Shown here: positions 1 to 64,000 of the stretch, piece by piece
Layout of the letters: the number at the start of each line of letters is the position of its first letter
Position numbering within the stretch: position 1 is the stretch's first letter
Notes under the pieces: generated by a model
Database searches by the model: none
What the model was told of the DNA's origin: nothing
What the model saw: only the letters and a program-made list of their open reading frames with translations
Program-made: the position numbers and the translations under genes
DNA from: Lentisphaerota bacterium
GTDB lineage: Bacteria > Verrucomicrobiota > Kiritimatiellia > UBA8416 > JAIOPI01
DNA: 64,000 nucleotides
NCBI GenBank assembly: GCA_021413965.1
Contig: JAIOPI010000019.1
Span: forward strand, 4,585 to 68,584
Direction: 5' to 3'

Positions 1-282
1 GGCCACGGACTCGCCATAGGTCCCGTGCAGGCGCCGGCCCAGGCTGGCCGAGAACACGGACACCAGCACGAGGAAGAGATTGGTTCCCGTGAGGGTGGTG
101 CCGAGGAGGCGGTCGGAGTCCTTGAGGAACTCCTCGAGGATGTCGGCGCCGGGCTCGCCCTGGCGCGAGAAGTGGCGCAGGCGCATGCGGTGAATGGAGA
201 TGACGCCGGTTTCGATACCCGCGTAGAACGCGCAGCCGGCCATGCACAGCAGGATGAGCACGACTTGCAGGAGTTCAGTCAT
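1..282 (-). CDS. CNNM/DUF21-domain transporter (CorC/HlyC family), N-terminal part only; gene continues beyond window start
   Basis: Minus-strand translation from ATG at 280-282 gives MTELLQVVLILLCMAGCAFYAGIETGVISIHRMRLRHFSRQGEPG..., a typical DUF21 membrane N-terminus. The start overlaps the stop of the upstream CorC gene in an ATGA arrangement. Confidence 0.55.
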   Translation of the reverse strand, partial: MTELLQVVLILLCMAGCAFYAGIETGVISIHRMRLRHFSRQGEPGADILEEFLKDSDRLLGTTLTGTNLFLVLVSVFSASLGRRLHGTYGESVA

Positions 283-1534
283 GGCTCACCTCGGTTTCGT
301 CGACGGGGGGAGCCTCGATTTTCTCCAACAGGACCAGCGTGATGCGCCGGCGGCGCACGCGCTGGGCGGTGACGCGGCAGCCGTGGGCTTCGACCACGTC
401 GCCGGCCTTGGGAATGCGCTCGGCCTGGGCGAGGAACCAGCCCGCGATCCGGTCGGCGCCTTCGGCTTCGAGCGAGGTCTCGAGTTCGTAGTTCACGTCT
501 TCGAGACTGGCGCTGCCGTCGATCAGCCAGGCATTGGCGCGGACCTTCTGAATGGTGAGGCGCGGCTCGCCGTATTCCTCCAGGTCGGGGGCGATAACTT
601 CCAGGATGTCGCCGCGCGTGATCACGCCGGCGGTGCCGCCGAACTCATCCACGACAAACGCAACGCGGCGGTGTTCGCGCTGGAACTGCGCAAGCAGCGT
701 GTCGAGTGGGGCGGTCTCGGGCACGAAGACGGGCGGCAGCATGGCGTCGGCCAGCGTGGGCGATTCGGCGAGCAGGTAGCGCGGCACATCGAGAAAGCCC
801 TCGGGGTGATCCGGCGATCCGCGGTAAATGGGCAGGAACCGATAGATGACGCTGCGGGCAATCTCGCGGTGGCGCTCGGGCGGATCGTCCAGGTCCAGGC
901 CGACGAGGTCCACGCGCGGGGTCATCACGTCACTGGCCTGCGTTTCCTCGAGACGGATGATGCCTTCCACCATGGACTTCTCCTCGCGGTCGACGACGCC
1001 TTCTTCGGCGCCCACTTCGACCACGGTGCGGAATTCCTCCTCGGAGAGTGCTTTAACGCGGCCGGGGAGGTGTTTTTCGATGAAGCGGGTCACGTTTTCC
1101 ATGGCCACGCGGGCCGGTTTGAGCGCGACCAGCAGGATCCGTAAGGGCACTTGGTAGAACAGGGCCAGGCGCTCGGCCTGCAGCATGGCGAAGCGCTTGG
1201 GCGCCACCTCGCCGAACAGCAGCAGGAGGATGGTCATGACAGGAATGGACACGGCTTCGCCATAGTCCGGCAGCAACCGTTCGGCGATGGTAAACCCGAG
1301 GGCGGAGGCGCAGACGTTGACGATCGTATTGCCGATCAGGAGGGTGGAAAGCAGGTGCCGGGGCTTTGCCAGCAGGCGCTCCAGTTGGGTGCCGGCGTGC
1401 GGGTGAGCGCGCTGGAGGCGCCGGACCTGCAGGGAGTTGAGGGAGAAGAGGGCCGTCTCGGCGCTTGAGAAAAAAGCGGAGCACACGAGCAGCGCCAGCA
1501 GGATGGCGCCGGCGATTATGAGGGCCGTGGTCAT
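275..1534 (-). CDS. CorC/HlyC-family (CNNM) putative Mg2+/Co2+ efflux or hemolysin-like protein: DUF21 + CBS pair + CorC_HlyC C-terminal domain
   Basis: 419-aa ORF with an N-terminal multi-TM DUF21 region (LFGEVAPKRFA motif), a central CBS-pair region and the C-terminal transporter-associated domain. Confidence 0.8.
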   Translation of the reverse strand: MTTALIIAGAILLALLVCSAFFSSAETALFSLNSLQVRRLQRAHPHAGTQLERLLAKPRHLLSTLLIGNTIVNVCASALGFTIAERLLPDYGEAVSIPVMTILLLLFGEVAPKRFAMLQAERLALFYQVPLRILLVALKPARVAMENVTRFIEKHLPGRVKALSEEEFRTVVEVGAEEGVVDREEKSMVEGIIRLEETQASDVMTPRVDLVGLDLDDPPERHREIARSVIYRFLPIYRGSPDHPEGFLDVPRYLLAESPTLADAMLPPVFVPETAPLDTLLAQFQREHRRVAFVVDEFGGTAGVITRGDILEVIAPDLEEYGEPRLTIQKVRANAWLIDGSASLEDVNYELETSLEAEGADRIAGWFLAQAERIPKAGDVVEAHGCRVTAQRVRRRRITLVLLEKIEAPPVDETEVSHD

Positions 1535-2292
1535 GGTTGGGGGGGGGTGTCAACCGCGTTCACGTGCAGGCGGGTGCGCTGAACCGGTGGATAAGCCTGC
1601 ACCTCGAGATCCTTGATCATCCAGCGGTCGCCCTGCTTCTTCAGGCTGCGGACCCAGAGGCGACGCACGCGGATGCCGGCCGGGCTATAGGCCTCGGCCT
1701 GCATCAGCAGGGACAATTCCTGATCCACCCAGATGCGCACGAAGGCGTAGCGCACGGCATCGGAGGCGACGGTTTCCGCGGGGGCTGGCACGTCGAGGAT
1801 GTAGCAGGGCCGGCCGCGCACGCTGTCCGTGCCGGTGACCCGCGCCCCGGGCCACCACAGGAAGGCGAGGGAGAGATCGGTCCAGCTCAGGTCGGTTTGC
1901 TGGATGCGTGTGGTCAGCGCGGGGACGTCGGCCGGTGCCAGGGGCGAGCCCTTGGCGTAGCGCGCGCTGAGCTGGCCGCGGGCGGAGCGGCTCAGGGTGA
2001 GCTCCTCCAGGTCGGCGCCGAAGGTGTCGCGGATGGTGTAGCGTGCCGTGGCGGGCGTGGCGCCCCAGTCGAGGCGCATGGCGAAGCGCAGGGTGTTGAC
2101 CACCACGCCGCGCGGTTTCCGCGTGATGAGATCGCCTTCGATTTCAAGCGTCTCGCGGGGCAGGCGCGCCACGACGGCGTCGAGGATGGCCTGTGCGTCG
2201 GGCGTCGCGGGCGCCTCGTCGGCGTGCATGCGGGGGGACCCGGCGAGGAGAATCAGAACGAGCGCGCAGATGCCTGGCCGTGTCAGCTTCAA
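1531..2292 (-). CDS. secreted hypothetical protein, possible LolA-like / lipoprotein-sorting fold
   Basis: The ORF runs to 2376, but only a TTG at 2290-2292 precedes the signal peptide LKLTRPGICALVLILLAGSPRMHA and avoids overlapping the neighbouring gene. No known catalytic motif. The start is uncertain. Confidence 0.4.
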   Translation of the reverse strand: MKLTRPGICALVLILLAGSPRMHADEAPATPDAQAILDAVVARLPRETLEIEGDLITRKPRGVVVNTLRFAMRLDWGATPATARYTIRDTFGADLEELTLSRSARGQLSARYAKGSPLAPADVPALTTRIQQTDLSWTDLSLAFLWWPGARVTGTDSVRGRPCYILDVPAPAETVASDAVRYAFVRIWVDQELSLLMQAEAYSPAGIRVRRLWVRSLKKQGDRWMIKDLEVQAYPPVQRTRLHVNAVDTPPQP

Positions 2293-2305
2293 GCCTCTGC
2301 GACTC

Positions 2306-2605
2306 CTACCTGGCGGCGACGGATTCGGTTGAGGGGATGCCGTCGCTCTTGCTGATGGCGCGGTCGATGATCTCACGGAACTGGGTCAGGCCCGTGGCGG
2401 GAATGATGATGGCGTCGCGACGGCCGCCCACATCCTCCGTGACTTTGAGAAAGCGGCCGCGCGGATTTTCGCGCAGGTCGAAGGAAAAGATCTTTCGTTC
2501 GATCTGCACCTGTTCGCTGAAGAGTTCCTGGTCCACGACACGCCCCCGGTGGTGGTGCGCAGCCCCGGATTGCCCGTGCCGACCGCCACGTGAAGAATCT
2601 AGCAC
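2306..2605 (-). CDS. PUR-alpha-like single-stranded nucleic-acid-binding protein (bacterial PUR repeat / DUF3276-like)
   Basis: The segment KIFSFDLRENPRGRFLKVTEDVGGRRDAIIIPATGLTQFREII matches the PUR-repeat pattern (F-x-DL-x-EN-x-RG-x-FLKI-x-E ... ipa-gl-eF). The true start may lie internal to the 99-aa ORF. Confidence 0.5.
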   Translation of the reverse strand: MLDSSRGGRHGQSGAAHHHRGRVVDQELFSEQVQIERKIFSFDLRENPRGRFLKVTEDVGGRRDAIIIPATGLTQFREIIDRAISKSDGIPSTESVAAR

Positions 2606-2655
2606 TCGTCAAAAGATTGTCAATCTACGAAGGGGAATATTGGCGGGCGTCCCCG

Positions 2656-3450
2656 CTAGCGCGCGTCGAAACCGGGGCGCACGAAGGTGCGCGCCTTGGG
2701 GAATTCGCGCTCCGTCAGGCGGCGGAGGCGGGTCAGTTGCACGAGCAAATCCAGGATGGCATTCTCGGATGGCGGTAGGTGGGCGCACAGTCGGCCCCAG
2801 GCGGCAATGGAGTGATCCATGCCGAGCAGGGCCACCTTGGCGGAGCCGTCCGCGTCCGTCGGGTCGCCGGGATGCTCGGCCGGGGACGGCTCATGCAGCA
2901 GGGCGCGCATCAGTTTGGTGTGGATCTGGTGCTGGTGCCAGAGAATCACCTCCACGCCGTCCTCGATCGCGGCCGCATCGTGTTCGGGGCGGTGCCCCGT
3001 CAACGCCTCCGTGCGGATGGCGCGCCGCGCGCGCACCGTTTCCTGCACGAGCGGTTCATGGGCCCGAAACCAGGCGTCCACACGGTTCTCGTAGTCGCGG
3101 GAAAGTCGTGCCAGGGGATGGGTCTTGGTGGATTCGCGTCGCCGCGATGCTTCGCGTGTGTAGGCGTTCATCTCGGCCTCATCCAGATTGATGCCATGCT
3201 TGGCCGCCATCTCGCTCACCATCTTCAGCGTCTGGGACATCGTGTCGCCGAGTTCTTTCCAGAACAGGGAATCGCTCGCCGCGCCCGCGCCTGGGTGGCG
3301 GTGGCGTTCGCGCCGGGAATCGTAGATAGCGCAACGCGACGTCATGGCGCAGCGCTCGCACCAGCGGTCGCAGTAGTTGTAGATGCCAGGAATGGGTTTT
3401 GAATCGCCGGGACCGCGCGTGGGAGAATGCGAGTTTTTCATGTCGTCCAC
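2656..3450 (-). CDS. hypothetical protein with N-terminal CX3CX2C cysteine motif
   Basis: 264-aa ORF with a YCDRWCERCAMTSRC motif near the N-terminus. The rest of the protein resembles no family I recognise. Confidence 0.45.
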   Translation of the reverse strand: MDDMKNSHSPTRGPGDSKPIPGIYNYCDRWCERCAMTSRCAIYDSRRERHRHPGAGAASDSLFWKELGDTMSQTLKMVSEMAAKHGINLDEAEMNAYTREASRRRESTKTHPLARLSRDYENRVDAWFRAHEPLVQETVRARRAIRTEALTGHRPEHDAAAIEDGVEVILWHQHQIHTKLMRALLHEPSPAEHPGDPTDADGSAKVALLGMDHSIAAWGRLCAHLPPSENAILDLLVQLTRLRRLTEREFPKARTFVRPGFDAR

Positions 3451-3574
3451 TCACCAAAGGAAAGGCCATCCGGCGCGGATACGCAAGGTCATTTTGAGCA
3501 GGGGCGACGCATCTGGGGCTGGCAACGGGCGCGGTTTTTGGGTTAACTGCCCGGGGTTAGCAACGGGAGGACCC

Positions 3575-5008
3575 ATGGCAGCACCCGCATTGATCACCGA
3601 CGACTTTCTGCTCCAGACGAAGGCCGCGCGCCGGCTGTACCACGACTACGCGCGCGACCTGCCCATCATTGATTACCACTGTCACCTGCCGCCCGCGGAG
3701 ATTGCCGCGGACCGGCGCTACGCGAACATGACCGAGATCTGGCTGGCGGGCGACCATTACAAGTGGCGCGCGATGCGCACGAACGGCATCGCTGAGCGCT
3801 ACTGCACCGGCGATGCTCCGGCGTGGGATAAGTTTCAGAAGTGGGCGGAGACCGTGCCGCGGCTGTTGCGCAATCCCTTGTATCACTGGACACATCTCGA
3901 ATTGGCGCGCTACTTCGGCATATCCGACCGCCTGCTGGGCCCGGACACGGCAAAGGGCATCTGGGACGCCGGCAACGCGTGCCTGCAACAGCCGGATTTT
4001 TCATGCCGCGGGTTGATGACGCGCAGCAAGGTCGTGCTGGTCTGCACCACCGATGACCCGACGGATGCGCTGGACCACCACCGGTCCATCGCGGCTGACA
4101 GGTCCTTCGGCGTCCAAGTGCTGCCCACCTGGCGGCCGGACAAGGCGATGGCGGTGGAAGACCCGAATGCGTTCAATGCCTGGGTGGACCGTCTGGCCGC
4201 GGCGGCCAAGGTGGAGATCAACGGCTGGAGCGCGTTCCTGGATGCCTTGCGCAAGCGCCAGGGCGTCTTTCATGACGCCGGCTGCCGGCTCTCGGATCAT
4301 GGCCTGGAGACGGTATACGCGGAGCCTTACACGGAGGCCGCCATCAAGCGCATTTTCACGCGCGTACGCGGCGGCGAAGCCCCGAGCCGTGAGGACGCGC
4401 TGAAGATCAAGTCCGCTCTGCTCTACGAATTCGGGATCATGGACCATGCGCAAGGCTGGACCCAGCAGTTCCATCTCGGGGCCTTGCGCAACAACAACAC
4501 GCGCCTCTTCAAGAAGCTGGGACCGGACACGGGCTTCGATTCGATCGGGGATTTCGAGATTGGGCGCCCGCTGGCGAAGCTGCTGAACCGGCTGGACGAA
4601 ACCGATCAGCTTCCGCGCACGATTCTCTATAACCTGAATCCACGCGACAATGCGTTGATGGCCACACTGATCGGCAATTTCCAGGACGGCAGCGTGCCGG
4701 GCAAGATTCAGTGGGGCAGCGGCTGGTGGTTCCTTGACCAGAAGGACGGCATGGAGCAGCAGCTTGAGGCGCTGTCGCAGATGGGCCTGCTCAGCCGGTT
4801 CGTGGGCATGTTGACGGACAGTCGGTCATTCCTTTCGTACACGCGGCACGAGTATTTCCGGCGGATCTTCTGCAACCTGCTGGGGCGGGACATGGAGGGC
4901 GGCTTGATCCCGAACGACTTTGAGCTGGTTGGCGGGTTGGTGCGGGATGTGGGCTACAATAATGCCGCGCGGTACTTTGGGTTCAGCAAGGTGAGTCCGC
5001 TGGCGTAG
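3575..5008 (+). CDS. uxaC: glucuronate (uronate) isomerase
   Basis: Carries the UxaC signature IIDYHCHL and shows full-length similarity (477 aa). GGGAGG RBS sits 5 nt upstream of the ATG at 3575. Confidence 0.85.
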   Translation: MAAPALITDDFLLQTKAARRLYHDYARDLPIIDYHCHLPPAEIAADRRYANMTEIWLAGDHYKWRAMRTNGIAERYCTGDAPAWDKFQKWAETVPRLLRNPLYHWTHLELARYFGISDRLLGPDTAKGIWDAGNACLQQPDFSCRGLMTRSKVVLVCTTDDPTDALDHHRSIAADRSFGVQVLPTWRPDKAMAVEDPNAFNAWVDRLAAAAKVEINGWSAFLDALRKRQGVFHDAGCRLSDHGLETVYAEPYTEAAIKRIFTRVRGGEAPSREDALKIKSALLYEFGIMDHAQGWTQQFHLGALRNNNTRLFKKLGPDTGFDSIGDFEIGRPLAKLLNRLDETDQLPRTILYNLNPRDNALMATLIGNFQDGSVPGKIQWGSGWWFLDQKDGMEQQLEALSQMGLLSRFVGMLTDSRSFLSYTRHEYFRRIFCNLLGRDMEGGLIPNDFELVGGLVRDVGYNNAARYFGFSKVSPLA

Positions 5009-5075
5009 CGGGGGCGGAGGCCGGACATGTCCGCCCGAACCGGCGAGAGGCCGGCCCGGGACGGAAGCGGCGACT

Positions 5076-5735
5076 TCAGAACCAATAGTACTGCATCGAT
5101 ACGGAACCGAGGATGCCGTCGAGGTCTTCGGTGTTGTCATTGCTCTCGTCGGCTTCCTGGTAGCCGCCTTCAAAGATGAAGGTGAAGTCCGAGCGCATCT
5201 CGAATTCAATGCCGGCGGTCACCGCCAGCAGCACTTCCGAAAATGAATCTTCTTCCGGCTGCGGCAGGGCGGAGGAGAAGGTGCTGCGGTTGCGCCAAGT
5301 CAGCGCACCGCGCACGAACGGCGCAAAGGCATCTTCGGCCGGCGTCAGGCGCTGTTTGAGCGAGACCGTGGCCGCCTTGGCATCCTTGTCCTCGAGATCA
5401 CCCTGGTTATACCGCGTGTAGGTGCCGACGGCGGACGCGCTGGTGACGGGCAGCAGGTAGTACTTCAGGCCGATCCCGATCGTATAGGCCTCAATGTTAT
5501 CGGCACCGTCAGGAGAAATTTCGTCGTACCCACCGCCGAAAAGGATGGCCCAATCCTGGCGTTCAACCGCGGTCGCCGTCTCGCCCCACAGGCTGCCGCC
5601 GATGGAGTCCGCATCGTTCAAACTCGCAAGATTGAGAGAAACGGTGTCAATCATGCGGGCATCGCGATCGATCGCGTACGCGCCGACACACATGCCGAGT
5701 AGGATCGCCAAACCTGCCAAACCCGCCTTTTTCAT
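5076..5735 (-). CDS. outer-membrane beta-barrel protein (OmpA-like/OmpW-like small porin family)
   Basis: Starts MKKAGLAGLAILLGMCVGAYA (signal peptide) with a GGAGG RBS. Shows alternating amphipathic strands and ends in the aromatic C-terminus ...QYYWF typical of OMPs. Confidence 0.6.
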   Translation of the reverse strand: MKKAGLAGLAILLGMCVGAYAIDRDARMIDTVSLNLASLNDADSIGGSLWGETATAVERQDWAILFGGGYDEISPDGADNIEAYTIGIGLKYYLLPVTSASAVGTYTRYNQGDLEDKDAKAATVSLKQRLTPAEDAFAPFVRGALTWRNRSTFSSALPQPEEDSFSEVLLAVTAGIEFEMRSDFTFIFEGGYQEADESNDNTEDLDGILGSVSMQYYWF

Positions 5736-5805
5736 GTACTTTCTCCTTCCACGTGAGACGCTATGTAAGCCTCGCCGACCTGTCAAAGCAAAAAGCCCCC
5801 CCCCC

Positions 5806-6879
5806 TCAGCCTCCATGGGGCGCGGGACTTTCCGTAATGAGCCGTTTGCGGATCTCGGCCAGCGCCGCCGGCGATAGGCCAATCGAAAGCAGGTAGTGTT
5901 CCACCTGGCGGGTCAGATCCTGCGGATCGCCCCCGAAAGGCTTCAGCACTTCCAACAGGCTGAGGAACTGCTCGGAGGTCCAGGAGCGTTCTCCCCACAC
6001 GGAGAGTGTGGTCAGCTCGTAGTCGCGGATCAGGTGCTCGCGGCTCTTGCCCAGCAGCGCATTCAGGAGGAAGGCCACGGTGCCGCCGCGGTCCGCGCCG
6101 CCGACGCAGTGAAACAGGATCGGGTAGTTGGCCGGGTCGGCGAAGGTCTCGAAGATGCGCCGGTAGCCTTCGGCGAAGGCGACATCGCAAATGCAGTCAT
6201 AGGGCGAGATGGGGGCGTGAATCCAGCGCACTTTGACGGGATCCAGGGCCGGCGCGGCGCCTTCGTGCTCGCCGCGAAGGTCCAGGTCCGTGCGGATGCG
6301 CAGCTCGTCTTCCAGCACCTGCCGGCCGCGAGGCGTGACGCGCAGGTTGCCGTTCATCTCCGAGCTGCGATACACGAGCCCCTGTCGCACGCGCCGGTTG
6401 TGGGGCAGCGGCCACCCGCCGAGGTCGCGCACGTTGGTGACGCCGGGTACGCGAATCCAGCGTGGCGGAAGACTGTTGGTGACAAACCGCCAGACCGGCG
6501 ATTCCGCCACCACCTCCTGGCCATGGCGGGCGCGCACCGTCCAGTAATAGGGGGTCCCAATGAACAGGTGCCAGACCTCGATGGTGGGCTTCGACAGATC
6601 GCGCAGGACGATGGGGTTCTGGTCGAGGGTGGGCGTGGTGGCGAGCGTCAGGTCGTAGGTGACCGAGCGCCACCTCCAGGGCAGGCGCGTCCACGCAAAG
6701 GTCACAGGCTTGGGCACGCTGCGGTCCATGGCGACGACCTGCAGGTTTTCCCAAGCGCGAGCGCCGCCGCCGACGGGGTCAAGGTCCCCGGCCCCGTCGC
6801 TGTCCGTCGGCAGGTGGTGCCGTTGGAGCGGTTCCGTGACGGCGCCGTTGGCCGGTTCAAGCAGTTCGATGGAGTCCAT
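5806..6879 (-). CDS. protein tyrosine/Ser phosphatase (CX5R P-loop, Y_phosphatase3-like) with an N-terminal beta-sandwich domain
   Basis: P-loop FHCVGGADRGG (HCX5R). Starts MDSIELLEPANG; the upstream in-frame extension is likely non-coding. Confidence 0.7.
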   Translation of the reverse strand: MDSIELLEPANGAVTEPLQRHHLPTDSDGAGDLDPVGGGARAWENLQVVAMDRSVPKPVTFAWTRLPWRWRSVTYDLTLATTPTLDQNPIVLRDLSKPTIEVWHLFIGTPYYWTVRARHGQEVVAESPVWRFVTNSLPPRWIRVPGVTNVRDLGGWPLPHNRRVRQGLVYRSSEMNGNLRVTPRGRQVLEDELRIRTDLDLRGEHEGAAPALDPVKVRWIHAPISPYDCICDVAFAEGYRRIFETFADPANYPILFHCVGGADRGGTVAFLLNALLGKSREHLIRDYELTTLSVWGERSWTSEQFLSLLEVLKPFGGDPQDLTRQVEHYLLSIGLSPAALAEIRKRLITESPAPHGG

Positions 6880-7067
6880 GGTATGAGCGTCGCAAAGCGG
6901 GAATGGTATCCTTTTGGAGACGCCTGCACAAGGCGGGGGGGGGTGGGAAGCTGTTTGCGCCACCGCGCCACCGGGTTCACAAGATGCGCGGAAGAGGTTG
7001 TCAGTGGGCGGCGTGTTCGCTAGAGTGGCGGCGCTTGCCCAGCAGGGAACGGTGCGCGGACCCACTC

Positions 7068-7823
7068 ATGAGAGCACAACACGAATTGCTGTACAGTCGC
7101 ACGCGCGTGAAGCCTCGCTATGCGCTGCTACCGCTAGAAGGCGTTCCCTGTTCGCGCCTGCCGGCGTGGACGGACACCGAGGCCCGCGTCCTGGCGGCGC
7201 CCGTTCTCGGCGCCAGCTTCGTTGAGTACCTGCTCGACATGCGCGCCGGCGGCGGCACGCGCCACGAGGCCGACGGGCGGGTGGAAACGTTTGTTTACGT
7301 GCTGTCGGGCGCGGCCCGGCTGTCGATCGACGGCAAGCGCCAGCCCGCGCTCGCCGCCGGCGGCTATGCCTTGATTCCGCCGAACGCCGCCTTCGAGCTG
7401 GCGGCCAGCCGCGCGACGCAGGCGCTGCTGCTGCGGAAGGTGTACGAGCCGGCGCCGGGGATCGCCATGTTCAAGCCGCTCGTCGGCCAGGCGTCCAAGG
7501 TGAAGGGCGATGTTTATGGCGGCGATGCCGGCGCGCGCCTGCAACTGCTCATCCCGGACGATCTGGCCTACGATCTGGCGATGAACATCTTCACGTTCGA
7601 AACCGGGCACAGCCTCCCCTATGTGGAAACCCATGTGATGGAGCACGGCCTGTATGTTCTGCAGGGCAAAGGGCTGTACTATCTGGATGACACGTGGATG
7701 GAGGTCGAGGCCACCGACTTCATCTGGATGGGGCCCTACGTTCCGCAGAGCTACTACGCCACCGGTCCCGTGGCCAGTCGCTACATCTACTACAAGAACG
7801 TGAATCGCGAGATCGCGCTGTAG
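7068..7823 (+). CDS. allE: (S)-ureidoglycine aminohydrolase (bicupin)
   Basis: 251-aa bicupin of AllE/YlbA length; sits in a urate/allantoin catabolic cluster. Confidence 0.6.
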   Translation: MRAQHELLYSRTRVKPRYALLPLEGVPCSRLPAWTDTEARVLAAPVLGASFVEYLLDMRAGGGTRHEADGRVETFVYVLSGAARLSIDGKRQPALAAGGYALIPPNAAFELAASRATQALLLRKVYEPAPGIAMFKPLVGQASKVKGDVYGGDAGARLQLLIPDDLAYDLAMNIFTFETGHSLPYVETHVMEHGLYVLQGKGLYYLDDTWMEVEATDFIWMGPYVPQSYYATGPVASRYIYYKNVNREIAL

Positions 7824-7829
7824 GTACGC

Positions 7830-9056
7830 GTGACCATCAACGCCGAACGCATCGCCCGCGACATTGAAGCCATTGGCGGCTTCAGCGAAACGCCGCCGGA
7901 CGTGGGATTCAGCCGTCCGACCTTCACGCCGGCGTGGCGCATGGCCCGGGATTACGTCATCGCGGAAGCCCGCCAGGCCGGCTGCCAGGTGCGCATCGCC
8001 CCCACGGGCAACGTGCATGCGCGCCCGGCCTCGATCGCCTGGGAGACGCCCGTATGGCTGAGCGGCTCGCACGTCGACTCGGTCCCGACGGGCGGGAAGT
8101 TTGATGGCGTGGCGGGCGTGGTGGCGCCGCTGGAAGTCCTGCGCGCGCATCCCGAAGCACCGCTCGAGCTGATCATCTTCGCCGAAGAGGAAGGCACAAC
8201 CTTCAACCTGGGCATGCTGGGCAGCCGGGCCTGGACCGGCACGTTGACGGTGGCGCATTTGGCCGGGTTAAGCAACCGCGACGGCGTGAGCCCGCTCGAT
8301 GCGGGGCGTCCGTACGGCGTCGATGCGGCCGCCATGGTTCACGAGCGCCTGGATCCCCGCGGCTATCGCGGGTTGATCGAACTGCACGTTGAGCAGGGGC
8401 CCGCGATGTGGAAGGCAGGGCAGCGCGTGGCGGTCGTGACCGCGATTCACGGGCGGCGGCAGTATCGCGTGCACCTGATGGGCACGCCGAATCATGCCGG
8501 GTCCACCAAGATGGACGATCGGGCCGACGCGCTTGCCGCCGCCGCCGCCATCATGACCGGGCTGGAGGCTCTCGCGCAGCGGCTGTCATCCCGGCAGGAC
8601 CACACGGTGATCACGGTCGGGCAACTCGTGGTCCTGCCCAACGCGATCAACGTCATTCCCGGCGAGGTGACGTTCACGATCGATTTTCGTGCCAGCACCA
8701 ACGCGATGCTCGAGCTGGGACATGACGGTATCGGCCAGCTGATCAAGGCGGAGTCCGCGCGGCGCGGCATCTGCGCGGAGTGGGCGGCGACGGAGTCGCT
8801 CGCGGCCGTGCCGCTGGATGCCGGGCTGTGTGAGCGCCTGCGCGCCGCGGCGCGCCAGGTGGGGGTCGACCCGCTGCCGGAAGCGGCGAGCGGTGCGCTG
8901 CATGATGCGGCCATCCTGGCGCCGCTGTTGCCGACCGCCATGATCTTCGTCGCGAGCCGGGATGGGATCAGTCACAATCCGGCCGAGTTCAGCCGTCCCG
9001 AGGATGTGGCGCTGGGCGCGGAGATCCTGGCGGCCTGCGTGAACGGTGCCGCGTGA
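7830..9056 (+). CDS. allC: allantoate amidohydrolase (M20 peptidase family; N-carbamoyl-amino-acid hydrolase-like)
   Basis: GTG start. Shows an M20/AllC metal-ligand pattern (HVDSV, EEEG, dimerisation domain). Neighbours allantoinase. Confidence 0.75.
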   Translation: MTINAERIARDIEAIGGFSETPPDVGFSRPTFTPAWRMARDYVIAEARQAGCQVRIAPTGNVHARPASIAWETPVWLSGSHVDSVPTGGKFDGVAGVVAPLEVLRAHPEAPLELIIFAEEEGTTFNLGMLGSRAWTGTLTVAHLAGLSNRDGVSPLDAGRPYGVDAAAMVHERLDPRGYRGLIELHVEQGPAMWKAGQRVAVVTAIHGRRQYRVHLMGTPNHAGSTKMDDRADALAAAAAIMTGLEALAQRLSSRQDHTVITVGQLVVLPNAINVIPGEVTFTIDFRASTNAMLELGHDGIGQLIKAESARRGICAEWAATESLAAVPLDAGLCERLRAAARQVGVDPLPEAASGALHDAAILAPLLPTAMIFVASRDGISHNPAEFSRPEDVALGAEILAACVNGAA

Positions 9057-9123
9057 TGTGGCGCGCGTGGAGCCGGCGGGGTGGGTGCGGCGTGCACTCG
9101 AGACGTTGAAGCGTGGAACCAGC

Positions 9124-9633
9124 ATGCGCCTGCAGGATCTCAATACCCTGTCGCGGGACGCCTTTGCGGCGGCCTGTGGCGGGCTCTTCGAGCACTCACC
9201 CTGGATTGCCGCGCGCGCGTGGGACCGGCGGCCGTTTGACAGCGTCACCGCACTGCACGCGGCGCTCGTGGCCACGGTGGCGGCGGCGGCGCCCGCCGAG
9301 CAACTTGGCCTGATCGCCGCGCATCCGGATCTGGTTGGACGGCTGGCGCGCGAGGGGCGGGTGACGCGCGAAAGCGCGGTGGAGCAGCGTGCCGCCGGAC
9401 TGACGGGGCTCACGGAGGCTGAAATTGCGGCCTTCGAGCGGTACAATGCGCAGTACCGGGAGCGGTTTGGCTTTCCCTTTGTCGTGTGCGCGAGGGAGAA
9501 TCGGAAGGAGGCCATCCTGGCGGCTTTTCCGGTGCGCCTGACTCACACGCGCGATGCGGAAATGGCCACGGCGCTGGCGGAGATCGCCAAGATCGCGCGT
9601 CTGCGCTTGAACGACCTGGTGACGGAGGGCTGA
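9124..9633 (+). CDS. uraD: 2-oxo-4-hydroxy-4-carboxy-5-ureidoimidazoline (OHCU) decarboxylase
   Basis: 169 aa with the typical LNxL...CGGxxxWA N-terminus and conserved ...HPDL...FPFVVC... blocks. Confidence 0.7.
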   Translation: MRLQDLNTLSRDAFAAACGGLFEHSPWIAARAWDRRPFDSVTALHAALVATVAAAAPAEQLGLIAAHPDLVGRLAREGRVTRESAVEQRAAGLTGLTEAEIAAFERYNAQYRERFGFPFVVCARENRKEAILAAFPVRLTHTRDAEMATALAEIAKIARLRLNDLVTEG

Positions 9634-9636
9634 GGG

Positions 9637-9990
9637 ATGAGCGGCAAACTGACGTCGCATGTGCTCGATACGGGGCGCGGCCGTCCCGCGGCAGGGATGG
9701 CGGTGCAACTCTGGCGGGTGGAACCGAAGGGCGACGTGCTTGTCCGCGAGGCCGTGACCAACGCCGATGGGCGCACGGACAGTCCGTTGGTGGAGGGCGC
9801 CGCGTTCGCCGCCGGCACGTACCGGCTTGTCTTTGCGGTCGGTGACTATTTTGCCTCGCAGCGCGATGCCGATGCGCGGCGTTTCCTGGATGCCGTCCCG
9901 CTTGTGTTTCGCGTGGACGATGCCAGCCGGAACTACCACGTGCCGCTGCTGGTGTCGCCGTGGTCCTATTCGACCTACCGGGGAAGCTGA
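9637..9990 (+). CDS. uraH: 5-hydroxyisourate hydrolase (transthyretin-like)
   Basis: 117 aa, begins LTSHVLDTGRGRPAAGM and carries the diagnostic C-terminal YRGS tetrapeptide. Confidence 0.85.
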   Translation: MSGKLTSHVLDTGRGRPAAGMAVQLWRVEPKGDVLVREAVTNADGRTDSPLVEGAAFAAGTYRLVFAVGDYFASQRDADARRFLDAVPLVFRVDDASRNYHVPLLVSPWSYSTYRGS

Positions 9991-9998
9991 GGCCCGCC

Positions 9999-11327
9999 AT
10001 GCCCATCGCCTTGCAGATTTGCGGCGCGACGGTCGTGACGCCTGCGAGCGTGGCGGTGCGAGATCTCTACGTCGAAAACGGCCAGTTCGTGGACGGCCCC
10101 GCGCCGGCGCGCGTTCAGATCGATGCGCGTGGGCTGTTGGCGCTGCCCGGCCTGATCGATTCCCATCTGCATTTCAATGACCCCGGTCGCGCGGATTGGG
10201 AAGGCATCGCCACGGGTTCGGCCGCGCTGGCGGCCGGGGGCGGCACCTGCTTCTTCGACATGCCGCTCAACAGCTCCCCGCCCACGCTCGATGGCCCCAG
10301 CTTTGATCTCAAGCTGGCCGCCGCGCAGGCGGCGGCCGTGACGGATTTCGGATTATGGGGCGGCCTGACACCGGCGAACCTGGACCGGATGGAAGAACTC
10401 GCCGTGCGCGGCGTTGTCGGCTTCAAGGCCTTCATGTGCCCGAGCGGAATTCCGGATTTTCAATGGGCCGATGAGGCGACCCTGCGGCGCGGCATGGCGC
10501 GGGCGGCGCGCCTGAAGCGGCCCGTGGCGGTACACGCCGAGAGCCCGACGCTGACGGCGCGGCTGACGGCCGAGATCCGCGCGCGGGGCGGCCGTGCGGT
10601 CGCGGACTACCTGGCGTCGCGTCCGCCTGAAGCCGAATGGGAGGCGATTGAGCAGATCACCGGGCTGGCGCGCGAGACCGGGTGCCGGCTGCACATCGTG
10701 CACGTGAGCACGTCGCGCGGCGTGGACCTGGTGCAGCGTGCTGCCGCGGATGGCGTGGATGTGACCTGCGAGACGTGCCCGCATTATCTGGCGCTGAACG
10801 CGGATGACATGATGCGGTTGGGGCCGCGGGCGAAGTGCGCGCCGCCCTTGCGACCGGCGGCGGAATGCGAGGCGCTGTGGCGCGATCTGCGGGAGGGGCG
10901 CATCGCCTTCGTGGCGTCGGACCATTCCCCCTCCCCGGCCTCCATGAAGGCGTCGACGGACGTCTTCGAGAACTGGGGTGGGATTGCGGGCGTGCAGTCA
11001 ACGCTGGCGATCGTGATGAGCCACGAGCCGGCGCTGCCGGTCGAGGCGATCGCGGGGCTGACGGCGACCCGGGTGGCGGATCGCTATCGACTCGTGCGCA
11101 AGGGGCGGATCGCCACCGGCTGCGATGCGGATCTCGTGCTCATCGAACCGGGTGCGATGTGGACGCTGCGGCGTGAGGACTTGCTCGACCGCCACAAGCT
11201 CAGCCCCTACGCGGGCCTCCGTTTCCGCGGCCGCGTGCGCCGGACGATCATGCGCGGGCAGACGGTCTGCGTGGACGGCCGCATCGTGGCGCCGGCTTGC
11301 GGGCGGCTTGTGACGCCGGCGATGTGA
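9999..11327 (+). CDS. allB: allantoinase (cyclic amidohydrolase, dihydroorotase/hydantoinase superfamily)
   Basis: Contains DSHLHF metal-binding and GGGTCFFDMP blocks. 442 aa, in context with allC/uraH/uraD. Confidence 0.75.
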   Translation: MPIALQICGATVVTPASVAVRDLYVENGQFVDGPAPARVQIDARGLLALPGLIDSHLHFNDPGRADWEGIATGSAALAAGGGTCFFDMPLNSSPPTLDGPSFDLKLAAAQAAAVTDFGLWGGLTPANLDRMEELAVRGVVGFKAFMCPSGIPDFQWADEATLRRGMARAARLKRPVAVHAESPTLTARLTAEIRARGGRAVADYLASRPPEAEWEAIEQITGLARETGCRLHIVHVSTSRGVDLVQRAAADGVDVTCETCPHYLALNADDMMRLGPRAKCAPPLRPAAECEALWRDLREGRIAFVASDHSPSPASMKASTDVFENWGGIAGVQSTLAIVMSHEPALPVEAIAGLTATRVADRYRLVRKGRIATGCDADLVLIEPGAMWTLRREDLLDRHKLSPYAGLRFRGRVRRTIMRGQTVCVDGRIVAPACGRLVTPAM

Positions 11328-11363
11328 CCGGCGTGGAAGGCATAGAAGGCGCCGGCGCAGCCC

Positions 11364-12389
11364 CTATGCAATGACCCCGCCCAGCTGACCGCAGGCCGCC
11401 ATGACGTTGCGGCCGCGGGGGTGGCGGCGGCGGACGAAGAGGCCTTGCGCGACCAGCGCGTCGCAGAACTGGTCGACGCGGGCGCGGTCGGGCGTGACGA
11501 AGAGGCGCGAGCTGCCGCCATTATAAGGGATGACGTTCACGCGCACGGGCAAGCCGGCCAGGTAGCGGGCGAGTGCTTCCGCGTGTTCCGGGCTGTCGTT
11601 CACTCCGGCCAGCTGCACGTACTCAATAAAGAAAACGCCGCGGCGAGGCAGAGGAAAGGCCAGCAAGGCGTCTTTCAGGCGTGCGAGCGGGTAGCGCACG
11701 TTCAGGGGCACGAGCTGGTTGCGCAACGCATCGTTCGCCGCATGGATGGAGACCGCCAGGCGCAGATTCGGCAGGCGCTCCGCCGCGAGCCGCCGCAGGC
11801 CGTCGACGTGCCCCGCGGTGGACACCGTCATGTGGCTGCAGGCAAGGTTCAGCCCGCGCTGGTCGGCCATCACGCGTACGGCCTGGATGACAGGCTCGAC
11901 ATTATCCAGCGGCTCCCCCATGCCCATGAAGACGATGTTGTTCACGGGGCGCTTCAGCACGAACCGCGCGGCATAGAGCTGCCACACGATCTCCTCGACC
12001 TGCAGATGGCGGCGCAAGCCCATCTGGCCGGTGACGCAGAATTTGCAACCCATCCGGCAGCCGACCTGCGAGGACACGCACAGCGTCGTGCGACCTTTAT
12101 CCGGAATCAGGACGGATTCGATCGTTTCGCCGTCGGCCAGCGTGGTGATGAACTTGAGCACGCTGCCGTCGTCATGCTGAGCCGAGATGCGGCAGTCTGG
12201 AAAGCGCAAGTCGGCGGCAAGCTGGGCTGCAAGGGTGGGTGCATCCGCGAACTCGGGAGATTCGGCGCAGGTTCTGCGGCCGAGCTTGAACACGTCACGG
12301 TACAGGGCCCGGGCGTGGTAATGACCCTTGCCGTGGAGCCGGTCCAGCTCAGCGGCCAGATCCTTGCAGGTTAAGGAGAGGATGTTCAT
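11364..12389 (-). CDS. rlmN: 23S rRNA (adenine2503-C2)-methyltransferase, radical SAM
   Basis: Radical-SAM CxxxCxxC (CRMGCKFC). Conserved RlmN/Cfr blocks GMGEPLDN and the C-terminal Cys (ACGQL). Confidence 0.85.
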   Translation of the reverse strand: MNILSLTCKDLAAELDRLHGKGHYHARALYRDVFKLGRRTCAESPEFADAPTLAAQLAADLRFPDCRISAQHDDGSVLKFITTLADGETIESVLIPDKGRTTLCVSSQVGCRMGCKFCVTGQMGLRRHLQVEEIVWQLYAARFVLKRPVNNIVFMGMGEPLDNVEPVIQAVRVMADQRGLNLACSHMTVSTAGHVDGLRRLAAERLPNLRLAVSIHAANDALRNQLVPLNVRYPLARLKDALLAFPLPRRGVFFIEYVQLAGVNDSPEHAEALARYLAGLPVRVNVIPYNGGSSRLFVTPDRARVDQFCDALVAQGLFVRRRHPRGRNVMAACGQLGGVIA

Positions 12390-12551
12390 GGGCGACGCTG
12401 CGTTGTGGGGCGAGGGTGGTCAGGATCCCGTTGCTCAGGTTTCAACAGAGTAGCGGATGGCGATATCGGCGTCGACCGCGGTTCGTCGTTGCAGGAGGCA
12501 CCCGACCGGTGGCGGGGACCGCCAGCTTCAGGTCGGCCGGTAAATTGAACA

Positions 12552-12598
12552 CCAAAGGGTTGAGAGATAGGGCGATGAGGCCCTTTGGTCGTGAAGTG
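12552..12598 (+). promoter_or_regulatory. stem-loop (8-bp CCAAAGGG/CCCTTTGG arms) in AT-rich leader upstream of ilvBN, followed by a GTGGTTTTT run
   Basis: Inverted repeat read directly from the sequence. It lies in a ~200-bp low-GC island in the rlmN/ilvB divergent intergenic region. Confidence 0.25.
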
Positions 12599-12784
12599 GG
12601 TGTGGTTTTTAGATAAGCAAAGCTAATCAAGACAAAACAGGAACCAAGTTGAATGATTTGTTGTTGATCACATGTCCGAATTGTGTGATCGTCTGCAAAG
12701 TTGATTTCTGCATTCGGTCGTTGTTGTCGTTTTTACAGGTGAAGTTTAAGAATCGTTTTCGTCCGCAACAGATAGGAGTTCGGT

Positions 12785-14512
12785 ATGGCTAAAAAATCGA
12801 TAACAGGCGCGGATGCGTTGGTGAAGTGCCTGGAGAATCATGGCGTGGAGTACATCTGGGGGTTGTCGGGGGGCGCGGCCCTGCCGATTTTCGATGCCTT
12901 GGTGGACTCCAAGATCAAGCTGATCCTGGTGCGGCACGAGCAGGGTGCGTCCCATATGGCGGACGGCTATGCCCGCGCCACGGGCCGGCCTGGCGTGGTC
13001 CTGGTGACCAGCGGTCCCGGCGCCACCAATACGCTGACCGGCATCATGACGGCCCACATGGATTCCGTGCCCATGATCGTGATCACCGGCCAGCAGATCC
13101 GGCCGATGCTTGGCAAGGATGCCTTCCAGGAGGCGGACATCTTCGACATCTCCATGCCGATCGTGAAGCACAGCTATCTCGTGAAGGACACCCGCGACAT
13201 TGCGCGCGTGGTGCGCGAGGCCTTTCACATCGCGTCCACCGGCCGGCCCGGTCCGGTGTTGATCGACGTGCCCAAGGATGTGAGTTCGGCCGACTTCACG
13301 GGCGATTTGTATCCGGATATGGACCTGCCGGGCTATCACCCGGAGCGTGCCACGGTGGATCAGCCCACGGTGATGGCGATTGCCGAGGCCTTGAGCAAAT
13401 CGCGCCAGCCCGTGTTGCTGGCCGGCCACGGGGCGCTGATCGCGGGCGCCCAGGACGTGTTGCGCGCGCTGGCCGAGAAAATCAAGGCGCCGGTGACCAC
13501 CACCCTGCTCGGCAAGGGCGTGTTCCCGGAAAACCATCCGCTGTCGCTTGGCATGCTGGGCATGCACGGCACCGCCTATGCCAACAAGGCCATGGTCGAG
13601 TGCGACCTGATCATGTCCATCGGCTCCCGGTATGACGACCGGATCATCGGCAAGGCGGCCCTGTTCGGCCGCAACGCCGTGCGCATCCACATCGACATCG
13701 ACAGCGCCGAGTTCGGCCGCATGATCAAGTGCCATCACTACTGCCATGGTGACGCCCGCGCCGTGCTGACGGAACTGATCAAGCACGTGGGCGAGCTCAA
13801 CACCAAGGACTGGCTGGAGCACCTCAACGGCTACAAGAAAAAGCATCCGCTGTCCTACAAAACGCGCGGCGGCCTCAAGATGCAGCATATTCTCGACGTG
13901 TTGAACGACATGACGGGCGGTGATGCCATCATCACGACCGACGTGGGCCAGCACCAGATGTGGGCGGCGCAGTTCTGCAAGACGATCAAGCCCAACACCT
14001 GGCTGACCTCGGGCGGCGCCGGCACGATGGGCTACGGATTCCCGGCGGCGATCGGTGCGCAGTTCGGCAATCCCGACAAGGAAGTGTGGGCGATCGTGGG
14101 CGACGGTGGATTCCAAATGACGTTGTGTGAACTGGCCACGGCGGCCATCAACAAGCTGCCGGTGAAGGTGCTCGTGCTCAACAATCGCTACCTGGGCATG
14201 GTGCGGCAGTGGCAGGAGCTGTTCTTCGACAAGCGCGAAAGCGGTGTGGATCTGGTGGGCAACCCGGACTTCGCCAAGCTGGCGGAGGCCTACCCGGGCG
14301 CCAAGGGGTTGACCCTCAAGCGCGCGGCCGACATCCGCAAGGTGCTGCAGCGCGCCCGCGACTACAAGGCTGGCCCCTGCGTCATCAACTGTCTCGTGGA
14401 GAAAGCCGATAACGTGTTCCCCATGATTCCGGCGGGCGCGGCGCTCGAGGACATGCTGATCGAGGCGCCCAAGCCGCACGTGAAGCTGGCCAAGCCGACG
14501 GGGTCCACCTGA
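12785..14512 (+). CDS. ilvB: acetolactate synthase (acetohydroxy-acid synthase) large subunit, ThDP-dependent
   Basis: 575 aa, matching the ALS large subunit over its full length (GPGATN and GDG...N ThDP motif). Confidence 0.9.
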   Translation: MAKKSITGADALVKCLENHGVEYIWGLSGGAALPIFDALVDSKIKLILVRHEQGASHMADGYARATGRPGVVLVTSGPGATNTLTGIMTAHMDSVPMIVITGQQIRPMLGKDAFQEADIFDISMPIVKHSYLVKDTRDIARVVREAFHIASTGRPGPVLIDVPKDVSSADFTGDLYPDMDLPGYHPERATVDQPTVMAIAEALSKSRQPVLLAGHGALIAGAQDVLRALAEKIKAPVTTTLLGKGVFPENHPLSLGMLGMHGTAYANKAMVECDLIMSIGSRYDDRIIGKAALFGRNAVRIHIDIDSAEFGRMIKCHHYCHGDARAVLTELIKHVGELNTKDWLEHLNGYKKKHPLSYKTRGGLKMQHILDVLNDMTGGDAIITTDVGQHQMWAAQFCKTIKPNTWLTSGGAGTMGYGFPAAIGAQFGNPDKEVWAIVGDGGFQMTLCELATAAINKLPVKVLVLNNRYLGMVRQWQELFFDKRESGVDLVGNPDFAKLAEAYPGAKGLTLKRAADIRKVLQRARDYKAGPCVINCLVEKADNVFPMIPAGAALEDMLIEAPKPHVKLAKPTGST

Positions 14513-14544
14513 ACGACGCGTGGCGATAAGAAGGAAGACAACCG

Positions 14545-15054
14545 ATGACAACGATTCTGACGGAAACGGATACCCACACGCTCAGCGTGTACGTGGCCAA
14601 CAAGCCCGGCGTGCTGGCCCGCATTGCGCAGGTGTTCGCGCGCCGCGGCTACAACATCGATTCGCTGACGGTCTCCCCGTCAGTGGATGGGCGTTACTCG
14701 CGCATGACCATCACCGCCAAGGGGTCGGTGGAGGGGCTGGACCAGATCCTGCGCCAGGTGTCGAAGCTCGTGGACGTGCTGCGCTGCACCGATCACTCGC
14801 TGGACGAGGCCGTGGTGCGCGAGATGGCGCTGATCAAGTTCACGACCAAGGCTGGCGAGCGCACGGAAGCGCTGCAGATCTGCGAGCACTTCGGGTGCAA
14901 GACGGTGGACCTGACCGAGGATTCCATGATCGTCCAGATCACGGGCGGCTCGGAGAAGCTCGAGGCCTGCATCGACATGCTGGGCAAGTTCGGCATTGTC
15001 GAACTGGTGCGCACGGGCAAAGTCCTGATGGCGCGCGGCCGGCAAGAGACGTAA
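14545..15054 (+). CDS. ilvN: acetolactate synthase small (regulatory) subunit, ACT domain
   Basis: Starts THTLSVYVANKPGVLARIAQVFARRGYNIDSLTV (ACT domain) immediately downstream of ilvB. Confidence 0.9.
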   Translation: MTTILTETDTHTLSVYVANKPGVLARIAQVFARRGYNIDSLTVSPSVDGRYSRMTITAKGSVEGLDQILRQVSKLVDVLRCTDHSLDEAVVREMALIKFTTKAGERTEALQICEHFGCKTVDLTEDSMIVQITGGSEKLEACIDMLGKFGIVELVRTGKVLMARGRQET

Positions 15055-15174
15055 GCTGCTGGTTTATGCGAACAAGGTGGGCCGCGACCTCCGGGTGCGG
15101 CTCAGGCGTGGCGTTTGTCCCGCGGCGCCCGCGTTCGGCGGTCGCGGCTCACCTTAACCAGAGGCGGAACGTCT

Positions 15175-16173
15175 ATGCTATTAAACGATGCGCAGATCCG
15201 GGCTTTCGCGCTCGGGGTCGACCGGGTGGACACGCTGGCGGATGGATGGCGGCTGCATCGCATGCCGTCCGCGCTCGAGGCGCTGTATCATGCCAACGCG
15301 GATGCCGCGGCGCGGGCCAACTGCACCACCGGCGTGCGGCTGCGCTTCCTGACTGACTCGCGCCACATCCGGGTGACCCTGCGCTACGGCGTGCCGACGC
15401 GGTGGTATTTTGCGGGTGCCATCAGCATCGACCGCGATCGCATCGACACCTTTGGCCCCGTGAGCCGGCAGGAGGTCTGGTCGGGGCTTGCCTTTCAGCA
15501 GGATGAACGCATTCCGCACCAGATCGACCTCTGGCTGCCGCACCTGTGTGGCGCCGAGATCCTGCGCGTGGACCTCGAGGATGGCTGCCGGCTGGAGGCC
15601 GCACCCCGCCCGGTGCTGGACTGGGTCGCCTACGGGGACTCGATCACCCAGGGCATGAACGCCTCGCTGCCGGTGTTTGCCTGGCCCACGCGCCTCGCGC
15701 GCGAACTGGACGCCAACGTGGTCAACTACGGCGTTGGCGGCGCCACGCTGCGCCCGGAACTGGCGCAGATCCCGACCGGCGGCACGCCCAAGCTGATCAG
15801 TGTCTCCTATGGCGCAAACGACTGGAATGTCGATGTGCCGCTGAAGGATTTTCACCAACGTGCCGTGGCTCTCGTGGACGCCCTGTGCGCCCGCCACGCG
15901 CAAACGCCCATCGTGATCACCACGCCTGTCCCATTTTTCCGCGCCACCCGCCCCAACGGGCAGGGTGCCACGCTGGACGACTTCCGTGCCGCCCTGGAGG
16001 CTGCCGGGAGCGGGCGCGCCCAGGTGCACGTCGTGCGCGGCACGGACCTCGTGGCCGCCGACCACAACTTCTTCAATGACTGGTCCCACCCGAACGACAA
16101 CGGCATGCGCGAGATCGCCCAGAACCTGCTGGCCGCATTGCGGACCCGCGGCGTGCTCGTCCAGCAGGCCTGA
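15175..16173 (+). CDS. SGNH/GDSL-family hydrolase (esterase/lipase-like)
   Basis: Block I AYGDSITQG (catalytic Ser) and C-terminal block DWSHPND (Asp/His). Start MLLNDAQ has a GAGG RBS. Confidence 0.65.
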   Translation: MLLNDAQIRAFALGVDRVDTLADGWRLHRMPSALEALYHANADAAARANCTTGVRLRFLTDSRHIRVTLRYGVPTRWYFAGAISIDRDRIDTFGPVSRQEVWSGLAFQQDERIPHQIDLWLPHLCGAEILRVDLEDGCRLEAAPRPVLDWVAYGDSITQGMNASLPVFAWPTRLARELDANVVNYGVGGATLRPELAQIPTGGTPKLISVSYGANDWNVDVPLKDFHQRAVALVDALCARHAQTPIVITTPVPFFRATRPNGQGATLDDFRAALEAAGSGRAQVHVVRGTDLVAADHNFFNDWSHPNDNGMREIAQNLLAALRTRGVLVQQA

Positions 16174-16361
16174 CCCAGGATTCCGCGCGTCCGCGTGCGG
16201 CCAGACAGGCGACCCAGGTCGGCGCGACAAAGGCCTGGTTGGTCTCGGCGGCTTCGGGCAGCTGGCGCCGTTCCTGCCTGTCCCCCGCCTTCGGACGATG
16301 GCTGGCCGCGACTTCCCCATTGCCAGCGTTTGGTCGTGCGGGGTAACGTGCAGGCAACACG

Positions 16362-17780
16362 ATGAAAGTCACCCAGGTTTCTTTGCGCCCGACCGAGGCC
16401 GCCGCGGCGGCGGGCGCTCCGGCGTTGACGCCGGAGTTGCTGGCGGCCACGGGCGCGCGCTATTCGCGCAATAACGAGGGCCTGTCGGACATCCTGGCCA
16501 AGATCGACCCGGCGAATCTGGACAAGTCCGTCGATGCCATCTTCCGCATGATCGACTACGGGCACCAGTCGATCGCCGACATGGCGCCGGTGGCGATGTT
16601 CCTGGACGGGATTTCGCAGTGGCTGGCGTTTTATGTCTGGAACCTGTCGCCGGCGGCGAGCGGCCAGGAATCCTCGACCCGCTACATCCAGATGAACGTG
16701 GACGCAGTGCCGGACCCGGCGCTGCTCGGCATTCCCTCGGCGCACCAGGGCGAATGGCATCGGACCGTGACCGCCTGCTTTGCGACGTACCAGGCGGCGC
16801 TCGAGCGCTGGCAAGGATTGGCGGATGCACACCCCGAGGTCATGCGCATTCCGCGCGACCTGCTGGAGGACACCGCCTCGGCCAGCCAGAAGAAGGTGGC
16901 GCGCCTGCGCCGCAACTACGCGTTCGACCGGGCGCGCTATTTCCTGCCGTTTGCCTCCGCCACCAACGTCATGATGCTCATGTCCGCGCGCGGCTGGGTC
17001 CAGCTCTGCCAGCACCTCTGCGCGCATCCGCTTCCCGAGGCCAATGCGCTTGGCGATGCGATTCGCGGGCAACTCGCGCTGTGCACGCCGCGGCTCATCA
17101 AGCACGCCTCGGCGAAAGCCTCCATGCGCGGTGGCATCGCGGTGGCCTTCGATGCTTTGCGTTGCCGAGCCGGCATGGGACTGCCCGCCACCCTGGCGCC
17201 CTTCGCGGCGGACTCGGCGGCCCCGCCTACCGCACACGTCACGGTGACGCCGCCGGAGGGCTGCACCGGCGCGCGCTATGCGGCCGATCTGAGCTTGCAC
17301 GACAACCGGTACGCGTGGATCGGCGACGGGTTGCGGCGCACGGCGGTGCGTTTTGCCTGGGAGGCGGTGACGCTTGCGGAGATCCGCGACCTCAACCGCC
17401 ACCGCACGGGGAACCGCCATTGCGAGGTGATCCCGGTTGGCTTCTATGCGGCCCTCGACGAACTGCCCGCGCAGGCCGATGCCGACACGGCGGCGGCGCT
17501 GCGGCGCTTGAGCGACGTCGGACGTGCCGCCACGGCCCGCGCCCACGCCCTGCTGGCGGCCGGCGACCCGAGCTACGTCTACTGGCTGCCCATGGGTGCG
17601 CAATGCTTTTTCGAACACCTGACCACGGCGGACAAGTTCGTCTATGAGGCCGAGCTTCGCACCGGCCAGGGGGCGCACTACCGCTACGCCCGCCACCTGC
17701 ACGATGCGCTCGCGATCTGGTACACGCAGTTTCCCGAAACCCGCAACCTGATACTGGAAGGCACCGCCGAACCGGAGTGA
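16362..17780 (+). CDS. ThyX-like protein: two tandem flavin-dependent thymidylate synthase (ThyX)-like halves in one chain
   Basis: Both halves show ThyX-like blocks. N-half: GARYSR, ESSTRY, FLPFASATNVMMLMSARGWVQL. C-half: LNRHRTGNRH, WLPMGAQCFFEHLTTADKFVYEAELR. The RHR motif is present only in the C-half and the S-x-R segment only in the N-half. Confidence 0.4.
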   Translation: MKVTQVSLRPTEAAAAAGAPALTPELLAATGARYSRNNEGLSDILAKIDPANLDKSVDAIFRMIDYGHQSIADMAPVAMFLDGISQWLAFYVWNLSPAASGQESSTRYIQMNVDAVPDPALLGIPSAHQGEWHRTVTACFATYQAALERWQGLADAHPEVMRIPRDLLEDTASASQKKVARLRRNYAFDRARYFLPFASATNVMMLMSARGWVQLCQHLCAHPLPEANALGDAIRGQLALCTPRLIKHASAKASMRGGIAVAFDALRCRAGMGLPATLAPFAADSAAPPTAHVTVTPPEGCTGARYAADLSLHDNRYAWIGDGLRRTAVRFAWEAVTLAEIRDLNRHRTGNRHCEVIPVGFYAALDELPAQADADTAAALRRLSDVGRAATARAHALLAAGDPSYVYWLPMGAQCFFEHLTTADKFVYEAELRTGQGAHYRYARHLHDALAIWYTQFPETRNLILEGTAEPE

Positions 17781-17790
17781 AGCACCCCAC

Positions 17791-18561
17791 ATGAAACTCA
17801 GCCAGATCGCCGCGCAGTTGTACACCCTCCGCAATTGCTGCAAGACCCCTGCCGACACCGCCGCCACGCTGAAGAAGGTGCGGGCCATCGGGTATCCGGC
17901 CGTGCAGGTCAGCGGCGTCTGTGCCATGCCCGAGGCGGACCTGGCCGCCATGATTCGCGATGCCGGCCTGGTGTGCTGTGCGACGCACGAGTCCGGCGAC
18001 TCCATTCTGAACCAGCCCGCGCAGGTGGCCGCGCGGCTCAAGGCGCTGGGATGCCGCATCACGGCCTACCCCTGGCCGGGAGGCATCGATTTCAACACGC
18101 TGGAGAGCGTGAAAGCGTTTGCGGCGCGCCTCAACGCGTCCGGCAAGGTCCTGGCGGACGCGGGCTGCGTGCTGTGCTACCACAACCACCACATTGAGTT
18201 CCGCCGGGTCGGCGGGCGGGCCGTGCTGGACATCCTGTATGCCGAGACCGACCCGCGCTACCTGCAGGGCGAGCCGGATACGTACTGGGTGCAGAACGGC
18301 GGCGGTGATCCCGTGGCCTGGTGCCGCAAGCTCAAGGGCCGCCTCCCGATTATTCACCTCAAGGACTACGTGGTGAACGCGAAGAACGAGGTCATGTTCA
18401 CGGAGGTGGGCAATGGCAATCTCGCGTGGCCCCAGATCCTCGCCGCCGCGGACGATGCCGGGTGCGAATGGTTCTGCGTCGAGCAGGACACCTGCCCGGG
18501 CGACCCGTTCGACTCGCTGCGCCAAAGCTACGAGTTCCTGCGCCCGCTCGCCAAGGGCTGA
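17791..18561 (+). CDS. sugar phosphate isomerase/epimerase (xylose-isomerase-like TIM barrel)
   Basis: 256 aa with the family's CYHNHHIEF and IHLKD metal-ligand blocks. Confidence 0.7.
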   Translation: MKLSQIAAQLYTLRNCCKTPADTAATLKKVRAIGYPAVQVSGVCAMPEADLAAMIRDAGLVCCATHESGDSILNQPAQVAARLKALGCRITAYPWPGGIDFNTLESVKAFAARLNASGKVLADAGCVLCYHNHHIEFRRVGGRAVLDILYAETDPRYLQGEPDTYWVQNGGGDPVAWCRKLKGRLPIIHLKDYVVNAKNEVMFTEVGNGNLAWPQILAAADDAGCEWFCVEQDTCPGDPFDSLRQSYEFLRPLAKG

Positions 18562-18615
18562 GCGCCGGCCCGCCGGGCGGATCGGGGGGGGCGCGGTCCG
18601 CCCGGCGCGCCTGCC

Positions 18616-19938
18616 TTACGCGTCCCACAGGTGCTGGCGCGTTTCGGCCACGAGCACGCCGCTCAGCGCGAGCAGCGAGATCAGGTTGGGAATGGCCATC
18701 AGGGCATTGGCGACGTCCGCGAAGGACCATACCGTCGGCAGCGTGGTCACGGAACCGGCCATGACGGCCACCACCCACAGCCAGCGATACGGCGCGATCG
18801 CGCGCACGCCGAACAGATACTCGGCGGCCTTCTCGCCGTAGTACGACCAGCCGAGGATCGTGGAGAACACGAACGTCAGCAGCCCGACCGTGAGCACCAC
18901 GGGGCCGATGCCGGGCACCTCGCCGAACGCGGCCTTGGTGAGGGCCGCGCCGTTCAGGCCCTGGGTCCAGTCTCCCGAGTTTACCAGCATGATGCCGGTG
19001 ATGGCGCAGACGACCACGGTATCCCAGAACACGCCGGTGGAGGACACCAGCGCCTGGCGCACGGCATTCCTGGTCTGTGCGGCGGCGGCCACGATCGGGG
19101 CGCTGCCCATGCCGGCCTCGTTCGAGAACAGGCCGCGGGCGATGCCATAGCGCATGGCCTCGCGCATGCCCACGCCGAGGAAGCCGCCCACCGCGGCGTG
19201 CCCGGTGAACGCGCTCGAGAAGATCAGCCGGATGGCGTCCGGGATGGTTTCCCACTTGAGCGCCAGCAGGACCAGGCAGCCGAGCACGTAGAAGATGGCC
19301 ATGAAGGGGACGAGCTTCTCGCAGACGCGGGCGATCGAGCGGATGCCGCCCAGAATGACCACGGCCGTGACGGCGGTCAGGACGAGGCCCGTGATCCACG
19401 GCGCAATGCCCGCGGTTTCCTTGACGAGCGTGGCGATGGAATTGGCCTGCACCATGTTGCCGATGCCGAATGCCGCCACGGCGGTGAAGGCGGCGAAGAG
19501 CACGCCCAGCCAGCGGCATTTCAGGCCGCGCTCGAGCACATACATGGGACCGCCCGCCATGGTGCCGGCCGGCGTCGTGATGCGGTATTTGACGGCCAGC
19601 AGCGCCTCGCCGTATTTCGTCGCGATGCCGAAGACGCCGGTCAGCCACATCCACAGCACCGCGCCGGGGCCGCCGGCGGCGATGGCGGTGGCAACGCCGA
19701 CGATGTTGCCCGTTCCGATGGTGGCGGCGAGGGCGGTGGTAAGCGCGCCGAAGTGGCTGACATCCCCCTCGCCTTCGCGCGTGCGCTCGAGCGAGAGCCG
19801 GATCGCCCGCCCGATGTAGCGCTGGATGAAACGCAGGCGGATGGTGAGGAAGAGATGCGTGCCGAACAGCAGGCACAGCATCGGCGGTCCCCAGACAAGG
19901 TTGCTCAACGACACCAGCAGCGCTTCGAACGTCTCCAT
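18616..19938 (-). CDS. alanine/glycine:cation symporter (AGCS family)
   Basis: 440-aa polytopic membrane protein with family blocks GPGAVLWMW and TILGWSYYGE. Confidence 0.8.
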   Translation of the reverse strand: METFEALLVSLSNLVWGPPMLCLLFGTHLFLTIRLRFIQRYIGRAIRLSLERTREGEGDVSHFGALTTALAATIGTGNIVGVATAIAAGGPGAVLWMWLTGVFGIATKYGEALLAVKYRITTPAGTMAGGPMYVLERGLKCRWLGVLFAAFTAVAAFGIGNMVQANSIATLVKETAGIAPWITGLVLTAVTAVVILGGIRSIARVCEKLVPFMAIFYVLGCLVLLALKWETIPDAIRLIFSSAFTGHAAVGGFLGVGMREAMRYGIARGLFSNEAGMGSAPIVAAAAQTRNAVRQALVSSTGVFWDTVVVCAITGIMLVNSGDWTQGLNGAALTKAAFGEVPGIGPVVLTVGLLTFVFSTILGWSYYGEKAAEYLFGVRAIAPYRWLWVVAVMAGSVTTLPTVWSFADVANALMAIPNLISLLALSGVLVAETRQHLWDA

Positions 19939-20037
19939 GTACCCCCCCCTCGCGTGATGCGCGGCACTCTAGGGGATTTGTGCGCGCGTGGCCAGCTTCC
20001 GCGCAGGCGCACGTGGGGTCATCCCGGGAGGGTGCCT

Positions 20038-21237
20038 TCAGGTGGACGCGGCGAGCACCCCCAGCGCCTTGTCGAGGACCTGCGCCGGCGTGATCTGCTT
20101 GATGCAGATGTTGTTTCCGTCACAGGGGGACTTGCGGTGGTTGTAGGCGGTGACGCAGGGGGAGCAGGACAGGCCCGTGTACATCACCATGGCGTGCGGG
20201 CTGAGCGGCCGGTACAGGAGCGGCGTCTCGGGGCCGAAGAACACGATCGTGGGCAGGGGCGTCAGCGAGGCGAAATGTCCGGGCCCGCCGTCATTCGTGA
20301 TAAGCAGCTTCGCGATGTAGAACAGGCGCACCAGGTCCTGCAGCGATTTCGTGTAGCCGGTGAGATCCAGGCGCCGGTCGGCCGGGCAGGCGGCGAGGAT
20401 GCGCTGGGCCAGTGCCTTGTCCGCCGGCAGCCCGGTGATGCCGACGGTGTAACCGCGCGCGGCCAACTCGCGCCCGAGCGTGGCGTAATGATCCTCCGGC
20501 CAGGCACGGATGGGCAGGAACCCGCCCCCCGGATAGAGCAGCACGAGCCGGTCGCTGGCCACGCCCGGAAAGTCGCGGGCCAGGGCCGCCCGTGCGGCGT
20601 CGATAGCAGTCGCGTCCACAGCCAGCGGTGGCAGCGACTCCGGAAGCACGCCCCGGCGTTTGACGAGCGGCGCACCCTGGCCGTCGATGGCGTCTGCCAG
20701 CGCCATGAACTGCAGGGCGATGTGCTGGTAGGGATTGTAGAGCACCGGCCGGTTGATGAAGCCGCCGCGGTACAAGCCCTCCTGGGTGTGGGGATGAAAG
20801 CCGACGCGAAGCGCAGCCCCGCTGAGCACGGCGAACACGCTGCTGATGCGCGAGAACAACTCGCAGTCGATGACGGTGTCGATTCCGAGCTGGCGCATGC
20901 GGCGCAGCGCGCGCAGACTGTCGGCCAGCAGGGCGCCGGGCGAGTCGTCGCGCACGGTCAGCATGCGGTCCGGCGGCACGCGGCCGAGCAGTTCGAGCAC
21001 GGGCCGGTTGCGGGCGAAGAGCAGCACGTGGATGGCCGCGCCGGGATACCGCGCCTGCAGCTGTTCGAACATGGGGACGGTGAGCACGAGGCTGCCCATT
21101 TCGGACAGCAGCACCACGAGGATCTGGCGCGGTTCGGCCGGCGCGCGCGTCGGCATCAGCCGGCGCCACAGCGTGAGCAGGCGGCACAGCGGCACGCCCA
21201 CCCGGCGATCGACCCAGCGTTGGGTGTCAATGTTCAT
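20038..21237 (-). CDS. glycosyltransferase family 9 (ADP-heptose:LPS heptosyltransferase-like)
   Basis: GT9 fold blocks; C-terminal region NDGGPGHFASL...FGPE. Start MNIDTQRW. Confidence 0.7.
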   Translation of the reverse strand: MNIDTQRWVDRRVGVPLCRLLTLWRRLMPTRAPAEPRQILVVLLSEMGSLVLTVPMFEQLQARYPGAAIHVLLFARNRPVLELLGRVPPDRMLTVRDDSPGALLADSLRALRRMRQLGIDTVIDCELFSRISSVFAVLSGAALRVGFHPHTQEGLYRGGFINRPVLYNPYQHIALQFMALADAIDGQGAPLVKRRGVLPESLPPLAVDATAIDAARAALARDFPGVASDRLVLLYPGGGFLPIRAWPEDHYATLGRELAARGYTVGITGLPADKALAQRILAACPADRRLDLTGYTKSLQDLVRLFYIAKLLITNDGGPGHFASLTPLPTIVFFGPETPLLYRPLSPHAMVMYTGLSCSPCVTAYNHRKSPCDGNNICIKQITPAQVLDKALGVLAAST

Positions 21238-21254
21238 GCTGCCGTTCCATCGCG

Positions 21255-22751
21255 TCATTCGCCGGGGGCCACGCCGATGCGCAGCGGGCCGGCCCGCTCT
21301 TCGCGCCACCCCGCCGGGAATCGCGCGCGCGCGAGGTCCGGGTGGCGGAGCGTATCGAGCAGTTTCGATTTCCCGTTAACATGTCCCGCGGTTTCCGGCA
21401 ACAGACGATTCAGCAGGTACAGGACGCCGACGCCGTCGTCGCGCATCAGCGTGGCATCGACGCCGTCGGCAGGCACGCCGCCCTTCGCCAGCATGTCCGC
21501 CGCCGTTCGCTGGTGGCGGTAGGCGACGCCGTAGTCGCCGCCCGTTCCTCCGGTGTGCCGAATGTGGGCGATGACGGCGAGCCAGACGACGACGCCGCAC
21601 GTCACGACGAGCGCGCCGGGCAGCCACGGGGCGAGGGATGCCGCGCGCGGCACACGCAGACGCCCGGCGCCCAGACCGGCCAGGAACAACAGGGCGGGCA
21701 AGCCGATAATGAAATAGTGCGGCGGTGCCACAATGCCGCGGGCCGCGTACAGCGCGGGCGGCATAAGGGCGGCGAGTGCGAGCCAGAGGCGGAAATCAGG
21801 GTGGTGCGAGGCGTCCCGCCGAGCCGAATGACTCGCCAGCGCCAGCACCGCCACCGTGCCGGTCCAGGCAAGTAGCTCCAGCAGCGAGCCGGCGGCGCCG
21901 GGCATGACGCTCGCCAGCGAGGCCGGCCCCGCGGCCCCGATCTGGCCGAACCCGCCCGCGAAGGCGGTCTGCACCCAGGACCGCAGCACGGATCCTGCCT
22001 GCGCTATTCCGCCACCTCCGCCGACGTGGGCCTGTGCGCGCAGATCGGCGCATGCGGTGGCCGTCAGATGGTGCAGGTAGGGGCCGAGCACGAGCAAGGC
22101 CGGCAGCCCCCCCGCCAGCGCCCAGCGCAGATTGAGCCGCCCGCGCAGGGCGGTGGACGTCAGCCACAGGAGGGCCACGGCGACGAGGCACCAGGCGGAA
22201 AAGTGGATCTGCCAGGCCAGCGCCAGAACGGGCAGCAGCCAGAAGGTGGCGCGGTGGCGCGGGTGAGCCGTGCCAATGGCCATGATGATGAGCGCGAGCA
22301 GCATAAAGACCGGGAGCACGCTTTGCGCCCAGATCTTGCGGCTGTACAAGATGAGCCACGGGTGCACGGCCATGAACGCCGCGGCCCAGCGACCGGCCGC
22401 CGGCTGGCCCAGCGCGCGTCCGAGTCGCAGCATCAACCAGACGGCGAGGACATTCAGCACCGCGATGAAACCGCCGATGGCCAGAGGGGACGCCTGCGCG
22501 GCCACCCACGGCCACAGCAGGAAGATGAAGCCCGGCGGATTCCGGACCCCGACACCGCTCATCATCCCGTATTGCGGGAGCCCGCCGCGCAGCACCCATT
22601 CGCGCGTCAACTGGAGTACGTCGACTTCGTCGAACTTGAATTCCATCAAGTCAAACCAGAGCAGGCGGACGACGAGCGCCAGGATGAGTACGCCGATTTC
22701 GATCGCGCGCACGCGGGCGGTCGGGGCGCAGGCGTCTGGCGTCTGGCTCAT
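21255..22751 (-). CDS. PMT/ArnT-like (GT39/GT83) integral-membrane glycosyltransferase
   Basis: About 12 TM segments, with a DE-containing first periplasmic loop (FDEVDVLQLTREW) typical of the dolichyl-/undecaprenyl-phosphate-sugar transferase (GT-C) fold. Confidence 0.6.
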   Translation of the reverse strand: MSQTPDACAPTARVRAIEIGVLILALVVRLLWFDLMEFKFDEVDVLQLTREWVLRGGLPQYGMMSGVGVRNPPGFIFLLWPWVAAQASPLAIGGFIAVLNVLAVWLMLRLGRALGQPAAGRWAAAFMAVHPWLILYSRKIWAQSVLPVFMLLALIIMAIGTAHPRHRATFWLLPVLALAWQIHFSAWCLVAVALLWLTSTALRGRLNLRWALAGGLPALLVLGPYLHHLTATACADLRAQAHVGGGGGIAQAGSVLRSWVQTAFAGGFGQIGAAGPASLASVMPGAAGSLLELLAWTGTVAVLALASHSARRDASHHPDFRLWLALAALMPPALYAARGIVAPPHYFIIGLPALLFLAGLGAGRLRVPRAASLAPWLPGALVVTCGVVVWLAVIAHIRHTGGTGGDYGVAYRHQRTAADMLAKGGVPADGVDATLMRDDGVGVLYLLNRLLPETAGHVNGKSKLLDTLRHPDLARARFPAGWREERAGPLRIGVAPGE

Positions 22752-24532
22752 GGGCGGGACCCGGGCGCGTGGGGCGCGGACGAGTCGGCATCCTGCGCGA
22801 CGGCGGCTTCGAAAACGGCGAAGGCGGGCAGCTTGGGATTCAAGCGCCGGGCGCGCTCCCAGGCGGCGCGTCCGGCGTCGGGCTGGCCGGACAGCAGGCA
22901 GGCGTATGCCCGCTTGGCCCAGTCCTGGGGGCGGAAAGGATCGATGGTCAGGGCCTTCTCGTAGTAGCCCGCGGATGTCTGGAAGTCGCCACGGTCATCG
23001 TAGGAGAGGGCCAGGTTGCGATAGATGGCGGCGTCGAGATCGAATCGCAGGGGCAGCCGTTTCTCCGCCGCCTGGAAGTATCGCAAGGCCTCGTCCTTGT
23101 CGCCCCGCACGTAGAGGGCGCACCCAAGGGGCAAATACGAGGAGGCCGGCTCAAACCCGGCGGCATCGGCGCGGGCCACGACCAGGGCGCGCGTGGCGCA
23201 GGCGATCACGCGATCATAGTCGCCGCGTTCGTAGTAGGCCGCGGCAAGGTTGGCGAGCACGGTGGGATGGTCCGGCACGTGGCGCGCCGTGGCGGTCCAA
23301 AGGGTGACGTTGTCGCGCCAGACGGGATTGCGCTGGCAGACGCGCGCGGTCATGGCCGCGGCGACGAGCAGGCTGGCGACGACGAGGACGCGACGGTAGC
23401 GGGAGTGGAGTCCGCGCGCGAGCTCCCAGCCCAACCACAGGCACAGCCCGATCGAGGGCAGGTAGAGATAGCGTTCCGCCATGGGGTTGAAGATCGGGTA
23501 GATGTTTGCAACAGGGGCGAGGCTGACAAACCACCAGAGCATGCCGGTGATGAAGAACACCGAACGGCGCCCGTGGATCAGCGAGGCCGCCACGACGAGC
23601 AGCGCGCTGAGCGAGATGAAGAAGCCGGGATCGAGCTCAGGGGTGTAGCTCGAGATCGGATAGTAGGCCGACAGTCGCAGCGGGAAGACGAAGAGGAAAA
23701 GGTAGTAGGCCTGGATCTTGACGTCGGCGAGCAAGGTGCCGAGCAGCGAGCCCCCGAGCCTGGGCTCATGGCCTTCCATCGGACACTGCATCCAGTGGAA
23801 GCGCAGTAGCAGGAAGAACATGGTCACCACGCCCAGGCCAAGCACGTGGATCATGCCGGGGCGTTGCAGGAGCGACCGCCATGGGGCCGGTGGTGCGGGC
23901 GTGGCCGGCGAGGGCACAGCCGCGTCGTGGCGGGCGATCGTCCAATCGAGCAGGAGTGCCAGTGCAGGATAGATCACGGCCATTTCCTTGGCGAGCGTGG
24001 CCAGTGCATACAAGAGCCACGCAACCGGGAACCAGAGCCCCGGAGCGGCGTGACGGCCCCGCCGGTAGGCAAGCCAGCTGAGCGGCAGCAGCAGGCCGAC
24101 TTGCAGGTCTTCGCGGAACGAGAGGTTGTTCACCACCTCCGTGTGCACGGGGTGCAGGGCAAACAGTGCCGCACCGAGGCCAGCGGCCAGCGCGGATGCG
24201 GTCAGCGCGCGGTAGAGGAAGAAGAGCGCGATGACCGTGGCGGCGTAAAGGAGCACGTTGGACAGGTGGGGGCCCATGGCGCGTGCACCCCACAGCGCCC
24301 AATCGATAAAATACGAGGCCGTGCAGACCGGGCGGTAGCTGGCCTCGTTGCTGTAGCCGAAGTAGTTCGCATTGAACAGATGCGGCAGGTTGTTCCGGCT
24401 GCGGATGAACGCGTTGTCGGCGTAGGTGAAGAAGTCGTCAATCGTGTAGCCGTTGCCGAGGGAATTCAGGTAGGGCAGCACGGCCAAGGCCAGCAGGGCC
24501 AGAACGCACAACCGGGTAGAAACGGGCCTCAA
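22748..24532 (-). CDS. TMTC-like membrane protein (DUF1736-type TM domain + C-terminal TPR repeats); putative protein O-glycosyl/mannosyl-transferase
   Basis: The N-terminus LCVLALLALAVLPYLNSLGNGYTIDDF is TMTC-like, followed by ~10 TM helices and a C-terminal TPR region. The ORF continues to 25204, but that extension overlaps the divergent gene, so a TTG start near 24532 is inferred. Confidence 0.55.
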   Translation of the reverse strand: MRPVSTRLCVLALLALAVLPYLNSLGNGYTIDDFFTYADNAFIRSRNNLPHLFNANYFGYSNEASYRPVCTASYFIDWALWGARAMGPHLSNVLLYAATVIALFFLYRALTASALAAGLGAALFALHPVHTEVVNNLSFREDLQVGLLLPLSWLAYRRGRHAAPGLWFPVAWLLYALATLAKEMAVIYPALALLLDWTIARHDAAVPSPATPAPPAPWRSLLQRPGMIHVLGLGVVTMFFLLLRFHWMQCPMEGHEPRLGGSLLGTLLADVKIQAYYLFLFVFPLRLSAYYPISSYTPELDPGFFISLSALLVVAASLIHGRRSVFFITGMLWWFVSLAPVANIYPIFNPMAERYLYLPSIGLCLWLGWELARGLHSRYRRVLVVASLLVAAAMTARVCQRNPVWRDNVTLWTATARHVPDHPTVLANLAAAYYERGDYDRVIACATRALVVARADAAGFEPASSYLPLGCALYVRGDKDEALRYFQAAEKRLPLRFDLDAAIYRNLALSYDDRGDFQTSAGYYEKALTIDPFRPQDWAKRAYACLLSGQPDAGRAAWERARRLNPKLPAFAVFEAAVAQDADSSAPHAPGSRP

Positions 24533-24698
24533 GAATGCTGCTCCCCGCGGGCGGCGTGCACCACTCCCGGGACTCGGGTTTCTGCTGCCGCCGCGCGTCG
24601 CCCTGAAGATAGCACAGCGCCTTCCCGCCGCAAACGGAAAGGGCTCTGGTCGCACGTGCCGGCATTGACGCCCGGGCGTGCGGCCCTTAGGCTGCCGC

Positions 24699-25685
24699 AT
24701 GCTTCGCCTATCCAGATGGACTCGCGGCGCATTGGCGTCGCTCCTCGTGCTGGGGCTGATCGGACCGGCGACGGGCAGGGCCTTGGCCGCGCCGCAGCTC
24801 GTGGTCCGCGATCCTGTGTTTGACTTCGGTGCCGTCTTTGACGATGCCCCGCTCACGCGCACCTTTCTGCTGGAAAATGCCGGCGATGCGCCTCTGACCA
24901 TCACGAACATCCGTCCTGGCTGTCCCGAGTGCACGCGTTTCACGCTGGAACGCGACGTCATTCCCGCCGGGGAGTCCGCGACACTGGTTGTCACCCTGGA
25001 AACGGTCGGACTCGAAGACGACGTGACGAAAGAGCTGACGCTGGAAACCAATGATCCCAAGGCGCTGCGGGCGACGCTGACGCTGCGCGGGCACATCATG
25101 CCCCGCTTCGAGTGCCATCCCAAGACGGCCATCATGGAACTCGCCTCGACGAACGCGTTTGGCTCGACGCAGGTGACCATCAACCCGCGGCGCGCCATGA
25201 ACATGCCACTGACTGAAGTGACCTCGGATTCCCCCCTGCTCTACGGCGTGGTCGCTCCCGATGCCGACGGTGCATTCACGCTCCAGATCTACACCCGTCC
25301 GCCATTGCCCACGGGCATCCTGCACGGCCACTTGCGGGTCGCGTCTGCAGACACAAACGATCCGGTGTGCACGGTGAAGGTCGATCTCGGGGTCTGGCCG
25401 GGATTCCTGGCCGTGCCGGATGTCTTGCGGTTCGAGGAGGGTGTGGCCGGGCAGATGCGAATTCTTTTTGTGCGGCAGTTCCCGGATACGCCGCACAGCA
25501 TTCAAAGTGTGGAGGACGCCTCCGGCAACCTCGCCTGCGAGATATATCCCGAGCCTGCCGGTCTGAATTACCGCATCTACGTCTATGCCCGGGAGGTCGC
25601 TGCGGCGGGTGCTGGCACGCTTCTCATCCACACCGACGATCCGGAACAGCCAACCCTCTCCGTCCCCTACGCGTTCGAACACTAA
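24699..25685 (+). CDS. DUF1573-domain secreted protein (two ASH/Ig-like DUF1573 repeats)
   Basis: Signal peptide MLRLSRWTRGALASLLVLGLIGPATGRALA, then DPVFDFGAVFDDAPLTRTFLLENAGDAPLTITNIRPGCPEC, the DUF1573 hallmark. Confidence 0.65.
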   Translation: MLRLSRWTRGALASLLVLGLIGPATGRALAAPQLVVRDPVFDFGAVFDDAPLTRTFLLENAGDAPLTITNIRPGCPECTRFTLERDVIPAGESATLVVTLETVGLEDDVTKELTLETNDPKALRATLTLRGHIMPRFECHPKTAIMELASTNAFGSTQVTINPRRAMNMPLTEVTSDSPLLYGVVAPDADGAFTLQIYTRPPLPTGILHGHLRVASADTNDPVCTVKVDLGVWPGFLAVPDVLRFEEGVAGQMRILFVRQFPDTPHSIQSVEDASGNLACEIYPEPAGLNYRIYVYAREVAAAGAGTLLIHTDDPEQPTLSVPYAFEH

Positions 25686-25737
25686 ACCCGTCTCCATTCT
25701 GGACTTTCGGCCCATCTTCTGACATGCTGACGACGCC

Positions 25738-25935
25738 ATGAGAGGGCGGGTATTTGACGGGGTGCGGCGGTTTATAGCCGATGAAGCAGCGCAGGCCATG
25801 ACCGAATATCTGGTCCTGACGATGTTCACCGTCTTGGCCTGTTTGTATCTCCTGAACCCCAATACCGAGCTGTATCAAGGGTTGCGGCGTTTTTACGAAC
25901 TGATCATGCGCGGTGTCTTCTTCCCGGGCCCTTGA
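25738..25935 (+). CDS. Flp/Fap-like pilin (second, divergent copy), non-canonical processing site
   Basis: 65 aa. ...DEAAQAMTEYLVLTMFTVLACLYLL resembles the Flp G/XXXXEY prepilin motif plus hydrophobic helix, but has Ala instead of Gly at -1. Sits directly upstream of the cpaA prepilin peptidase. Confidence 0.4.
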   Translation: MRGRVFDGVRRFIADEAAQAMTEYLVLTMFTVLACLYLLNPNTELYQGLRRFYELIMRGVFFPGP

Positions 25936-25948
25936 GCGTGGCGAGGCG

Positions 25949-26464
25949 ATGTCGATGGACACAATGCTGACAGCGTCGCTGGTGGTGCTTGCCCTGCTGC
26001 TGAGTGTCGCCGTCTACACGGAACTCACGGCGGCCCGCATTCCCAACTGGCTGACGCTGGTGGGCCTCACCTTCGGGTTGCTGTTTGGCGCCTTGCCGGG
26101 CGGGTTGACGCTGGAATCGAGCTTCATGGGCCTGCTGACCGGGTTCGGTGTGCTGTTCATCTTCTATGTCTTCGGCGGCATGGGGGGTGGAGATGTGAAG
26201 CTGATGGGGGCTGTGGGGTCGTTGATCGGCTATCCGATGATCATTTCCGCGTTGGTTTACACCGCCATCATCGGCGGGGTCATGGCCTTGTCTCTGGTGG
26301 CCAGCCGTGGGGTGACGGGGCTGTGCCGCTGGGCGCGCGCCGGTGGCGGCGCGGGGGGCGCCGCCGCCGCACAGACGCCAGCCCCGCCAGCCCGTCTCAC
26401 GGTGCCCTACGCCCTCGCGATCGCCTCGGGGACGCTGCTCGTCTTCTACTTCGGCTCGCGGTAA
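25949..26464 (+). CDS. cpaA: Flp prepilin peptidase (A24 family)
   Basis: Hydrophobic N-terminus and a GGGDVKLMGAVG catalytic-Asp block typical of CpaA/TadV. Confidence 0.8.
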   Translation: MSMDTMLTASLVVLALLLSVAVYTELTAARIPNWLTLVGLTFGLLFGALPGGLTLESSFMGLLTGFGVLFIFYVFGGMGGGDVKLMGAVGSLIGYPMIISALVYTAIIGGVMALSLVASRGVTGLCRWARAGGGAGGAAAAQTPAPPARLTVPYALAIASGTLLVFYFGSR

Positions 26465-26473
26465 CCATTGCAC

Positions 26474-27451
26474 ATGAAACGCCCATTCCAGATCTGGTCC
26501 GATGAGAGCGCGCAGGCGCTGACGGAGTTTGCCGTCGTGGGGCCGATTGTCTTCTTCATCTTCTTCGCCAGTTTCCAATTCATCGCCATGTGGAACGTGC
26601 AGATGATGGTGGACTACGCGGCCTTCTGCGCCGCGCGATCGATTGCCGTGCAGGAGGCCCACATCGGCCCGGCGGCGGCCGGGATCCTGGCGCGAGCCGC
26701 CGCCTCCGTTGCGCTGATGCCGGTTTCCAAGCCTGTCAAAGGCGAGGCGGCCGCTTACCTGCAGCTGCTCGGGGGTGGCTCCGTGCTGAGTGCTCTGAAA
26801 TCCAAGGCCAAGGTCGAGCAGGATCTGCTCATGGCGCTCGGGCGCAGCCTCAACCAGGTGACCGGTGACGGAAACAGCAATGCCAAGGTCCTGGAAAAGA
26901 TGTCCTGGCTGCTGACCGCCTGGGGCCGCATCAATGTCGGGTCTCCCCCCACGGCCCTCTCCTACGGCAAGCAATCCGCCGGCGGGCTCACGGAAGTCAG
27001 TCTCGAGCTGCGCTACGACTATCCCCTCTTCATCCCTGGCTTTGCGGAGTTCTGGAATTACCTGACCGGCACCCCCATGGAGAATGCCTTCACGCGCAAG
27101 TCCGCCGGGATCCCGTTCTTCTTCCAGACCCTGCGCAGCAAGTGCGCGGTGGGCTACGAGGACTTCAGCCGGAACTTTGAGAACAATCCGCACGTGAACA
27201 ACCCGTATGCCGACCGGATCAACAGCGTCGACCAGGACCGGATCAACCAGCTCAACAAGGAAATTGCGCAGCTCCAGCAGGAGTTCCAGCAGGCCAAGTC
27301 CCAGCACGATAGCTGCGGGGCCAATTCCAAGAGCATGGGTTTTGCGACCGTTGGCGCGTGCCAAGCCTTCTACAAGGCCCGGATGGACGATCTTTCGGGC
27401 CAAATCGATGCCAAACGCGCCGAGCTGGACGCCTTGATGCCCAATTTCTGA
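26474..27451 (+). CDS. TadE-like pseudopilin with C-terminal coiled-coil extension
   Basis: N-terminus ESAQALTEFAVVGPIVFFIFF is the TadE motif. C-terminal region is heptad-rich (QLNKEIAQLQQEFQQAKSQ...). Confidence 0.7.
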   Translation: MKRPFQIWSDESAQALTEFAVVGPIVFFIFFASFQFIAMWNVQMMVDYAAFCAARSIAVQEAHIGPAAAGILARAAASVALMPVSKPVKGEAAAYLQLLGGGSVLSALKSKAKVEQDLLMALGRSLNQVTGDGNSNAKVLEKMSWLLTAWGRINVGSPPTALSYGKQSAGGLTEVSLELRYDYPLFIPGFAEFWNYLTGTPMENAFTRKSAGIPFFFQTLRSKCAVGYEDFSRNFENNPHVNNPYADRINSVDQDRINQLNKEIAQLQQEFQQAKSQHDSCGANSKSMGFATVGACQAFYKARMDDLSGQIDAKRAELDALMPNF

Positions 27452-27456
27452 ACCCC

Positions 27457-28725
27457 ATGAAACGCCTGATACTATTCTTCCTGCAGCCCATCGCCCGGGC
27501 GCGCGGCATGCGCGATAACGATTCCGCGCAGGTGCTGCTGATGACGGCGTTCATGGCCTTCACGCTGGCGGTGTTCATGATCCACTCGCTGAACGCGAGC
27601 CAATCGGTGTTCCGTCGCGTGCAAGTACAGAATGCCGCCGATGCCGCCGCCGACGCCTCGGCCGCCTGGCAGGCGCGTGGCATCAACATGCTGCAGACGC
27701 TGAACAACATGCACTACGTCATGGACGCCGTGCTGTATCTCCCGATCATCCGCATTTGCTGCTGCTGCTCCGAAGCCATCGCGATGTGCGCGGCTTGCGT
27801 GGCCAGCCTCGGGTTCTGCGGGGCCTGTTGCGACGAGTGCACCACCTGCATCGATCTGTGCAGCAAGTGCAGCGACTACGACGATCGACAGGCGGAGATG
27901 CACAAGGATTTCTGGAATGCCGAAGTCAAGGCCATCAAGGTCTCGACGCAGCAGATCTACATCCAGGCCAACCAGTATGCGAAAGCCAATGGCGCCACGC
28001 CTTTCTTCCGGTCGGCCGTGACCTACGTGTCGAACACGGCCTACCAGGCGATTTCCCCGATCTTCCCGATGCACGAGTTTCTGAAGGACTCCATCAAGGC
28101 TGGCGGCAAGGGCGGGCCGCCGCTGCAGTTCGAGAAGCATCGCGGCTCGGCCAACATCGCCATGAAGATCGTCAAGGGGCCCCTGCACGCCGTGCTGATC
28201 TGGGGCGGTCCGTCCTACGACCGCATCTGGGTGAACATGCTGGGCACGGAAAATCCCATCGAAGGTGACGACCGGGCAGGCGCCGCGCTGCTCGGGTACG
28301 AGCCCGTGGAGCCGGGCACCCTGGAATTCCCCTGGGACTTGCCGGAATGGTTCATGCAGTTCTGCTCGCTCGGCCAGAGCGACGGCTGGAACGATGACTA
28401 CTGGGAAATGCGCTCGACTCCCACGCTGACCTGGGCCACCTGCATCAGCAATCAGGTTGGCGGGTTGGTGCGCTTCCTGCCGAAGACGCCACCCACCGAC
28501 AAGCCCGCGAGCATGTTCTGGTATCTGAATCCGGGCCGGATCCCCGAAGTGTCTCTGAGCCCCGTCATGGGGCTCGCCAGCGCCACCTCGCACGGGAAGA
28601 TCGAGGCCACGTCGCTGCTGTCGTTCCAGCTGGGCAAGGCCGGCGCGCAGGGCACGCTGGTGCCGGTCGATCTGCAGGGCCCGTGGTTCCCGCAAGAGGC
28701 GCTGAAGATCGGCATCTTCCATTAG
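27457..28725 (+). CDS. TadG-like (PF13400 Tad-domain) pseudopilin/pilus-associated protein with a 14-Cys cluster
   Basis: N-terminal TM plus VQVQNAADAAADASAAW (Tad-domain motif). Residues 101-138 read ICCCCSEAIAMCAACVASLGFCGACCDECTTCIDLCSKC. Confidence 0.65.
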   Translation: MKRLILFFLQPIARARGMRDNDSAQVLLMTAFMAFTLAVFMIHSLNASQSVFRRVQVQNAADAAADASAAWQARGINMLQTLNNMHYVMDAVLYLPIIRICCCCSEAIAMCAACVASLGFCGACCDECTTCIDLCSKCSDYDDRQAEMHKDFWNAEVKAIKVSTQQIYIQANQYAKANGATPFFRSAVTYVSNTAYQAISPIFPMHEFLKDSIKAGGKGGPPLQFEKHRGSANIAMKIVKGPLHAVLIWGGPSYDRIWVNMLGTENPIEGDDRAGAALLGYEPVEPGTLEFPWDLPEWFMQFCSLGQSDGWNDDYWEMRSTPTLTWATCISNQVGGLVRFLPKTPPTDKPASMFWYLNPGRIPEVSLSPVMGLASATSHGKIEATSLLSFQLGKAGAQGTLVPVDLQGPWFPQEALKIGIFH

Positions 28726-28737
28726 CGAAGGAATAGG

Positions 28738-29367
28738 ATGAACGCTCGCATGCGACGCGACTCGGGACAGGCGATGGTGGAAGCCTGCATCGGCATGGCC
28801 CTGATGGGGATGGTGCTCACCCTGGCCGCCGTGTTCGGCCATATGACGGTGAATCGCAATCGCTGCCTGATCGCGGCGCGCCATGCCGCGTGGATCCGGG
28901 GCAATGGTGGCAGTGTCCCCACCTTCAACCCCGCCGTGCAGAAGGCCTTTGCGCAGAAATTCTTCTACTTCCCCGAAATTGCGCGCCTCGACGAGAACGT
29001 CCAGCGCGCGAAAACCACGCAGATCATGTCCGGCCCGCCGCTGGTCATCCCGTTCATGAAAGATACCATGCATGTCATGCGCATGACGTACGGGCTGACC
29101 CCCGCGCAGGTGGGACAGGCATCCATGAGCCAGCTGCCCTTTCCTCTCGTGTACCTGCGCTCGCGCTTCGATTACCTCAACACCAAGGCGGTGGCGCAGT
29201 TCGACAAGGTGACGACGGCGGCGCTCATCTTCACCATGTCCGATGTCCAGGGCGAGTGCGCCTGGTTTAACGTGTCCGACACCTGGACCGACCCCATCTG
29301 GGTCGGGATCGGCGTCGCCAAACACCTGGAACTTGTCTTCGATGCCATCAGCGATGCTGTCGGTTGA
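28738..29367 (+). CDS. TadE-like pseudopilin
   Basis: RRDSGQAMVEACIGMALMGMVLTLAAVF is the TadE N-terminal motif. Confidence 0.7.
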   Translation: MNARMRRDSGQAMVEACIGMALMGMVLTLAAVFGHMTVNRNRCLIAARHAAWIRGNGGSVPTFNPAVQKAFAQKFFYFPEIARLDENVQRAKTTQIMSGPPLVIPFMKDTMHVMRMTYGLTPAQVGQASMSQLPFPLVYLRSRFDYLNTKAVAQFDKVTTAALIFTMSDVQGECAWFNVSDTWTDPIWVGIGVAKHLELVFDAISDAVG

Positions 29368-30226
29368 TTTGAGGCGCGTCACCCAGCCGGCGCTGACCGT
29401 CTTTCTGACGATCCTGGGGGGGGGGACGCTGTTCCTGCTGGGGGCTGGGCTCCCGTCCCATCGCCCGATGAACGGGTATCGGCTGGCCCCGCCGCCCGCC
29501 GCCACCGCGGCCCCGATCCGCTCGGCCAACCCGGGTCGCCTGGCACCCACGCTGCCCCGCTATCCGGCCATCTCGCGCGTGGCCACGCAGTCCGCCGAAC
29601 TCAATGGCGTTCCCGTGCAGACGCAAACCTTCCACTGCAGCGACCCCGCCGCCGATGTCATGGACTACTACCTCTCCCAGCTCGCGAGCCGCGGCTGGGA
29701 GGATCAAACGGAGGCGTTCTTCAAGATCACACCCTGCCTCGGGGACCGCACCCTCGACCCGCGCCAGCAGCAGGACCTTGCCGAGAAATACGACTTCACG
29801 CGTTCCACGCAGGCCGTGCTGGTGAAGCCGAATGAAAGCATCAACATCACCATCGAGCCGCAATCCGGTGGGGGCTCGAAAGTCAATCTGAGCTGGGCGG
29901 GCACCTCGGATCTGGTGAGTTTCTGGCGCAAGGTCTTGCAGCCTTCCGCCGCGCCCGCGAAGCCTCAGCAGTGGTTCCAGGCCGTGACGCGGAGCGGGCC
30001 GCAGCCGGGACGGATGCAGTTCTTTCGCAGCACGGATACGCCGGACGCCATGATCGCGACGCTGGCGGCGCGGATGCAGCGCGCCGGCTGGACGCCGCAA
30101 CTCCCGGCGGCCAATTCGGCCACGGGAGACAAGACCTGCCTGTTCGTTCAGGGCGACCGCTGGGCGTTTGCGACCGCTCGCACCGTCCGCCCCGGCGAGA
30201 CGTCGGCCGTCCTTGCGGAGCAGTAA
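29354..30226 (+). CDS. hypothetical membrane-anchored periplasmic protein, last gene of the pseudopilin operon
   Basis: N-terminal TM (LTVFLTILGGGTLFLLGAGL), no recognisable domain. Start overlaps the tadE stop. Confidence 0.45.
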   Translation: MLSVDLRRVTQPALTVFLTILGGGTLFLLGAGLPSHRPMNGYRLAPPPAATAAPIRSANPGRLAPTLPRYPAISRVATQSAELNGVPVQTQTFHCSDPAADVMDYYLSQLASRGWEDQTEAFFKITPCLGDRTLDPRQQQDLAEKYDFTRSTQAVLVKPNESINITIEPQSGGGSKVNLSWAGTSDLVSFWRKVLQPSAAPAKPQQWFQAVTRSGPQPGRMQFFRSTDTPDAMIATLAARMQRAGWTPQLPAANSATGDKTCLFVQGDRWAFATARTVRPGETSAVLAEQ

Positions 30227-30261
30227 GTCACCGGATCAGCGGCAAACCGGCGTGGATGCGG

Positions 30262-32262
30262 TTATTGCAGCCGGCGCAGGCGTTCCGTGGCGCGGTCGTA
30301 GTAGATGTCGCCCGGCAGGGAGATCTCGAGGATATGCTTGTAGGCGGCGATGGCCCGCGGCGCCTGCCCGAGTTCCTCGAAGGCTTGTCCCTCGCGGTAG
30401 GACTTCTGGCTTTCCTGGGTGATCGCCTTGCGCAACTCCTGGGCGGCCTGCGTGGCCGCGCTGTTGGAGGGATCGGCCGCCGCGGCATGCTCGTAGGCCT
30501 GCACGGCGCCCTTGCGGTCGCCCCCGCGCATCTTGGATGCACCGTCGCTGGCTGAGGCCAGGCTGATGGCTTTCAGGCGCCCGTTGAGCGTGTCCGCCAT
30601 TTGGGCCGCCTCGATCCGGTAGGCATTGGCCTGGTCCGGCTCGGCATCCAGCAGTTCCTTGCAGATGGCCACGCCCCCCTGGATGGCGGGCACGTCGTCC
30701 GACGTCGCCAGGGCCGCCCCGGAGCGCACGCGCTCGATCAACATCGCGACGAGCGTGATGCGATCGCGCAGGGCGCTGAGCTCCTTGTCGCCCGGCGAAT
30801 CCCGCAGCGCGCGTTCCACGGCCGACAGCGCATCCGCCTGCCGCCCGCTACGATACAGGTCCCGCGCTTCGCCCGACGCCGCGGTGTAGGCCATCTGCTC
30901 GTCGGCGCGCTTGATCAATGCGGCCGCTTCGGTGTGATACACGCTGTTCGTGGACACGCTCATGAGCTTGCCCTTGGCCGCCTGGTATTCGGCCTGCTTC
31001 AGGTGCACACGCGCCTGATCCATGCAGGCCGCCGACCCCTGCTCGGAGCGCGCGCGCCCCTGCAGCCGCTTCAGCAGGTCGGACGACGGGTAGCTGTTGG
31101 AGGCTTTGTCCAGCAACCGGATCGCGTCTGTCCAGTTGCGGACCTCGAGTGCCAGCCGGGCTTCGCTGATGGCCTTGATGACTTCTTCCAGTTCCGTGGC
31201 GGCCGCGTTGCTCGGCTCCAGGCGGAAGACGGCGTAGCACGTCTCCAGCGCTTCGTCGAAATGTTCGCTCTCGGCGGCCGCCTGCGCCTTGGCGATGAGG
31301 GACACGATTTCCTCCTGGCGCTGGGCCTGATCGAGTCCCTGCGCGGCGCGGGGATCGTTCGGCTTCAGCGTCAGCGCGGCTTCGAAGTTATGGCGCGCGT
31401 CCGCGTAGTTGCCTTCGGCCAGCAACTGCTCGGCGCGGTTGGTCAACTCGACCGCCTGATCCTTCGGCCAGAGCAGAAGCGCCAGCAGGGTGATCAGAAA
31501 CACGCTGCCCGTCGCGATGAGTGCCACGCGGAGTGCCTTGCGCTTCTTCGCGAGGTCCACCACGCTGAAGGTGAAATACGTGCTGCCAATGCGCAGCTTC
31601 TGGCCATGCTTCAGCGGCTCGCGCTGTACGCGGGTGCCGTCGAGGAAGGTGCCGTTGGCGCTGTTGAGATCCTGAACGAAGAACTCCTGGCCCTGGTGCA
31701 GGATCTGGGCGTGATGAGTCGACGCGGCGTCGTCCGGCAGGACCACGGTGTTGTCCAGCCCGCGGCCCAGTGTCAGCACGCCTTCCCAGTTGCGGTACTT
31801 GGTGCCGCGAATGGCGCCGCTGGTGGCGGACAGGGTGTAATCGAGGGTGCCCTTCGGTTTTCCGGCGCCCATGCTCTTGACGCGATCCGACAGGTTCGGG
31901 TCGGCGACAAAGCGCGTGGCGCCTTCATCGTCTGCTTCCTGCTCGGGTTCCGGCTCGGGCGCCGCCTCCTCGCTGACGATGAAGCGGATGTCAAAGGGGC
32001 CGATGCCGATGGAATCCCCGTCCTTGAGCGTGGCTTCGCCGGAGATGCGCGACCCGTTCAGGCGCGTGCCGTTGCGGCTCGCGTTGTCCACGACCACGAA
32101 ACTGCCGCCGGCCTGCTTGATCAGCGCGTGCTCGCGGGAAACCTGGGTGTCTTCCAGCGGGAGGTCCGCCTGCTTGGAACGCCCCATCACGAACGAGGCC
32201 TTGGCGACGGTGGCCTTTGCAACCTGCTTGTTGTCCTGCGTAACGATCAGCGCTGCCTTCAT
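30262..32262 (-). CDS. tandem-FHA-domain membrane protein with C-terminal TPR-like repeats (candidate TadD/TadZ-substitute)
   Basis: Two FHA modules (FVMGRS...SREHALI...SRNGTRLNG and TLGRG...THHAQI...SANGTFLDG), one TM (LIATGSVFLITLLALLLW), then ~380 aa of helical TPR-like repeats. Confidence 0.75.
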   Translation of the reverse strand: MKAALIVTQDNKQVAKATVAKASFVMGRSKQADLPLEDTQVSREHALIKQAGGSFVVVDNASRNGTRLNGSRISGEATLKDGDSIGIGPFDIRFIVSEEAAPEPEPEQEADDEGATRFVADPNLSDRVKSMGAGKPKGTLDYTLSATSGAIRGTKYRNWEGVLTLGRGLDNTVVLPDDAASTHHAQILHQGQEFFVQDLNSANGTFLDGTRVQREPLKHGQKLRIGSTYFTFSVVDLAKKRKALRVALIATGSVFLITLLALLLWPKDQAVELTNRAEQLLAEGNYADARHNFEAALTLKPNDPRAAQGLDQAQRQEEIVSLIAKAQAAAESEHFDEALETCYAVFRLEPSNAAATELEEVIKAISEARLALEVRNWTDAIRLLDKASNSYPSSDLLKRLQGRARSEQGSAACMDQARVHLKQAEYQAAKGKLMSVSTNSVYHTEAAALIKRADEQMAYTAASGEARDLYRSGRQADALSAVERALRDSPGDKELSALRDRITLVAMLIERVRSGAALATSDDVPAIQGGVAICKELLDAEPDQANAYRIEAAQMADTLNGRLKAISLASASDGASKMRGGDRKGAVQAYEHAAAADPSNSAATQAAQELRKAITQESQKSYREGQAFEELGQAPRAIAAYKHILEISLPGDIYYDRATERLRRLQ

Positions 32263-32269
32263 CTCTCCC

Positions 32270-33754
32270 CTATTCTTCCGTTGGTGCGTATGCCTTCACC
32301 AGATACTGAGCCTCCTGATAGGCCGGATCCCGGCGGTCGGGAATCATCTGCATCAGGCGCGCGGCTTCAAACTGCGCGGTGGCAAAGTCCTGCTGCATGG
32401 CGGCCGCCGTGACTTTGTACCGCTGGTCCCGGATGGCCTGCGCCAGCAGCCCGTTGGCCGAGGTCAGCTGCTTGGACAGGTCCGTGTAGAAATCGGGATG
32501 CGTGCCGAGGGCGGCGGATTTCTGCAGCGCCGCCTTGAAGCGCTCGATCGCGCGGAACAGATTCTCGGGCCGCACGGTGCGCGTGCGCACCAGGTCCTTC
32601 CCGATGTCGTAATCCTGCCGCGCGGCGTCCGTCAGCGTCGCGGGGCTGGTGACGGCCAGGCGGCGCATGGGCTCGTCGGGCAGCGGGTAGTCCACGTACT
32701 TCTGTGCGTCGGCCAGCGCAAAGCTGTTCAGGATGCTGTTGAACTGCTTGGCCACGGTGAAATACTGCGCCAGCGGCGCCGAGCATTCCACCGACAGGCG
32801 CGTGTCGCCCTGCACCACGTAGATCGCCTTGCCCTGGCGCTCCTTGGAGGTGAAGGCATAGAAGATGACGCGCACCTCGTTGATCGTCATGGGGTCGCTG
32901 CCCAGCAGCCGGAAGCCGGGATGGCGCTTGGCCAGCGCGTCCGCGTAGCCGGCAAAGCCGACGGTCAGCCCCTGCGCGCTGTTCTCCATGCTCTTGTCCG
33001 CCAGCACGTCGATGCGCACCCCGTCCGGGGACTCAAAGCGAATCACCACGCCGTCGACCCCTTGCTGCTTCTTCCAGCCGGCGGGATACGACATGGAGTA
33101 GCCATATTGCGCATCCTTGAAGGACGTCAACGTGGCCGCGGGGCCTGCGCCGCCGGAGGTCTGGCGCACAATCGCCACCGCCGCCACGCCTGCGATCAGC
33201 GCGAGAATGACGCCCCCCAGCACCATGCGCGACTTGGGGGTCGACATGACCGCGGTCCGTCGTCCCGGCTTGAGATCCCGCAATTCGGATGCGTCGAGCA
33301 TGCGCGTGTGCTCGGCCTCGAACACGCGCGTGTGGTCGTGCTGCTCCTGCGCGGGCTCGGCATCGTCCTCGGGCATGAAGCGGGTGCCTTCGCCCTCGTG
33401 GCCGTCGTCGTCCGCCGCGCCCTCGCCCTTGGCGGCCTTGGACGCGCCGGTGAAATCGAGGCGGAACTTCTGGCCGCCCACCTGCAACGTGTCCCCCTTG
33501 GCCAGCGGCGCGGCGCGCCCCAGCTTGGCGCCGTTGATCAGGCTGCCGTGCGAACTTCCGAGGTCCTCCACGACCACGGCATCCCGCGAGACCACGAACT
33601 TCATGTGCTTGCGCGACACGGTGGGGTCGTCGATGACCAGCTGGTTGGTCTGGGACCGGCCCGCCGTCAGCTCGCCCAGCGGCAGCGGAAACACCTCATC
33701 CGCGCGGGGCCCGCTCAGAAAGACTAGTTGGAAGCCGCTGTCCATGAGCATCAC
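32270..33754 (-). CDS. FHA-domain membrane protein (FHA - TM - periplasmic domain)
   Basis: FHA module (LTAGRSQTNQLVIDDPTVSRKHMKFV...SSHGSLINGAKL), one TM (MVLGGVILALIAGVAAVAIV), then ~300-aa domain. The GTG/ATG start overlaps the tadC stop. Confidence 0.75.
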   Translation of the reverse strand: MMLMDSGFQLVFLSGPRADEVFPLPLGELTAGRSQTNQLVIDDPTVSRKHMKFVVSRDAVVVEDLGSSHGSLINGAKLGRAAPLAKGDTLQVGGQKFRLDFTGASKAAKGEGAADDDGHEGEGTRFMPEDDAEPAQEQHDHTRVFEAEHTRMLDASELRDLKPGRRTAVMSTPKSRMVLGGVILALIAGVAAVAIVRQTSGGAGPAATLTSFKDAQYGYSMSYPAGWKKQQGVDGVVIRFESPDGVRIDVLADKSMENSAQGLTVGFAGYADALAKRHPGFRLLGSDPMTINEVRVIFYAFTSKERQGKAIYVVQGDTRLSVECSAPLAQYFTVAKQFNSILNSFALADAQKYVDYPLPDEPMRRLAVTSPATLTDAARQDYDIGKDLVRTRTVRPENLFRAIERFKAALQKSAALGTHPDFYTDLSKQLTSANGLLAQAIRDQRYKVTAAAMQQDFATAQFEAARLMQMIPDRRDPAYQEAQYLVKAYAPTEE

Positions 33755-34533
33755 CTCGTGTAGTTCTGAATCATCTGAATGAAGATCGGGGCGAAGATCA
33801 TGATGAACACGGCCGGGAAGATGCAGACGATCAGCGGCGCCAGCATCTTGACCGGCGCTTCCTGCGCCGCCTTCTCCGCCCGCTGCCCGCGGCGCGTGCG
33901 CGCCATGTCGGATTGCACGCGCAGGATTGGCCCGATGCTCGCCCCGAGCTTGTCCGCCTGGATCAGGGCCGACACGACGACCGACAGATCCGGCAGTTGC
34001 ACCCGGTTGGCCATTTCTCGCAAGGCCTCCCGCCGGGTGCGGCCCAGCTCCATCTGGCGGAACAGGCGCTCCATCTCTTCGCGAAAGGCGCCGGCGCGCT
34101 GCTTCTCCACCACGCGCCGCAGCGCCGTGATGAAATCCAGCCCCGCCTCCACCGAGATCGTCAGCAAATCGAGCGCGTCGGGAAGCTGCAGGGCGATCTC
34201 CTTGTGCCGCTTCTCAATGCGCTCCTTGATGTTGATCATGGGAAACTGAAAGCCGAAGGCGATCAGGCCCAGGTAGACGAGAATCTGCTTGGGGCCCTCG
34301 AACAGGAAATCGAACATGGGAATCTGGCGCAGGATCAGCGTGGCCGTGAGCGGGAAGATGACGGCGCTGACCAGCTGCAGGCCGAAGAGATCCGGCCCGC
34401 GCAATCCGCCGGGTTCGCCGGCAGACACCAGCTTCTGTTCCACGCCCTTGACGAATTCGTCGAGGCTGCCGCCGGCGGCGTCCCGGGCCCCGGCGCCAAT
34501 CTGCCCCAGCCATGTCTGTACGGTGCGATTCAT
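33751..34533 (-). CDS. tadC: Flp pilus assembly inner-membrane platform protein TadC (GspF-like)
   Basis: T2SSF-domain blocks and TM topology. Confidence 0.75.
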   Translation of the reverse strand: MNRTVQTWLGQIGAGARDAAGGSLDEFVKGVEQKLVSAGEPGGLRGPDLFGLQLVSAVIFPLTATLILRQIPMFDFLFEGPKQILVYLGLIAFGFQFPMINIKERIEKRHKEIALQLPDALDLLTISVEAGLDFITALRRVVEKQRAGAFREEMERLFRQMELGRTRREALREMANRVQLPDLSVVVSALIQADKLGASIGPILRVQSDMARTRRGQRAEKAAQEAPVKMLAPLIVCIFPAVFIMIFAPIFIQMIQNYTR

Positions 34534-34543
34534 CGCGTGACCC

Positions 34544-35407
34544 TCAATACCTCACATCCGCAACCTTGCGGACCCAGAAATACCCGGCCAGATCCAGCAC
34601 CACCACCGCGACCAGCGCCAGAAAACCGGGGATGGTCGTCCAGAGCAGGCGCATGAGTTCCGGGTTGATCTTGGTGACGAAGAAGCCGAACACGTATGGC
34701 AGGAGCGCCACGACGGTGGCCTGCAGGCGCCCTTGCGCCGTCAGCGATTCCACCTTGCCCTCCAGCAGCTTGCGCGCCCGCACCATCGAGACGATGCGAT
34801 CGAAGATCTCCGCGATGTTGCCGCCCATCTGGCGCGTAATGGACACGGCGATGATGGCCAGCTCGAGGTCCGCGTCGCGCGTGCGCTTGGCGCAGTTTTC
34901 CAGGCTCTTGTCCAGATCCACGCCCACCTTGAACTCGCTCAGCACGAGTTCAAACTCCTGCGACAGTGGCGGCCGCGACTCCTCGACGAGCATCTCCAGG
35001 GCCTGCTGCAAGCTGAACCCGGCGCGCAGGCCGTTGGAGAGCAGCACCAGCCCGTCCACGAGCTGCTCGGCGAACTGCTTGCGCCGCTGCTTCCGGAGGA
35101 ACGCGATCAGCAGCTCGGGGCCGTAGTAGCCGATGATGGCGCCGACGCCCGCGGCAACCAGGGGCGCCGGGGGCTTGGACCCGTAGACCAGGAGGAAGAT
35201 AATGAGGCCGACCGCGGCGGCGCTGGCCAGCTTGATCACCGGGAGATGCTCGACCGGGATGAAGATGAACATCTCGTCGAGCTGGCGCGCCACGCTGGCC
35301 TTGCGGCGCTCCACGCTCTGCGCGACGTTGTTCTTCATCGGCACGTAGACGAGGTAGAACGCCACCACCACGGCTACGAAGGCCAGCAAAAGGACAAGCA
35401 GGAACAT
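34544..35407 (-). CDS. tadB: Flp pilus assembly inner-membrane platform protein TadB (GspF-like)
   Basis: T2SSF-domain. Start ATG sits 2 nt after the cpaF stop. Confidence 0.75.
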   Translation of the reverse strand: MFLLVLLLAFVAVVVAFYLVYVPMKNNVAQSVERRKASVARQLDEMFIFIPVEHLPVIKLASAAAVGLIIFLLVYGSKPPAPLVAAGVGAIIGYYGPELLIAFLRKQRRKQFAEQLVDGLVLLSNGLRAGFSLQQALEMLVEESRPPLSQEFELVLSEFKVGVDLDKSLENCAKRTRDADLELAIIAVSITRQMGGNIAEIFDRIVSMVRARKLLEGKVESLTAQGRLQATVVALLPYVFGFFVTKINPELMRLLWTTIPGFLALVAVVVLDLAGYFWVRKVADVRY

Positions 35408-35409
35408 GA

Positions 35410-36999
<1,590 letters not shown>

Positions 37000-37146
37000 G
37001 GGTACGCTCCAAATGACTGGCCCGCATTGCAAAACGCAACGCGGCATGTGCGAATGCCGGACTTCGAAATTCGGATTTCGAATGCTCGCCAGGCCTTGCC
37101 CGGTGGCAAGACCTGACGCGGTTCGGCTGGCCGTCGGATGCGATCC

Positions 37147-38547
37147 CTATTCCTTGGCAGGCTCTTCGTTCAACAGCCCGCGCCGCTGTTCGCTCAAGGG
37201 CGCCGTCTTGCTCTGCTCCGGGAACACCGGGGTCGGCGTGATGACCACCACCAGTTCGCGATTCTGTTTGCCGCTGGACTTCTCGGCGAAGAACATGCTC
37301 AGGAGCGGCACGTCACCCAGCAGCGGCGTCTTCTCCTTGAACCGCGACTCGAGTGTCTGCACCAGGCCTGATATCAGGATGCTCTCGCCCGTCTTGCACA
37401 AGGTCGTGCTGGTCGTGTCAAACTTGTCCAGGGCGAAGGTGCCGCCCGCCTGCGCGTTGGGGATGCTGACTTCAATCGTGATCTCGTTCATGACGCGGTC
37501 GCGCCCGCGCAGCACGGGCTTCACCGTCAGGATCACGCCGTATTCCACCTTCTCCAGGTTGCCGGCATTGACGCCCGTCACGCTGAAGTAGGTCTCACCC
37601 CCGGAGTGGAAGCGGCCCGTGTCCCCGCTCTTGGTGCTCAGGTGCGGCTGTGCCAGCACCTTGGCGTCGCCCGCGCCGACCAAGGCGTTGATGCGCGCCG
37701 AGACATTGCCGCTGACATTGAATGACGTCGTCGGGCCCTCGCCAGAACCGCCCGAGATCGATGCCCCGGCATCGATGGAGGCGCCCTTCAGGATGTTGTA
37801 GCCCGTCGACTTCGAGCCCTTGGTGTCGACCTGCACGAAGTAGACGTCGGTCTCGATCATCACTTCCTGAACCTTGATCAGGTTGACGACCGTGGGCACG
37901 CGCATCTTGGCCACTTCCGTTGCCCGCGTGACATCGGCTTCATCGTAGACGATCCCTTCAAGCGTGGCGGTGTCGCCGGACACGCGCACGGTGACCGTGT
38001 CCATGCCGATGTCCGTCTGGATGGCCTCCGCGACGAACTGGTTCAATTCCTTCCGGTCCAGCTTGACCAGGTTCAGAATCGCGCCGGAGTAGGCTTCCGC
38101 GACTTGCGACACGCGGTCGTAGTCGGATTTCGTCATCAGGCTGCCATCCAGAACGACCTTGCTGCCGACCTGCTTGACGGTCAGCCCCTCGACTTCGGAG
38201 AGCAGGGCGCGGATTTCTTCCGCGAGACCGCCGACGTCTGCCAGTGACTTGACAGTGACGGTAACGTCAGCCCCTTCCAGCGCCTCCACGCGGATGTCGG
38301 AGGTTCCCTCTTCGAGGCAGGTCACAATCACGGACTTGCCGTCGGAACTGGGCTTGGCATCGGCGACCGATGGATTGGACACCGTGATCTTCTTGACGCC
38401 ACCGGGCACGTCGACCTTCTGGGTCGTGCCAGGGACCAGCTGCAGGTTTGCGGCGCCTGCGCTCAACGCCAAGAGTGCCAGGGCCATGGATGCCAGAATC
38501 GGCATCTTTCCGTATTGCAGAATTTCACGCGCTGTTTTCATCATCAA
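37147..38547 (-). CDS. cpaC: Flp pilus secretin CpaC/RcpA
   Basis: Signal peptide, BON-like N-domains and a C-terminal secretin domain (...GDTGRFHSGGE...VITPT). Confidence 0.8.
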   Translation of the reverse strand: MMMKTAREILQYGKMPILASMALALLALSAGAANLQLVPGTTQKVDVPGGVKKITVSNPSVADAKPSSDGKSVIVTCLEEGTSDIRVEALEGADVTVTVKSLADVGGLAEEIRALLSEVEGLTVKQVGSKVVLDGSLMTKSDYDRVSQVAEAYSGAILNLVKLDRKELNQFVAEAIQTDIGMDTVTVRVSGDTATLEGIVYDEADVTRATEVAKMRVPTVVNLIKVQEVMIETDVYFVQVDTKGSKSTGYNILKGASIDAGASISGGSGEGPTTSFNVSGNVSARINALVGAGDAKVLAQPHLSTKSGDTGRFHSGGETYFSVTGVNAGNLEKVEYGVILTVKPVLRGRDRVMNEITIEVSIPNAQAGGTFALDKFDTTSTTLCKTGESILISGLVQTLESRFKEKTPLLGDVPLLSMFFAEKSSGKQNRELVVVITPTPVFPEQSKTAPLSEQRRGLLNEEPAKE

Positions 38548-38574
38548 ACCTCCCTCGCCAGCCTGTGGCTCCCC

Positions 38575-39432
38575 TTACTTACCCGAATCCACTGATACCG
38601 CTTCCACCGATTGTCCCTTTTGAATCTGCACGATGCGCTGTTTGCGTTCCGCATCCAAATCGCCAATCAGCGACTCGATTTCCTTGAATGTGACGCGCGG
38701 GAGCTTGTCGCGCGACTCGGCCGCGACATCGCCCTCGCGGCGCAGGACCGCGGCCAGTTCGCCGTGCTCCGAGGCAAACATCAGCAGCTGCGCCTCAGGC
38801 AGGGTCACGGACACCGTCACATCCCCACCGCCTTCGCCGGGTTCTGTGAGGGGCTTGCCACCGAAATTCTCGCCGACCGCCAGGACGGTAACATTCTGCA
38901 GCAGAACGACATTCACCATGTCGGACTTCTCGCGCCAGGTCGCGGCGGTGCTGCCGGCCACGGGCGTTTTGGCCTCCTGCTTGTCGGCAAAGCTGCCAAT
39001 GATGTCCACGTGGTCGTTGGGCTGCAGCAGGCTGCCTCCCTTGACGCCACGCGAAATGGGGACCGAGAAGGCGCGCTCACCTTCCGGGATGAGCGTGGCG
39101 AATCCGCCGCGACTCTCAACCTCCAGGTCTGACCAGAGAATGACCTGACCGGCCGCGATGTCCACCCGGGTCTTGCGGCCCACGATCAATTTCACATTGT
39201 CGCTGCCTTCGATGGCCTGGGGTGGGATGAACGCCTCGGGAACGTCCTTGGGTGAGAGCATGTCGAGGGTGAGTTCCGTGCCGCGCGGCACATCCTGCGC
39301 CACCGCCACGACGGGACGCCCCTGCAATTGCGACTGCGCTTCACGCTCCACGCGCTTCACGTAGGACCGCACCGCAAGCAACGCCACCACGCCCAGGACA
39401 ACCGCAATGATCAACGGTAGTCGGTTTTGCAC
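38575..39432 (-). CDS. cpaB: Flp pilus assembly protein CpaB/RcpC (SAF domain)
   Basis: N-terminal TM plus SAF-domain architecture, and locus position between flp and cpaC. Confidence 0.75.
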   Translation of the reverse strand: MQNRLPLIIAVVLGVVALLAVRSYVKRVEREAQSQLQGRPVVAVAQDVPRGTELTLDMLSPKDVPEAFIPPQAIEGSDNVKLIVGRKTRVDIAAGQVILWSDLEVESRGGFATLIPEGERAFSVPISRGVKGGSLLQPNDHVDIIGSFADKQEAKTPVAGSTAATWREKSDMVNVVLLQNVTVLAVGENFGGKPLTEPGEGGGDVTVSVTLPEAQLLMFASEHGELAAVLRREGDVAAESRDKLPRVTFKEIESLIGDLDAERKQRIVQIQKGQSVEAVSVDSGK

Positions 39433-39462
39433 ACCAAAGACCCTCCCCTTGTTCCCAATCTT

Positions 39463-39486
39463 CCTGCGCCGGACCCCCGGCGCAGG
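39463..39486 (-). terminator. perfect 10-bp stem / 4-nt loop hairpin (CCTGCGCCGG-ACCC-CCGGCGCAGG) just downstream of the flp pilin gene
   Basis: Perfect inverted repeat read directly. It lies 30 nt after the flp stop and ahead of cpaB. A second imperfect hairpin sits at ~39490-39515. Confidence 0.45.
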
Positions 39487-39516
39487 CGATGCGACAACCC
39501 ACCCGGAAGGGGGTTC

Positions 39517-39789
39517 TTAGTTGTTCGCCTTCTTGTCGAAAGCGTCCATGCTCTCCTTCTGCACGGCTTCCTGGCCTGACTTGGTCATGACCTGGCTGGC
39601 GCCCGCGCCCTGCGTGTCCTTGCCTCCCAGCGTGCCGGTGATGCGGGCGAAGGTCACCTTGATCTGCTGGCCGAACAGCGCGACGATCAGGATCGCGCCG
39701 ATCGCGATGACCGCGACGATGATGATGTACTCGGTCATTCCCTGGCCGGATTTCCGACGCAGCGACTTGTTCTTCACTGTGGGCATCAT
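39517..39789 (-). CDS. flp: Flp family type IVb pilin
   Basis: ...RRKSGQGMTEYIIIVAVIAIGAILIVALF is the canonical Flp G/XXXXEY motif plus hydrophobic helix. GGAGG RBS. Confidence 0.9.
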   Translation of the reverse strand: MMPTVKNKSLRRKSGQGMTEYIIIVAVIAIGAILIVALFGQQIKVTFARITGTLGGKDTQGAGASQVMTKSGQEAVQKESMDAFDKKANN

Positions 39790-39878
39790 TGCTACCTCCT
39801 TGACGTTAAGGTCTATGGCGGGAGGATAGATTCTCGGTCAACGATTGAACAGAAAAAAACGCTACCCCACTAATCCGA

Positions 39879-39890
39879 CCCCGCGCGGGG
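39879..39890. promoter_or_regulatory. 12-nt perfect palindrome CCCCGCGCGGGG followed by TATAGG (-10-like) in the flp / cpaF-2 divergent promoter region
   Basis: Read directly from the sequence. Position is consistent with an operator overlapping a promoter for either divergent unit. Confidence 0.3.
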
Positions 39891-40051
39891 AGTATAGGCG
39901 CTTTTGGCACGCCTGTGGGGTGATTGCCTCCGTTTCGCACGAATCGCCCCAATCCCGCGCTGGGAAATGGGGAAAGCCTGCTTGTCGTGGTGGCGAGGCG
40001 CGGTCTATACTGCGGCAGACCTGACGGGAGGCACGCGGAAGGGAGTCTCGC

Positions 40052-41233
40052 ATGGACGCAACGGATGATGAACCCAAGACCATGGCCCTGAGCACCGAGG
40101 ACCTTGCGAACGCCATGAAAGCGGAGGCGGCTTCTCCCGCCAAGCCCAAGTCCGACTCGGGCTCCTTTCTGGTCCTCTTCTTCGCCCCGATCCGGGAGTA
40201 CCTGGAAGATGACGACGTGTCCGAAATCATGATCAACGGTCCGAACCAGATCTACATCGAGCGCAAAGGCAAACTCACCAGCACGCCGGCCAAGTTCCTG
40301 AACGAACAGGCCCTGCAAGCGGCCGTCAAGAACGTGGCCCGCAATGTCGGCCGCATGTTCAACGCCGAGAATCCGCGCCTCGACGCCCGTCTGCCTGATG
40401 GCTCGCGCGTGCACGCCGTGATCCCGCCCCTGTCCCGCCAGGGCACGGTTGTGGCGATCCGCAAGTTCCGGCGCGAAAAGCTCAAGATCGATGACCTCGT
40501 CCGTTTCGGGAGCATTTCGCAATCCGGGGCGCAGCTGCTGGACGTCATCGTCCGTCTCCATAAGAATGTGATCGTGTCGGGCGCCACCTCGTCCGGCAAA
40601 ACGTCCGTGTTGAACGTCCTGAGTTCATTCATTCCCAATGAGGAGCGCATCCTCGTGATCGAGGACGCCAGCGAGCTGCAGTTGCAGCAGGTGCACATTG
40701 TGGCGTTCGAAACGCGCAAGGCAGACGAGCACGGCAAGGGCGAAGTGGCGATCCGCGATCTTGTCCACTCCAGCCTGCGCTTGCGCCCCGACCGTCTGGT
40801 CATCGGCGAAATCCGGGGCGGTGAGGCGCTGGACTTGTTGCAGGCCCTTAACACCGGTCACGCGGGCAGCATGTCCACGATTCACGCCAATGGGCCCGTC
40901 GATGCACTGACGCGCGTGGAGACCTGCGCCTTGCTGAGCGGCATCGATATTCCCTTGTCCGCCCTCCGGTCCCAGGTGGCGTCTGCCATCAATGCCGTGG
41001 TTCACACGGCCAGGCTGTCGGATGGCACGCGCAAGATCACCCACATCACCGAGGTGCTGGGACTGGAAAAGGGTGAGTATGCGGTTCGCGATTTGATCAC
41101 GTTCAAGTCGGGTGGCATGGACGAATCGGGCAAGCTCAAGGGCGCCCACAGCGGGTGCGGCGAGCTGCCCACCTTCATGGACGAAGCCAAAATGCTGCGC
41201 CTGCCCATCGATCCGGCCTGGTTTGCGGTCTGA
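40052..41233 (+). CDS. second CpaF/TadA-family secretion ATPase paralog (no FHA domain)
   Basis: Walker A GATSSGKTS, Asp box and His box (NTGHAGSMSTIHAN), 393 aa. Transcribed divergently from flp. Confidence 0.8.
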   Translation: MDATDDEPKTMALSTEDLANAMKAEAASPAKPKSDSGSFLVLFFAPIREYLEDDDVSEIMINGPNQIYIERKGKLTSTPAKFLNEQALQAAVKNVARNVGRMFNAENPRLDARLPDGSRVHAVIPPLSRQGTVVAIRKFRREKLKIDDLVRFGSISQSGAQLLDVIVRLHKNVIVSGATSSGKTSVLNVLSSFIPNEERILVIEDASELQLQQVHIVAFETRKADEHGKGEVAIRDLVHSSLRLRPDRLVIGEIRGGEALDLLQALNTGHAGSMSTIHANGPVDALTRVETCALLSGIDIPLSALRSQVASAINAVVHTARLSDGTRKITHITEVLGLEKGEYAVRDLITFKSGGMDESGKLKGAHSGCGELPTFMDEAKMLRLPIDPAWFAV

Positions 41234-41321
41234 CCGACTTCGTGGCCCCCAGCCACAGCGCCTCTGTTTGTAGACGATGGTCATCACCGGGCCCCTGTAC
41301 GGCAGACGTCTTCTGGCAGCC

Positions 41322-41660
41322 CTATCGATTGCGCAAGAAGCGGACTTCGACGCGCAAGCGCTCCACTTCGTCCAGCAAGTTCAGTAGCGTTCGAATCAGG
41401 GGTAGTTGTAGCCCGTGCACGACCCGCAGGTGTTCGATCCGCCGCGCCGTGCGAATGGCCTCTTCGCTGAATGCCATGGCCCCAACCGGCGGCAGCAGAA
41501 CGGGGTGCACGAGTCCGGCGCGACAGTAGATCAGCAAGGACCGTCGCGTGACGCCCGCGAGCCGGGCGGCCATATCGAGGCTGTACAGCGCATCCGGCTG
41601 GGGTTCGAACACCTCCAGGGCCTGGGCTGGCGCGCGATCGGCATCTGATGGCGTGTTCAT
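41322..41660 (-). CDS. cbpM: chaperone modulator CbpM-like (MerR-type HTH)
   Basis: ~110 aa with YSLDMAARLAGVTRRSLLIYCRAGLV HTH. ATGA overlap with the upstream cbpA stop; canonical cbpA-cbpM pairing. Confidence 0.6.
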   Translation of the reverse strand: MNTPSDADRAPAQALEVFEPQPDALYSLDMAARLAGVTRRSLLIYCRAGLVHPVLLPPVGAMAFSEEAIRTARRIEHLRVVHGLQLPLIRTLLNLLDEVERLRVEVRFLRNR

Positions 41661-42628
41661 GGGGATTGCCTCGGCTTCTGCCGCGCTTGGGCGGCCAGTT
41701 GTTCCCACAAAGCCTTTTCATCCGGTGTCAGCTGCGACGGGACCTGGATGCTCACGACGGCATAATAATCGCCCCGCGTCCCGTTTCCCGTGGGCAACCC
41801 CTTGCCCCGGAGACGAAAGTGCTTGCGCGCCGCTGTACCGGCCGGAATTTTCAGGGACACCTGCCCGTCCAGCGTGGGGATAAGGACAGCGGAACCCAAG
41901 ACCGCGTCCCATGGGGATACTTCCACATGGTGATAGAGGTCGGCACCGCGCACCTGGAAGTCCGGGTGTTGTGCGAACCTGACACTGAGGTAGAGATCCC
42001 CTGAGGGGCCTCCGCCGTGGCCGGTTTCGCCTTTGCCCGCCAGCCGAACGAGTTGGCCGTCCCGGACACCGGGCGGAATCCGGACCCGTAACGTCTGCGT
42101 GGTGGCTTGCCTGGTGCGGGGATCGGTGCGCTGCAACCGGATGGTGCGCGTCGACCCGCTCACAATTTCGGCGAGCGTCACCAGCAGGCCGCTCTCGACG
42201 TCCCGGCCACGCCGGGGGAATGGTGTGTTCTCTGCGCCCGCCGTGCGGCTCTGGTCAAATCCGGCGAAGGGGTGTTCACGGCCGCCAAAGAACTGCTCAA
42301 AGAAATCGCTGAAGCCGGTGCCCTCAAAATGGAATTCAGTCCCCGTGCCGGCCTGCCCGCCAAAGCCCCCAGGTGCTGCGGCTGCTTGCCGCGCGGGGTT
42401 GTTCCAGTCAGCGCCCAGCTCGTCGTATCGCCGCCGCTTGTCCGGATCGCTGAGAACTTCGTTGGCCTCGTTGATGTCCTTGAACCGGGATTCGGCGGCG
42501 GTTTTGTCCTTGGCGACGTCGGGATGGTAAAGGCGGGCGAGCCTGCGGAACGCCTTCTTGATGTCGTCGCCGGTCGCGTCGCGCGCCAACTCCAAAACTG
42601 CGTAGTAGTCCTTGTATTCGACCGGCAT
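41657..42628 (-). CDS. cbpA: curved-DNA-binding protein CbpA (DnaJ-like co-chaperone without Zn finger)
   Basis: J-domain KDYYAVLELARDATGDDIKKAFRRLARLYHPD with HPD. Gly-rich linker and two C-terminal DnaJ beta-domains; no CxxCxGxG repeats. Confidence 0.8.
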   Translation of the reverse strand: MPVEYKDYYAVLELARDATGDDIKKAFRRLARLYHPDVAKDKTAAESRFKDINEANEVLSDPDKRRRYDELGADWNNPARQAAAAPGGFGGQAGTGTEFHFEGTGFSDFFEQFFGGREHPFAGFDQSRTAGAENTPFPRRGRDVESGLLVTLAEIVSGSTRTIRLQRTDPRTRQATTQTLRVRIPPGVRDGQLVRLAGKGETGHGGGPSGDLYLSVRFAQHPDFQVRGADLYHHVEVSPWDAVLGSAVLIPTLDGQVSLKIPAGTAARKHFRLRGKGLPTGNGTRGDYYAVVSIQVPSQLTPDEKALWEQLAAQARQKPRQSP

Positions 42629-42727
42629 GACCGACTCCCGGGTGAGCACCCACGAGGGATGCGGCGATGGCGGTTGCGAGTCGCCGCGGCGTGGCGCCGG
42701 CAGGAAGCGCGCGGCACGTCGGGAGCC

Positions 42728-42919
42728 CTAACCGTAAAAGTACTCGGGGCTGACGTTCTGGCTGCCAGCCAGAACGATCACAGGCGCCTTGTCGTCCGCG
42801 CGATCCCGCGGTCGCGCGGTGGTGGCCGAAACGGTGCAAGTATCCTCCGACCTCGTGTAGGCCTTGGGGGGCACGTCGATTTCGATCGGGTGGTATTCGA
42901 CTCTGGGCTGGGTCGCCAT
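42728..42919 (-). CDS. small hypothetical protein (63 aa)
   Basis: ORF only; sits between the stress-motif gene and cbpA. Confidence 0.3.
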   Translation of the reverse strand: MATQPRVEYHPIEIDVPPKAYTRSEDTCTVSATTARPRDRADDKAPVIVLAGSQNVSPEYFYG

Positions 42920-42934
42920 CGGGCACCTCCTCGG

Positions 42935-43318
42935 TTACGGCATGCGCACGGGAAATTCCTGTCCGGAGTGCTCCGCAGGGCGCACGCGGAGTTGCAGTGG
43001 TCGCCGGCCTCCGAAAAGGCGAACGGGGTGGCCGGGTTTCTGCACGATGTTCATGACCAGGTTGATGGCGGCGGCGGTGCCATCGTAGAGCACATGGATC
43101 TTGCCGCGCTCCGCATCAATACGCACGGCGTTCACCCCCGGGATGGCTTCCAGCCGTGCCTTGATGTCCTCCGGCGGCTCCACCCCCCCGCATGGCGGCT
43201 GCATGCCCAGCACGGCGAAGGCCGGCTGCGGGCTTCGTGGCTCCAGCGCACGATCGGCGTGATCACGATTACCCAACGGGGTTTCAGCCGAACCCTTTGC
43301 TCTCATAGTCACGACCAT
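42935..43318 (-). CDS. hypothetical protein
   Basis: ORF starting MVVTMRAKG; preceded by a conserved motif copy at 43342-43361. The longer version of the ORF (to 43393) would contain the motif. Confidence 0.35.
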   Translation of the reverse strand: MVVTMRAKGSAETPLGNRDHADRALEPRSPQPAFAVLGMQPPCGGVEPPEDIKARLEAIPGVNAVRIDAERGKIHVLYDGTAAAINLVMNIVQKPGHPVRLFGGRRPLQLRVRPAEHSGQEFPVRMP

Positions 43319-43341
43319 ACCGCCGCGGTAAACCGAGATGC

Positions 43342-43361
43342 CATGGGGTAAAACCCTACCA
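43342..43361 (-). promoter_or_regulatory. conserved motif copy 1: CCATGGGGTAAAACCCTACC (gene-strand reading GGTAGGGTTTTACCCCATGG)
   Basis: One of five near-identical ~20-mers, each found upstream of a stress-type gene. Confidence 0.5.
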
Positions 43362-43411
43362 ATCGCCCATCGGCCGCGAACCGAACGCCGCATCGCGCAT
43401 CGACCGCGCGG

Positions 43412-43807
43412 TCAGCTTGGTGGAAGCCGGCGCGAGGCCTTTCGAAGGAGTTCCGTGACGCCCGACTTGTCCATCCAGGCTTGCTCCTGGAAGGCGGCGC
43501 GCAGCGCCACCCAGCCAGCCGCGATGTAGCCGCCCCCGAGGATCATGCCGAGGAGCGCCTTGGCCGCCATGCTCCAGGGGAGCAGGATGAAGAGCCCGAT
43601 GTGGAACATCAGCACGCCCAGGCCCAGGAGCCCAACCATGAGCACGATCTGCAACAGGCCGAGCGCCGACAGCCGGGCCAGCTGGACCCCGCGCACGTAG
43701 CACGCCGTCGCCTCGATCCGCAGCAGGTCCGTCGTGGCGCGCCGGTAATCGGCCAGCAGCTTCACCACGAGTCCCGCCTGCAATCCCCTGATCAGAAACT
43801 TGAGCAT
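43412..43807 (-). CDS. YqjE-like inner-membrane protein (putative holin-X / phage_holin_3_6 superfamily)
   Basis: ~130 aa with two TM helices. Directly downstream of the DUF883 gene, as in the yqjD-yqjE pairing. Confidence 0.45.
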   Translation of the reverse strand: MLKFLIRGLQAGLVVKLLADYRRATTDLLRIEATACYVRGVQLARLSALGLLQIVLMVGLLGLGVLMFHIGLFILLPWSMAAKALLGMILGGGYIAAGWVALRAAFQEQAWMDKSGVTELLRKASRRLPPS

Positions 43808-43827
43808 CGCGTCGCCTGCGGCTGGGG

Positions 43828-44169
43828 TTACTTCGGGTTGCGACCCAGAATGGCGCCCAGCAGCAGTCCAACCACGGCTGATCCCGCAATGAACGCCCAC
43901 GGGTTCTGGTGCACCGACTTGTCCACGTCGCGCGTGATCTCACACGCCTTCGCGACGCTCGCCTCTTTCGCGTGCGTCGCCGCTTCGCTCGCGTGGTGCC
44001 GCGCTTCGGTCAGCGACTTGACCAGGCCGGTTTCGGTTTCCACAATCACGTTCTTCAGATGCGTGTACTTGTCGGACATGAGGCCCTTCAACTCGTCCTT
44101 CTTTTGCGTGGCCGCTTCCTCCAGCAGTTTCAAGGCTTCCGCAAGGTTCTCGCTGCTTGTGTGCGTCAT
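43828..44169 (-). CDS. DUF883 family ribosome-associated membrane-anchored stress protein (ElaB/YqjD/YgaM-like)
   Basis: Helical N-terminal region and C-terminal TM anchor (NPWAFIAGSAVVGLLLGAILGR); ~113 aa. Confidence 0.65.
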   Translation of the reverse strand: MTHTSSENLAEALKLLEEAATQKKDELKGLMSDKYTHLKNVIVETETGLVKSLTEARHHASEAATHAKEASVAKACEITRDVDKSVHQNPWAFIAGSAVVGLLLGAILGRNPK

Positions 44170-44250
44170 GACAACACTCCTTCTGACATTCTGTTTACGT
44201 TCCCGATTCCATCTGAGTAAGGCCACGCTACGCCGTGCGCCTGCTCGCGG

Positions 44251-44270
44251 CTATGGGGTAAAACCCTACC
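44251..44270 (-). promoter_or_regulatory. conserved motif copy 2: CTATGGGGTAAAACCCTACC, ~80 nt upstream of the DUF883 gene
   Basis: See motif copy 1. Confidence 0.5.
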
Positions 44271-44308
44271 TGCCGAAGACGCCGGCGCGCGTGGCCGAGG
44301 GATGTCTC

Positions 44309-44887
44309 TCAAATGAAGCCAAGGACAGGTCTCTGCCAGCCCCCGGTCTCGGCGCCGATATGCATCTTCAGATACGAGGTGAGCGACGCCTCGGAAGACA
44401 AGCCCTTGCCATCGTTCAGCCAGGTCAGCAGGTACTTGGTGAACAGCCCGTGATCGCCGCTTTCAAACGCCTCGTACGTGGATGCCGCCAGAATCTTCCG
44501 GGTCCCTGACGTCTTCAGGCCGAGGCCGATGTAGCAGCAATCTAGCACCAGCATCGTCTGCGCGCGGGCAATGTCGGTGAGCGCAAGGTCGCCATCTCGC
44601 AGAATCAGTCGACCGGTTACGGCGTGACCCGCGAAGTACACCAGGTCGGGGTGACGCGCCAGCGCCTCCAGGACCTTGGCGCGCGTGACGTCCAGGCCCG
44701 TCAACGTCTGGACATCATCCCCCAGGCGCGTGAACGCCTGTGCCATTTCGGTGGCGTCATTCTCCGCGTATCGCAGTTGGGGATACCGATCGTAGGCGTT
44801 CAGCCCGATACAGAGCACCGTGTCGGCTCCCGCACTCATCAGCACCGTGGCGATGAGCGCACCGAGCAGGATCTTCGCGCGACGCAT
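44309..44887 (-). CDS. minimal secreted caspase-family (peptidase C14-like) protein
   Basis: Signal peptide MRRAKILLGALIATVLMSAGA. His block YFAGHAV and Cys block LVLDCCYIG are in caspase-like order and spacing; 192 aa. Confidence 0.5.
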   Translation of the reverse strand: MRRAKILLGALIATVLMSAGADTVLCIGLNAYDRYPQLRYAENDATEMAQAFTRLGDDVQTLTGLDVTRAKVLEALARHPDLVYFAGHAVTGRLILRDGDLALTDIARAQTMLVLDCCYIGLGLKTSGTRKILAASTYEAFESGDHGLFTKYLLTWLNDGKGLSSEASLTSYLKMHIGAETGGWQRPVLGFI

Positions 44888-44994
44888 GAGCGGGGGCTCC
44901 TTGTTGAAGCGGTTGCCGGAGCGCGGCCACCGGTCGGGTCATGAGGCAAGTGGGATTCAGATGAGATGACATTACGGGCGCTCGCCGGTCGTGA

Positions 44995-45014
44995 CCATGG
45001 GGTCTAACCCGTAG
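44995..45014 (-). promoter_or_regulatory. conserved motif copy 3: CCATGGGGTCTAACCCGTAG, ~110 nt upstream of the caspase-like gene
   Basis: See motif copy 1. Confidence 0.45.
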
Positions 45015-45040
45015 ATTCCGCGAACAGCGGGGGCGTGGCG

Positions 45041-45062
45041 TGGGGTAGGGTTCAGCCCCATG
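45041..45062 (+). promoter_or_regulatory. conserved motif copy 4 (opposite orientation): GGGGTAGGGTTCAGCCCCATGG, ~75 nt upstream of entericidin
   Basis: Reverse complement matches CCATGGGGCTGAACCCTACCCC; orientation is consistent with a + strand target. Confidence 0.45.
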
Positions 45063-45133
45063 GCGTGAGGACGTCGCGCGGACTAGGGTGCTGGCAGATC
45101 GAGGCCACATTCCGTCGGACGCGGGGAGCTGAT

Positions 45134-45262
45134 ATGAAAATACTATGCGCCATGTTGATCATGCTGGGGGCGTCGTTGACCATGCTGGGCTGCAATACCG
45201 TGAAGGGTGCGGGGCAGGACGTTGAAAACGTGGGCGATGCGATGAAAGACGCCGTCAATTGA
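45134..45262 (+). CDS. ecnB: entericidin A/B family small lipoprotein
   Basis: MKILCAMLIMLGASLTMLGCNTVKGAGQDVENVGDAMKDAVN: lipobox LGC plus the conserved entericidin core; GGGGAG RBS. Confidence 0.8.
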   Translation: MKILCAMLIMLGASLTMLGCNTVKGAGQDVENVGDAMKDAVN

Positions 45263-45363
45263 TGCTCGGCATGCGACCGTCCGGGATGGCCGTGCGCTAC
45301 CGGGCGGCGCAGGCGGGCGCGGTCGGGTCCGGGCGCGCGCACATTGAATCAGGTTCGTCCAGT

Positions 45364-46881
45364 ATGATGAAGACGAGCAAATTGATCCGTGGGAGCCGCG
45401 TGCGGATAGGCCTCCTGGTTGCGGTCATGCTGCTGCCGCGAGTCGGCAAGGCGCAGGGGCCCGCCCCCGCCGCTGAACCGTCGACCAAAGCGTCCGACGC
45501 CACACCAGGCCCGCGGGTAACCAGCTACGAAGGGGCCGGCCCTCAGCCCCGGGTCGGGGTGGCCGAGGAAACCGTGACCGGTGAATCGTGGGGCGACTAC
45601 AGCTATGTCATCCCCTTTCTGGAAGTGGTTGCGTTTGAGGCCACGCTGAATATCTATGACCGGGCGTACCAGGAGGAGGGGACGTACGACACCACCTACA
45701 AGACGTTCGAGCGCAATTTCAAAACCGCGCCAGTGGTCGATGCCGACACGTTTCAGATCAATCAGCTCTATCATCCGTACCAGGGCGCGATGTATTTCGG
45801 CTTTGGACGGTCGGCGGGCCTCAGCTACTGGCAATCGTTGCTGTACAGCATGGGCGGCAGCGAACTCTGGGAAACGGCGGGCGAAACGGGACCGCCGTCC
45901 TTCAACGACCAGATCGCCAGCGGCATCGGCGGGAGTTTTCTTGGCGAGCCGCTCATTCGCATGGCCAGCCTGCTGCTGGAGGGGGGCGGCGCTCGGCCAG
46001 GCCCCTGGCGGGAAGCCGGCGCGGCGATCATCTCGCCGCCGACGGGCATCAATCGCCTCGCGTTCGGCGAGCGCTTCGACAAGGTGTTCCCCAGCCACAA
46101 CCCGCCGACCTTCACGCGCGTGCGGCTCGGCCTGAGCACCACGTCGCGACAGTCGGATAATGGCCATGTGGAAACGTATGACCGGCAGCAGGTGAGCGCC
46201 GACTTCCTGATGGCCTATGGACTCCCGGGTAAGTCGACGTACACCTATGACCGTCCATTCGACTACTTCAATTTCGAATTCGCCGCCGGCTCCGGCGAAG
46301 GGACGTTTCAGAACATCATGAGCCGCGGCCTGCTCTACGGAACCGACTATGAGGCCGGTGAATCCTACCGCGGCATCTGGGGATTGTATGGGAGCTACGA
46401 CTACATCTCGCCCGATACCTTTCGCGTTTCCAGCACGGCTGTCTCGCTCGGAACCACGGCGCAATGGTGGCTGATGCCGGATGTGGCGCTGCAGTACTCC
46501 GCCCTGGGGGGCGCCGGATATGCGGCCGCGGGCACCATCCACGGGGAAGATGAGCGCGACTACCGTTACGGGGCGACGCCGCAGGCACTTCTGGATCTCC
46601 GCCTCATCCTGGGTGACCGGGCCATGCTGGACGCCACGGGTCGCGAGTACTACATCAGCGACGTCGGCGGCACGAGTCCCGGGGGATACGAACTGATTGG
46701 ACGCCAGAACGTCGGCGTCACCATCCGCGTGTGCGGGCAGCACGGCCTTGGGGTCCGACTCGTACGCACGACCCGGGATGCCCATGTGGACGGTTTGAGC
46801 GCCAGGGAGCAGATGGAAAGCATCGTCAGCGTGGCGTACACCCTTCTTGGCGACGACAACTTCGGCGCGGTCGAGTGGTGA
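45364..46881 (+). CDS. hypothetical secreted protein (505 aa), Gly/Tyr-rich, possibly outer-membrane associated
   Basis: Signal peptide MMKTSKLIRGSRVRIGLLVAVMLLPRVGKAQG; no recognisable catalytic motif. Confidence 0.4.
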   Translation: MMKTSKLIRGSRVRIGLLVAVMLLPRVGKAQGPAPAAEPSTKASDATPGPRVTSYEGAGPQPRVGVAEETVTGESWGDYSYVIPFLEVVAFEATLNIYDRAYQEEGTYDTTYKTFERNFKTAPVVDADTFQINQLYHPYQGAMYFGFGRSAGLSYWQSLLYSMGGSELWETAGETGPPSFNDQIASGIGGSFLGEPLIRMASLLLEGGGARPGPWREAGAAIISPPTGINRLAFGERFDKVFPSHNPPTFTRVRLGLSTTSRQSDNGHVETYDRQQVSADFLMAYGLPGKSTYTYDRPFDYFNFEFAAGSGEGTFQNIMSRGLLYGTDYEAGESYRGIWGLYGSYDYISPDTFRVSSTAVSLGTTAQWWLMPDVALQYSALGGAGYAAAGTIHGEDERDYRYGATPQALLDLRLILGDRAMLDATGREYYISDVGGTSPGGYELIGRQNVGVTIRVCGQHGLGVRLVRTTRDAHVDGLSAREQMESIVSVAYTLLGDDNFGAVEW

Positions 46882-46891
46882 TCGAGCGGCG

Positions 46892-47740
46892 TCATGGGGG
46901 CGACATCGGCCGCGGTGTTGGAGGGGCCGCCGCCTGCTCTGTGCCGTTGCGCACGAGGTTGCGGCGATACTGGAAATAGGCATCCCGCAAGGCGATGTAG
47001 GGATCGATGGCGGCCTGCTTGAAATCCTCGTACTCGCCCGGTCGGAGCGATGTGTGGTTCACGGTGTCATACGACTTGATGCCAGCGCGATATTCCCACT
47101 GAGGGACAAGGTAGTAGGTGGGGTCGAGAAAGAAGTCCCCGACGGAGCCGACGGTGTCGCGGGCGCAGGAGGGCCCGAAGATGGGCCAGTTCAGGTAGAT
47201 GGAAGGCCCGAGCCCATACCGTCCGAGGGTCTGTCCGAGATCTTCGTTGCGTTTCTCGAGTGCCCACCGGTGGCGGGCCGGATCGCCGAAGCCAGCCACG
47301 CCGACCGTGGTGTTGATGGCAAATCGTTCCAGTTCCACCCAGGCACCCTTGAACTCGGCTTGGAGCGTGCAACTCACCAGCCTGACGGGCGTGGCCAGGT
47401 TGGAGAAGAAATTGCGCACGCCGCGCCGCGCCGTCGACGGCAACACGTAGCCGTACCCCCGCGATACGGGCTTCAATACCCAGAAATACAGCTTGTCGTT
47501 GAAATGAAAGAAGGCCCGGTTGATGGGCTCCAGCGGATCCGAAACGGCGACCGGCAACGCTACGGGCACGACATCCGGGACCCCACCGATCCCGGGCAGC
47601 GGCGCCTCCTCCTTCGGGGCGTCCGCGATCACGGGGGGACGCGCGGTCGCGCCGGCGCCCGGCTGTGGCCCCGAGGCCGTGCTACGGCAGCCGGCACAAC
47701 TCAGCAGCGCAAGCGCGAGGCATCGACCGGCCGTTTTCAC
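46892..47740 (-). CDS. mlaA: MlaA/VacJ family outer-membrane lipoprotein
   Basis: Lipobox LLSCAGC; VacJ blocks DPLEPINRAFFHFND, NFFSNL, INTTVGVAG, GQTLGRYG. Confidence 0.8.
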   Translation of the reverse strand: MKTAGRCLALALLSCAGCRSTASGPQPGAGATARPPVIADAPKEEAPLPGIGGVPDVVPVALPVAVSDPLEPINRAFFHFNDKLYFWVLKPVSRGYGYVLPSTARRGVRNFFSNLATPVRLVSCTLQAEFKGAWVELERFAINTTVGVAGFGDPARHRWALEKRNEDLGQTLGRYGLGPSIYLNWPIFGPSCARDTVGSVGDFFLDPTYYLVPQWEYRAGIKSYDTVNHTSLRPGEYEDFKQAAIDPYIALRDAYFQYRRNLVRNGTEQAAAPPTPRPMSPP

Positions 47741-48405
47741 AGCACATCTTTCGCCGGCACCGGCGTTGCCGCCGGAGGCTCGTCCTTGGGCGCGTCCGGA
47801 ACGGGCGCACGGGAGGCGATCTTCGTCTTCAGCCGTGCGACGAGGACATCATACGAGGAGCTGCCAAGAATGGCGCCGACCTGGCTGCGATAGTTGTTCA
47901 CCAGGCTGACGCCTTCGATGCTGACGTCATAAACCAGCCATGCCGGCCCCTTCTGCAGCATGCGGTAGCTGACCGGGATGTCCGTGCCGCGGAGGGTGAC
48001 GATCGCGACATCCACCACTCCGTAGGTCCCCTCCACCTTGTCGCCCTTGTAGAGGATCTTCTCTCCCGAATAGCTTTCCACCTTGGTCATGTAGGTCTTC
48101 TCGACCAATTCGCTGAAGAGATCGGTGAACTCGGTGCGCTGCGCATCGGTCAGCTCCTTCCAGTGATTGCCGAGGGCGCTGCGGGCCATGGACGCCCAGT
48201 CGAAGCGTTCGTCCACCACCAGGTCCATCTGGGCCTGCCGCGCGCGGTCCTGTTCCGGCCCTTTCATGGCCGGGTCCTGGACAATGGCGAGAATCTTGTC
48301 CGTCGTCTGCCGGAGTTGATCCGTGGGGACCCCGGCCAGGGCGAGCGCCGGAGCGCCGCACAACAGCAACAAGGTCAACAGCGGGTGTCTGTACCATGCG
48401 TTCAT
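47737..48405 (-). CDS. mlaC: MlaC/Ttg2D periplasmic phospholipid-binding protein
   Basis: Signal peptide plus Ttg2D-like blocks and position in the operon. Confidence 0.65.
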   Translation of the reverse strand: MNAWYRHPLLTLLLLCGAPALALAGVPTDQLRQTTDKILAIVQDPAMKGPEQDRARQAQMDLVVDERFDWASMARSALGNHWKELTDAQRTEFTDLFSELVEKTYMTKVESYSGEKILYKGDKVEGTYGVVDVAIVTLRGTDIPVSYRMLQKGPAWLVYDVSIEGVSLVNNYRSQVGAILGSSSYDVLVARLKTKIASRAPVPDAPKDEPPAATPVPAKDVL

Positions 48406-48434
48406 CGTCGGTCCTCCTGGTTGATTGATGAGGC

Positions 48435-48878
48435 TCAAAGATCGCCGAAGGCGTACTTGCTGATCAGCGACTCGATATCGACGGCCGATTCCGTCTGTCG
48501 GATCGTCCCGCCCGCCGGGATGATGCCGTCCGCGGCGCCAGCACTGACTTGCACGTACTTCTCGCCGATCAGGCCGCTGGTCTTGATGGATACGATGGCG
48601 TCGTCGTGGATGGCCAGGCCCGGATCGATCTCCAGCACGACCTTCGCCGCATAGTCTGTGAGCGCAATGCTGACCACGTGGCCAACGTCCACGCCGGCAA
48701 CGACCACCGCGGCACCGCGCCGCAGTCCGCCGGTATCACTAAAGACAGCGGAGACTTCGTAGCCGTGCTTGCCCAGGATTGCGAGGTTCCCCAGCTTGAT
48801 CGACAAATACGCCAGGCAGAGCAGCCCGATGACCATGAAGGCCCCCACGTACAGTTCGAGATTTAATCGGCGCCTCAT
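48435..48878 (-). CDS. mlaD: MlaD (MCE-domain) inner-membrane protein
   Basis: N-terminal TM plus MCE domain. Confidence 0.75.
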   Translation of the reverse strand: MRRRLNLELYVGAFMVIGLLCLAYLSIKLGNLAILGKHGYEVSAVFSDTGGLRRGAAVVVAGVDVGHVVSIALTDYAAKVVLEIDPGLAIHDDAIVSIKTSGLIGEKYVQVSAGAADGIIPAGGTIRQTESAVDIESLISKYAFGDL

Positions 48879-49675
48879 GATGGTGTTTCCCCCTTTTCTA
48901 TCGCACCCGACTCGGCGGGGTCCGGTTCTGAAAATCGATACTCAGCTTTTGGCAGACTGCCCCGGATGAAATCCCGCACAACGCTGTCCCGGGTCGCGAA
49001 GATCTCCTTGGGGGTGCCGACGAAGCGAATGACGCCCTCGTGAAGGACCGCCACCTTCTGCACAAACCCAAACACTTCGGGAATTTCGTGGGACACGATG
49101 ATGCCGCCGAATCCGAGCCGCTTATGGGTCGCCGCGATGAGGGCGTGGATGGAGTGGACGATGATCGGGTCGAGCCCGGTGGTGGGTTCGTCGAACAGCA
49201 TGATTTCCGGCGAGCGCACCAGGGCGCGCGCGAGGGCGGCGCGCTTCGCCATCCCGCCGCTGAGCTGGGCGGGATACTTGTCTTCAGCCCCCTCCAGCCC
49301 CACTTGCTCGAGTTCACCCAGCACACGCGTCCGAATGTCCGCTTCACTCAGCCGGGTCTTCTCCCGCAGGGGAAACGCCACATTCTCAAAGACGGTCATG
49401 GAATCGAAGAGGGCGCCGTTTTGGAAGAGGAAGCCAAAGCGGCCGCGCAGGGCCGCCAACTCGCGGTGGCGCATATGGCACAGATCCTTCCCGTTGAACA
49501 CCACCCGCCCCTCATCCGGCCGCAACAGGCCGGCCACGTGTTTCAGGAACACACTCTTGCCCTCGCCGCTCGGCCCGATCAACGCCACAACGTCCTTGTC
49601 CTGGACGTCAAGTGACGCGCCCTTCAGGACCGGCACGCCGCCAAACGATTTATGCAGATTCTGAATTGCAATCAT
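48875..49675 (-). CDS. mlaF: MlaF ABC transporter ATP-binding protein
   Basis: Walker A GPSGEGKS, ABC signature LSGGMAKR, Walker B MLFDEP. Confidence 0.85.
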   Translation of the reverse strand: MIAIQNLHKSFGGVPVLKGASLDVQDKDVVALIGPSGEGKSVFLKHVAGLLRPDEGRVVFNGKDLCHMRHRELAALRGRFGFLFQNGALFDSMTVFENVAFPLREKTRLSEADIRTRVLGELEQVGLEGAEDKYPAQLSGGMAKRAALARALVRSPEIMLFDEPTTGLDPIIVHSIHALIAATHKRLGFGGIIVSHEIPEVFGFVQKVAVLHEGVIRFVGTPKEIFATRDSVVRDFIRGSLPKAEYRFSEPDPAESGAIEKGETPS

Positions 49676-49683
49676 GGCTCGCC

Positions 49684-50478
49684 TCAAAACAGGAGCGACG
49701 TCATCACGTAGTCGCACACCAGGATCAAAACCGATGACAGAACCACGGCCTGTGTCGTCGCCCGGCTCACGCCCTCCGCGCCAAATCCGGTGTAGAATCC
49801 CTTGTAGGAACAGACCCAGGCGATCAGGCCACCGAAGCCGACCGACTTGTAGAGCCCCGCGAGGACGTCCTTGACCTCAACGTAGTCCGCCATCGACCCG
49901 AAGTAGGTCCCCGCGCTGACGCCCAGCAACTTCCCCCCCACCAGGTAGCCCCCCAGAATTCCCATCACGTTGAAGATGGCCGTCAGCAGCGGCACGGACA
50001 CGAGCGCCGCGAGAAAGGGCGGAACGACGAGATAACGATGCGGGCTCAGTCCGAGCATCTCCAGTTCATCGATCTGCTCCGTAATCCGCATGATGCCCAG
50101 CCTGGCCGTGACGGCGGAGCCCGCCCGCCCCGTGACCATCAGTGCCGCCATGACGGGGCCAAGCTCCCGCAGCAGTGACAGCGCCACCATCGGGCCCAGG
50201 AAGGCCGTGGAGCCCACCCGCGAGAGCGTGTAGTACCCCTGGAACGCGATCACCATCCCCGTGAACGCGCCGGTCAACACAATCACCAGCACGGAGCCGA
50301 CACCAATGAAGTGGATTTGCTCCAGAACGCGAAACAGCTTCAATGGTGGCGCGAAGGCGTAGAACAGCGTCTGCGCCAGGAACAAGCCCATCCGTCCCAT
50401 GTCACCGACCACCGCGATGGTCATCCGTCCCATCATCCTGACGGGACGCAGAATCCCGCGGTCAGCCGGATGCTCCAT
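49684..50478 (-). CDS. mlaE: MlaE ABC transporter permease
   Basis: Five-TM MlaE-type permease starting MEHPADRG. The long upstream in-frame extension (to 50778) is likely not coding. Confidence 0.75.
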   Translation of the reverse strand: MEHPADRGILRPVRMMGRMTIAVVGDMGRMGLFLAQTLFYAFAPPLKLFRVLEQIHFIGVGSVLVIVLTGAFTGMVIAFQGYYTLSRVGSTAFLGPMVALSLLRELGPVMAALMVTGRAGSAVTARLGIMRITEQIDELEMLGLSPHRYLVVPPFLAALVSVPLLTAIFNVMGILGGYLVGGKLLGVSAGTYFGSMADYVEVKDVLAGLYKSVGFGGLIAWVCSYKGFYTGFGAEGVSRATTQAVVLSSVLILVCDYVMTSLLF

Positions 50479-50504
50479 GGGTGATGTACCTCGGTGCGGA
50501 CGAT

Positions 50505-51041
50505 TTAGAAGCGCCAGTTGACCAGAACCATGCCGGGTGCCAGTTCGTCCGGCAGCGCCGTGAACCACGCATTGGCGGGGAGGAGATTCACCAGGCCGAT
50601 CTGCACCCCGGTTTCCGCATTCTCCGCGTAGTTGACGAATCCGAATTGAAGGCCCGTCAAGTCGCCCGCATAGTTCACCAGCCCCGTCTGCAGACCCTTC
50701 ATGCGTCCGTCGGTGTAGTTCACGAACCCGTTCTGCCAGCCGAGAAAGTCGCCCTTCGTGTAGTTGACCGACGCCCACTGAACGCCCGTGTAGTTGTCTG
50801 CGTAGTTGAGTATGAACGCGAGGCTCAGGCCCTTGCTGTCACCCGTGGATCCGTTCACCAGGCCCAGGGCCAGCGCCGACTGTTGATTCTCGCCCCAAAT
50901 GTTGAGGATCAGGCCTTCCACCGTCTCGCTCCGGTCGACCAGCGCGATATCCGGCGTCAAACTGAGCTGGAGTGGTGCGTTGGCGGCGAATGTTCCGCCC
51001 GCAATCAGGGCAATTCCCAGGCAAGTCAGGAGTGTCTTCAT
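50505..51041 (-). CDS. secreted protein with five tandem ~14-aa G-[VWL]-Q-x-G-x-VNY-[AT] repeats
   Basis: Signal peptide MKTLLTCLGIALIAGGTFA. Repeats GVQWASVNYT / GWQNGFVNYT / GLQTGLVNYA / GLQFGFVNYA / GVQIGLVNLL. Confidence 0.5.
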   Translation of the reverse strand: MKTLLTCLGIALIAGGTFAANAPLQLSLTPDIALVDRSETVEGLILNIWGENQQSALALGLVNGSTGDSKGLSLAFILNYADNYTGVQWASVNYTKGDFLGWQNGFVNYTDGRMKGLQTGLVNYAGDLTGLQFGFVNYAENAETGVQIGLVNLLPANAWFTALPDELAPGMVLVNWRF

Positions 51042-51056
51042 GGCGTATCGTTCCCG

Positions 51057-51143
51057 TTATTCAATTGTCAGCATGCGGCACCCGGCCACGACACACGTCA
51101 GTATCGCAAGAAGCCAGATGCACAAGGTGGCGAGTCGGTTCAT
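51057..51143 (-). CDS. possible micro-lipoprotein (28 aa; lipobox VAGC), speculative
   Basis: MNRLATLCIWLLAILTCVVAGCRMLTIE inside a 63-aa ORF. A motif copy lies upstream. Confidence 0.2.
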   Translation of the reverse strand: MNRLATLCIWLLAILTCVVAGCRMLTIE

Positions 51144-51282
51144 CACGGCGAGTCTCCTCTCTCGTGCAGGCCCTCCGGTTCCTGGCATGCTCAACTCGTG
51201 AGGCCGCGAGCGAGTGGTCGTGTCATCGCGTCTGGTGGTGGGTTTCATGTATGCACAGCCTACGCAGGGCGGTGGTGTGTTG

Positions 51283-51303
51283 CCATGGGGTGGAACCCTA
51301 CTC
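51283..51303 (-). promoter_or_regulatory. conserved motif copy 5: CCATGGGGTGGAACCCTACTC
   Basis: See motif copy 1; upstream of the minus-strand micro-ORF / repeat-protein unit. Confidence 0.45.
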
Positions 51304-51409
51304 CGTCCATGCGCGTCCGAGCCCGGCTTGTCTCCGGGCCGTCGGCGCGGCGGGACGCCGGACGCAGGGGGCCGTGATGCCCGAGGGGAATGGACGCGGC
51401 GGATGCCGC

Positions 51410-53851
51410 TTATGGAGACCAGGTCACGCGCAGGCGGTAGAAGTCATTTGTGCCAATGCCGGCGGGGTCGAGGCAGAGGAATCGGTTGCTGGCGCTGACG
51501 TAGGCCACGTCGCCCGTGGCAAGATCCGACCAGCCGGACATGCCATGGCTGCGTTGCACGTGGTACCCAACCGCCGTTCCTGCCTGGGATTGGGTCGCGC
51601 TGCCCCAGTTGCCAACCACGGCGTCACCGCCCGGCAGCGCCTGCCATGCCACGCCGGGACGGCCGCTGCCGTCGATGGTCACCCCCGAGAGCGCAAACGC
51701 CATCGGCGCCAGCGGATCCAGGCCGAAGGCGGTCTTCACCCGGAACGGAATCCCGTCTTCGCCGGCCGCGTCAGGATTCCGGGGATCATGCGCGAATCCC
51801 GTGAACGCGTAAGCCTCGAAATCGTTCACCCCGTCACCGTTGCTGTCGGTGTAGCCGTCAACGGGACCGGCGCCCGCGGTCGTCAGATTGGCGAAGTGCT
51901 GGTACTCCCAATCGTCGCCCAGGACGTCGCCGTCCGTGTCGGCGGGGCTCAGCGTCAACACGCTGTTGCTGATGGACGTCGGCACGCTCAAGGGCATGGG
52001 GAAATAGTGATTCGTACGGACGAAGCCCGCCGTTTCCCAGTCGTCCGCCACGCGATCGCCGTCCTGGTCGAGGAACGCGCGCACGCAGTGGGTGCCGTTC
52101 GACAGCCCGGCCAGGCGGAACGCGAAGGCATTGCCGGGCCAGTGCGCGGCGTCAGCGGTGTTGGGCAGTGTGATTTGGGCTTCCGACTCGGGCGCGAAGC
52201 CGGGGCCTGCAAAGGCCTGGACAACAAACTGACCGTTGGTGGCCTTCCCGAAGTAGAACAGTGATCCGGAAATGGAATACGGGCCGTCCGGCTGGTCGGT
52301 CAGGTCGACGCGGAAGGCGCGCGCGACGGACCAGGCGCCCGTGGTTTGCGGGTTGAGCCCCCGCGCGCGCCAGTAATACGTCCCCGGCGGCAGCTGAGCA
52401 TCTCCGGCACGAACCGGCAGGCGATAGACAAAACGCCCATTCTGATCGGGATAGGGCGCCAGGAAGGTGGCGTCGATTATTTTGGCCCCAAAGTCCGCAC
52501 TGCCCGCGACCTGCACCGAGACGCGGGACGCGCCGCTCGCCCCGGACCAGCTGAGGTCGATGCCAGCCGTGGTGAACACATGGCTGTCGGCGGTGACCAG
52601 CACCGGGGCGGTCAAGGTGGGCGGATAGGTCACGGTGAACGTGCTCGAGGTGATCAATTGGTCCGAGCCGTTGACGACATGATAGGCCAGCCACTCGTAA
52701 GCGCCCTGCGGCAAACCGTTCACGCCGCTGTTCTGGAAATCCACTTCATAAAGCCACGCGCGCGGTGCCGCGATGGTGCGATTGAGCACGTTGGGCTTTC
52801 CAGGGAGGCTCGCGCTGCGGATGATGATGTGATAGGTCAGGGCGCCGTCCTGTGGCGGCCACGCAACCCGCGCGTAGCCGGGAAGCGCATAGCCGGGCTG
52901 GCTGGCATTCGGCTGCGAGTCGCTCAATTCCAGCAGGACGGGGCCCACGCGACCCCAGGCGATGCGACTGGGGCGCGCTGGCGCGAGGCCGGCCGGCTCG
53001 CCGGCGTTCCACGCCCCGTTGGTGTTGGCGTCGTAATAGGCGAAGAACCAGGCGTCACCTTCCCGCAGCCGGCCGCTGTCCCACGTGCGGATCGTCAGGC
53101 TTCGGGGGTGGGCGCCAGTCAGATTCGTCACGGTCACCGCGGCATCAGGGGCGCCATCCATCGTGGCCGCGTGGTAGGCCAATACACGGAGAGGACCGGC
53201 ATCGAGCGTGCCGCCGTAAGACACCATGAACAGCACCTCGGGCACGGGTGTTGCAGCCGCATCGGCGGGATTGCCGAGTCCGTTCGTGGCCAGGGATGTC
53301 GGATCCACGCCGCCGAGAAATTCGGACCGGTTGCGCCATCCATCGGCATCGCCGTCACAATGGGCATCGAACACGCGCGGGTCCAACATCATGGAGGCTT
53401 CCCACGCATCGCCCTGGCCGTCGAAATCGGTGTAGGCGGCACCGAAGATGCGAAAACGATTGCTGCCGGTCGAGGCCCAGTCGAAGAAATCCGAAAGACC
53501 CGTGCCCCGTGTGTCCGCGTTACGGGGATTCAGGGCGCGGCCCGTGGTGACGAGGATTTGATATTCGGCCAGATTGTTGAGTCCGTCGAGATCGGGATCG
53601 CCGAGCGCGCCGTCAACACCGGCATCGGAGGACTCGTCGAAGCCGTACGCCTGTTCCCAAGCATCGGGAAGACCATCGCCATCGGTATCCGGTTCAACCG
53701 CGGTGGTCGGCGTGGAAGACGGCGATGGGGCGGCCGCGAGCAGCGCAAGTGCGCAGAAGCCCTGTAGAAGACCGCCGCAGGCCCAGGTAGTCGCTGTCGC
53801 TCGCCAAGGCAAGACCGCCCCCTTGTCCTCCGGTTTCACAGGCCGGTGCAC
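51410..53851 (-). CDS. large secreted protein with thrombospondin type-3-like Ca-binding repeats and Ig/FN3-like beta domains
   Basis: Signal peptide, then repeated D-x-D-x-DG-x-x-D-x-x-E motifs (DTDGDGLPDAWE, DPDLDGLNNLAE, DTDGDVLGDDWE, DSNGDGVNDFEA). 813 aa. Confidence 0.55.
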   Translation of the reverse strand: MHRPVKPEDKGAVLPWRATATTWACGGLLQGFCALALLAAAPSPSSTPTTAVEPDTDGDGLPDAWEQAYGFDESSDAGVDGALGDPDLDGLNNLAEYQILVTTGRALNPRNADTRGTGLSDFFDWASTGSNRFRIFGAAYTDFDGQGDAWEASMMLDPRVFDAHCDGDADGWRNRSEFLGGVDPTSLATNGLGNPADAAATPVPEVLFMVSYGGTLDAGPLRVLAYHAATMDGAPDAAVTVTNLTGAHPRSLTIRTWDSGRLREGDAWFFAYYDANTNGAWNAGEPAGLAPARPSRIAWGRVGPVLLELSDSQPNASQPGYALPGYARVAWPPQDGALTYHIIIRSASLPGKPNVLNRTIAAPRAWLYEVDFQNSGVNGLPQGAYEWLAYHVVNGSDQLITSSTFTVTYPPTLTAPVLVTADSHVFTTAGIDLSWSGASGASRVSVQVAGSADFGAKIIDATFLAPYPDQNGRFVYRLPVRAGDAQLPPGTYYWRARGLNPQTTGAWSVARAFRVDLTDQPDGPYSISGSLFYFGKATNGQFVVQAFAGPGFAPESEAQITLPNTADAAHWPGNAFAFRLAGLSNGTHCVRAFLDQDGDRVADDWETAGFVRTNHYFPMPLSVPTSISNSVLTLSPADTDGDVLGDDWEYQHFANLTTAGAGPVDGYTDSNGDGVNDFEAYAFTGFAHDPRNPDAAGEDGIPFRVKTAFGLDPLAPMAFALSGVTIDGSGRPGVAWQALPGGDAVVGNWGSATQSQAGTAVGYHVQRSHGMSGWSDLATGDVAYVSASNRFLCLDPAGIGTNDFYRLRVTWSP

Positions 53852-53900
53852 GCATGGGGCCGGTGAGGAATCCAGATCGGGACGAATTCTGCACGGACGC

Positions 53901-56900
53901 TCAGCGCAAGTCGAGCATGCCCTGCACGTGACGGGTCTTGTCTGCCAGGGCCTCGACGCGGGTCTTCAAGCCGGCATCTGCCAGAATAGCGGTGCCCAGC
54001 CCGGTGGTCTGGAGCGGCGCGCGCGAGCCCACGCAGGCCGCCGCCATGGCGATTTCCGCGGAATCCTGGTTTTGCTTCAGGTAGGCCAGGGACTGGCGCA
54101 CGGCGGCGGGTGGCGCATCCGTCAGTAGTTTTCCGAGTGCCTGCACGACGGCCCGGGCGGCTTGGGCGTGGTGTTCGTAGGCGCGGCGCACCGCCAACTC
54201 GCGATCATTCACGAGCCGCCCGCCATCCACAACCTGTCCGGTTTTCTCGGCGTCCTGGCAGGCGACGACAAAGTTGTTGAGAAGCTTGCCTGCCTGGCAC
54301 AGCGCCAGATTCAAGTCATAGGCGTCGAGGGTGCCGCCGCCCGTGTGGTACCGCACCAAGTCATCCAGGGTGCCGATACTGCCTTCATCGGTCGGGATGA
54401 ACTGGATGTGCGCCTGCCAGCGATATTGCTCAGGGACCGCCCAGGTCGTGTTAACCGCCCCCATGCCGGAGTCCGCCCAGCCAAGAAGCACCGCCTCGAA
54501 AAGCGCCTGCTGCCCGGCGCGGGGACTCTCCTTGATCATCTTCTGACCCACCGCGCGCAACTCCTCGGCCACGCTTCCGAACTTGCTCTCGTCGAGGCCG
54601 CCGGCCGCCGCATCCGCCCAGACGCGAAGCCGCGGGTAGTCGGCCACCACGGTTTGTGATTCGAGCGCCTTCGGCACGGCCGGCAGCGTGAAGGCGATCT
54701 TGGGCTGGCTGTCCCGCTCCTTGAACCGGCGCGGGCTGTTGTCCACCGCGGGGTCCGCGACCTGGTAGAGGTACGCCAGGTAATTCTGGATCTGGGCGTT
54801 GGCGCGCTGCAAATCATTGGTGAGGGATGCCGTCAGCGATTGCATCCACGTGGCATAGAGGTTGGTGTACTGCGACGTATGCCCCGGCCATTCGAAGGAA
54901 GGGGTGGGCGCTGAGAAAAGCGTGTACAGCGCCTGCATGTCGCGGCGTTGCCAGGCCGTGGCCACCTGGTCGAGGGTCTGGCGAGTCGCCTTGGGCTTCC
55001 ACTCGCTGGCGGCCGGACCTTCCACCTGGCGGGCGTCATCGCCGATGTTCAGCGCCAGCTCGCGCGTGATGGCATCGTAATCGGGACGCATGAACTGGAA
55101 CTGCCAGGCGCCGGGCTGAAGCTTCAAGGCCTCGCCGCTGCGCACCGGCGTGAAGGTCGTTGTCCCCTTGGCCGCGTAGCGAACGCCCGCCACCGGCGGC
55201 TGCCCCGGTTCCGCCACGGCGGGGACATTCACGGTCACGCTCACCGGTGCCGTCTCGAACGCCCCGACCGCCAGCTCCGCGCCGCCGCCCGGCACGAGTG
55301 CCACGGTTTTGGTCTGAGAGACATACCCGCGCTTGCCGCTGTCCAGCCGGACGTCCACCTTGGCGCTCGCGGTGGCCGCTACGTCCAGCAACTGCTTGGT
55401 ACCGGCGGCGCACTCGCCCCACTTCTGGCTGCCGCTGTTGATCACGACCGGCTGTCCGCTCTGATTCACGACGCGCAGGCAGAAGAGCCGCTGCTGCTTG
55501 TCGAGTTCGGCCAGCATGGCCTTGCCGGGCTCCGCGAAGAGCCGCGCCGCGCCATCCGCCACCGCGCGCAGCGCCTGCAGCCGGGCTTGGCGCGTTTCCA
55601 CCGGGTCGCGCTCTGCGGCGAGCGCCTGTACCTTCGTGCCGAGCCCCGCGCCGATCTGTTGGAGGGCTTTGGCCGTTCCGGCGCCGCTCCAGATGTCCGT
55701 GTACGTCTGCTGCATGGCCGCCACGCGCGCCACGATGTTGCTCAGCGCGCGGGCGTCGGCCCCGGCGACCTCGCCCTGCACGCGCGCCAGTTCTCCCTGA
55801 AGCGCGGCCACCCGCGAGTCGCGCAATCCCGCCGTGAGCCCGTCCCGCGTGGCCCGGACCTGCTGCAGCATCGCCTGATAGTTCTCCTCGGAAAAGATGC
55901 GCGTTTCCGCGGCGCGGCGCAGGCTCTTCTCAAGGCTGTCGACCACGGCCACGCTGCCTGGCGTCGGCGTCAGTGTGCTCAGCAGGCGCCCGCAGGAATT
56001 GGTGAACGCCTCGCCGACGGTCGCCCAGAGCGGGCGAATGGATGGCGTATCCAACAGGGCACGTTCCGTGTTGGCCAGCGCGACACATTCCTCGGCGGCC
56101 TTACCCAGGCCCGCGGCGTCGGTCGCTCCGGCCAGCGTCTTGAGGGTGCCCAGGCTGGTCGTGACATGGCTGAGGCGGTCGGTGGAGGCGGCCCGCGCCT
56201 TGTCAACGTCGGCCAGCGCGGCATCCGCCGCCGCGTCGGCATGCACGGCGCGCATGGCCGTGTTCAGGGCGCGCAGCGCATCGCGATCCGCATCCCCGGC
56301 GGTCATGTCCAGCTCCTGGTAGTGACGGCGCGCGCTCTCGGTCTGGCTGCCGGTGATGCGGGTAAAGGCCCCCGCCACGGCGCTCTTGAGCCGCGCTTCC
56401 ACGGCGGGCCGATTGGTGCCGGCCGCGTCGCGCACGCCCGTGTAGTCCTTCAGCAGCGCGGTCAGCAATTCCGGCGTGGTGGCGGCCTTGGCCCGCGTCT
56501 CAATTCCGGCGATCCGATCCGCCATCACCAGCGCGCCCAGTTTGGACTCGGCCAGGGCGGCCAGGCGGTCGAATTCCGGTCCCGCCAGCGTGACCAATCC
56601 GGGCGCCGTGGTCCGCAACGCGGTCAGGGCCTTGTAGCTTTCCGGCGTGGGCGTCGTAGACTGCTGCGCGAGGTAAGCCGTGAATCGCGTTCGCAGTTGT
56701 TCCGTGACCGGCCGGAATGCGGCATCACGGTCGGCGGCGGCAATCCCGGGCCAGATCTTGCCGTTCTGCGCGTTGAGTTCGCTGGAGAGAGCCTCGAGCC
56801 CGGGCACGTCCTTGGCCGCCACGGTGACGGGGATCTTCTGTGTCAGCGCGCGCACCGTCAGCGCGAGATCCAGTTTGCCGAGCGCGGCCGCCATGGCGGC

Positions 56901-59900
56901 GCTGGCCCGCTCGTGCGCGTCCGCGGCGACCGGCGCGGGGCGCGCGAGCTTCCAGGCGTCCAGCACCTTCGCAGCCGCGTCCCGGTTCTGTGCCGAAATC
57001 GCCGTGGCGAAATTGTTGCTGAAGGCGGCGGCGACCTGCAGCCCCTGCTTGTTGAGCTGCTCCGTGACGGCCTTCCAGCGCGGCTCGCCGGGCTCCTTGA
57101 GCGCCCGTGCCTGAATCGCTTCAAGCGTCTGGTTGAGTTCGGTGACGTATGCGGCCTCCGGCTGCGGCGCGGTGGCGAGGAACTTCGCCAGGCCGCTCTC
57201 GAACGCGCGCTGCGGCAGCCAGCGCGCGAGTACGACGGCCACGACGATGACGACGACCGCCGCCGCGGCGATACCGATGGGTTTCCAGGGAATCTTGATC
57301 GGCGGCCGCGGCGGTTTGGCGGGCTTCGGCGGCTTCTCGGGTTTGGGCGCCGGTGCGGGCTTCGGTTCGGGAACGGGCTTTGGCTGAGGTTTGGGCGCGG
57401 GCTCCGGCTTCGGCGCGGGCTCCGGCTTGGCGGCCGGCTTCGGTGCCGGCGCGGGTTTGGGTTCCGGCTTGGCCGCGGGAGCGGCTGGCGCGGGCTCAGG
57501 AAGCGGCGCGGGTTTGGGCGCCTCTGCCGGTTTGGCGGGCTCGCGAGGTTTCTCGGGCTCGGGCGCCGGCTTCGATACGTGGGCAGGCTTGGCGGCCGGC
57601 TTGATTTGGACCGTCTCATCCGGCGCGGGCGGCTTGGCGGGTTCCACCGCGGGCTTCGGCGCTTCTACGACGGGCTTCGGGGCTTCCGCCACGGGGGGCG
57701 CGGGCGCCGCGCCGCGCGCCGCCTCGGCCACGGCTTCCTTCGCCCGCGCGTCCTCGATGATCTTGCGCATGGTCGCTTCGTCGAAGGCAGGCATCGCCAT
57801 CGTCTCGCCTTCCGATACGGGAGGCTGGAGCGCCATGGTCTTTGGTTCGTCGTAGACGGGCAGCGCCATCGTCTTGGCTTCGGCCTCTTCATCCACGGCC
57901 GGGGCCGCGGCGGCGGCGGTCGCGCGGCGCTCGGCGGCAAGGCGCGCCTGCTCGTCGTCCCACATCAGGAGAATCTCGGCATCGCGAAGCGCGGCGGCGA
58001 ACGCCGTCGGGTCGAGCTGTTCCGCCGCGCTGGCGGACGTGGCGCGCTCGAGCAGGCGGGCGAGATTGGGGAAGCGCTTATCCAGCGGCAGGGTCCGTCG
58101 CAGGCCCTCGCGCCCGGCGGCACCTGAGGGGCCGCCGCCAACGATGTCGCGCATGGCCAGCGCCAGCGAACGCGTGTCCGCTTTGCGCGTCAGTTCCCAG
58201 ATCGGCGAGGGGCGCCCCTCGAGGCTCGAGCCCGGGCTGCCTTCGAAGGCATGCGCGACGCCCCAATCCAACCACTTCAGGCCCGCGCCATCCGCCGCGG
58301 TCAGGAACAGGCTTTCGGCGGAAAGCAACGTGGCGCGCAGCCCTTCGCCGTGCAGATCGACCAGCAAGTCGGCCAGGCTGGCGAACAGTTCGAGCACCTG
58401 GGCCAGATCCGCCCGCTGCAGCGTGTTGGGTTTCGGGAAGACCGTTTTCGGGCTGGTCTGGTAGAAGCGCTCGTCGAAGTCCGTGACGAGATACAGGGCG
58501 GCCTGGCCCTGCTCACGGGCGCGCCACGCGTGGTCGAGATACGTGACGAGCAGCTTGTGCTGGATCTGGGCGAGGTTGCCCGCGCGCTCGTGGAAAAGTT
58601 TCGCATCGATGGCGCCCTGGGCCTGGCGAATCAGGACGACACGGCCGTCGCGCAGGCGGCGCGCGCGCAGGAGGGCCCCGATGTCATCGCGCCGCAGCGT
58701 CGCATCGATGAAGTAGGTTTCGCGCCCCTGCACGAGCGAGCCGAGCACCTGCTCGATGGCCTGGCTCATGGCCTCTGCGGAGGGGAAGCGTTGCTCCGGC
58801 TTCCAGGCCAGACTGCGCGACGTCACGTCCTTCAACACCGGAATCGTCTGGAAGATGGGATGGGTGAACGGCAGGACGGCCGGCTTCTGGGAGCGGCCGA
58901 TGAACTCCATCCAGCCGCTCGGGCCGTCCGCGAGCCGCGGCAGGGGCGATTCGCCTGTCAGGGCTTCATAGAAGCACAGCCCCATGGAGTACAGGTCGGA
59001 TTGCGCCGACCCGCGGTCCTTGCCGCTCTGCGCAAACTCGGGGGCCATGTAGTCCGGCGTGCCCGGCACCTGCCCGCCCGTCATCGTGCCGCTGACGTCG
59101 CGCGCGATCCCCAAGTCGAAAATCTTGGCCCGCTCCGGGTGCCCGGCGGGGCTGTACAGGTTGCCCGGCTTGATGTCGCGGTGGATGATGCCGTGAACGT
59201 GGAGATGGTGCAGGGCTTTGAGGTAGTTCACGAACAGCTCGAGCGCTTCCGTGAGATCCATGCCCGTGCGGGACTGGCGGATGCGTCCGCGCAGGGTGAA
59301 CTCGGGCATCCCGTCGAGGTACTCGAGTACCAGGAAGTGCTGCTCCTCGGTGCCGAGGCGCCCCTTGACGAAATCGCGGAACAGCACGATGTGCGGGTGC
59401 GTGTACTGCTGCAGCACGCGCGCCTCGCGCAGGAAGCGATCCACCTGCGACTCCGCGGTCAGGCGTTTGAGCGCCACGATCTCGCCGTTGCTCCGCCGCT
59501 GAGCCTTGTAGACCTCCCCGAAACCGCCCCGGCCGATGAACTCCAGCAACTCGTACACTTCATCGGAGTCGTCCTGGCGGATGACGCGCCGCTCGATCTT
59601 CTTGAACTCGCGCAGGACCTGCTCGAAGGTCTGGTAGCGATCGTCGCGGGACGCATGCAGGCACGTGCGGATGAACGTGGGCGCGCCGTTCAGCACCTGC
59701 AGGCCCGGCAGGTCCGTCTTGATGCGCGGCGCCTCACCGGAGTGCCAGCGCTGCACGTAGCCGATCATCGCGTTGTCGCCCAGCGGCGGGAACGGCAGCT
59801 TGCCCGTCAGAATCTGGAAAAACACGACGCCGAAACTGAAGATGTCCGACTTCTCGTCGCCGGAGAAGTTGTTGCCGAGCTTGACCCAGTCCGGGGCCAT

Positions 59901-60470
59901 GTAGTCGAACGACCCCTTCAGCCCGGCCGTGCTGGTGGCGCTGCCGTCGGACTTGCGCGCGATGCCGAAGTCGATCAGCCGAACGTGCCCGTCCCGCGTG
60001 AGGAAGATGTTGTGCGGCTTCAGGTCGCGGTGGATGAAGCCCAGCTGGCAGGCATAGATCAGGGCGTCGAGGGTTTGCTGGGTCACGGAGCGCACCAGGT
60101 CCCAGGGCAGCCCGCGGGGATGCTTGGCAAGCGTGTCCTTGAGTTCCTCGCCGTCGAGGTACTCCATGACGAGGCAGCGCGCTTCGTCCCACTCACCGGC
60201 GCGCCACACGAACGAGTCGCGATAGCGCACGATATTGGGGTGTGTCAGGGCCTTGAGAATCTCGATCTGCCGGATGAAGCGGGAGTCCTTGGAGCTTTCC
60301 TCGCCGGCCTCGGCACGCCCCTTCTTGAGCGCCACGGTCTCCCCGTACGCGACGTTGGGATTGGAGCGGGAGATGCAGGTGGCTTGATACACATCCCCCT
60401 GGGCGCCTTTCCCGATGAGATCGAGGATCTCATAGTCGCCAATGATATTCTTTGCGGAGGATTCTGCCAT
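53901..60470 (-). CDS. 2189-aa membrane Ser/Thr protein kinase: two tandem active kinase domains + degenerate third kinase-like region + Pro/Ala/Lys-rich linker + TM + ~1150-aa extracytoplasmic helical domain
   Basis: Kinase 1: IGKGAQGDVY...ALK...HRDLKPHNIFL...DFG...GSFDYMAPD. Kinase 2: IGRGGFGEVY...ALK...HRDIKPGNLY...DLGIAR...GTPDYMAPE. Then a PAPKPEP repeat block and TM IGIAAAAVVVIVVAVVLA. Confidence 0.85.
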   Translation of the reverse strand: MAESSAKNIIGDYEILDLIGKGAQGDVYQATCISRSNPNVAYGETVALKKGRAEAGEESSKDSRFIRQIEILKALTHPNIVRYRDSFVWRAGEWDEARCLVMEYLDGEELKDTLAKHPRGLPWDLVRSVTQQTLDALIYACQLGFIHRDLKPHNIFLTRDGHVRLIDFGIARKSDGSATSTAGLKGSFDYMAPDWVKLGNNFSGDEKSDIFSFGVVFFQILTGKLPFPPLGDNAMIGYVQRWHSGEAPRIKTDLPGLQVLNGAPTFIRTCLHASRDDRYQTFEQVLREFKKIERRVIRQDDSDEVYELLEFIGRGGFGEVYKAQRRSNGEIVALKRLTAESQVDRFLREARVLQQYTHPHIVLFRDFVKGRLGTEEQHFLVLEYLDGMPEFTLRGRIRQSRTGMDLTEALELFVNYLKALHHLHVHGIIHRDIKPGNLYSPAGHPERAKIFDLGIARDVSGTMTGGQVPGTPDYMAPEFAQSGKDRGSAQSDLYSMGLCFYEALTGESPLPRLADGPSGWMEFIGRSQKPAVLPFTHPIFQTIPVLKDVTSRSLAWKPEQRFPSAEAMSQAIEQVLGSLVQGRETYFIDATLRRDDIGALLRARRLRDGRVVLIRQAQGAIDAKLFHERAGNLAQIQHKLLVTYLDHAWRAREQGQAALYLVTDFDERFYQTSPKTVFPKPNTLQRADLAQVLELFASLADLLVDLHGEGLRATLLSAESLFLTAADGAGLKWLDWGVAHAFEGSPGSSLEGRPSPIWELTRKADTRSLALAMRDIVGGGPSGAAGREGLRRTLPLDKRFPNLARLLERATSASAAEQLDPTAFAAALRDAEILLMWDDEQARLAAERRATAAAAAPAVDEEAEAKTMALPVYDEPKTMALQPPVSEGETMAMPAFDEATMRKIIEDARAKEAVAEAARGAAPAPPVAEAPKPVVEAPKPAVEPAKPPAPDETVQIKPAAKPAHVSKPAPEPEKPREPAKPAEAPKPAPLPEPAPAAPAAKPEPKPAPAPKPAAKPEPAPKPEPAPKPQPKPVPEPKPAPAPKPEKPPKPAKPPRPPIKIPWKPIGIAAAAVVVIVVAVVLARWLPQRAFESGLAKFLATAPQPEAAYVTELNQTLEAIQARALKEPGEPRWKAVTEQLNKQGLQVAAAFSNNFATAISAQNRDAAAKVLDAWKLARPAPVAADAHERASAAMAAALGKLDLALTVRALTQKIPVTVAAKDVPGLEALSSELNAQNGKIWPGIAAADRDAAFRPVTEQLRTRFTAYLAQQSTTPTPESYKALTALRTTAPGLVTLAGPEFDRLAALAESKLGALVMADRIAGIETRAKAATTPELLTALLKDYTGVRDAAGTNRPAVEARLKSAVAGAFTRITGSQTESARRHYQELDMTAGDADRDALRALNTAMRAVHADAAADAALADVDKARAASTDRLSHVTTSLGTLKTLAGATDAAGLGKAAEECVALANTERALLDTPSIRPLWATVGEAFTNSCGRLLSTLTPTPGSVAVVDSLEKSLRRAAETRIFSEENYQAMLQQVRATRDGLTAGLRDSRVAALQGELARVQGEVAGADARALSNIVARVAAMQQTYTDIWSGAGTAKALQQIGAGLGTKVQALAAERDPVETRQARLQALRAVADGAARLFAEPGKAMLAELDKQQRLFCLRVVNQSGQPVVINSGSQKWGECAAGTKQLLDVAATASAKVDVRLDSGKRGYVSQTKTVALVPGGGAELAVGAFETAPVSVTVNVPAVAEPGQPPVAGVRYAAKGTTTFTPVRSGEALKLQPGAWQFQFMRPDYDAITRELALNIGDDARQVEGPAASEWKPKATRQTLDQVATAWQRRDMQALYTLFSAPTPSFEWPGHTSQYTNLYATWMQSLTASLTNDLQRANAQIQNYLAYLYQVADPAVDNSPRRFKERDSQPKIAFTLPAVPKALESQTVVADYPRLRVWADAAAGGLDESKFGSVAEELRAVGQKMIKESPRAGQQALFEAVLLGWADSGMGAVNTTWAVPEQYRWQAHIQFIPTDEGSIGTLDDLVRYHTGGGTLDAYDLNLALCQAGKLLNNFVVACQDAEKTGQVVDGGRLVNDRELAVRRAYEHHAQAARAVVQALGKLLTDAPPAAVRQSLAYLKQNQDSAEIAMAAACVGSRAPLQTTGLGTAILADAGLKTRVEALADKTRHVQGMLDLR
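57300..57720 (-). repeat. low-complexity coding repeat (PAPKPEP-type linker) inside the kinase gene
   Basis: Direct degenerate repeats of GGCTTCGG/GGGTTTGG units in the DNA; translates to (P/A)(E/K)P repeats. Confidence 0.5.
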
Positions 60471-60503
60471 GACCGCGTTACGTGTGCCGGCTGCCGCGCG
60501 CCG

Positions 60504-62564
60504 TTACCGCCCCATCTTGGCTTTTAGCTTCGGGAGTACGGCGTGCACCTGCTCCAGCACGTCGAAGGTGATCCGGCGTAATTCAGCCTGACGGCCCGCG
60601 TCCTTGGATTCAAGCAAGACGGTCGCCTGGCCGGCGGCCGCCGCGAGGTCGTCGAGCACGGGGGAGACCTCATCATCCGGGAAATTGCTCCATACGTCGC
60701 CGACGGCGCGCGGGATGCCAGCCTCGGCCTCGACCAGGCGCTGAATGGCCGCAGTGCGGTAGGCGCCCACTCGCCGAATCAAATCCGTGGCCTGCGCCTG
60801 TGTATCCGGTCCTGCCGAGCCCGTCGGCGGTTGCTCGCTCAGCCAGGCGTCCATCCGGTCGAGGCCCGCCGTCCAGAGGCGCAACTCGCTCTCGATCAGC
60901 CCCGGCAGCGTGGTGTCGCCGGAGCGCGTGAATTCGGCCAGCTCGGGCAGCACCGGCATGAGGCTCTGCAGACGGGCCGCGTCGCGCCGGCCCTCGCGGA
61001 CGAAGTCCTGCACCTGCTTGACGGCAGGGTCCACCTGCAGCGCCGTCGTCGAGGTCGACGAGGTGGTGGACGTGGTCGTGCTCGTGCTCGACGTCGTGGT
61101 GCGCGGCGCCGTGGTCGTCGTTGACGTGGTCGAGGTGCTCGTCGTGGGTCGGGCCGACGTGGTGGTCGAGGTCGTCGACGTCGTCGTCCGCCGTGCGGAG
61201 GTGCTGGTGGAGGTCGTGGACGAGGTGGTGGTGCGCAGCGCCGAGGTCGTCGTGCTCGACGACGAGGTGCTGGACGTGACCGCGATCCGCGGGGCGCTGG
61301 TCGAGGAGGTGGTCGACGACGTTGTGGTTGAGCTTGTGGACGTGGTCACCGGCCGCGTGGTCGTGGTCGGCTTGGGCGATGCGATCTTGGTCACCTCCTG
61401 GGTGGACGCGACGGCGACGGGTGGTGTCGACGAAGGCGTGGCGGTAACCGGCGCGTGCGTGCCGACGACGCCGTCGCCGCGCAGCTTCCAGACGAGGGCC
61501 AGAATGCCGATCATCAGCGCCACCGCGATGCCGCCCCCGATCATGCCCCACGGCAGCGACTTGGCGGAAGCCGGGGGGGTGATGGCGGCGGCCGCCGCGG
61601 CGGCTGCCGGCGTGGGCGTCACCGGTCTGGCGGTCCGTTCGGCCCGCGGCGGAGGTGTGCTGGGCGTTGCCGCGCGTGCGGAACCCGCACGGTCATCCGT
61701 GGGCGTCTCGCGGTCGCCGCGCTCCGCGGTATCCCGATCCTCTTGCACCGGTGCAGGCCGTGGAGCCGGCGCCGGCACGACCGGCGTAGGGGGCTCCGCA
61801 TCGTCCGCGCTTGCGGGCGGCAGCTTGCCCACGCGAACCAGGACGACGGTGATGTTGTCGTCACCGCCGGCCTTGTTGGCCTCCTCGATCAGCGCCCGCG
61901 CCAGCGGCATGAGCTCCCCGCCCAGGTGTTTCTCGATGACCTTGGCGATCAGGCGGTCGTTGACCATGCGGCTGAGCCCGTCTGAACAGATCAGGTACAG
62001 GTCGCCTTCTCGCACATCCGTCGGCGTCTGTTCGAGCTCCGCGGTATCCTGCAGCCCGACGGCGCGCGTGATGACGTTGCGGAACATTGCGGGCAGGGCT
62101 TTCTCGTCGGTCACCCCGGCCATATTCGCCACGGAATGGTCGCGGGTCACCTGCTCCAGCTTGCCGCCGCGAAAGCGGTACAGGCGACTGTCTCCGGCGT
62201 GGCAGGCCACGGCGCGCGACGGCTGCTCAGCCGAGAACGCAATGAGGACACAGGTGGTGCCGGTTCCCTTGTTGCCGCGATCTTCGGCCCGCTGCTTGAT
62301 CCAAGTGCTGGCCTTGTTGACGGTGGCCTGCAACAGGGCCAGTTTCTGGCCCATGCGCATGTCCGGGGTGGCGCCCTTCTCAAAGGCCTGCTCAAGGTGC
62401 TCGACCAGGGCGGCGCTGGCCACATCCCCTTCCGCCGCACCGCCCATGCCATCGGCCACGCAAAACACACCGAAGGCGGGCAGGCGGATCAGCGAATCTT
62501 CATTGTTCTTCCGCTTGCGGCCCTGATCGGTGAACTCCGCCGATTCCAGATATTCAAACGGCAT
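60504..62564 (-). CDS. PP2C-family Ser/Thr phosphatase, membrane-anchored, with mucin-like Ser/Thr-rich ectodomain segment
   Basis: N-terminal PP2C fold (FCVADGMGGAAEGDVAS..., DDNITVVLV), TM WGMIGGGIAVALMIGILALVW, ~110-aa S/T stretch, C-terminal globular domain. Sits 33 nt upstream of the kinase gene on the same strand. Confidence 0.8.
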   Translation of the reverse strand: MPFEYLESAEFTDQGRKRKNNEDSLIRLPAFGVFCVADGMGGAAEGDVASAALVEHLEQAFEKGATPDMRMGQKLALLQATVNKASTWIKQRAEDRGNKGTGTTCVLIAFSAEQPSRAVACHAGDSRLYRFRGGKLEQVTRDHSVANMAGVTDEKALPAMFRNVITRAVGLQDTAELEQTPTDVREGDLYLICSDGLSRMVNDRLIAKVIEKHLGGELMPLARALIEEANKAGGDDNITVVLVRVGKLPPASADDAEPPTPVVPAPAPRPAPVQEDRDTAERGDRETPTDDRAGSARAATPSTPPPRAERTARPVTPTPAAAAAAAAITPPASAKSLPWGMIGGGIAVALMIGILALVWKLRGDGVVGTHAPVTATPSSTPPVAVASTQEVTKIASPKPTTTTRPVTTSTSSTTTSSTTSSTSAPRIAVTSSTSSSSTTTSALRTTTSSTTSTSTSARRTTTSTTSTTTSARPTTSTSTTSTTTTAPRTTTSSTSTTTSTTSSTSTTALQVDPAVKQVQDFVREGRRDAARLQSLMPVLPELAEFTRSGDTTLPGLIESELRLWTAGLDRMDAWLSEQPPTGSAGPDTQAQATDLIRRVGAYRTAAIQRLVEAEAGIPRAVGDVWSNFPDDEVSPVLDDLAAAAGQATVLLESKDAGRQAELRRITFDVLEQVHAVLPKLKAKMGR
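61041..61373 (-). repeat. degenerate tandem DNA repeats encoding the Ser/Thr-rich (TTTSSTTS...) segment of the PP2C gene
   Basis: Repeated GTCGTCGA/GGTGGTCG units seen directly in the sequence. Confidence 0.5.
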
Positions 62565-62736
62565 ATCCCCGCCCCCATTTCCAGCCGTACTACTATTGGC
62601 CGTTTACTGACGCGTTGGAAGACGGCCCTTGGCCGCATCTGCCGAGTGAGACAGGCCTAGCCGGCGGGCAATCTGCACTTGTAGGCACAGTCACACAAGT
62701 GCCAAGTCGGTCACCCTCGAAGGCTACAATTGTTCG

Positions 62737-64000
62737 TCAGCGTTTTGCCGTCACGGGCAACTGCCAGTACGACGGCATGATTTTGCTGGAGACGGCTCCA
62801 CCACCTATGACGATGCCGCGCTTCGCCTCGGGCGGCATCTCCGGATCGGCAGTCACCTCGGCCTGGCCATAGAGCACATAGTCGATCAAGCCCAGCGCCA
62901 CCGGTTCGCTGATGTTCATGTAGTTGTGCAAGAAATAGGGCGATCCGAAAATTCCCTGGCGCGACTTCAGTTCCGGCGTTTCCACCACGAAGGCTTCCGT
63001 GCGGAAGATCTCGCGCAAGACCGCGTCCGAGCCGCCCACCACCTGGTTGTTGAAGATGATCAAGCCCGGCAGCCGCCCGGCGTCGAATTCCGGGATTTCG
63101 CCAAACTTGTTGCCCGAGATCGTGCCGGTGGTCAGCACCCACACGAACCCGATGTCCGTATTGAAGTCATCGGGCGTCACGAACTGAAGGAAGCGTCCGG
63201 CGTTGATCTCGAGCGGATTCGTCCGCTCGCCAATCTGCTGCCCCTCAAGGGCCAACAGGTCGCCGGCGATGAAGTTCACCGGCCCGACGCCCGTGTCGTT
63301 GGCATCAAGAATGACCGCGCGCGGCGCCGAGAGGGACACGTCGCCCGAGCCGGAAACCAGGTTCACCAGAACCGGGCTTGCGCTGTCGTGCTGGAGATAC
63401 ACGTTGCGGCCGCTGATCTCATCCAGCAGCCCGACCTCGACGCGAATCCGGTCCTTGGCGCTGCCGATGTCGCCGCCCGCGGTGAGGATGAGATTGTCCG
63501 CGTTGATCAGCGATCCGTTATCCGAGACGCTGCCCCCGCGGAATTCGGCGTCGCCGGTATCGACGTTGCCCATCCCGATGTCGCCGTCGACTTCGGCCAA
63601 GACGTCGTCCGCCGTTAGGTCTTCGAATACGAAATCCCCGCCGCCCTGGAGTTTGAAGCTGCCGCCGACGTCGATCGTGTCGATTTCCATGTCACCGTCC
63701 ACGGTGAGATCGGCATCACCGCCCACATCAAGCGCGGCGCCAGTGTAGCCGCCGCCGATGTCCAGCGTGGCATCGCCGCCCGCGCGGACCGAACTGCCGG
63801 AGAGCGAGCCGCCCGACTTGAAGCTCAGGTCGTTGGCCGAGGTCAGGCCGCCGCGCAGCTGCTGGTTGAGCAGGGCCACGTTCGGGCCCGGTATGTCCGC
63901 CGGGACGAAGGGTGAAAGCACGCGCACCGGCACCGCCACCGGGCCAGAGGCGACGCTGCTGAGCTCCGAGATGTTGACGTTGCCGAGATCCACGGAGGTG
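62737..64000 (-). CDS. C-terminal part of a large protein with GGD-type beta-helix-like repeats (gene start beyond window end)
   Basis: Repeats such as RAGGDATLDIGGGYTGAALDVGGDADLTVDGDMEIDTIDVGGSFKLQGGGDF. Same strand, immediately upstream of the PP2C-kinase pair. Confidence 0.45.
   Translation of the reverse strand, partial: TSVDLGNVNISELSSVASGPVAVPVRVLSPFVPADIPGPNVALLNQQLRGGLTSANDLSFKSGGSLSGSSVRAGGDATLDIGGGYTGAALDVGGDADLTVDGDMEIDTIDVGGSFKLQGGGDFVFEDLTADDVLAEVDGDIGMGNVDTGDAEFRGGSVSDNGSLINADNLILTAGGDIGSAKDRIRVEVGLLDEISGRNVYLQHDSASPVLVNLVSGSGDVSLSAPRAVILDANDTGVGPVNFIAGDLLALEGQQIGERTNPLEINAGRFLQFVTPDDFNTDIGFVWVLTTGTISGNKFGEIPEFDAGRLPGLIIFNNQVVGGSDAVLREIFRTEAFVVETPELKSRQGIFGSPYFLHNYMNISEPVALGLIDYVLYGQAEVTADPEMPPEAKRGIVIGGGAVSSKIMPSYWQLPVTAKR

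Follow-up and report, generated by a model that had tools for sequence, protein, structure and literature searches.

Why should a protein that resembles the pseudopilins of Tad (Flp) pili carry 13 cysteines within 38 residues, and what might these cysteines do once the protein has been exported? The question is raised by one gene in the 64,000-nucleotide stretch of DNA that was analysed (the 64-kb window, hereafter the window). The parts of this target gene that are needed for the argument are:

27457..28725, plus strand: target gene, 422 aa, putative apical minor pilin of the TadG/CpaL/KilN class
27457..27582, plus strand: basic leader (aa 1-24, ...ARARGMRDNDSA) and hydrophobic alpha1N helix (aa 24-42)
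27757..27870, plus strand: Cys block, aa 101-138, which translates to CCCCSEAIAMCAACVASLGFCGACCDECTTCIDLCSKC
27805..27819, plus strand: predicted hairpin turn, aa 117-121 (AF2)
28711..28722, plus strand: C-terminal tetrapeptide GIFH-COOH, with an invariant terminal His

Cysteine content and position of the block

The block holds 13 Cys (C101-104, C111, C114, C121, C124, C125, C128, C131, C135 and C138), one fewer than the 14 counted in the initial annotation, and the rest of the 422-residue protein has only C303 and C329. Its core consists of four CxxC motifs (C101/104, C111/114, C125/128 and C135/138), while C102, C103, C121, C124 and C131 are clade-specific extras. The dense cluster itself is real. 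It lies in frame in an ORF that ends at 28725 on the plus strand (start alternatives 27358 and 27457), and full-length homologues of 39-88% identity, Cys-rich in the corresponding region, confirm the frame. Among the residues of 30 other ORFs in the window with Pfam support, 1.08% are Cys, with a maximum of 4 per 38 residues, and other reading frames of the window reach at most 9. The binomial probability of at least 13 Cys in 38 residues is about 1e-16, and chance does not explain the block.

The block (residues 101-138) is separate from the leader and from the membrane helix (residues 24-42), and so does not fall in the cleaved or transmembrane region. Its earlier placement immediately after the TM/Tad domain was approximately right, although there is a real gap, with about 30 residues between the block and residues 25-69, where the weak match to the Tad domain lies.

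Identity of the target protein

The protein (P0001) is a 100% match to K8T26_09195 of an NCBI Lentisphaerae MAG, where it is annotated as “hypothetical protein”. Its description as a TadG-like pseudopilin is supported by tad synteny and by matches to PF13400 in 13 of 14 relatives (best E 7.2e-9); the target's own match is weak, with 15.4 bits (E 0.024, residues 25-69) against a gathering score of 22.3 bits. Q58, D62, A64 and A65, together with a WQARG motif, are invariant in homologues, and all of them lie within the PF13400-matching region of the target. The hydrophobic peak is at residues 24-42 (Kyte-Doolittle score 2.14), and the N-terminus, ...ARARGMRDNDSA|QVLLMTAFMAFTLAVFMI, is of the pilin type (class III), with a charged leader and a small residue at -1, followed by the hydrophobic helix. 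The putative peptidase site is A24|Q25, where the protein is probably cleaved, to judge from this motif.

The motif D[DE]S[AG]|Q is common to the target, the Flp gene and both TadE-like genes of the locus (listed below). Flp and the two TadE-like proteins have Glu at +5, whereas the target has Met, and its homologues have Leu, Val or Ile. Apical pilus subunits are marked by a missing Glu+5 (PMC12918778), and by this measure the target would be an apical tip subunit of the TadG/CpaL/KilN class; its location at the tip is thus probable.

At the other end of the protein, H422 is invariant in 14 of the 14 first matches of the target search, and most of the complete family representatives have tails of the xIxH type. 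Residues 419-422 have pLDDT below 50 in the monomer AF2 model. CpaL requires an extreme C-terminal β-strand, which complements the pilin-like sheet (PMC12918778), and by analogy the conserved C-terminus of the target may correspond to this strand and act as a complementing β-strand. No vWA or other Pfam or NCBIfam domain was found beyond the N-terminus of the target. For the C-terminal 241 residues Pfam returned nothing, with E values up to 10 admitted, and a Foldseek search of the PDB with the target model gave no match with E below 1, so that the α/β domain is without a significant fold match there. A vWA/MIDAS domain is not universal in the TadG/CpaL class.

The surrounding Tad locus

The target lies in a group of plus-strand pilus genes that faces a convergent operon for the Tad machinery:

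25738..25935, plus strand: candidate Flp-type major pilin, 65 aa, ...DEAAQAMTEYLVL..., identified by ORF and motif, with Glu+5 after a putative A|Q site
25913..26464, plus strand: prepilin peptidase (Peptidase_A24; PF01478, E 8.6e-19)
26468..27451, plus strand: TadE-like minor pilin 1, 327 aa, ...DESAQALTEF..., Glu+5 (PF07811, E 2.3e-6)
28738..29367, plus strand: TadE-like minor pilin 2, 209 aa, ...RDSGQAMVEA..., Glu+5 (PF07811, E 0.006, below threshold)
29342..30226, plus strand: fifth conserved operon gene, about 294 aa, no Pfam match here
30262..39432, minus strand: convergent Tad machinery operon (Pfam), with the following genes
30262..32262, minus strand: FHA-FHA-TPR protein (two FHA stretches and TPR)
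32270..33754, minus strand: FHA protein (Pfam)
33751..34533 and 34544..~35400, minus strand: TadC- and TadB-like T2SSF proteins (Pfam)
35410..37047, minus strand: FHA-fused CpaF/TadA ATPase (FHA aa 40-102, T2SSE aa 191-467)
37147..38547, minus strand: secretin (Pfam)
38575..39432, minus strand: RcpC/CpaB (Pfam)

The order peptidase–TadE-like–target–TadE-like is kept in the orthologous loci L001, L002, L003 and L017, with the prepilin peptidase at the same position in all four. A gene of 61-69 aa occupies the Flp position in L001-L003, and in L001, L003 and L017 the target is followed by one of about 206 aa. The fifth gene is also present in L001, L003, L018 and L017, where it encodes 294 aa with a weak PF27226 match. 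A radical-SAM gene at 11364..12389 was considered for maturation of the block and rejected, as it is 15 kb off and outside the conserved synteny.

In an alignment of TadE-like 1 with two orthologues, C226, C283 and C298 are invariant, the C283/C298 pair being in a C-terminal coiled-coil-like tail. This invariant C-x14-C pair in the helical tail of the adjoining protein speaks for the disulfide ladder proposed below.

Conservation of the cysteines

In a homologue 46% identical to the target, 13 of 13 Cys are kept compared with 9 of the 25 other block residues, a pattern that points to strong selection on the Cys of the block. Universal absence of the block from homologues would have marked it as a lineage-specific insertion; the closest 7-8 keep it, and about eight sequences carry it in full. 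The wider family, found in Verrucomicrobiota, Lentisphaerae and Omnitrophota MAGs (PVC-group metagenome genomes), comprises, at 50% identity, at least 64 clusters with E<1e-30; with E<1e-10 the number is at least 191 clusters. Since its members usually have 3-4 Cys at the block region, the dense block is a clade-specific elaboration; distant members without Cys there have Ala, Val, Leu or Gly instead. Repeating the homologue search with an alignment added almost nothing, because the clade is rare, and no counterpart of the family was found in Pfam or the PDB beyond the N-terminal helix.

The eight core Cys are retained amid hydrophilic residues (C-DD-C, C-KH-C) in P0005, P0003 and P0015. The 8-Cys sub-clade has His at position 103 (C-x-H-C), where the 13-Cys sub-clade has Cys. 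The spacing CX2CX2CX3C (C125-C135) occurs only in P0001, P0002 and P0004, in the last of which Pro comes next, and is absent in P0003, P0005, P0006, P0007 and P0015. Across the family, 61 even and 52 odd Cys counts give no even bias.

A predicted hairpin with mirror-symmetric cysteine pairs

The AF2 model of the target has an ascending helix at residues 22-116, a loop at 117-121 and descending helices at 122-135 and 138-177, with pLDDT of 87-89 in the Cys block; in the model of P0005, an 8-Cys relative, the loop is at 142-145. In both models the Cys block occupies the apex of a long hairpin of antiparallel helices, well away from the membrane helix. The Cys pairs of the target have a mirror sum (i+j) of 239, the centre of which, 119.5, is inside the predicted loop, and those of P0005 have a mirror sum of 288 and a centre of 144.0, again inside the predicted loop. 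In P0015, P0005 and P0007 all 8 Cys form four perfect mirror pairs, with three different spacings (p ~0.001 each). In the dense 13-Cys members alone the mirror test is not significant (p ~0.67), and mirror pairing in these rests on their homology to the 8-Cys members; five Cys of the 13-Cys form are without mirror partners, and the total is odd.

The pairs can also be followed through their changes: both partners of the innermost rung are displaced by three residues in P0007, and rung 111:128 is missing at both partners in P0006. In the mirror layout three extra Cys lie opposite Ile108, Val115 and Leu118, C102 and C103 are on the predicted solvent-facing side, and the CGAC motif (C121-C124) is at a predicted helix N-cap. 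A second, membrane-embedded hairpin at residues 87-125, suggested by the Kyte-Doolittle profile, was rejected, because it is the Cys that make this stretch score as hydrophobic, the corresponding stretch of 8-Cys relatives is hydrophilic, and in AF2 the first helix runs on far past the membrane segment.

A putative disulfide ladder and its alternatives

We lean towards an explanation in which the target is an apical minor pilin of the Tad (Flp) pilus, the exposed spike of which is stiffened by an oxidised four-rung inter-helix disulfide ladder. The protein would enter the membrane via its pilin-type N-terminal helix, and its exported part would fold into a pilin-like domain. A long antiparallel hairpin of helices would stand out from this domain, with the Cys block as its distal end. 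There the CxxC motifs would be opposed across the helices (C101:C138, C104:C135, C111:C128 and C114:C125), and periplasmic oxidation of the core Cys would give four inter-helix disulfides. With the spacings C101-x9-C111, C104-x9-C114, C125-x9-C135 and C128-x9-C138, such a ladder may be likened to two interleaved twin-Cx9C (CHCH-like) staples, and it would keep the spike from unfolding and from proteolysis and let it withstand the pull exerted on the pilus tip. The five extra Cys could be core fillers opposite Ile, Val and Leu, could form one or two more bridges (e.g. C121-C124 at the helix N-cap), or could leave a free thiol. We infer both the oxidation state and the mechanical role of the ladder. 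Disulfides are favoured because of the mirror-symmetric CxxC pairs, their paired shift and loss, and the exported location. Passages of PMC12075869 ascribe numerous predicted intramolecular disulfides to the Myxococcus KilLMN tip complexes (TadE/F/G homologues).

Several observations count against the ladder. The Cys number is odd, with five Cys unpartnered and no even-Cys bias in the family; the mirror test is not significant in the dense 13-Cys members by themselves; a Dsb- or VKOR-type oxidase is missing from the ORFs scanned in the window; the full block is known from only about eight sequences; and a set of four CxxC motifs is equally what one classically sees in a pair of Zn(Cys)4 sites. 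On this canonical two-site pattern builds the reading, which we hold unlikely, of the block as a metal module, either with a pair of tetrathiolate sites for Zn2+ or Fe or with a Cu(I)-thiolate or Fe-S cluster held by the Cys-lined helices, which would give the pilus tip a structural metal, a redox or metal-sensing function or a mineral-binding one. The small Tim proteins, with helical twin-Cys motifs that in the reduced state can bind Zn, provide a precedent, and the exchange of His for Cys at position 103 would be a ligand-for-ligand swap. The CX2CX2CX3C spacing at C125-C135, with the adjacent Pro of P0004, also agrees with a metal, as do the odd count and unbiased parity, and no Dsb- or VKOR-type thiol oxidase was found among the approximately 46 ORFs scanned in the window, a result that has no bearing on the whole genome. 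However, the CxxC motifs are predicted to be inside α-helices and not in zinc-knuckle turns, the inner-site ligands of P0007 would be six residues (~9 Angstrom) apart on each helix, and P0006 keeps two of one site's four ligands while having lost the other two. P0007 and P0006 thus break a four-ligand geometry and keep the mirror pairs, which suggests independent pairs. Because rung partners shift together in the one and vanish together in the other, four inter-helix disulfide rungs appear to fit the sequences better than two Zn(Cys)4 sites. The pilin-type signal implies export in the unfolded state and not by Tat, which speaks against an Fe-S cluster assembled beforehand, and the ferredoxin-like spacing is found in three members only, the wider family having only 3-4 Cys here. 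Pfam searches with the Cys segment of the target and the 8-Cys segment of P0005 gave no family even at E ≤ 10, and a PDB sequence search with the Cys segment of the target gave a single non-significant match (E 4.5). The initial annotation had proposed a metal-binding module (Fe-S, Zn or Cu) or a disulfide knot: for metal there are weak hints, to which the Pfam and PDB searches lent no support, whereas disulfides are better supported, as a hairpin ladder and not as a knot.

The block does not match two known kinds of metal site: a 4Fe-4S ferredoxin-type site (no Fer4 Pfam match, a spacing that is not family-wide, and a pilin-type, not a Tat, signal) and a Csp copper-storage or metallothionein module (no PDB sequence match with E <4.5, no Foldseek PDB match with E <1, and no Pfam match). 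A further reading, also unlikely, makes the hairpin more than a staple: a working redox or metal centre (Cu(I), Zn, Fe-thiolate or exchangeable thiols) at the tip of a Kil-like Tad pilus in PVC bacteria. It would serve contact chemistry, by which the pilus could sense or damage another cell, attach to sulfide or metal minerals, or be joined to a target through covalent disulfides.

Could the Cys instead be small hydrophobic core residues of one lineage's coiled-coil hairpin, without cross-links or ligands? The extra Cys opposite Ile108, Val115 and Leu118, the Ala, Val, Leu and Gly of distant members and the hydrophobic Kyte-Doolittle score of the block are in line with this. We nevertheless regard it as improbable, since at 46% identity none of the 13 Cys has changed, compared with 64% of the other residues, the eight core Cys persist in the hydrophilic contexts of P0005, P0003 and P0015, partners move and vanish together, and a density of 13 in 38 is far above that of other ORFs and frames in the window. 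Less probable still are free or exchangeable spike thiols that form disulfides to partner minor pilins (e.g. to C283/C298 of the TadE-like protein) or to Cys-rich targets, which would make tip assembly or adhesion covalent. Against this, every Cys of the block has a mirror partner in the 8-Cys relatives, and a thioredoxin-fold context was not found with Pfam, even though the odd Cys number, the predicted solvent-facing C102 and C103 and the conserved Cys in the helical tail of the adjoining TadE-like protein would suit this reading, and the CGAC motif is predicted at a helix N-cap, the usual place of a redox-active CxxC.

Comparison with known systems

TadG of Aggregatibacter and CpaL of Caulobacter share with the target the tadE/tadF-like and prepilin peptidase neighbours, an N-terminal helix that is probably of the PF13400 type in the target, the missing Glu+5, the rank of largest of three minor pilins and a conserved extreme C-terminus. 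The target differs in having no vWA/MIDAS domain, but a predicted long, Cys-capped helical hairpin and an uncharacterised α/β domain, and its sequence similarity to classical TadG is confined to the N-terminal ~70 residues. GspK, PilK and PilX, of T2SS and type IVa systems, are apical, the largest subunits, and without Glu+5, and they carry an inserted helical domain; GspK has Ca2+ sites and few Cys. The target is like them in its missing Glu+5, which fits the top of a tip complex, and unlike them in that no sequence or fold match is detectable.

Antiparallel hairpins with Cys at i/i+10 are also found in CHCH/twin-Cx9C and twin-Cx3C proteins (Cox17, Mia40 substrates, small Tims). The CHCH-like pairing of the target, inner with inner and outer with outer, would be a resemblance of mechanism only: the target is a non-homologous (no Pfam match), bacterial exported pilin, with four predicted rungs compared with two, and would use a periplasmic oxidation system where CHCH proteins use Mia40. 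Rad50, with its zinc hook, and DksA have Cys4 zinc sites on coiled-coil hairpins, and the copper-storage proteins Csp1 and Csp3 include one, Csp1, in which 13 helix-borne Cys line a helical bundle. Like the target, these proteins carry CxxC at or near the apex of an antiparallel coiled coil. No sequence or structure match links them to the target, the hairpin of which has two helices compared with the closed four-helix bundle of Csp, and the export route and the paired Cys shift and loss argue against four-ligand sites.

According to passages of PMC8460266, an FHA-fused CpaF ATPase with further FHA proteins is the signature of the Kil system of Myxococcus xanthus. The target locus is similar, with an FHA-fused CpaF-type ATPase, several FHA proteins and a three-gene minor-pilin cluster adjoining the prepilin peptidase. 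Passages of PMC8460266 and PMC12075869 describe KilN4 as a large middle pilin with “two long alpha-helices” and a β-scaffold, and the target is likened to KilN by locus content and this published description. The host sets the locus apart from Kil: it is a Lentisphaerae MAG for which nothing points to predation, and the window showed no T3SS* genes. The cysteine and disulfide passages of PMC8460266 and PMC12075869 make no mention of a ladder of four CxxC motifs, and no description of the target motif was found in the literature on Cys-rich or zinc-binding minor pilins. In PilY1 of Pseudomonas aeruginosa, a disulfide in the vWA domain governs the mechanics of the tip domain (as cited in a passage of PMC12607857). 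PilY1 resembles the target as a pilus-tip protein with a disulfide, in the target a predicted one, and differs in its vWA fold, its single critical disulfide and its type IVa pilus.

Implications for Tad pilus tips

Tad tips have reportedly been proposed to be modular in recent work, the variable part of TadG/CpaL/KilN setting what the pilus touches. The family described here would add a tip architecture to these, a helical spike with its apex stapled by a mirror-symmetric ladder of four CxxC motifs. The adjoining FHA-rich, Kil-like machinery raises the question of whether there are contact-dependent, phospho-regulated Tad systems in the PVC group. Should metal be bound instead, the block would be without precedent as a metal-thiolate centre at the tip of a type IV filament. 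Most likely, the Cys block stiffens the exposed spike via disulfides and is not a metal centre, and if the ladder is true, it would offer a bacterial analogue, in compact form, of the mitochondrial twin-CxnC hairpin and a candidate for how pilus tips could be built to withstand force.

Identification of the cysteine block and its gene

Positions 27757..27870 are in frame with the ORF ending at 28725 and translate as CCCCSEAIAMCAACVASLGFCGACCDECTTCIDLCSKC, a stretch of 38 residues with 13 cysteines, one fewer than the 14 counted in the initial annotation. In the numbering of the 422-aa protein these are residues 101-104, 111, 114, 121, 124, 125, 128, 131, 135 and 138; C303 and C329 are its cysteines outside the block. 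Cysteine accounts for 1.08% of residues in the window's 30 other ORFs with Pfam support, where no 38-residue stretch has more than four, and under a binomial model 13 or more among 38 would arise with a probability of about 1e-16. Other reading frames of the window reach at most nine per 38 residues. The density is not due to chance. The plus-strand frame is confirmed by homologues that match over the full length, and ATG 27457, 5 bases past the stop of the upstream gene, is the most plausible start. A long antisense ORF across the region (27472..29550, minus strand) is best explained by the 66% G+C, which commonly gives rise to such ORFs.

The protein is identical to NCBI “hypothetical protein K8T26_09195” of a Lentisphaerae MAG. 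In Pfam and NCBIfam searches its one match was to PF13400, the Tad/TadG N-terminal domain, and fell below threshold (15.4 bits, residues 25-69). PF13400 is matched by 13 of its first 14 homologues (best 7e-9), one homologue carries the NCBI name “TadG-related”, and the gene sits between two TadE-like genes, all of which bears out its initial naming as TadG-like. A D[DE]S[AG]|Q motif precedes the hydrophobic helix in all four pilin-like genes of the locus (Flp, the two TadE-like genes and this one). Residue +5 is Glu in Flp and both TadE-like proteins, Met in the target, and Leu, Val or Ile in its homologues; subunits without Glu+5 are the most apical, namely GspK/PilK and, in Tad systems, TadG/CpaL (PMC12918778). 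The protein ends in GIFH (28711..28722, plus strand), so that His is its final residue, and a hydrophobic-x-aromatic-His end is found in 14 of the 14 first matches and in most complete family representatives. By analogy, this tail may correspond to the complementing C-terminal beta-strand of CpaL, reported to be essential there (PMC12918778). Given the PF13400 matches in the family, the locus, the missing Glu+5 and the conserved tail, the target files as a TadG/CpaL/KilN-class apical minor pilin by function and context; unlike CpaL, it has no vWA domain.

Organization of the pilus locus

The pilin operon and the FHA-containing genes of the machinery operon are as follows.

25738..25935, plus strand, candidate Flp-type pilin of 65 aa (...AAQAMTEY...), from sequence
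25913..26464, plus strand, prepilin peptidase (Peptidase_A24, Pfam)
26468..27451, plus strand, first TadE-like protein, upstream of the target
27457..28725, plus strand, target, between the two TadE-like genes
28738..29367, plus strand, second TadE-like protein, downstream of the target
following the second TadE-like gene, plus strand, conserved gene of about 294 aa without assigned function, same operon
30262..32262, minus strand, double-FHA/TPR protein
32270..33754, minus strand, FHA protein
35410..37047, minus strand, CpaF-type ATPase with a fused N-terminal FHA domain

This order of the pilin operon is kept around homologues on Verrucomicrobia and other metagenome contigs. Converging on it is the minus-strand machinery operon, with Pfam matches for RcpC/CpaB, secretin, the FHA-CpaF-type ATPase, two T2SSF proteins (TadB/C), the FHA protein and the double-FHA/TPR protein. 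An FHA-fused ATPase and a surplus of FHA proteins are features singled out by Seef et al. (PMC8460266) for Kil, the predation system of Myxococcus; the likeness to Kil lies in this locus signature, matched by the machinery operon (30262..37047, minus strand) in a Lentisphaerae MAG.

Elsewhere in the window, a 2189-aa ORF (53901..60470, minus strand) contains two matches to Ser/Thr protein kinase domains and directly adjoins a PP2C-type phosphatase (60504..62564, minus strand); the two are plausible upstream partners of the many FHA proteins at the Tad locus. A second T2SSE-family ATPase (393 aa, without FHA; 40052..41233, plus strand) lies on the strand opposite the Tad operon, just past its RcpC/CpaB end, and Mla-type lipid transport genes (MlaA, MlaC, ABC ATPase and MlaE) occupy 46892..50778 (minus strand). 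Directly upstream of the Flp gene is a DUF1573/HYDIN-VesB-like Ig-domain protein with a signal-like N-terminus (24678..25685, plus strand), a neighbour that is possibly not conserved, since two homologous loci (L001 and L002) have a 168-171-aa gene without Pfam match in its place.

Conservation of the cysteines

Exhaustive profile searching found 1313 relatives at E<1e-3, 191 at E<1e-10 and 64 at E<1e-30; the named genomes are Verrucomicrobiota, Lentisphaerae and Omnitrophota MAGs. The corresponding region has no cysteine in distant relatives, three or four in typical ones (usually one on the ascending helix of a predicted hairpin and a CxxC on the descending), and 8-13 in about eight sequences, the target among them. 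Within this clade eight columns are essentially invariant, forming four CxxC motifs (C101/C104, C111/C114, C125/C128 and C135/C138), while the additional C102, C103, C121, C124 and C131 occur in the target and homologues P0002 and P0004. Universal absence of the block from homologues would have refuted the reading in the initial annotation, but P0004, 46% identical overall, keeps 13 of 13 cysteines vs 9 of the 25 other block residues. On sequence comparison, the dense form is an elaboration, specific to this clade, of a smaller apex-cysteine motif that is widespread.

Predicted structure and proposed disulfide pairing

By hydropathy the membrane helix is residues 24-42, so that the block at 101-138 lies outside both leader and membrane helix, and the concern that it belonged to a cleaved or transmembrane region falls away. 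In an AlphaFold2 model (alignment of 11 sequences, mean pLDDT 72, 87-89 in the block), a helix at 22-116 is followed by a turn at 117-121, two further helices (122-135, 138-177) and a domain of mixed alpha/beta structure. A second model, of the 8-Cys relative P0005, gives the same picture with a turn at 142-145; as the two agree on helix-turn-helix, the predicted fold is a long antiparallel helical hairpin with the block as its distal end. Foldseek against the PDB with the target returned nothing beyond generic helical hairpins (E of at least 1.5), and Pfam and PDB sequence searches of the block and a Pfam search of the C-terminal domain gave no match; the domains past the N-terminal helix have no counterpart in Pfam, NCBIfam or PDB. 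Herrou et al. (PMC12075869) describe KilN4 with “two long alpha-helices” and a beta-scaffold ending a spearhead-shaped tip complex.

The eight core cysteines of the target are mirror-symmetric, each pair summing to 239 about a centre (119.5) that falls within the predicted turn, as are those of P0005, summing to 288 (centre 144.0, inside its own turn). In each of three 8-Cys members (P0005, P0007 and P0015) all eight cysteines form four perfect mirror pairs despite differing loop lengths and spacings (p ~0.001 against random placement for each). For the 13-Cys members alone the test is not significant (p ~0.67) because cysteines are so dense, and pair assignment there therefore rests on column homology. 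Partners also change together: in P0007 both innermost partners have moved to sit three residues closer to the turn, so that each helix has C-x5-C, and in P0006 both partners of 111:128 are replaced (Gln, Gly) with the neighbouring pair kept. From the alignment, such joint shifts and losses fit the prediction of independent cross-helix disulfides, and either change would break a four-ligand metal site. Cysteine occupies every a and d position of the descending helix of the target from 121 to 138, opposite Cys101, Cys104, Ile108, Cys111, Val115 and Leu118, positions that would make a normal antiparallel coiled-coil core. Each helix bears two interleaved Cx9C spacings, the twin arrangement that staples mitochondrial CHCH hairpins; the likeness to twin-CxnC helical hairpins is one of mechanism.

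The C-terminal tail of the upstream TadE-like protein (26468..27451, plus strand) is long and coiled-coil-like and bears at its middle a cysteine pair, C283/C298 (C-x14-C), invariant in three orthologues; this may be a second disulfide-stapled hairpin of the same tip complex. Kil tip complexes are reported with many predicted intramolecular disulfides (PMC12075869). The core cysteines would pair across the hairpin as a four-rung ladder, stiffening an exposed spike at the pilus tip. Because of the mirror pairs, the paired variants, the TadE-like C-x14-C, the Kil disulfides and the exported location, this is the best-supported mechanism, and we favour it with moderate confidence.

Alternative roles of the cysteines

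Against the ladder count the odd number of cysteines in the target, the five in the block without mirror partners, the lack of an even-Cys bias in the family (61 even vs 52 odd) and that of any Dsb or VKOR gene in an ORF scan of the 64-kb window, although some Verrucomicrobia carry VKOR homologues (PMC4555120). All but the second also speak for a metal-binding site. Four CxxC motifs are moreover the textbook pattern of two Zn(Cys)4 sites. At residue 103 (27763..27765, plus strand), predicted to face the solvent, one metal-ligand residue takes the place of another: all four 8-Cys relatives have His (CFHC, CKHC, CVHC, CIHC), the CCCC relatives Cys. C125-DE-C128-TT-C131-IDL-C135 (27829..27861, plus strand) is spaced CX2CX2CX3C, as in 4Fe-4S ferredoxins, and is followed in P0004 by Pro, part of the classical ferredoxin signature; with only three clade members having it, the spacing is probably coincidental, and the pilin-type signal argues against an Fe-S cluster assembled before export. 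The CxxC motifs are predicted to be helical and not knuckle-like, and the block has no similarity to metal domains in the Pfam and PDB sequence searches. With the P0007 and P0006 changes, this makes a metal site unlikely. A plain hydrophobic or compositional role is very unlikely, and intermolecular thiol chemistry somewhat less probable still. Of the two options in the initial annotation, metal site or disulfide knot, the disulfide one is thus the better supported, as a hairpin ladder.

Membership of the block in the CHCH, zinc-ribbon, ferredoxin or Csp families is unsupported, and a literature search found no description of a 4x CxxC hairpin. That the tip of a Kil-like pilus bears a functional metal or redox centre is distinctly unlikely. 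The cysteine block is real, conserved and structurally interpretable; cysteine-rich, disulfide-stabilised proteins at the pilus tip are already expected.

Follow-up and report, generated by a model that had tools for sequence, protein, structure and literature searches.

Five groups of genes within the 64-kb stretch of DNA that we analyzed (the window) lie downstream of copies of a common sequence motif. A pattern search of the window defined this motif as CCATGGGGT-NN-AACCCTAC, 19 nt in length with a variable 2-nt spacer, and the corresponding pattern, CCATGGGGTNNAACCCTAC, has precisely five copies in the window: at 43341-43359 (plus strand, no mismatches), 44251-44269 (plus strand, one mismatch), 44995-45013 (plus strand, three mismatches), 45045-45063 (minus strand, one mismatch), and 51283-51301 (plus strand, no mismatches). 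By chance a mean of 0.11 copies would be expected, and none of 100 dinucleotide shuffles reached five. Moreover, when the 64 kb were scanned in full with a weight matrix, the five sites scored 23-31 bits and nothing else exceeded 14 bits. All five copies are intergenic and are oriented alike with respect to the gene downstream, whose sense strand reads GTAGGGTT-NN-ACCCCATGG at every copy. These are the five copies reported in the original prediction, whose claim of a consistent orientation towards the downstream gene is borne out at every one of them. However, the 3-nt spacing that had been proposed yields only one match with three or fewer mismatches, and two of the five start positions required correction (43342 to 43341, and 45041 to 45045).

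On the sense strand of the downstream gene, the consensus GTnGGGT-N3-ACCCCAT-nG constitutes an imperfect 7-3-7 inverted repeat, with symmetry at five of the six inner positions of the natural consensus GTnGGGT-N3-ACCCCAT. On inspection of the consensus, its two half-sites have a dyad arrangement that would suit a dimer of a GerE-domain protein. The flanks of the motif are conserved but asymmetric (G before, nGC after), and its directionality is strict.

Genes downstream of the motif

Site 1 (43341-43359, minus strand; sense GTAGGGTTTTACCCCATGG) precedes a unit at 41322-43318 on the minus strand that encodes an HMA-like hypothetical protein (42935-43318), a 63-aa ORF (42728-42919), a DnaJ/CbpA-like protein (41657-42649), and a MerR-family, CbpM-like protein (41322-41708). 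The CbpA-MerR pair is also motif-headed in two of the loci from other genomes described below (L001 and L038). A -10 box, TATGGT, is predicted at 43314-43319 on the minus strand, 21 nt past the motif, on the basis of the conserved position of the sequence TANNNT. Note that this box includes the called ATG at 43318; because the predicted transcription start (about 43307) abuts an ATG at 43306, the mRNA may be leaderless.

Site 2 (44251-44269, minus strand; sense GTAGGGTTTTACCCCATAG), with a predicted -10 box, TAGCGT, 20 nt past the motif at 44225-44230 on the minus strand, lies upstream of a unit at 43412-44169 on the same strand. This unit encodes a DUF883 (ElaB/YqjD-like) protein (43828-44169) and a 131-aa membrane protein (43412-43807), and the orthologous pair is motif-headed in L038. 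Sites 3 and 4 are back-to-back, an arrangement that has counterparts in six other loci (L014, L016, L025, L026, L046, and L073). Site 3 (44995-45013, minus strand; sense TACGGGTTAGACCCCATGG), the most diverged copy, has a predicted -10 box, TAATGT, at 44969-44974 on the minus strand and precedes a gene for a Peptidase_C14/CHAT-like (caspase-like) secreted protein with a signal-peptide-like N-terminus (44309-44887, minus strand). Site 4 (45045-45063, plus strand; GTAGGGTTCAGCCCCATGG), with a predicted -10 box, TAGGGT, at 45084-45089 on the plus strand, precedes a plus-strand unit at 45134-46881 that consists of the entericidin gene (45134-45262) followed by a gene for a DUF3943 protein (about 45259/45364 to 46881); the two are probably co-transcribed.

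Site 5 (51283-51301, minus strand; sense GTAGGGTTCCACCCCATGG) has a predicted -10 box, TAGGCT, at 51257-51262 on the minus strand. The unit behind it (46892-51248, minus strand) contains a micro-lipoprotein ORF (51057-51143, or starting from 51248), a gene for an LVNY-repeat protein (50505-51041), and genes for MlaE/F/D/C and MlaA (46892 to about 50478). Because all of these genes are on the same strand and the gaps between them are short, the unit is probably a single operon, and the Mla genes are probably also driven by site 5. The closest relative (L101) has a perfect site immediately before mlaE, and orthologs of the LVNY-repeat gene are motif-headed in L089, L016, and L043.

The gene identities in the original prediction found support in Pfam for the DnaJ/CbpA-like, MerR-family (CbpM-like), DUF883, Peptidase_C14/CHAT, and entericidin proteins, whereas nothing in Pfam matched the supposedly YqjE-like partner of DUF883 or the repeat protein; Pfam also places DUF3943 among the motif-headed genes of the window. 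The best explanation of the arrangement is a regulon of five units, namely HMA-like/CbpA/CbpM-like, DUF883 and its partner, caspase-like, entericidin and DUF3943, and micro-lipoprotein/LVNY (probably with Mla). The earlier assignment of both the repeat protein and the caspase-like protein to one regulon is strengthened by the motif-headed LVNY orthologs in the former case, but in the latter rests on evidence from this single window.

A conserved -10 box downstream of the motif

At each of the five sites in the window a TANNNT sequence is present past the motif, the gap being 20 nt (21 nt at site 1). Among 133 exact sites in other genomes, only one more feature is conserved, a T-A-N3-T at offsets 39-44 (A 0.77, T 0.77), and the 20-nt stretch between the motif and this box is not conserved. 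Of 121 exact sites elsewhere, 56% had TANNNT at offsets 38-41, compared to 1.8% of random positions; at offset 39 this sequence was present on the sense side of 57 of the 133 sites and at the mirrored position of none. A -10-like ANNNT was likewise found at the right distance in 80 of 89 near-matches (1-3 mismatches) from the same loci. The longest ORF covering a site had a median length of 124 aa, compared to 383 aa at random positions, which indicates a preference for intergenic DNA.

A consensus scan detected no sigma-70 promoter with a -35 hexamer at the five window sites. If transcription starts about 7 nt past the -10 box, the center of the dyad would be near -42/-43, and the motif would extend from about -51 to about -33 in a promoter lacking a -35 consensus. 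(Note that we infer both the -10 box and the start site from conservation, in the absence of any mapped transcription start.) Because the inverted repeat overlaps the position expected of a -35 hexamer, the motif is most likely the site of an activator, and class II activator geometry is the best reading of this arrangement, with the caveat that the position of the center depends on the inferred start.

The motif precedes stress genes in several phyla

The bipartite signal was found in more than 120 loci, nearly all of them from the PVC superphylum, with some from Acidobacteriota; the taxa represented are Verrucomicrobiota, Lentisphaerae, Kiritimatiellae, Phycisphaerae (Planctomycetes), and Acidobacteriota. 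The families encoded downstream of 225 sites include BON (16), Ice_binding (12), CsbD (9), HisKA_3/RsbU_N (8), DUF5670 (6), entericidin (4), and PRC (4), as well as DUF3309, OsmC, and YflT. The genes behind the motif thus belong to typical general-stress families (BON/OsmY, CsbD, entericidin, DUF883, DUF5670, DUF3309, PRC-barrel, OsmC, and CbpA), and orthologs of targets in the window (the LVNY-repeat protein, DUF883, and the CbpA unit) are motif-headed in other phyla. Together with the fixed -10 box and the intergenic bias, these findings support the original prediction that the motif lies upstream of stress genes and is part of a general-stress promoter or operator. The prediction was too narrow in one respect: the signal had been ascribed to this organism, whereas it is conserved across several phyla.

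A two-component operon is linked to the motif

The regulator most consistently linked to the motif is encoded by an operon that is itself motif-headed. This operon specifies a short RsbU_N+HisKA_3 paralog that has no ATPase domain, an RsbU_N-HisKA_3-HATPase_c histidine kinase, and a response regulator of the NarL/LuxR type, usually in the order motif, short paralog, kinase, regulator. Pfam identified Response_reg and GerE domains in the regulator and HisKA_3 and HATPase_c domains in the kinase (several of the RsbU_N matches score under the Pfam gathering threshold), and neither protein reached an NCBIfam equivalog cut-off. Orthologs of the regulator (47-62% identity) were present in 24 of 120 motif-selected loci and the kinase in about 25; the operon was motif-headed in 24 of the 120. 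In the reverse direction, 80 metagenome loci picked by regulator peptides alone (397 kb) contained 52 sites with three or fewer mismatches, compared to 0.9 expected, an enrichment of about 57-fold. Such a site preceded the operon in 12 of the 32 regulator-selected loci with enough upstream sequence and was absent from the other 20; several more loci carried a diverged variant of the motif. Like the DNA motif, the recognition helix of the regulator (S-I-K-T-V-E-K-H-R) is invariant across phyla. Note that tblastn detected no homolog of the regulator or the kinase in the 64-kb window, so that this organism is taken to have them only by extrapolation from relatives.

We consider it probable that the motif is a class-II-type operator for this NarL-type response regulator, with binding being inferred and not shown. 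According to such a model, the promoter would be bipartite and dependent on an activator, with the 19-nt motif as its upstream half: after the core, GTnGGGT-N3-ACCCCAT, come nG(C), a 20-nt spacer, and finally the TANNNT -10 box. The likeliest binder would be a dimer of the NarL/LuxR-family (REC-GerE) regulator, which when phosphorylated may recruit RNA polymerase containing a primary-type sigma factor to the motif promoters and so turn on a general-stress-like regulon. Since the operon encoding the regulator would be among the activated units, positive feedback is predicted.

Because no binding experiment exists, the link between regulator and motif is one of guilt by association. It is conceivable, albeit unlikely, that the motif is the operator of another transcription factor encoded elsewhere, the two-component operon being merely the best-conserved member of the regulon and a downstream step in the cascade. 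The association is genomic only, regulatory genes are often members of regulons and not their masters, and genes for ECF sigma factors, a group-2-like sigma factor, and an FlgM-like protein are also motif-headed. However, behind the motif no second DNA-binding family approaches that of the regulator in frequency or phylogenetic breadth, the geometry of the inverted repeat fits a GerE-domain dimer, and sites are enriched even in loci chosen by the regulator alone.

The motif does not resemble known stress promoters

All well-studied general stress responses are run by alternative sigma factors, which speaks for the idea that the motif is an extended upstream (-35-type) element recognized by a dedicated sigma factor, the response being sigma-driven like those of RpoS, sigma-B, and EcfG. 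The strict orientation, the rigid spacing to the -10 box, and the asymmetric flanks would be in keeping with this idea, and a group-1/2-like sigma gene is motif-headed in two Acidobacteriota loci. We nevertheless regard it as improbable. Conservation covers 19-21 nt with dyad symmetry and extends to about -51, which exceeds the contacts of sigma region 4; the GGGTT block and the -10 box are 31 nt apart, which is excessive for a -35/-10 pair; TANNNT as a -10 sequence is generic for primary-type sigma factors; and in PVC loci no sigma gene recurs, only two ECF genes being found. Nor does the motif fit a known consensus. RpoS promoters have an extended -10 element of the TCTATACTTAA type, in which -13 is C, and lack an upstream dyad, whereas here the base before the -10 box is G (0.47) more often than C (0.20) and the conserved element is the upstream dyad (no rpoS-type gene is linked in the PVC loci). 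EcfG-type promoters (GGAAC-N16-17-CGTT) are excluded by the absence of both elements from the site logo, which has TANNNT as its -10 box. Sigma-B promoters read GTTTAA-N12-14-GGGTAT in the direction of the gene, whereas the motif has GGGTAA on its antisense strand alone, and the -10 element conserved 20 nt downstream of it is TANNNT. Readings as sigma-54 or sigma-32 ('CCCCAT') promoters fail on spacing or orientation with respect to the logo.

A protein bound over the -35 region might instead be a repressor that blocks RNA polymerase until stress frees the promoter; this position is also a classic one for repressors, and the direction of regulation has not been measured. Activation is inferred here, and repression appears improbable, on the grounds that the promoters lack a -35 consensus, as is typical of activator-dependent promoters and not of strong promoters that are repressed, and that sites for NarL/LuxR-family proteins near -42 are typically activating.

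A reading of the motif as a dispersed repeat, or as a hairpin in the transcribed RNA, without any part in transcription initiation is very hard to sustain: although the core can pair with itself and the folds predicted for two of the five copies are somewhat better than those of shuffled sequences, the folds vary by copy (z-scores +0.6 to -1.9) and overall are no better than shuffles, an Rfam scan of 42800-51600 gave no relevant match at E<=1 (a sub-threshold match to a frameshift element is irrelevant), the motif would lie outside the transcript because the conserved -10 box is downstream, flanks unconserved except for that box and strict orientation to genes speak against a REP/MITE-like element, and conservation spans phyla ahead of functionally related genes.

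Relationship to known regulatory systems

To our knowledge, no general-stress regulator or regulon has been described for Verrucomicrobiota, Lentisphaerota, Kiritimatiellota, Planctomycetota, or Acidobacteriota; our searches of the literature on the motif, PVC stress regulons, RsbU_N kinases, and Akkermansia promoter maps returned no description of this motif or regulon. We tentatively propose, as a possibility that is far from settled, that PVC bacteria (Verrucomicrobiota, Lentisphaerota, Kiritimatiellota, and Phycisphaerae) and Acidobacteriota share an unrecognized general stress response that dispenses with an alternative sigma factor and is run by an autoregulated module of RsbU_N-HisKA_3 kinase, DHp-only pseudo-kinase, and NarL-type regulator acting through a nearly invariant 19-bp class II operator. 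If so, the general stress response would have been solved independently a third or fourth time, in this case by a regulon with contents like those of RpoS, sigma-B, or EcfG that is wired via a response regulator and not a sigma factor. The phyla concerned are abundant in soil, freshwater, and the gut, and their members are mostly uncultured; a cis-element of roughly 30 bits with a fixed -10 partner would allow the regulon to be read directly from the sequence of metagenome-assembled genomes. It would also assign dozens of families of unknown function to a stress program (LVNY-repeat, caspase-like, DUF5670, DUF3309, and ice-binding-like giants), with a concrete candidate regulator named.

The similarity to the responses governed by RpoS (Gammaproteobacteria), sigma-B (Firmicutes), and EcfG (Alphaproteobacteria) resides in regulon content (OsmY/BON, CsbD/YjbJ, entericidin, ElaB/YqjD (DUF883), OsmC, CbpA, PRC-barrel, and YflT). 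The cis-element, by contrast, has the geometry of a transcription-factor site, and the linked regulator is a two-component system. LuxR and TraR boxes are centered at -42.5, and the predicted geometry here is similar, with a dyad about 42 nt upstream of the (inferred) start that replaces the -35 element and a normal -10 box. However, the ligands of LuxR and TraR are acyl-homoserine lactones, these activators have no receiver domain, and the 18-20 bp lux/tra box is unrelated in sequence.

Histidine kinases with an RsbU N-terminal domain occur in stressosome operons of Proteobacteria (PMC12143880), a study that does not describe the regulon or operator of those systems. The kinases share an RsbU_N-like dimerization/partner-binding domain, a coiled coil, and a HisKA_3 kinase with those described here. 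In contrast, tblastn found no RsbT or RsbS homologs beside the operons in any of our loci, which instead encode a paralog with N-terminal and DHp domains only. (This negative result is weak.)

The DosR/DevR system of Mycobacterium likewise pairs a NarL/GerE-type regulator with HisKA_3 kinases (DosS/DosT), has a palindromic operator with a G-run and a C-run that overlaps the -35 region, is encoded by an autoregulated operon with an accessory first gene, and controls small stress/dormancy proteins. It differs in its operator (GGGACT-WW-AGTCCC, in which GGG and CCC are 8 nt apart, compared to 5 nt in GGGTT-NN-ACCC), in the sensor of its kinase (GAF, compared to RsbU_N-like), in the phyla concerned, and in regulon content. 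The nearest solved structures to the regulator described here are those of VraR, NarL, DevR, and DesR.

Five copies of the motif precede stress-type genes

A search of the window for CCATGGGGTNNAACCCTAC with its 2-nt spacer, allowing up to three mismatches, returned exactly five matches: site 1 at 43341-43359 (pattern on the plus strand, no mismatches), site 2 at 44251-44269 (plus, one mismatch), site 3 at 44995-45013 (plus, three mismatches), site 4 at 45045-45063 (minus, one mismatch) and site 5 at 51283-51301 (plus, no mismatches). Shuffled versions of the window sequence, which has a G+C content of 65.8%, gave a mean of 0.11 matches, and none of 100 shuffles gave five. In a weight-matrix scan of all 64 kb the five sites scored 23-31 bits, and no further site exceeded 14 bits. 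The original prediction of five copies is thus confirmed with small corrections, one being that the spacer is N2 and not N3, as an N3 pattern recovers one copy only. All five copies are intergenic and, as had been predicted, all have the same orientation relative to the downstream gene, reading GTAGGGTT-NN-ACCCCATGG on its sense strand.

Genes in the window were called from GC3, open reading frames and Pfam matches, and these calls were consistent with those on the matching Logan contig. Site 1 is followed by genes for an HMA-like hypothetical protein, a DnaJ/CbpA-like protein and a MerR-family (CbpM-like) protein; site 2 by a DUF883 gene and a gene for a 131-aa membrane protein; site 3 by a gene for a Peptidase_C14/CHAT-like protein; and site 4 by genes for entericidin and a DUF3943 protein. 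The DUF883 partner (43412-43807, minus strand) had been called YqjE-like; its pairing with DUF883 is conserved in L038, one of the numbered loci from other organisms (49% identity), but it has no Pfam match at E<=0.01 and its YqjE identity is putative.

Site 5 is followed, on one strand and with short gaps, by genes for a micro-lipoprotein (a tiny lipobox ORF), the "LVNY" repeat protein, MlaE, MlaF, MlaD, MlaC and MlaA, the last five forming a complete outer-membrane lipid asymmetry cluster (46892-50478, minus strand). In L101, the closest relative, whose Mla proteins are 70-82% identical in amino-acid sequence to those of the window, a perfect site lies immediately upstream of mlaE (around 3794). 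From the gene arrangement in the window we infer that site 5 probably drives the whole unit through MlaA, and the L101 site makes Mla appear to belong to the regulon. (Note that the micro-lipoprotein ORF, at 51057-51143 on the minus strand, has 28 codons and a textbook lipobox (…VVAGC), that it ends 15 nt before the LVNY-repeat gene, and that the mature lipopeptide would be only 7 residues after processing. A gene for an 813-aa TSP3-repeat protein, at 51410-53851 on the minus strand, ends just upstream of site 5 and has no site of its own.)

The motif is common to several phyla

When one genome per GTDB species was scanned for the exact pattern, at least 120 loci matched. Among the matches listed, these were overwhelmingly from Verrucomicrobiota (all major classes, including Akkermansiaceae, Opitutaceae, Methylacidiphilaceae and Limisphaerales), Lentisphaerae/Victivallales, Kiritimatiellae, Phycisphaerae/Sedimentisphaerales and Acidobacteriota (Terriglobia and Solibacter). 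The motif had been proposed as a stress element of this organism, which is supported, with the refinement that several phyla share it. Its conservation across phyla, at about 30 bits, is unusually high. A few single matches, in Dietzia, Limnocylindria and one "Proteobacteria" MAG, are compatible with chance (about 70 expected from 17 fixed bases and about 1.2e12 positions). Several motif sites and a MlaA homolog also occur on contigs labelled "uncultured Bifidobacteriaceae" (L039, L051, L061, L072 and L102, from binchicken MAGs), which almost certainly come from PVC bacteria and were mis-binned or given the wrong label.

A location mostly inside coding regions had been named as an outcome that would refute the prediction. 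Instead, the sites are preferentially intergenic, the longest ORF covering a site having a median length of 124 aa versus 383 aa at random positions. We clustered the first ORFs behind 225 sites and scanned them with Pfam, which identified BON/OsmY-like proteins (16 loci), giant Ice_binding/TSP3 proteins (12), CsbD (9), RsbU_N+HisKA_3 proteins (8), DUF5670 (6), response regulators (5), entericidin (4) and PRC-barrel proteins (4), together with DUF3309, OsmC, YflT, dodecin and phosphoketolase. Such families are hallmarks of the regulons of RpoS, sigma-B and EcfG. Genes like those of the window recur behind the motif in other lineages as well: DUF883, its partner, CbpA and MerR in L038, the CbpA-MerR unit in the Phycisphaerae locus L001, and LVNY proteins in L089, L016 and L043. 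Protein similarity makes the source organism of the window a member of the PVC group; among the fetched loci, the window proteins were closest to those of the bin-7679 MAG (L038/L101), a Kiritimatiellae MAG and a Lentisphaerales MAG. (The 12 loci with Ice_binding and/or bacterial TSP3 repeats, such as L029 and L003, encode very large secreted proteins.)

A two-component operon is linked to the motif

The regulatory genes that recur most often behind the motif belong to a single operon. It encodes a short paralog of about 230 aa (an RsbU_N-like domain, a coiled coil and a HisKA_3 DHp domain, without ATPase), its kinase paralog of about 380 aa (complete RsbU_N-HisKA_3-HATPase_c) and a NarL-family REC-GerE response regulator of about 224 aa. 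Among the matches listed, 24 of 120 motif-selected loci had a regulator ortholog (47-62% identity) and about 25 had the kinase. The usual order is motif, short paralog, kinase, regulator (L010, L016, L026, L002, L055, L054, L070, L028, L069 and L014), and in L044, L073 and L114 the regulator gene comes immediately after the motif.

To remove bias from selecting loci by the motif, we ran a reverse test on 80 metagenome loci picked by two regulator peptide patterns only. These contained 52 sites (<=3 mismatches) in 397 kb compared with 0.9 expected. Upstream sequence of at least 2.5 kb was available for 32 loci, and in 12 of these a sense-oriented site preceded the operon. In several of the others a diverged lineage variant, GTAGGTCwTCACCCCAyAA, occupies this position; the variant immediately precedes the regulator gene in L158 (~4906), L174 (~1734), L184 (~2064) and L159 (~271). 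Regulators from Verrucomicrobiota to Terriglobia all share one recognition helix, S-I-K-T-V-E-K-H-R, so that helix and DNA motif are alike in being invariant. Among solved structures the regulator is closest to VraR, NarL, DevR/DosR and DesR, and neither regulator nor kinase reaches any equivalog cut-off in NCBIfam.

On the strength of the operon behind the motif, the enrichment in regulator-selected loci and the invariant helix, we regard the regulator, with moderate confidence, as the most likely motif-binding protein, and the promoter is probably driven by the two-component system. That a different transcription factor binds the motif cannot be excluded, the association being genomic only and binding inferred. 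No copy of the operon was found in the 64-kb window.

The short paralog is the first operon gene in L010 (304-999), L016 (317-1021), L026 (189-869), L002 (2523-3227), L055 (4012-4659, minus strand) and L014 (2758-3438). In six of nine examples its phospho-acceptor histidine is replaced (LQDE, LQNE, LDNE or MNDE), and it may be a pseudo-kinase that acts as a feedback modulator. Note that KaiC-like and KaiB-like genes and a PAS histidine kinase adjoin the regulator gene in one Opitutaceae and one Terriglobia locus (L114, ~2547-4307 on the minus strand and downstream, and L110, ~1250-3200), which hints at a tie between Kai-type timing or energy sensing and the stress regulon.

The motif is an imperfect dyad upstream of a predicted -10 box

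Base frequencies were tabulated over 133 sites from the loci listed, oriented in gene sense. Outside the searched pattern, only a preceding G, a following C and T-A-N3-T at offsets 39-44 (T 0.52, A 0.77, T 0.77) were conserved. TANNNT was found at offset 39 on the sense side at 57 of 133 sites and at none at the mirrored position; of 121 sites, 56% had it at offsets 38-41, versus 1.8% at random positions. All five window sites have such a box (TATGGT, TAGCGT, TAATGT, TAGGGT and TAGGCT; four at offset 39, one at offset 40). TANNNT is a generic -10 sequence, used by primary-type sigma factors, and no TTGACA-like hexamer was found 17 nt upstream of it.

Near-matches (1-3 mismatches) in the same loci, whose bases were not forced by the search pattern, had a -10-like ANNNT at the right distance in 80 of 89 cases and gave the consensus G T [A/c/g] G G G T [T/a] [A/T] [C/t] A C C C C A T [G/A/c] G. 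The consensus forms an imperfect inverted repeat of the 7-3-7 type, GTnGGGT-N3-ACCCCAT, whose promoter-proximal side has an asymmetric tail. Counted from an inferred, not observed, start of transcription, the motif would cover roughly -51 to -33 and its dyad centre would lie about 42-43 nt upstream, the geometry of a class II activator. Repression by a protein bound at the motif is less likely than activation because these promoters lack a -35 element.

A dedicated sigma factor reading the motif is disfavoured. The conserved block is dyad-symmetric, 19-21 nt long and extends to about -51, 31 nt separate its GGGTT block from the -10 box, which is itself generic, and in PVC loci the genes that recur behind the motif do not include a sigma gene. 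In favour of such a factor, a gene for a 390-aa group-1/2-like sigma lies directly behind the motif in two Acidobacteriota MAGs (L107, 4492-5661, plus strand; L120, 5944-7119, minus strand); in NCBIfam it matches RpoD, RpoS and SigB best, without reaching the cut-off of any. This sigma looks like a regulon member, which suggests a cascade from the regulator to a sigma factor in Acidobacteriota. (L035, L120 and L110 adjoin one another, together making up a 24-kb island of sites.) Evidence against an RNA element or dispersed repeat comes from the unconserved flanks, the inconsistent folds between copies, the lack of any relevant Rfam match in 42800-51600 and the -10 box downstream of the motif.

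At site 1 (43304-43319) the predicted -10 box TATGGT includes the gene-finder ATG at 43318, and the predicted transcription start adjoins another ATG in the same frame, at 43306; at site 5 (51246-51262) the predicted start, ~51250, adjoins the ATG at 51248. Both mRNAs may be leaderless.

Relation to known systems

In kind the element is ordinary, a response-regulator operator (binding inferred) within an activator-dependent promoter; its identity is new. We found no description of the motif, regulon or regulator in PVC bacteria or Acidobacteriota in the literature, our coverage of which was incomplete, so this is absence of evidence only. The closest system in mechanism is the DosR/DevR dormancy regulon, which likewise has a NarL-family regulator with a HisKA_3 kinase, a G-run/C-run palindrome over -35 and an operon that is autoregulated and begins with an accessory gene. 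However, the half-site sequence, the spacing and the sensor domain differ from those of DosR and no equivalog model is reached, and thus the motif system is not a DosR member.

The content of the regulon parallels that of the RpoS, sigma-B and EcfG regulons, and the motif fails the promoter definition of each. The predicted role as a stress-regulon promoter or operator is supported by the general-stress families behind the motif and the fixed -10 box, but the promoter is not of the RpoS type. Stressosome operons of Proteobacteria are mentioned as having histidine kinases whose N-terminal domain is of the RsbU type (PMC12143880). A search near the operon found no RsbT or RsbS homologs, which is a weak negative. 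In promoter geometry the closest counterparts are the LuxR/TraR class II promoters; the site centre is at -42.5 for LuxR and TraR, and at -41.5 for CRP/FNR.

Follow-up and report, generated by a model that had tools for sequence, protein, structure and literature searches.

The window, as we call the whole 64,000-nucleotide stretch analysed, holds a Tad (Flp) pilus locus rich in FHA domains and, on the far side of some unrelated genes, a PP2C phosphatase gene followed by that of a giant membrane Ser/Thr kinase. The question raised is whether the phosphatase and the kinase control the pilus machine, as the first-pass annotation had supposed in naming them candidate controllers of the FHA Tad system.

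The phosphatase and the kinase receptor

Both open reading frames had been placed exactly by that annotation. The phosphatase gene comprises the following features:

60504..62564, minus strand: PP2C (PPM) Ser/Thr phosphatase gene, 686 aa, single-pass membrane (ORF, Pfam, NCBIfam)
61830..62531, minus strand: PP2C catalytic domain (aa 12-245), cytoplasmic (NCBIfam match aa 12-243)
61491..61547, minus strand: TM helix (aa 340-358; Kyte-Doolittle 19-residue window score 2.37)
60960..61478, minus strand: Thr/Ser-rich low-complexity stretch outside the membrane (aa 363-535; T 35%, S 22%)
60507..60959, minus strand: C-terminal extracytoplasmic domain (aa 536-686), matching no known family

The catalytic domain is matched by Pfam PP2C_2 (E 1.7e-14) and SpoIIE and by the NCBIfam Stp1/IreP PP2C model (184 bits, E 2e-54), and the motifs RxxNED, DGMGG, GDSR, DG and DN can be read from its translation. 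The protein was said to be membrane-anchored with an ectodomain, in keeping with its one hydrophobic segment and the 328 aa beyond it. For the C-terminal domain no Pfam match was obtained at E<=1, no similarity to the kinase ectodomain was found, and tblastn against loci L001-L086 gave no match. Only 33 nt separate the PP2C stop from the kinase gene, which lies on the same strand and has the following parts:

53901..60470, minus strand: tandem-kinase receptor gene, 2189 aa (ORF list and translation; Pkinase twice)
59613..60434, minus strand: kinase domain 1 (KD1, aa 13-286; Pfam and family alignment)
58746..59558, minus strand: kinase domain 2 (KD2, aa 305-575; Pfam and family alignment)
57921..58700, minus strand: third, degenerate kinase-like domain (aa 591-850; BLASTP to family KD2, and model)
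57792..57881, minus strand: three acidic-x-T-M-A-[LM] motifs (T867, T878, T890; motif reading)
57282..57773, minus strand: Pro/Ala/Lys-rich linker (aa 900-1063; composition)
57213..57281, minus strand: TM helix (core aa 1064-1082; hydropathy 2.92)
55491..57173, minus strand: ectodomain part 1, about 560 aa, long alpha-helices (AlphaFold2 model m1ec64d57ca7a)
55020..55487, minus strand: ectodomain part 2, two beta-sandwich domains (aa ~1662-1817; strands at model 563-718)
53904..54989, minus strand: ectodomain part 3, C-terminal helical domain (aa 1828-2189; AlphaFold2 model)

The chain thus runs from KD1 and KD2 through the degenerate domain, the linker and one TM helix to an ectodomain of about 1100 aa. 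Two apparently active kinase domains had been claimed. Pfam Pkinase matches two stretches of the protein (E 4e-89), and alignment located the catalytic residues in both (K49, HRD149 and DFG167 in KD1; K335, HRD432 and DLG452 in KD2). KD1 keeps G20/G22/G25, K49, H147-R148-D149, N154 and D167-F-G, and deviates in having Gln68 at the alphaC-Glu position and APD for APE. KD2 keeps G313/G315/G318, K335, E349, HRD432, N437 and APE, its sole departure from the canonical pattern being D452-L-G for DFG. Across 120 homologs, conservation of the catalytic Lys, Asp and Asn is ~100% in KD1 and KD2 alike, which argues that both are under selection as enzymes; the departures are themselves family traits, position 68 being Q in 95/120 (the other residues listed include R, T and S) and the Leu of DLG present in 111/120. 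Since KD1 lacks the alphaC Glu, the claim holds for the catalytic residues but does not establish two active kinases, and KD1 is best described, from its residues, as apparently catalytically equipped though not fully canonical.

A third degenerate kinase-like region had also been noticed, and it was recovered by BLASTP, which aligned it with KD2 of P0095 at E 2e-13 and with the third kinase domain of P0072 at E 2e-11, as well as in the AlphaFold model, where the N-lobe has kinase-type topology. Its Gly loop and HRD are absent, Arg replaces the VAIK Lys and DWG replaces DFG. It had no direct sequence match in the PDB and matches 74/120 family members. Judged by sequence, this is a pseudokinase derived from KD2 by duplication within the tandem-kinase family. 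Behind it, aa 861-1075 are 28% P, 22% A and 13% K, and T867, T878 and T890 are candidate sites of autophosphorylation and FHA docking; a related T-[MLIV]-[AG]-T motif is enriched behind KD2 in the family (73 observed against 9.9 expected).

The description of a TM helix followed by more than 1100 extracytoplasmic residues agrees with the single hydrophobic segment and the ~1100 aa beyond it. Part 1 of the ectodomain had no Pfam match and no informative fold match in the PDB, while part 2 gave weak Foldseek matches to Ig-like domains (6fwv, 4oq1, 5a9d). Conserved motifs are also present in part 2. Part 3 is predicted with high confidence (pLDDT mostly >90) and is rare: of 1.84 billion representative proteins just 29 contain it, mostly at the C-terminus of 1100-2400-aa chains, while about ten are short proteins of 160-560 aa.

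It could be argued that such a pair is a general regulator of the envelope or the cell cycle with many substrates, like PknB/PstP, and that its adjacency to Tad genes is a lineage-specific accident of gene order. The kinase domains do score best against generic PknB/StkP-type models, but neither a PASTA domain nor any other named or cell-wall sensor was found when the 2189-aa protein was searched with Pfam and NCBIfam profiles.

The Tad locus and its FHA domains

The Tad locus of the window spans ~25.9-41.2 kb:

40052..41233, plus strand: short CpaF-family ATPase without FHA ("T2SSE2"; Pfam T2SSE)
39517..39789, minus strand: Flp-type pilin (…GQG/MTEYIIIVAVIAIG…; sequence reading)
38575..39432, minus strand: RcpC/CpaB (Pfam RcpC and SAF)
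37147..38547, minus strand: secretin (CpaC/RcpA; Pfam Secretin and T2SS-T3SS_pil_N)
35410..37047, minus strand: FHA-CpaF ATPase, N-terminal FHA fused to T2SSE (Pfam FHA E 1.9e-18, T2SSE E 3.9e-58)
33751..35440, minus strand: two T2SSF platform genes (TadB, TadC; Pfam T2SSF)
32270..33754, minus strand: membrane protein with cytoplasmic FHA domain (Pfam FHA E 3e-15; hydrophobic segment)
30262..32262, minus strand: membrane protein with two FHA domains and a TPR region (Pfam FHA twice, TPR)
25913..27451, plus strand: prepilin peptidase (A24) and TadE-like pseudopilin (Pfam Peptidase_A24, TadE)

From the kinase stop it is 12.7 kb to the short CpaF paralog, 16.9 kb to FHA-CpaF and 21.6 kb to the gene with two FHA domains and TPR. 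About 13 kb of unrelated genes lies between the pair and the Tad genes (DnaJ, a caspase-like protein, DUF3943, MlaA/MlaD). A MerR-like gene at 41322-41708 is also situated between the two loci. Of the four FHA domains, the CpaF ATPase carries one and two inner-membrane proteins carry the others; the phosphothreonine-binding signature GR...SxxH...NG is intact in each.

Archaellum transcription is under the control of the archaeal Arn network, made up of Ser/Thr kinases, PP2A and the FHA protein ArnA, and it is conceivable that the pair likewise acts on Tad gene expression instead of on the machine. Signalling through FHA proteins can indeed act on transcription, and the position of the MerR-like gene between the loci would fit. 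Nevertheless, none of the FHA domains here is joined to a DNA-binding domain, their fusion partners being a motor ATPase and membrane proteins encoded in the Tad operon, and no transcription factor is conserved beside the family kinases that were looked up, so that we regard control of expression as very improbable.

The short CpaF paralog has a GGGAG ribosome-binding site 5' of its ATG, and its N-terminal tail carries at 40067-40090 an 8-mer, DEPKTMAL, that also occurs in the kinase, with different codons. The sharing was spotted post hoc, with a shuffle p of only ~0.01, and no exact-k-mer counterpart was found in other loci.

Gene neighbourhood of the tandem-kinase family

The dual-kinase architecture had been called uncommon. 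That is so among characterised bacterial kinases, but the tandem-kinase head defines a large, uncharacterised family whose members come from Verrucomicrobiota, Kiritimatiellia and relatives, with 120 protein clusters among the matches listed and 113 metagenome loci. Ten members were picked for look-up regardless of context, and two named genomes were added, giving 12 loci with 10-kb flanks. PP2C lies directly upstream on the same strand in 10/10 of the looked-up loci, and upstream on the same strand in 30 of the 33 metagenome loci with at least 4 kb of upstream sequence, a set that may contain redundancy.

Co-occurrence of the kinase with an FHA-tad locus, examined as gene neighbourhood, speaks in favour of the suspected connection. 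Tad-family genes occur within 10 kb of the kinase in 9/10 looked-up loci, and in 10 of the 12 family loci against none of 78 generic Ser/Thr-kinase loci (Fisher p = 1e-11, the family loci being phylogenetically related). The link of the pair to Tad is one of gene position and statistics. The neighbours include Flp, prepilin peptidase, RcpC, secretin, FHA-CpaF and the short CpaF paralog. In several looked-up loci PP2C, kinase, Flp-like ORFs, prepilin peptidase, TadE/G, RcpC, secretin and FHA-CpaF share one strand; a whole Tad operon stands directly before or after the pair in L002/L003, L004, L006 and L209, and FHA-T2SSE fusions occur in L002/L003, L005, L006, L106 and L143. The T2SSF gene at 34544-35440 of the window is 58% identical to that of L005.

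A general regulator would account for the housekeeping neighbours seen in the window, L103, L180 and L200 and, as the only neighbours, in L007 and L207 of the 12 loci. It would also suit the 39 short metagenome fragments, possibly redundant, where a Tad gene lies right beyond the kinase in only 12 and most show housekeeping genes alone; Tad adjacency is thus frequent but not obligatory. Against it, tblastn found no CpaF ATPase near any of the 78 generic kinase loci, and the Tad association recurs where the kinases are only 35-55% identical, in records named as Verrucomicrobiota and Kiritimatiellia at the least. Its arrangement varies: the Tad genes may follow on the kinase's strand, may lie upstream and diverge, or may be represented by the ATPase by itself. 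A neighbourhood kept despite rearrangement argues for selection, and we consider the general regulator unlikely.

The Tad gene that most often adjoins family kinases is the short CpaF paralog, which is 65-81% identical to the kinase-side ATPases of L006, L008, L208, the P0072 contig and some ten metagenome loci; in L208 and the P0072 contig the pair has no other Tad gene nearby. This raises the possibility that the kinase mainly controls the short, FHA-less paralog, for example in switching between pilus extension and retraction or between two motors, with the FHA proteins secondary or without a role. Its conservation, the kinase's own DEPKTMAL on its tail in this genome, and a weak FHA/YscD-like N-terminal domain on longer orthologs all speak for such a target. 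On the other hand, most orthologs (362-365 aa) lack the tail and any recognisable phospho-motif, the FHA/YscD similarity is below threshold (E 0.003-0.02), and FHA-CpaF fusions co-occur in the same loci. We hold this option to be doubtful, if a little less so than the general regulator; it is compatible with a switch acting on the whole machine.

Since a conserved pair usually sits beside an FHA-bearing pilus machine in relatives, it is likely what turns that machine on and off; further support for the proposed control comes from the intact FHA signatures. Judging from gene content and neighbourhood, the PP2C and the tandem-kinase receptor are probably a transmembrane switch that works by threonine phosphorylation and is dedicated to the FHA-rich Tad (Flp) pilus machine. 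In such a switch an envelope or surface cue would be sensed by the ectodomain, with its helical region, two beta-sandwiches and rare helical C-terminal domain, and would activate the cytoplasmic head of canonical KD2, KD1 without its alphaC Glu, and the pseudokinase after them. The kinase would phosphorylate threonines, probably in its own juxtamembrane E/D-x-T-M-A-L motifs and in Tad components, and the four Tad FHA domains would bind the phosphothreonines and so assemble or activate the machine, although control by inhibition may be envisaged as well. The short CpaF paralog, the neighbour most faithful to the family and in this genome the bearer of DEPKTMAL on its tail, would be a likely target or direct partner, and PP2C would undo the phosphorylation.

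Comparison with known systems

Among eukaryotic tandem kinases, RSK/MSK have two active domains, JAK a pseudokinase and a kinase, and plants have tandem kinase proteins such as WTK1. As an analogy of architecture only, two to three kinase-fold domains share a chain, at least one is non-canonical or dead, and it could regulate another. The present protein differs in that its third domain appears to be a KD2 duplication within the family and in that it is a bacterial receptor, equipped with a TM helix and, on the periplasmic side, a sensor.

In the actinobacterial PknB/PstP/FhaA-FhaB module a membrane Hanks kinase likewise adjoins a membrane PP2C and has FHA partners, and FhaA docks by its FHA domain onto PknB at the phosphorylated juxtamembrane region, as PMC12077195 relates in citing Roumestand 2011. 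Unlike PknB, the present kinase has a tandem-kinase head and no PASTA ectodomain (NCBIfam PknB_PASTA model 324 bits, cut-off 450), and its family has Tad neighbours rather than cell-division or cell-wall genes. Actinobacterial control loci gave the FhaA/FhaB-PstP pattern with CpaF absent by tblastn.

The FHA-rich, Tad-like Kil clusters of Myxococcus xanthus were proposed to act downstream of an unidentified phosphorylation cascade (PMC8460266, PMC12428579), and the word "kinase" is absent from the main text of both papers. Kil and the class III FHA-CpaF ATPases (PMC12019362) share with our locus a hexameric ATPase with N-terminal FHA, and Kil, like our locus, encodes several more FHA proteins in its cluster. 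Here, in contrast, there is a physical link between the machine and a kinase/PP2C pair, and the lineage is Verrucomicrobiota/Kiritimatiellia-like, not Myxococcota. Descriptions of Kil also give one ATPase, where the present locus has a second CpaF paralog that lacks FHA.

A close parallel is offered by type VI secretion in Pseudomonas aeruginosa and Agrobacterium tumefaciens, where PpkA/PppA/Fha1 control T6SS assembly (PMC5995506, PMC7817224). There too the Hanks-type kinase crosses the membrane once, carries an extracytoplasmic sensor and has a cognate PP2C, the FHA proteins belong to an envelope-spanning nanomachine, and the kinase and phosphatase genes are clustered with those of the machine. 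The present system departs from it in that the machine is a pilus of the Tad/Flp type, two catalytic domains and a pseudokinase stand in the kinase where PpkA has one domain, the sensor is ~1100 aa matching no family rather than a vWA domain, the PP2C is itself membrane-anchored, and four FHA domains are spread over three proteins, the motor ATPase included. The best reading is that the pair would serve an FHA-rich, Kil-like Tad pilus in a manner analogous to T6SS threonine phosphorylation.

The phosphatase-kinase gene pair

A PP2C phosphatase gene directly followed by that of a giant membrane kinase had been proposed in the first-pass annotation, and both open reading frames were recovered at the positions claimed for them.

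60504-62564, minus strand: PP2C phosphatase, 686 aa
53901-60470, minus strand: tandem-kinase receptor, 2189 aa

The two genes (hereafter the pair) lie on the same strand with a gap of 33 nt and, in a window with a G+C content of about 66%, both have a high third-position G+C, as in real genes. A promoter and terminator scan over 50-64 kb gave a signal at chance level. The PP2C ORF matched Pfam PP2C_2 with 54 bits (cut-off 24), and its residues 12-243 matched the NCBIfam Stp1/IreP PP2C model with 184 bits (E 2e-54); since the equivalog cut-off of that model is 230, the protein is a homolog and not an equivalog. The metal-binding Asp motifs RxxNED, DGMGG, GDSR, DG and DN can all be read from the translation, and the product is predicted to have the PP2C fold and to belong to the PPM/PP2C phosphatases of the Stp1/PstP type. 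It was also suggested to be membrane anchored with an ectodomain, and a single hydrophobic helix (residues 340-358) was indeed found, followed by parts of 173 and 150 residues. The 173-residue stretch (60960-61478, minus strand), which is extracytoplasmic, is composed of 35% Thr and 22% Ser. With repeats such as TTTSSTSTS it has a mucin-like look, and it could be glycosylated or form an extended stalk. Nothing usable was returned for the C-terminal 150-residue domain by Pfam at E<=1, and a comparison made for possible kinship with the kinase ectodomain was negative.

Three further ORFs were noted around the pair.

50505-51056, minus strand: lipoprotein-like ORF of 183 aa, made of repeated G-x-V-N-Y / GLQ units, no Pfam family
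51410-53851, minus strand: ORF of 813 aa starting 49 nt after the kinase stop, with an N-terminus resembling a signal sequence and Ca-binding repeats of the form DxDGD
62737-63993, minus strand, running off the window end: C-terminal portion of a large protein with many GGD/VGG repeats, situated 170 nt upstream of the PP2C

The 813-aa ORF gave a weak, below-cutoff match to the bacterial TSP3 repeat (Pfam at E<=1) and had no counterpart among loci L001-L086; kinship with an ORF of 836 aa downstream of the L193 kinase was considered, and the comparison was negative. The GGD/VGG-repeat protein is beta-helix or adhesin-like, with weak, below-cutoff matches to Gp5_C and DUF2807.

Kinase domains

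Two Pkinase matches were found in the 2189-aa protein (Pfam, E 4e-89). Its N-terminal 620 residues were aligned to 120 homologs and to kinases of solved structure, and the motifs of the two domains, KD1 (residues 13-286) and KD2 (residues 305-575), are listed below.

Table. Kinase motifs in KD1 and KD2
Gly loop: KD1, present (G20/G22/G25); KD2, present (G313/G315/G318)
VAIK Lys: KD1, K49; KD2, K335
alphaC Glu: KD1, Gln68 (Q in 95 of 120; R, T and S among the others listed); KD2, E349
HRD Asp: KD1, D149; KD2, D432
Catalytic Asn: KD1, N154; KD2, N437
DFG: KD1, D167-F-G; KD2, D452-L-G (Leu in 111 of 120)
APE: KD1, APD; KD2, APE (APE478)

Each of the KD2 motif residues is kept in at least 95% of the 120 homologs, the sole departure being the Leu in place of Phe in DFG, and by these motifs KD2 is a Hanks-type (eukaryotic-like) Ser/Thr protein kinase domain. 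In KD1 residues G20/G22/G25, K49, D149, N154 and D167 are invariant; it has the fold and the catalytic core, and with Gln68 at the position of the alphaC Glu it cannot form the canonical Lys-Glu salt bridge. The earlier description of two apparently active kinase domains therefore holds for KD2, which is canonical but for its DLG, and KD1 may or may not be active. The catalytic Lys, Asp and Asn are practically without variation in KD1 and KD2 alike, so selection maintains both as nucleotide-binding or catalytic units.

A third, degenerate kinase-like region was also suspected, and it was located at residues 591-850, approximately. Its alignments are to KD2 of protein cluster P0095 (2e-13) and, in P0072, to the third kinase domain (2e-11). 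The region is without a Gly loop, has Arg for the VAIK Lys and DWG for DFG, and HRD is absent; as aligned, it is a pseudokinase derived from KD2. When searched alone it had no sequence match in Pfam or PDB, its homology being visible only against the KD2 domains of the family. An AlphaFold2 model of residues 1-860 (mean pLDDT 81.5, pTM 0.66) gave the third region a five-strand-plus-helix, kinase-like N-lobe and a poorly defined C-lobe. An anti-phage defence role was considered and rejected, as the score of the MADS6 kinase model (230 bits, cut-off 460) reflects generic kinase similarity.

The tandem-kinase family

Contrary to the view that the dual-kinase architecture is uncommon, the tandem head was found to be common to a large family, which includes the 120 best database matches and 113 metagenome loci. 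All of the best 120 matches cover both kinase domains, with about 26% of the query aligned at about 50% identity, and the named sources among the family matches are Verrucomicrobia, Kiritimatiellae and similar organisms. The metagenome loci come from a DNA-level pattern search with the KD1 motif FDYMAPDF, which returned 120 stretches, 113 of them family members. The C-termini vary: an ectodomain of the window type is present in 64 of the 120 best matches, the others having TPR, FGE-sulfatase or PEGA domains. No close full-length relative of the 2189-aa kinase was found in the collections searched, and a contig search with the whole kinase confirmed none. In the literature collection searched, no paper on bacterial tandem Hanks kinases was found. 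A canonical KD2, together with a conserved KD1 that is without the alphaC Glu, defines a large uncharacterised family of bacterial kinases whose two-domain logic is unexplored.

Membrane topology and ectodomain

The kinase was predicted to have a transmembrane helix and a large ectodomain, and this was borne out by a single helix (core residues 1064-1082) followed by about 1100 residues. After the kinase region come three acidic-x-T-M-A-[LM] motifs, a Pro/Ala/Lys-rich linker, the helix and then the ectodomain. An AlphaFold2 model of the ectodomain, built from 23 homologs (mean pLDDT 82.8), has three parts, namely a region of long helices (about 560 residues), a pair of beta-sandwich domains and a helical C-terminal domain (53904-54989, minus strand) that is predicted with confidence (pLDDT mostly >90). 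The ectodomain pieces gave no Pfam family and nothing usable at E<=1, and the comparison with solved structures gave no informative match past generic Ig-like domains. In an exhaustive HMMER scan of 1.84 billion representative proteins the C-terminal domain had only 29 matches, most of them at the C-terminus of proteins of 1100-2400 aa that are members of the same kinase family; about ten were short proteins (160-560 aa), which may be gene fragments.

Gene neighbourhood and the Tad region

The same window contains a Tad (Flp pilus) region, from about 25.9 to 41.2 kb, in the following gene order.

Prepilin peptidase and TadE-like gene
30262-32262: membrane protein with two FHA domains and TPR (Pfam)
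32270-33754: FHA membrane protein (Pfam)
TadC and TadB
35410-37047: FHA-CpaF, with FHA and T2SSE domains (Pfam)
Secretin, RcpC, then Flp pilin
40052-41233, plus strand: short CpaF paralog without FHA (the short ATPase), divergent from the Flp operon

In all four FHA domains of the region the phosphothreonine-binding signature GR...SxxH...NG is kept. Between the Tad region and the pair lie genes for DnaJ, a caspase-like protein, DUF3943 and MlaA/MlaD. The DnaJ-type (CbpA-like) gene and a MerR-like small regulator after it (together 41322-42649, minus strand) resemble a cbpA-cbpM/hspR pair and directly adjoin the short ATPase. The caspase-like protein is a small caspase/CHAT-domain protein (44309-44938, minus strand); a Peptidase_C13 protein, of the caspase-like clan, follows the family kinase in L193.

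It was proposed that the pair controls this FHA-equipped Tad system, and co-occurrence was examined by gene neighbourhood. Ten family members were picked by similarity or contig size, without regard to context. A PP2C gene was directly upstream, on the same strand, in 10/10 of these loci (in L001 and L006 by tblastn), and Tad-family genes were within 10 kb in nine. Loci L002/L003, L004 and L006 share the order PP2C, kinase, small Flp-like ORFs, A24 peptidase, TadE/TadG, RcpC, secretin and FHA-CpaF; in L002/L003, L005 and L006 the pair adjoins a Tad operon with FHA-CpaF, and L209 has a Tad operon that runs divergently from the PP2C. The short ATPase is the sole Tad gene accompanying the pair in L208 and in the 45,850-bp contig of P0072. 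The P0072 contig, where the PP2C and the short-ATPase ortholog precede the kinase, is probably the nearest relative of the window's locus; the ortholog is the closest in the named collection, with 80% identity. At least three Pkinase matches were found in P0072, indicating that kinase-domain duplications recur in the family. Two loci come from named genomes, a Kiritimatiellia (L008) with the ATPase and a Verrucomicrobiota (L007) without it.

With these two, 10 of the 12 family loci compared had Tad genes no more than 10 kb away, as did 0/78 loci of generic Ser/Thr kinases (Fisher p = 1e-11), the controls being unrelated single kinases from an alignment-based contig search keyed on generic KD2 motifs, which gave only 2 family members. 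Among the metagenome loci, a PP2C was upstream in 30/33 of those with at least 4 kb of upstream sequence, and a Tad gene was seen in 12/39 of those with at least 1 kb past the kinase stop, mostly the short ATPase (71-74% identity to the window's copy). The sizes in bp of 8 contigs coincide between the kinase and short-ATPase match lists, which is independent support for the link. From the looked-up and metagenome counts, adjacency is frequent, survives rearrangement and is not obligatory, the window being a "separated" case in which the pair and the Tad region lie apart. That the pair is a general regulator and its synteny with Tad incidental is unlikely in our judgment, the separated loci notwithstanding, when the family loci are set against the controls. 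Conserved gene neighbourhood, together with domain competence, supports the pair as a candidate controller of the Tad system.

The family kinases have no neighbours more constant than the short-ATPase orthologs (65-81% identity), and it was considered whether control might be centred on this ATPase and not on the FHA proteins. Most of its orthologs are without the N-terminal tail of the window's copy; the longer ones (480-510 aa) have at the N-terminus a domain weakly similar to FHA/YscD (E 0.003-0.02). This alternative is compatible with control through the FHA proteins, and we regard it as doubtful.

Candidate phosphothreonine motifs

After the pseudokinase the kinase carries AKTMALP, DEPKTMALQ and GETMAMP, whose threonines (T867, T878, T890) are candidate phosphorylation sites. 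In 47 of 121 sequences motifs of the T-[MLIV]-[AG]-T type follow KD2, with 73 observed and 9.9 expected from shuffles, which is not an independent count because the family sequences are related. A six-frame translation of the whole window contains only four occurrences of [DE]x0-2[PAGEK]T[ML]A[LMT], three of them in the kinase and one in the N-terminal tail of the short ATPase. The identical 8-mer DEPKTMAL occurs in the short ATPase (40067-40090, plus strand) and in the kinase juxtamembrane region (57828-57851, minus strand). Its codons differ at four synonymous sites, which excludes a recent copying of the DNA, and the ATG by which the motif falls within the ATPase is backed by a GGGAG ribosome-binding site. 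The chance of any shared 8-mer was about 0.01 by shuffling; in 16 other loci no exact 6-mer was common to the kinase juxtamembrane region and the neighbouring genes. The shared motif is thus a lead for experiments, not evidence of mechanism.

Proposed mechanism

The reading with the best support from these sequences is that a Tad pilus is joined to a threonine-phosphorylation switch like that of PpkA/PppA/Fha1. The receptor kinase would phosphorylate threonines of its own, of Tad proteins or of both; these marks would be read by FHA domains of the motor and the platform and erased by the PP2C. A more specific proposal is a dedicated "Tad threonine-phosphorylation pathway" in Verrucomicrobiota, Kiritimatiellia and relatives. 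Here a PP2C and a tandem-kinase receptor whose giant sensor is restricted to the lineage would gate assembly or motor choice post-translationally in an FHA-studded, Kil-like Tad machine; the phosphorylated juxtamembrane Thr motifs would be docking sites for FHA domains, and the second CpaF motor would be recruited or switched by the same code. Taken jointly, the steps of this dedicated pathway are put forward tentatively, as a possibility that falls short of an even chance. Control at the level of transcription, as in the archaeal Arn network, we consider highly improbable.

If the dedicated pathway is real, the upstream kinase missing from FHA-rich Tad systems would have been found, and tandem catalytic kinase domains in a bacterial receptor would have a functional rationale for the first time. 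The lineages concerned have few genetic systems and the case is purely computational; a conserved, physically linked writer and eraser does make the idea of a cascade testable, down to which Thr, which FHA domain and which motor.

Comparison with known systems

The kinase is not of the PknB/PASTA type, since no PASTA repeat was matched in it and the PknB_PASTA_kin model scored 324 bits, over the kinase domains only, against a cut-off of 450. PknB-FhaA, cited in PMC12077195, is all the same a precedent for an FHA protein that docks on a phosphorylated juxtamembrane region.

Like Kil of Myxococcus (PMC8460266) and the class III FHA-CpaF systems (PMC12019362), the window combines FHA-CpaF with further FHA proteins in the cluster (32270-33754, FHA; 30262-32262, two FHA domains). 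Kil as published has a single ATPase, whereas the window has two of the CpaF family; other Kil traits are a short secretin without N0 and contact-dependent killing, and the window's secretin was identified by its Pfam match. In work on FHA-rich Tad systems (Myxococcus Kil, Bdellovibrio Tad, class III CpaF) the FHA domains were noted and a phosphorylation cascade was proposed. The word "kinase" is absent from the main text of two Kil papers (PMC8460266, PMC12428579), histidine kinases are the only kinases mentioned in the Bdellovibrio Tad preprint, and in the literature collection searched no paper on a kinase for Tad/FHA systems was found.

A close likeness is to the T6SS pathway of PpkA, PppA and Fha1 (PMC5995506, PMC7817224), where the genes of the machine are accompanied by those of a membrane kinase, a PP2C and an FHA component. 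A comparable combination was found in L002/L003, L005 and L006, and 10/12 loci have Tad genes within 10 kb. PpkA/PppA/Fha have T6SS neighbours, whereas those found here are Flp, A24 peptidase, TadE/G, RcpC, secretin, CpaF and T2SSF, and the Pfam results on the window and the compared loci contained no T6SS family. Since the machine is not a T6SS, the pair would work like a threonine phosphorylation pathway without being a member of the T6SS one, and would carry the threonine-phosphorylation logic of the T6SS over to the superfamily of type IV filaments.
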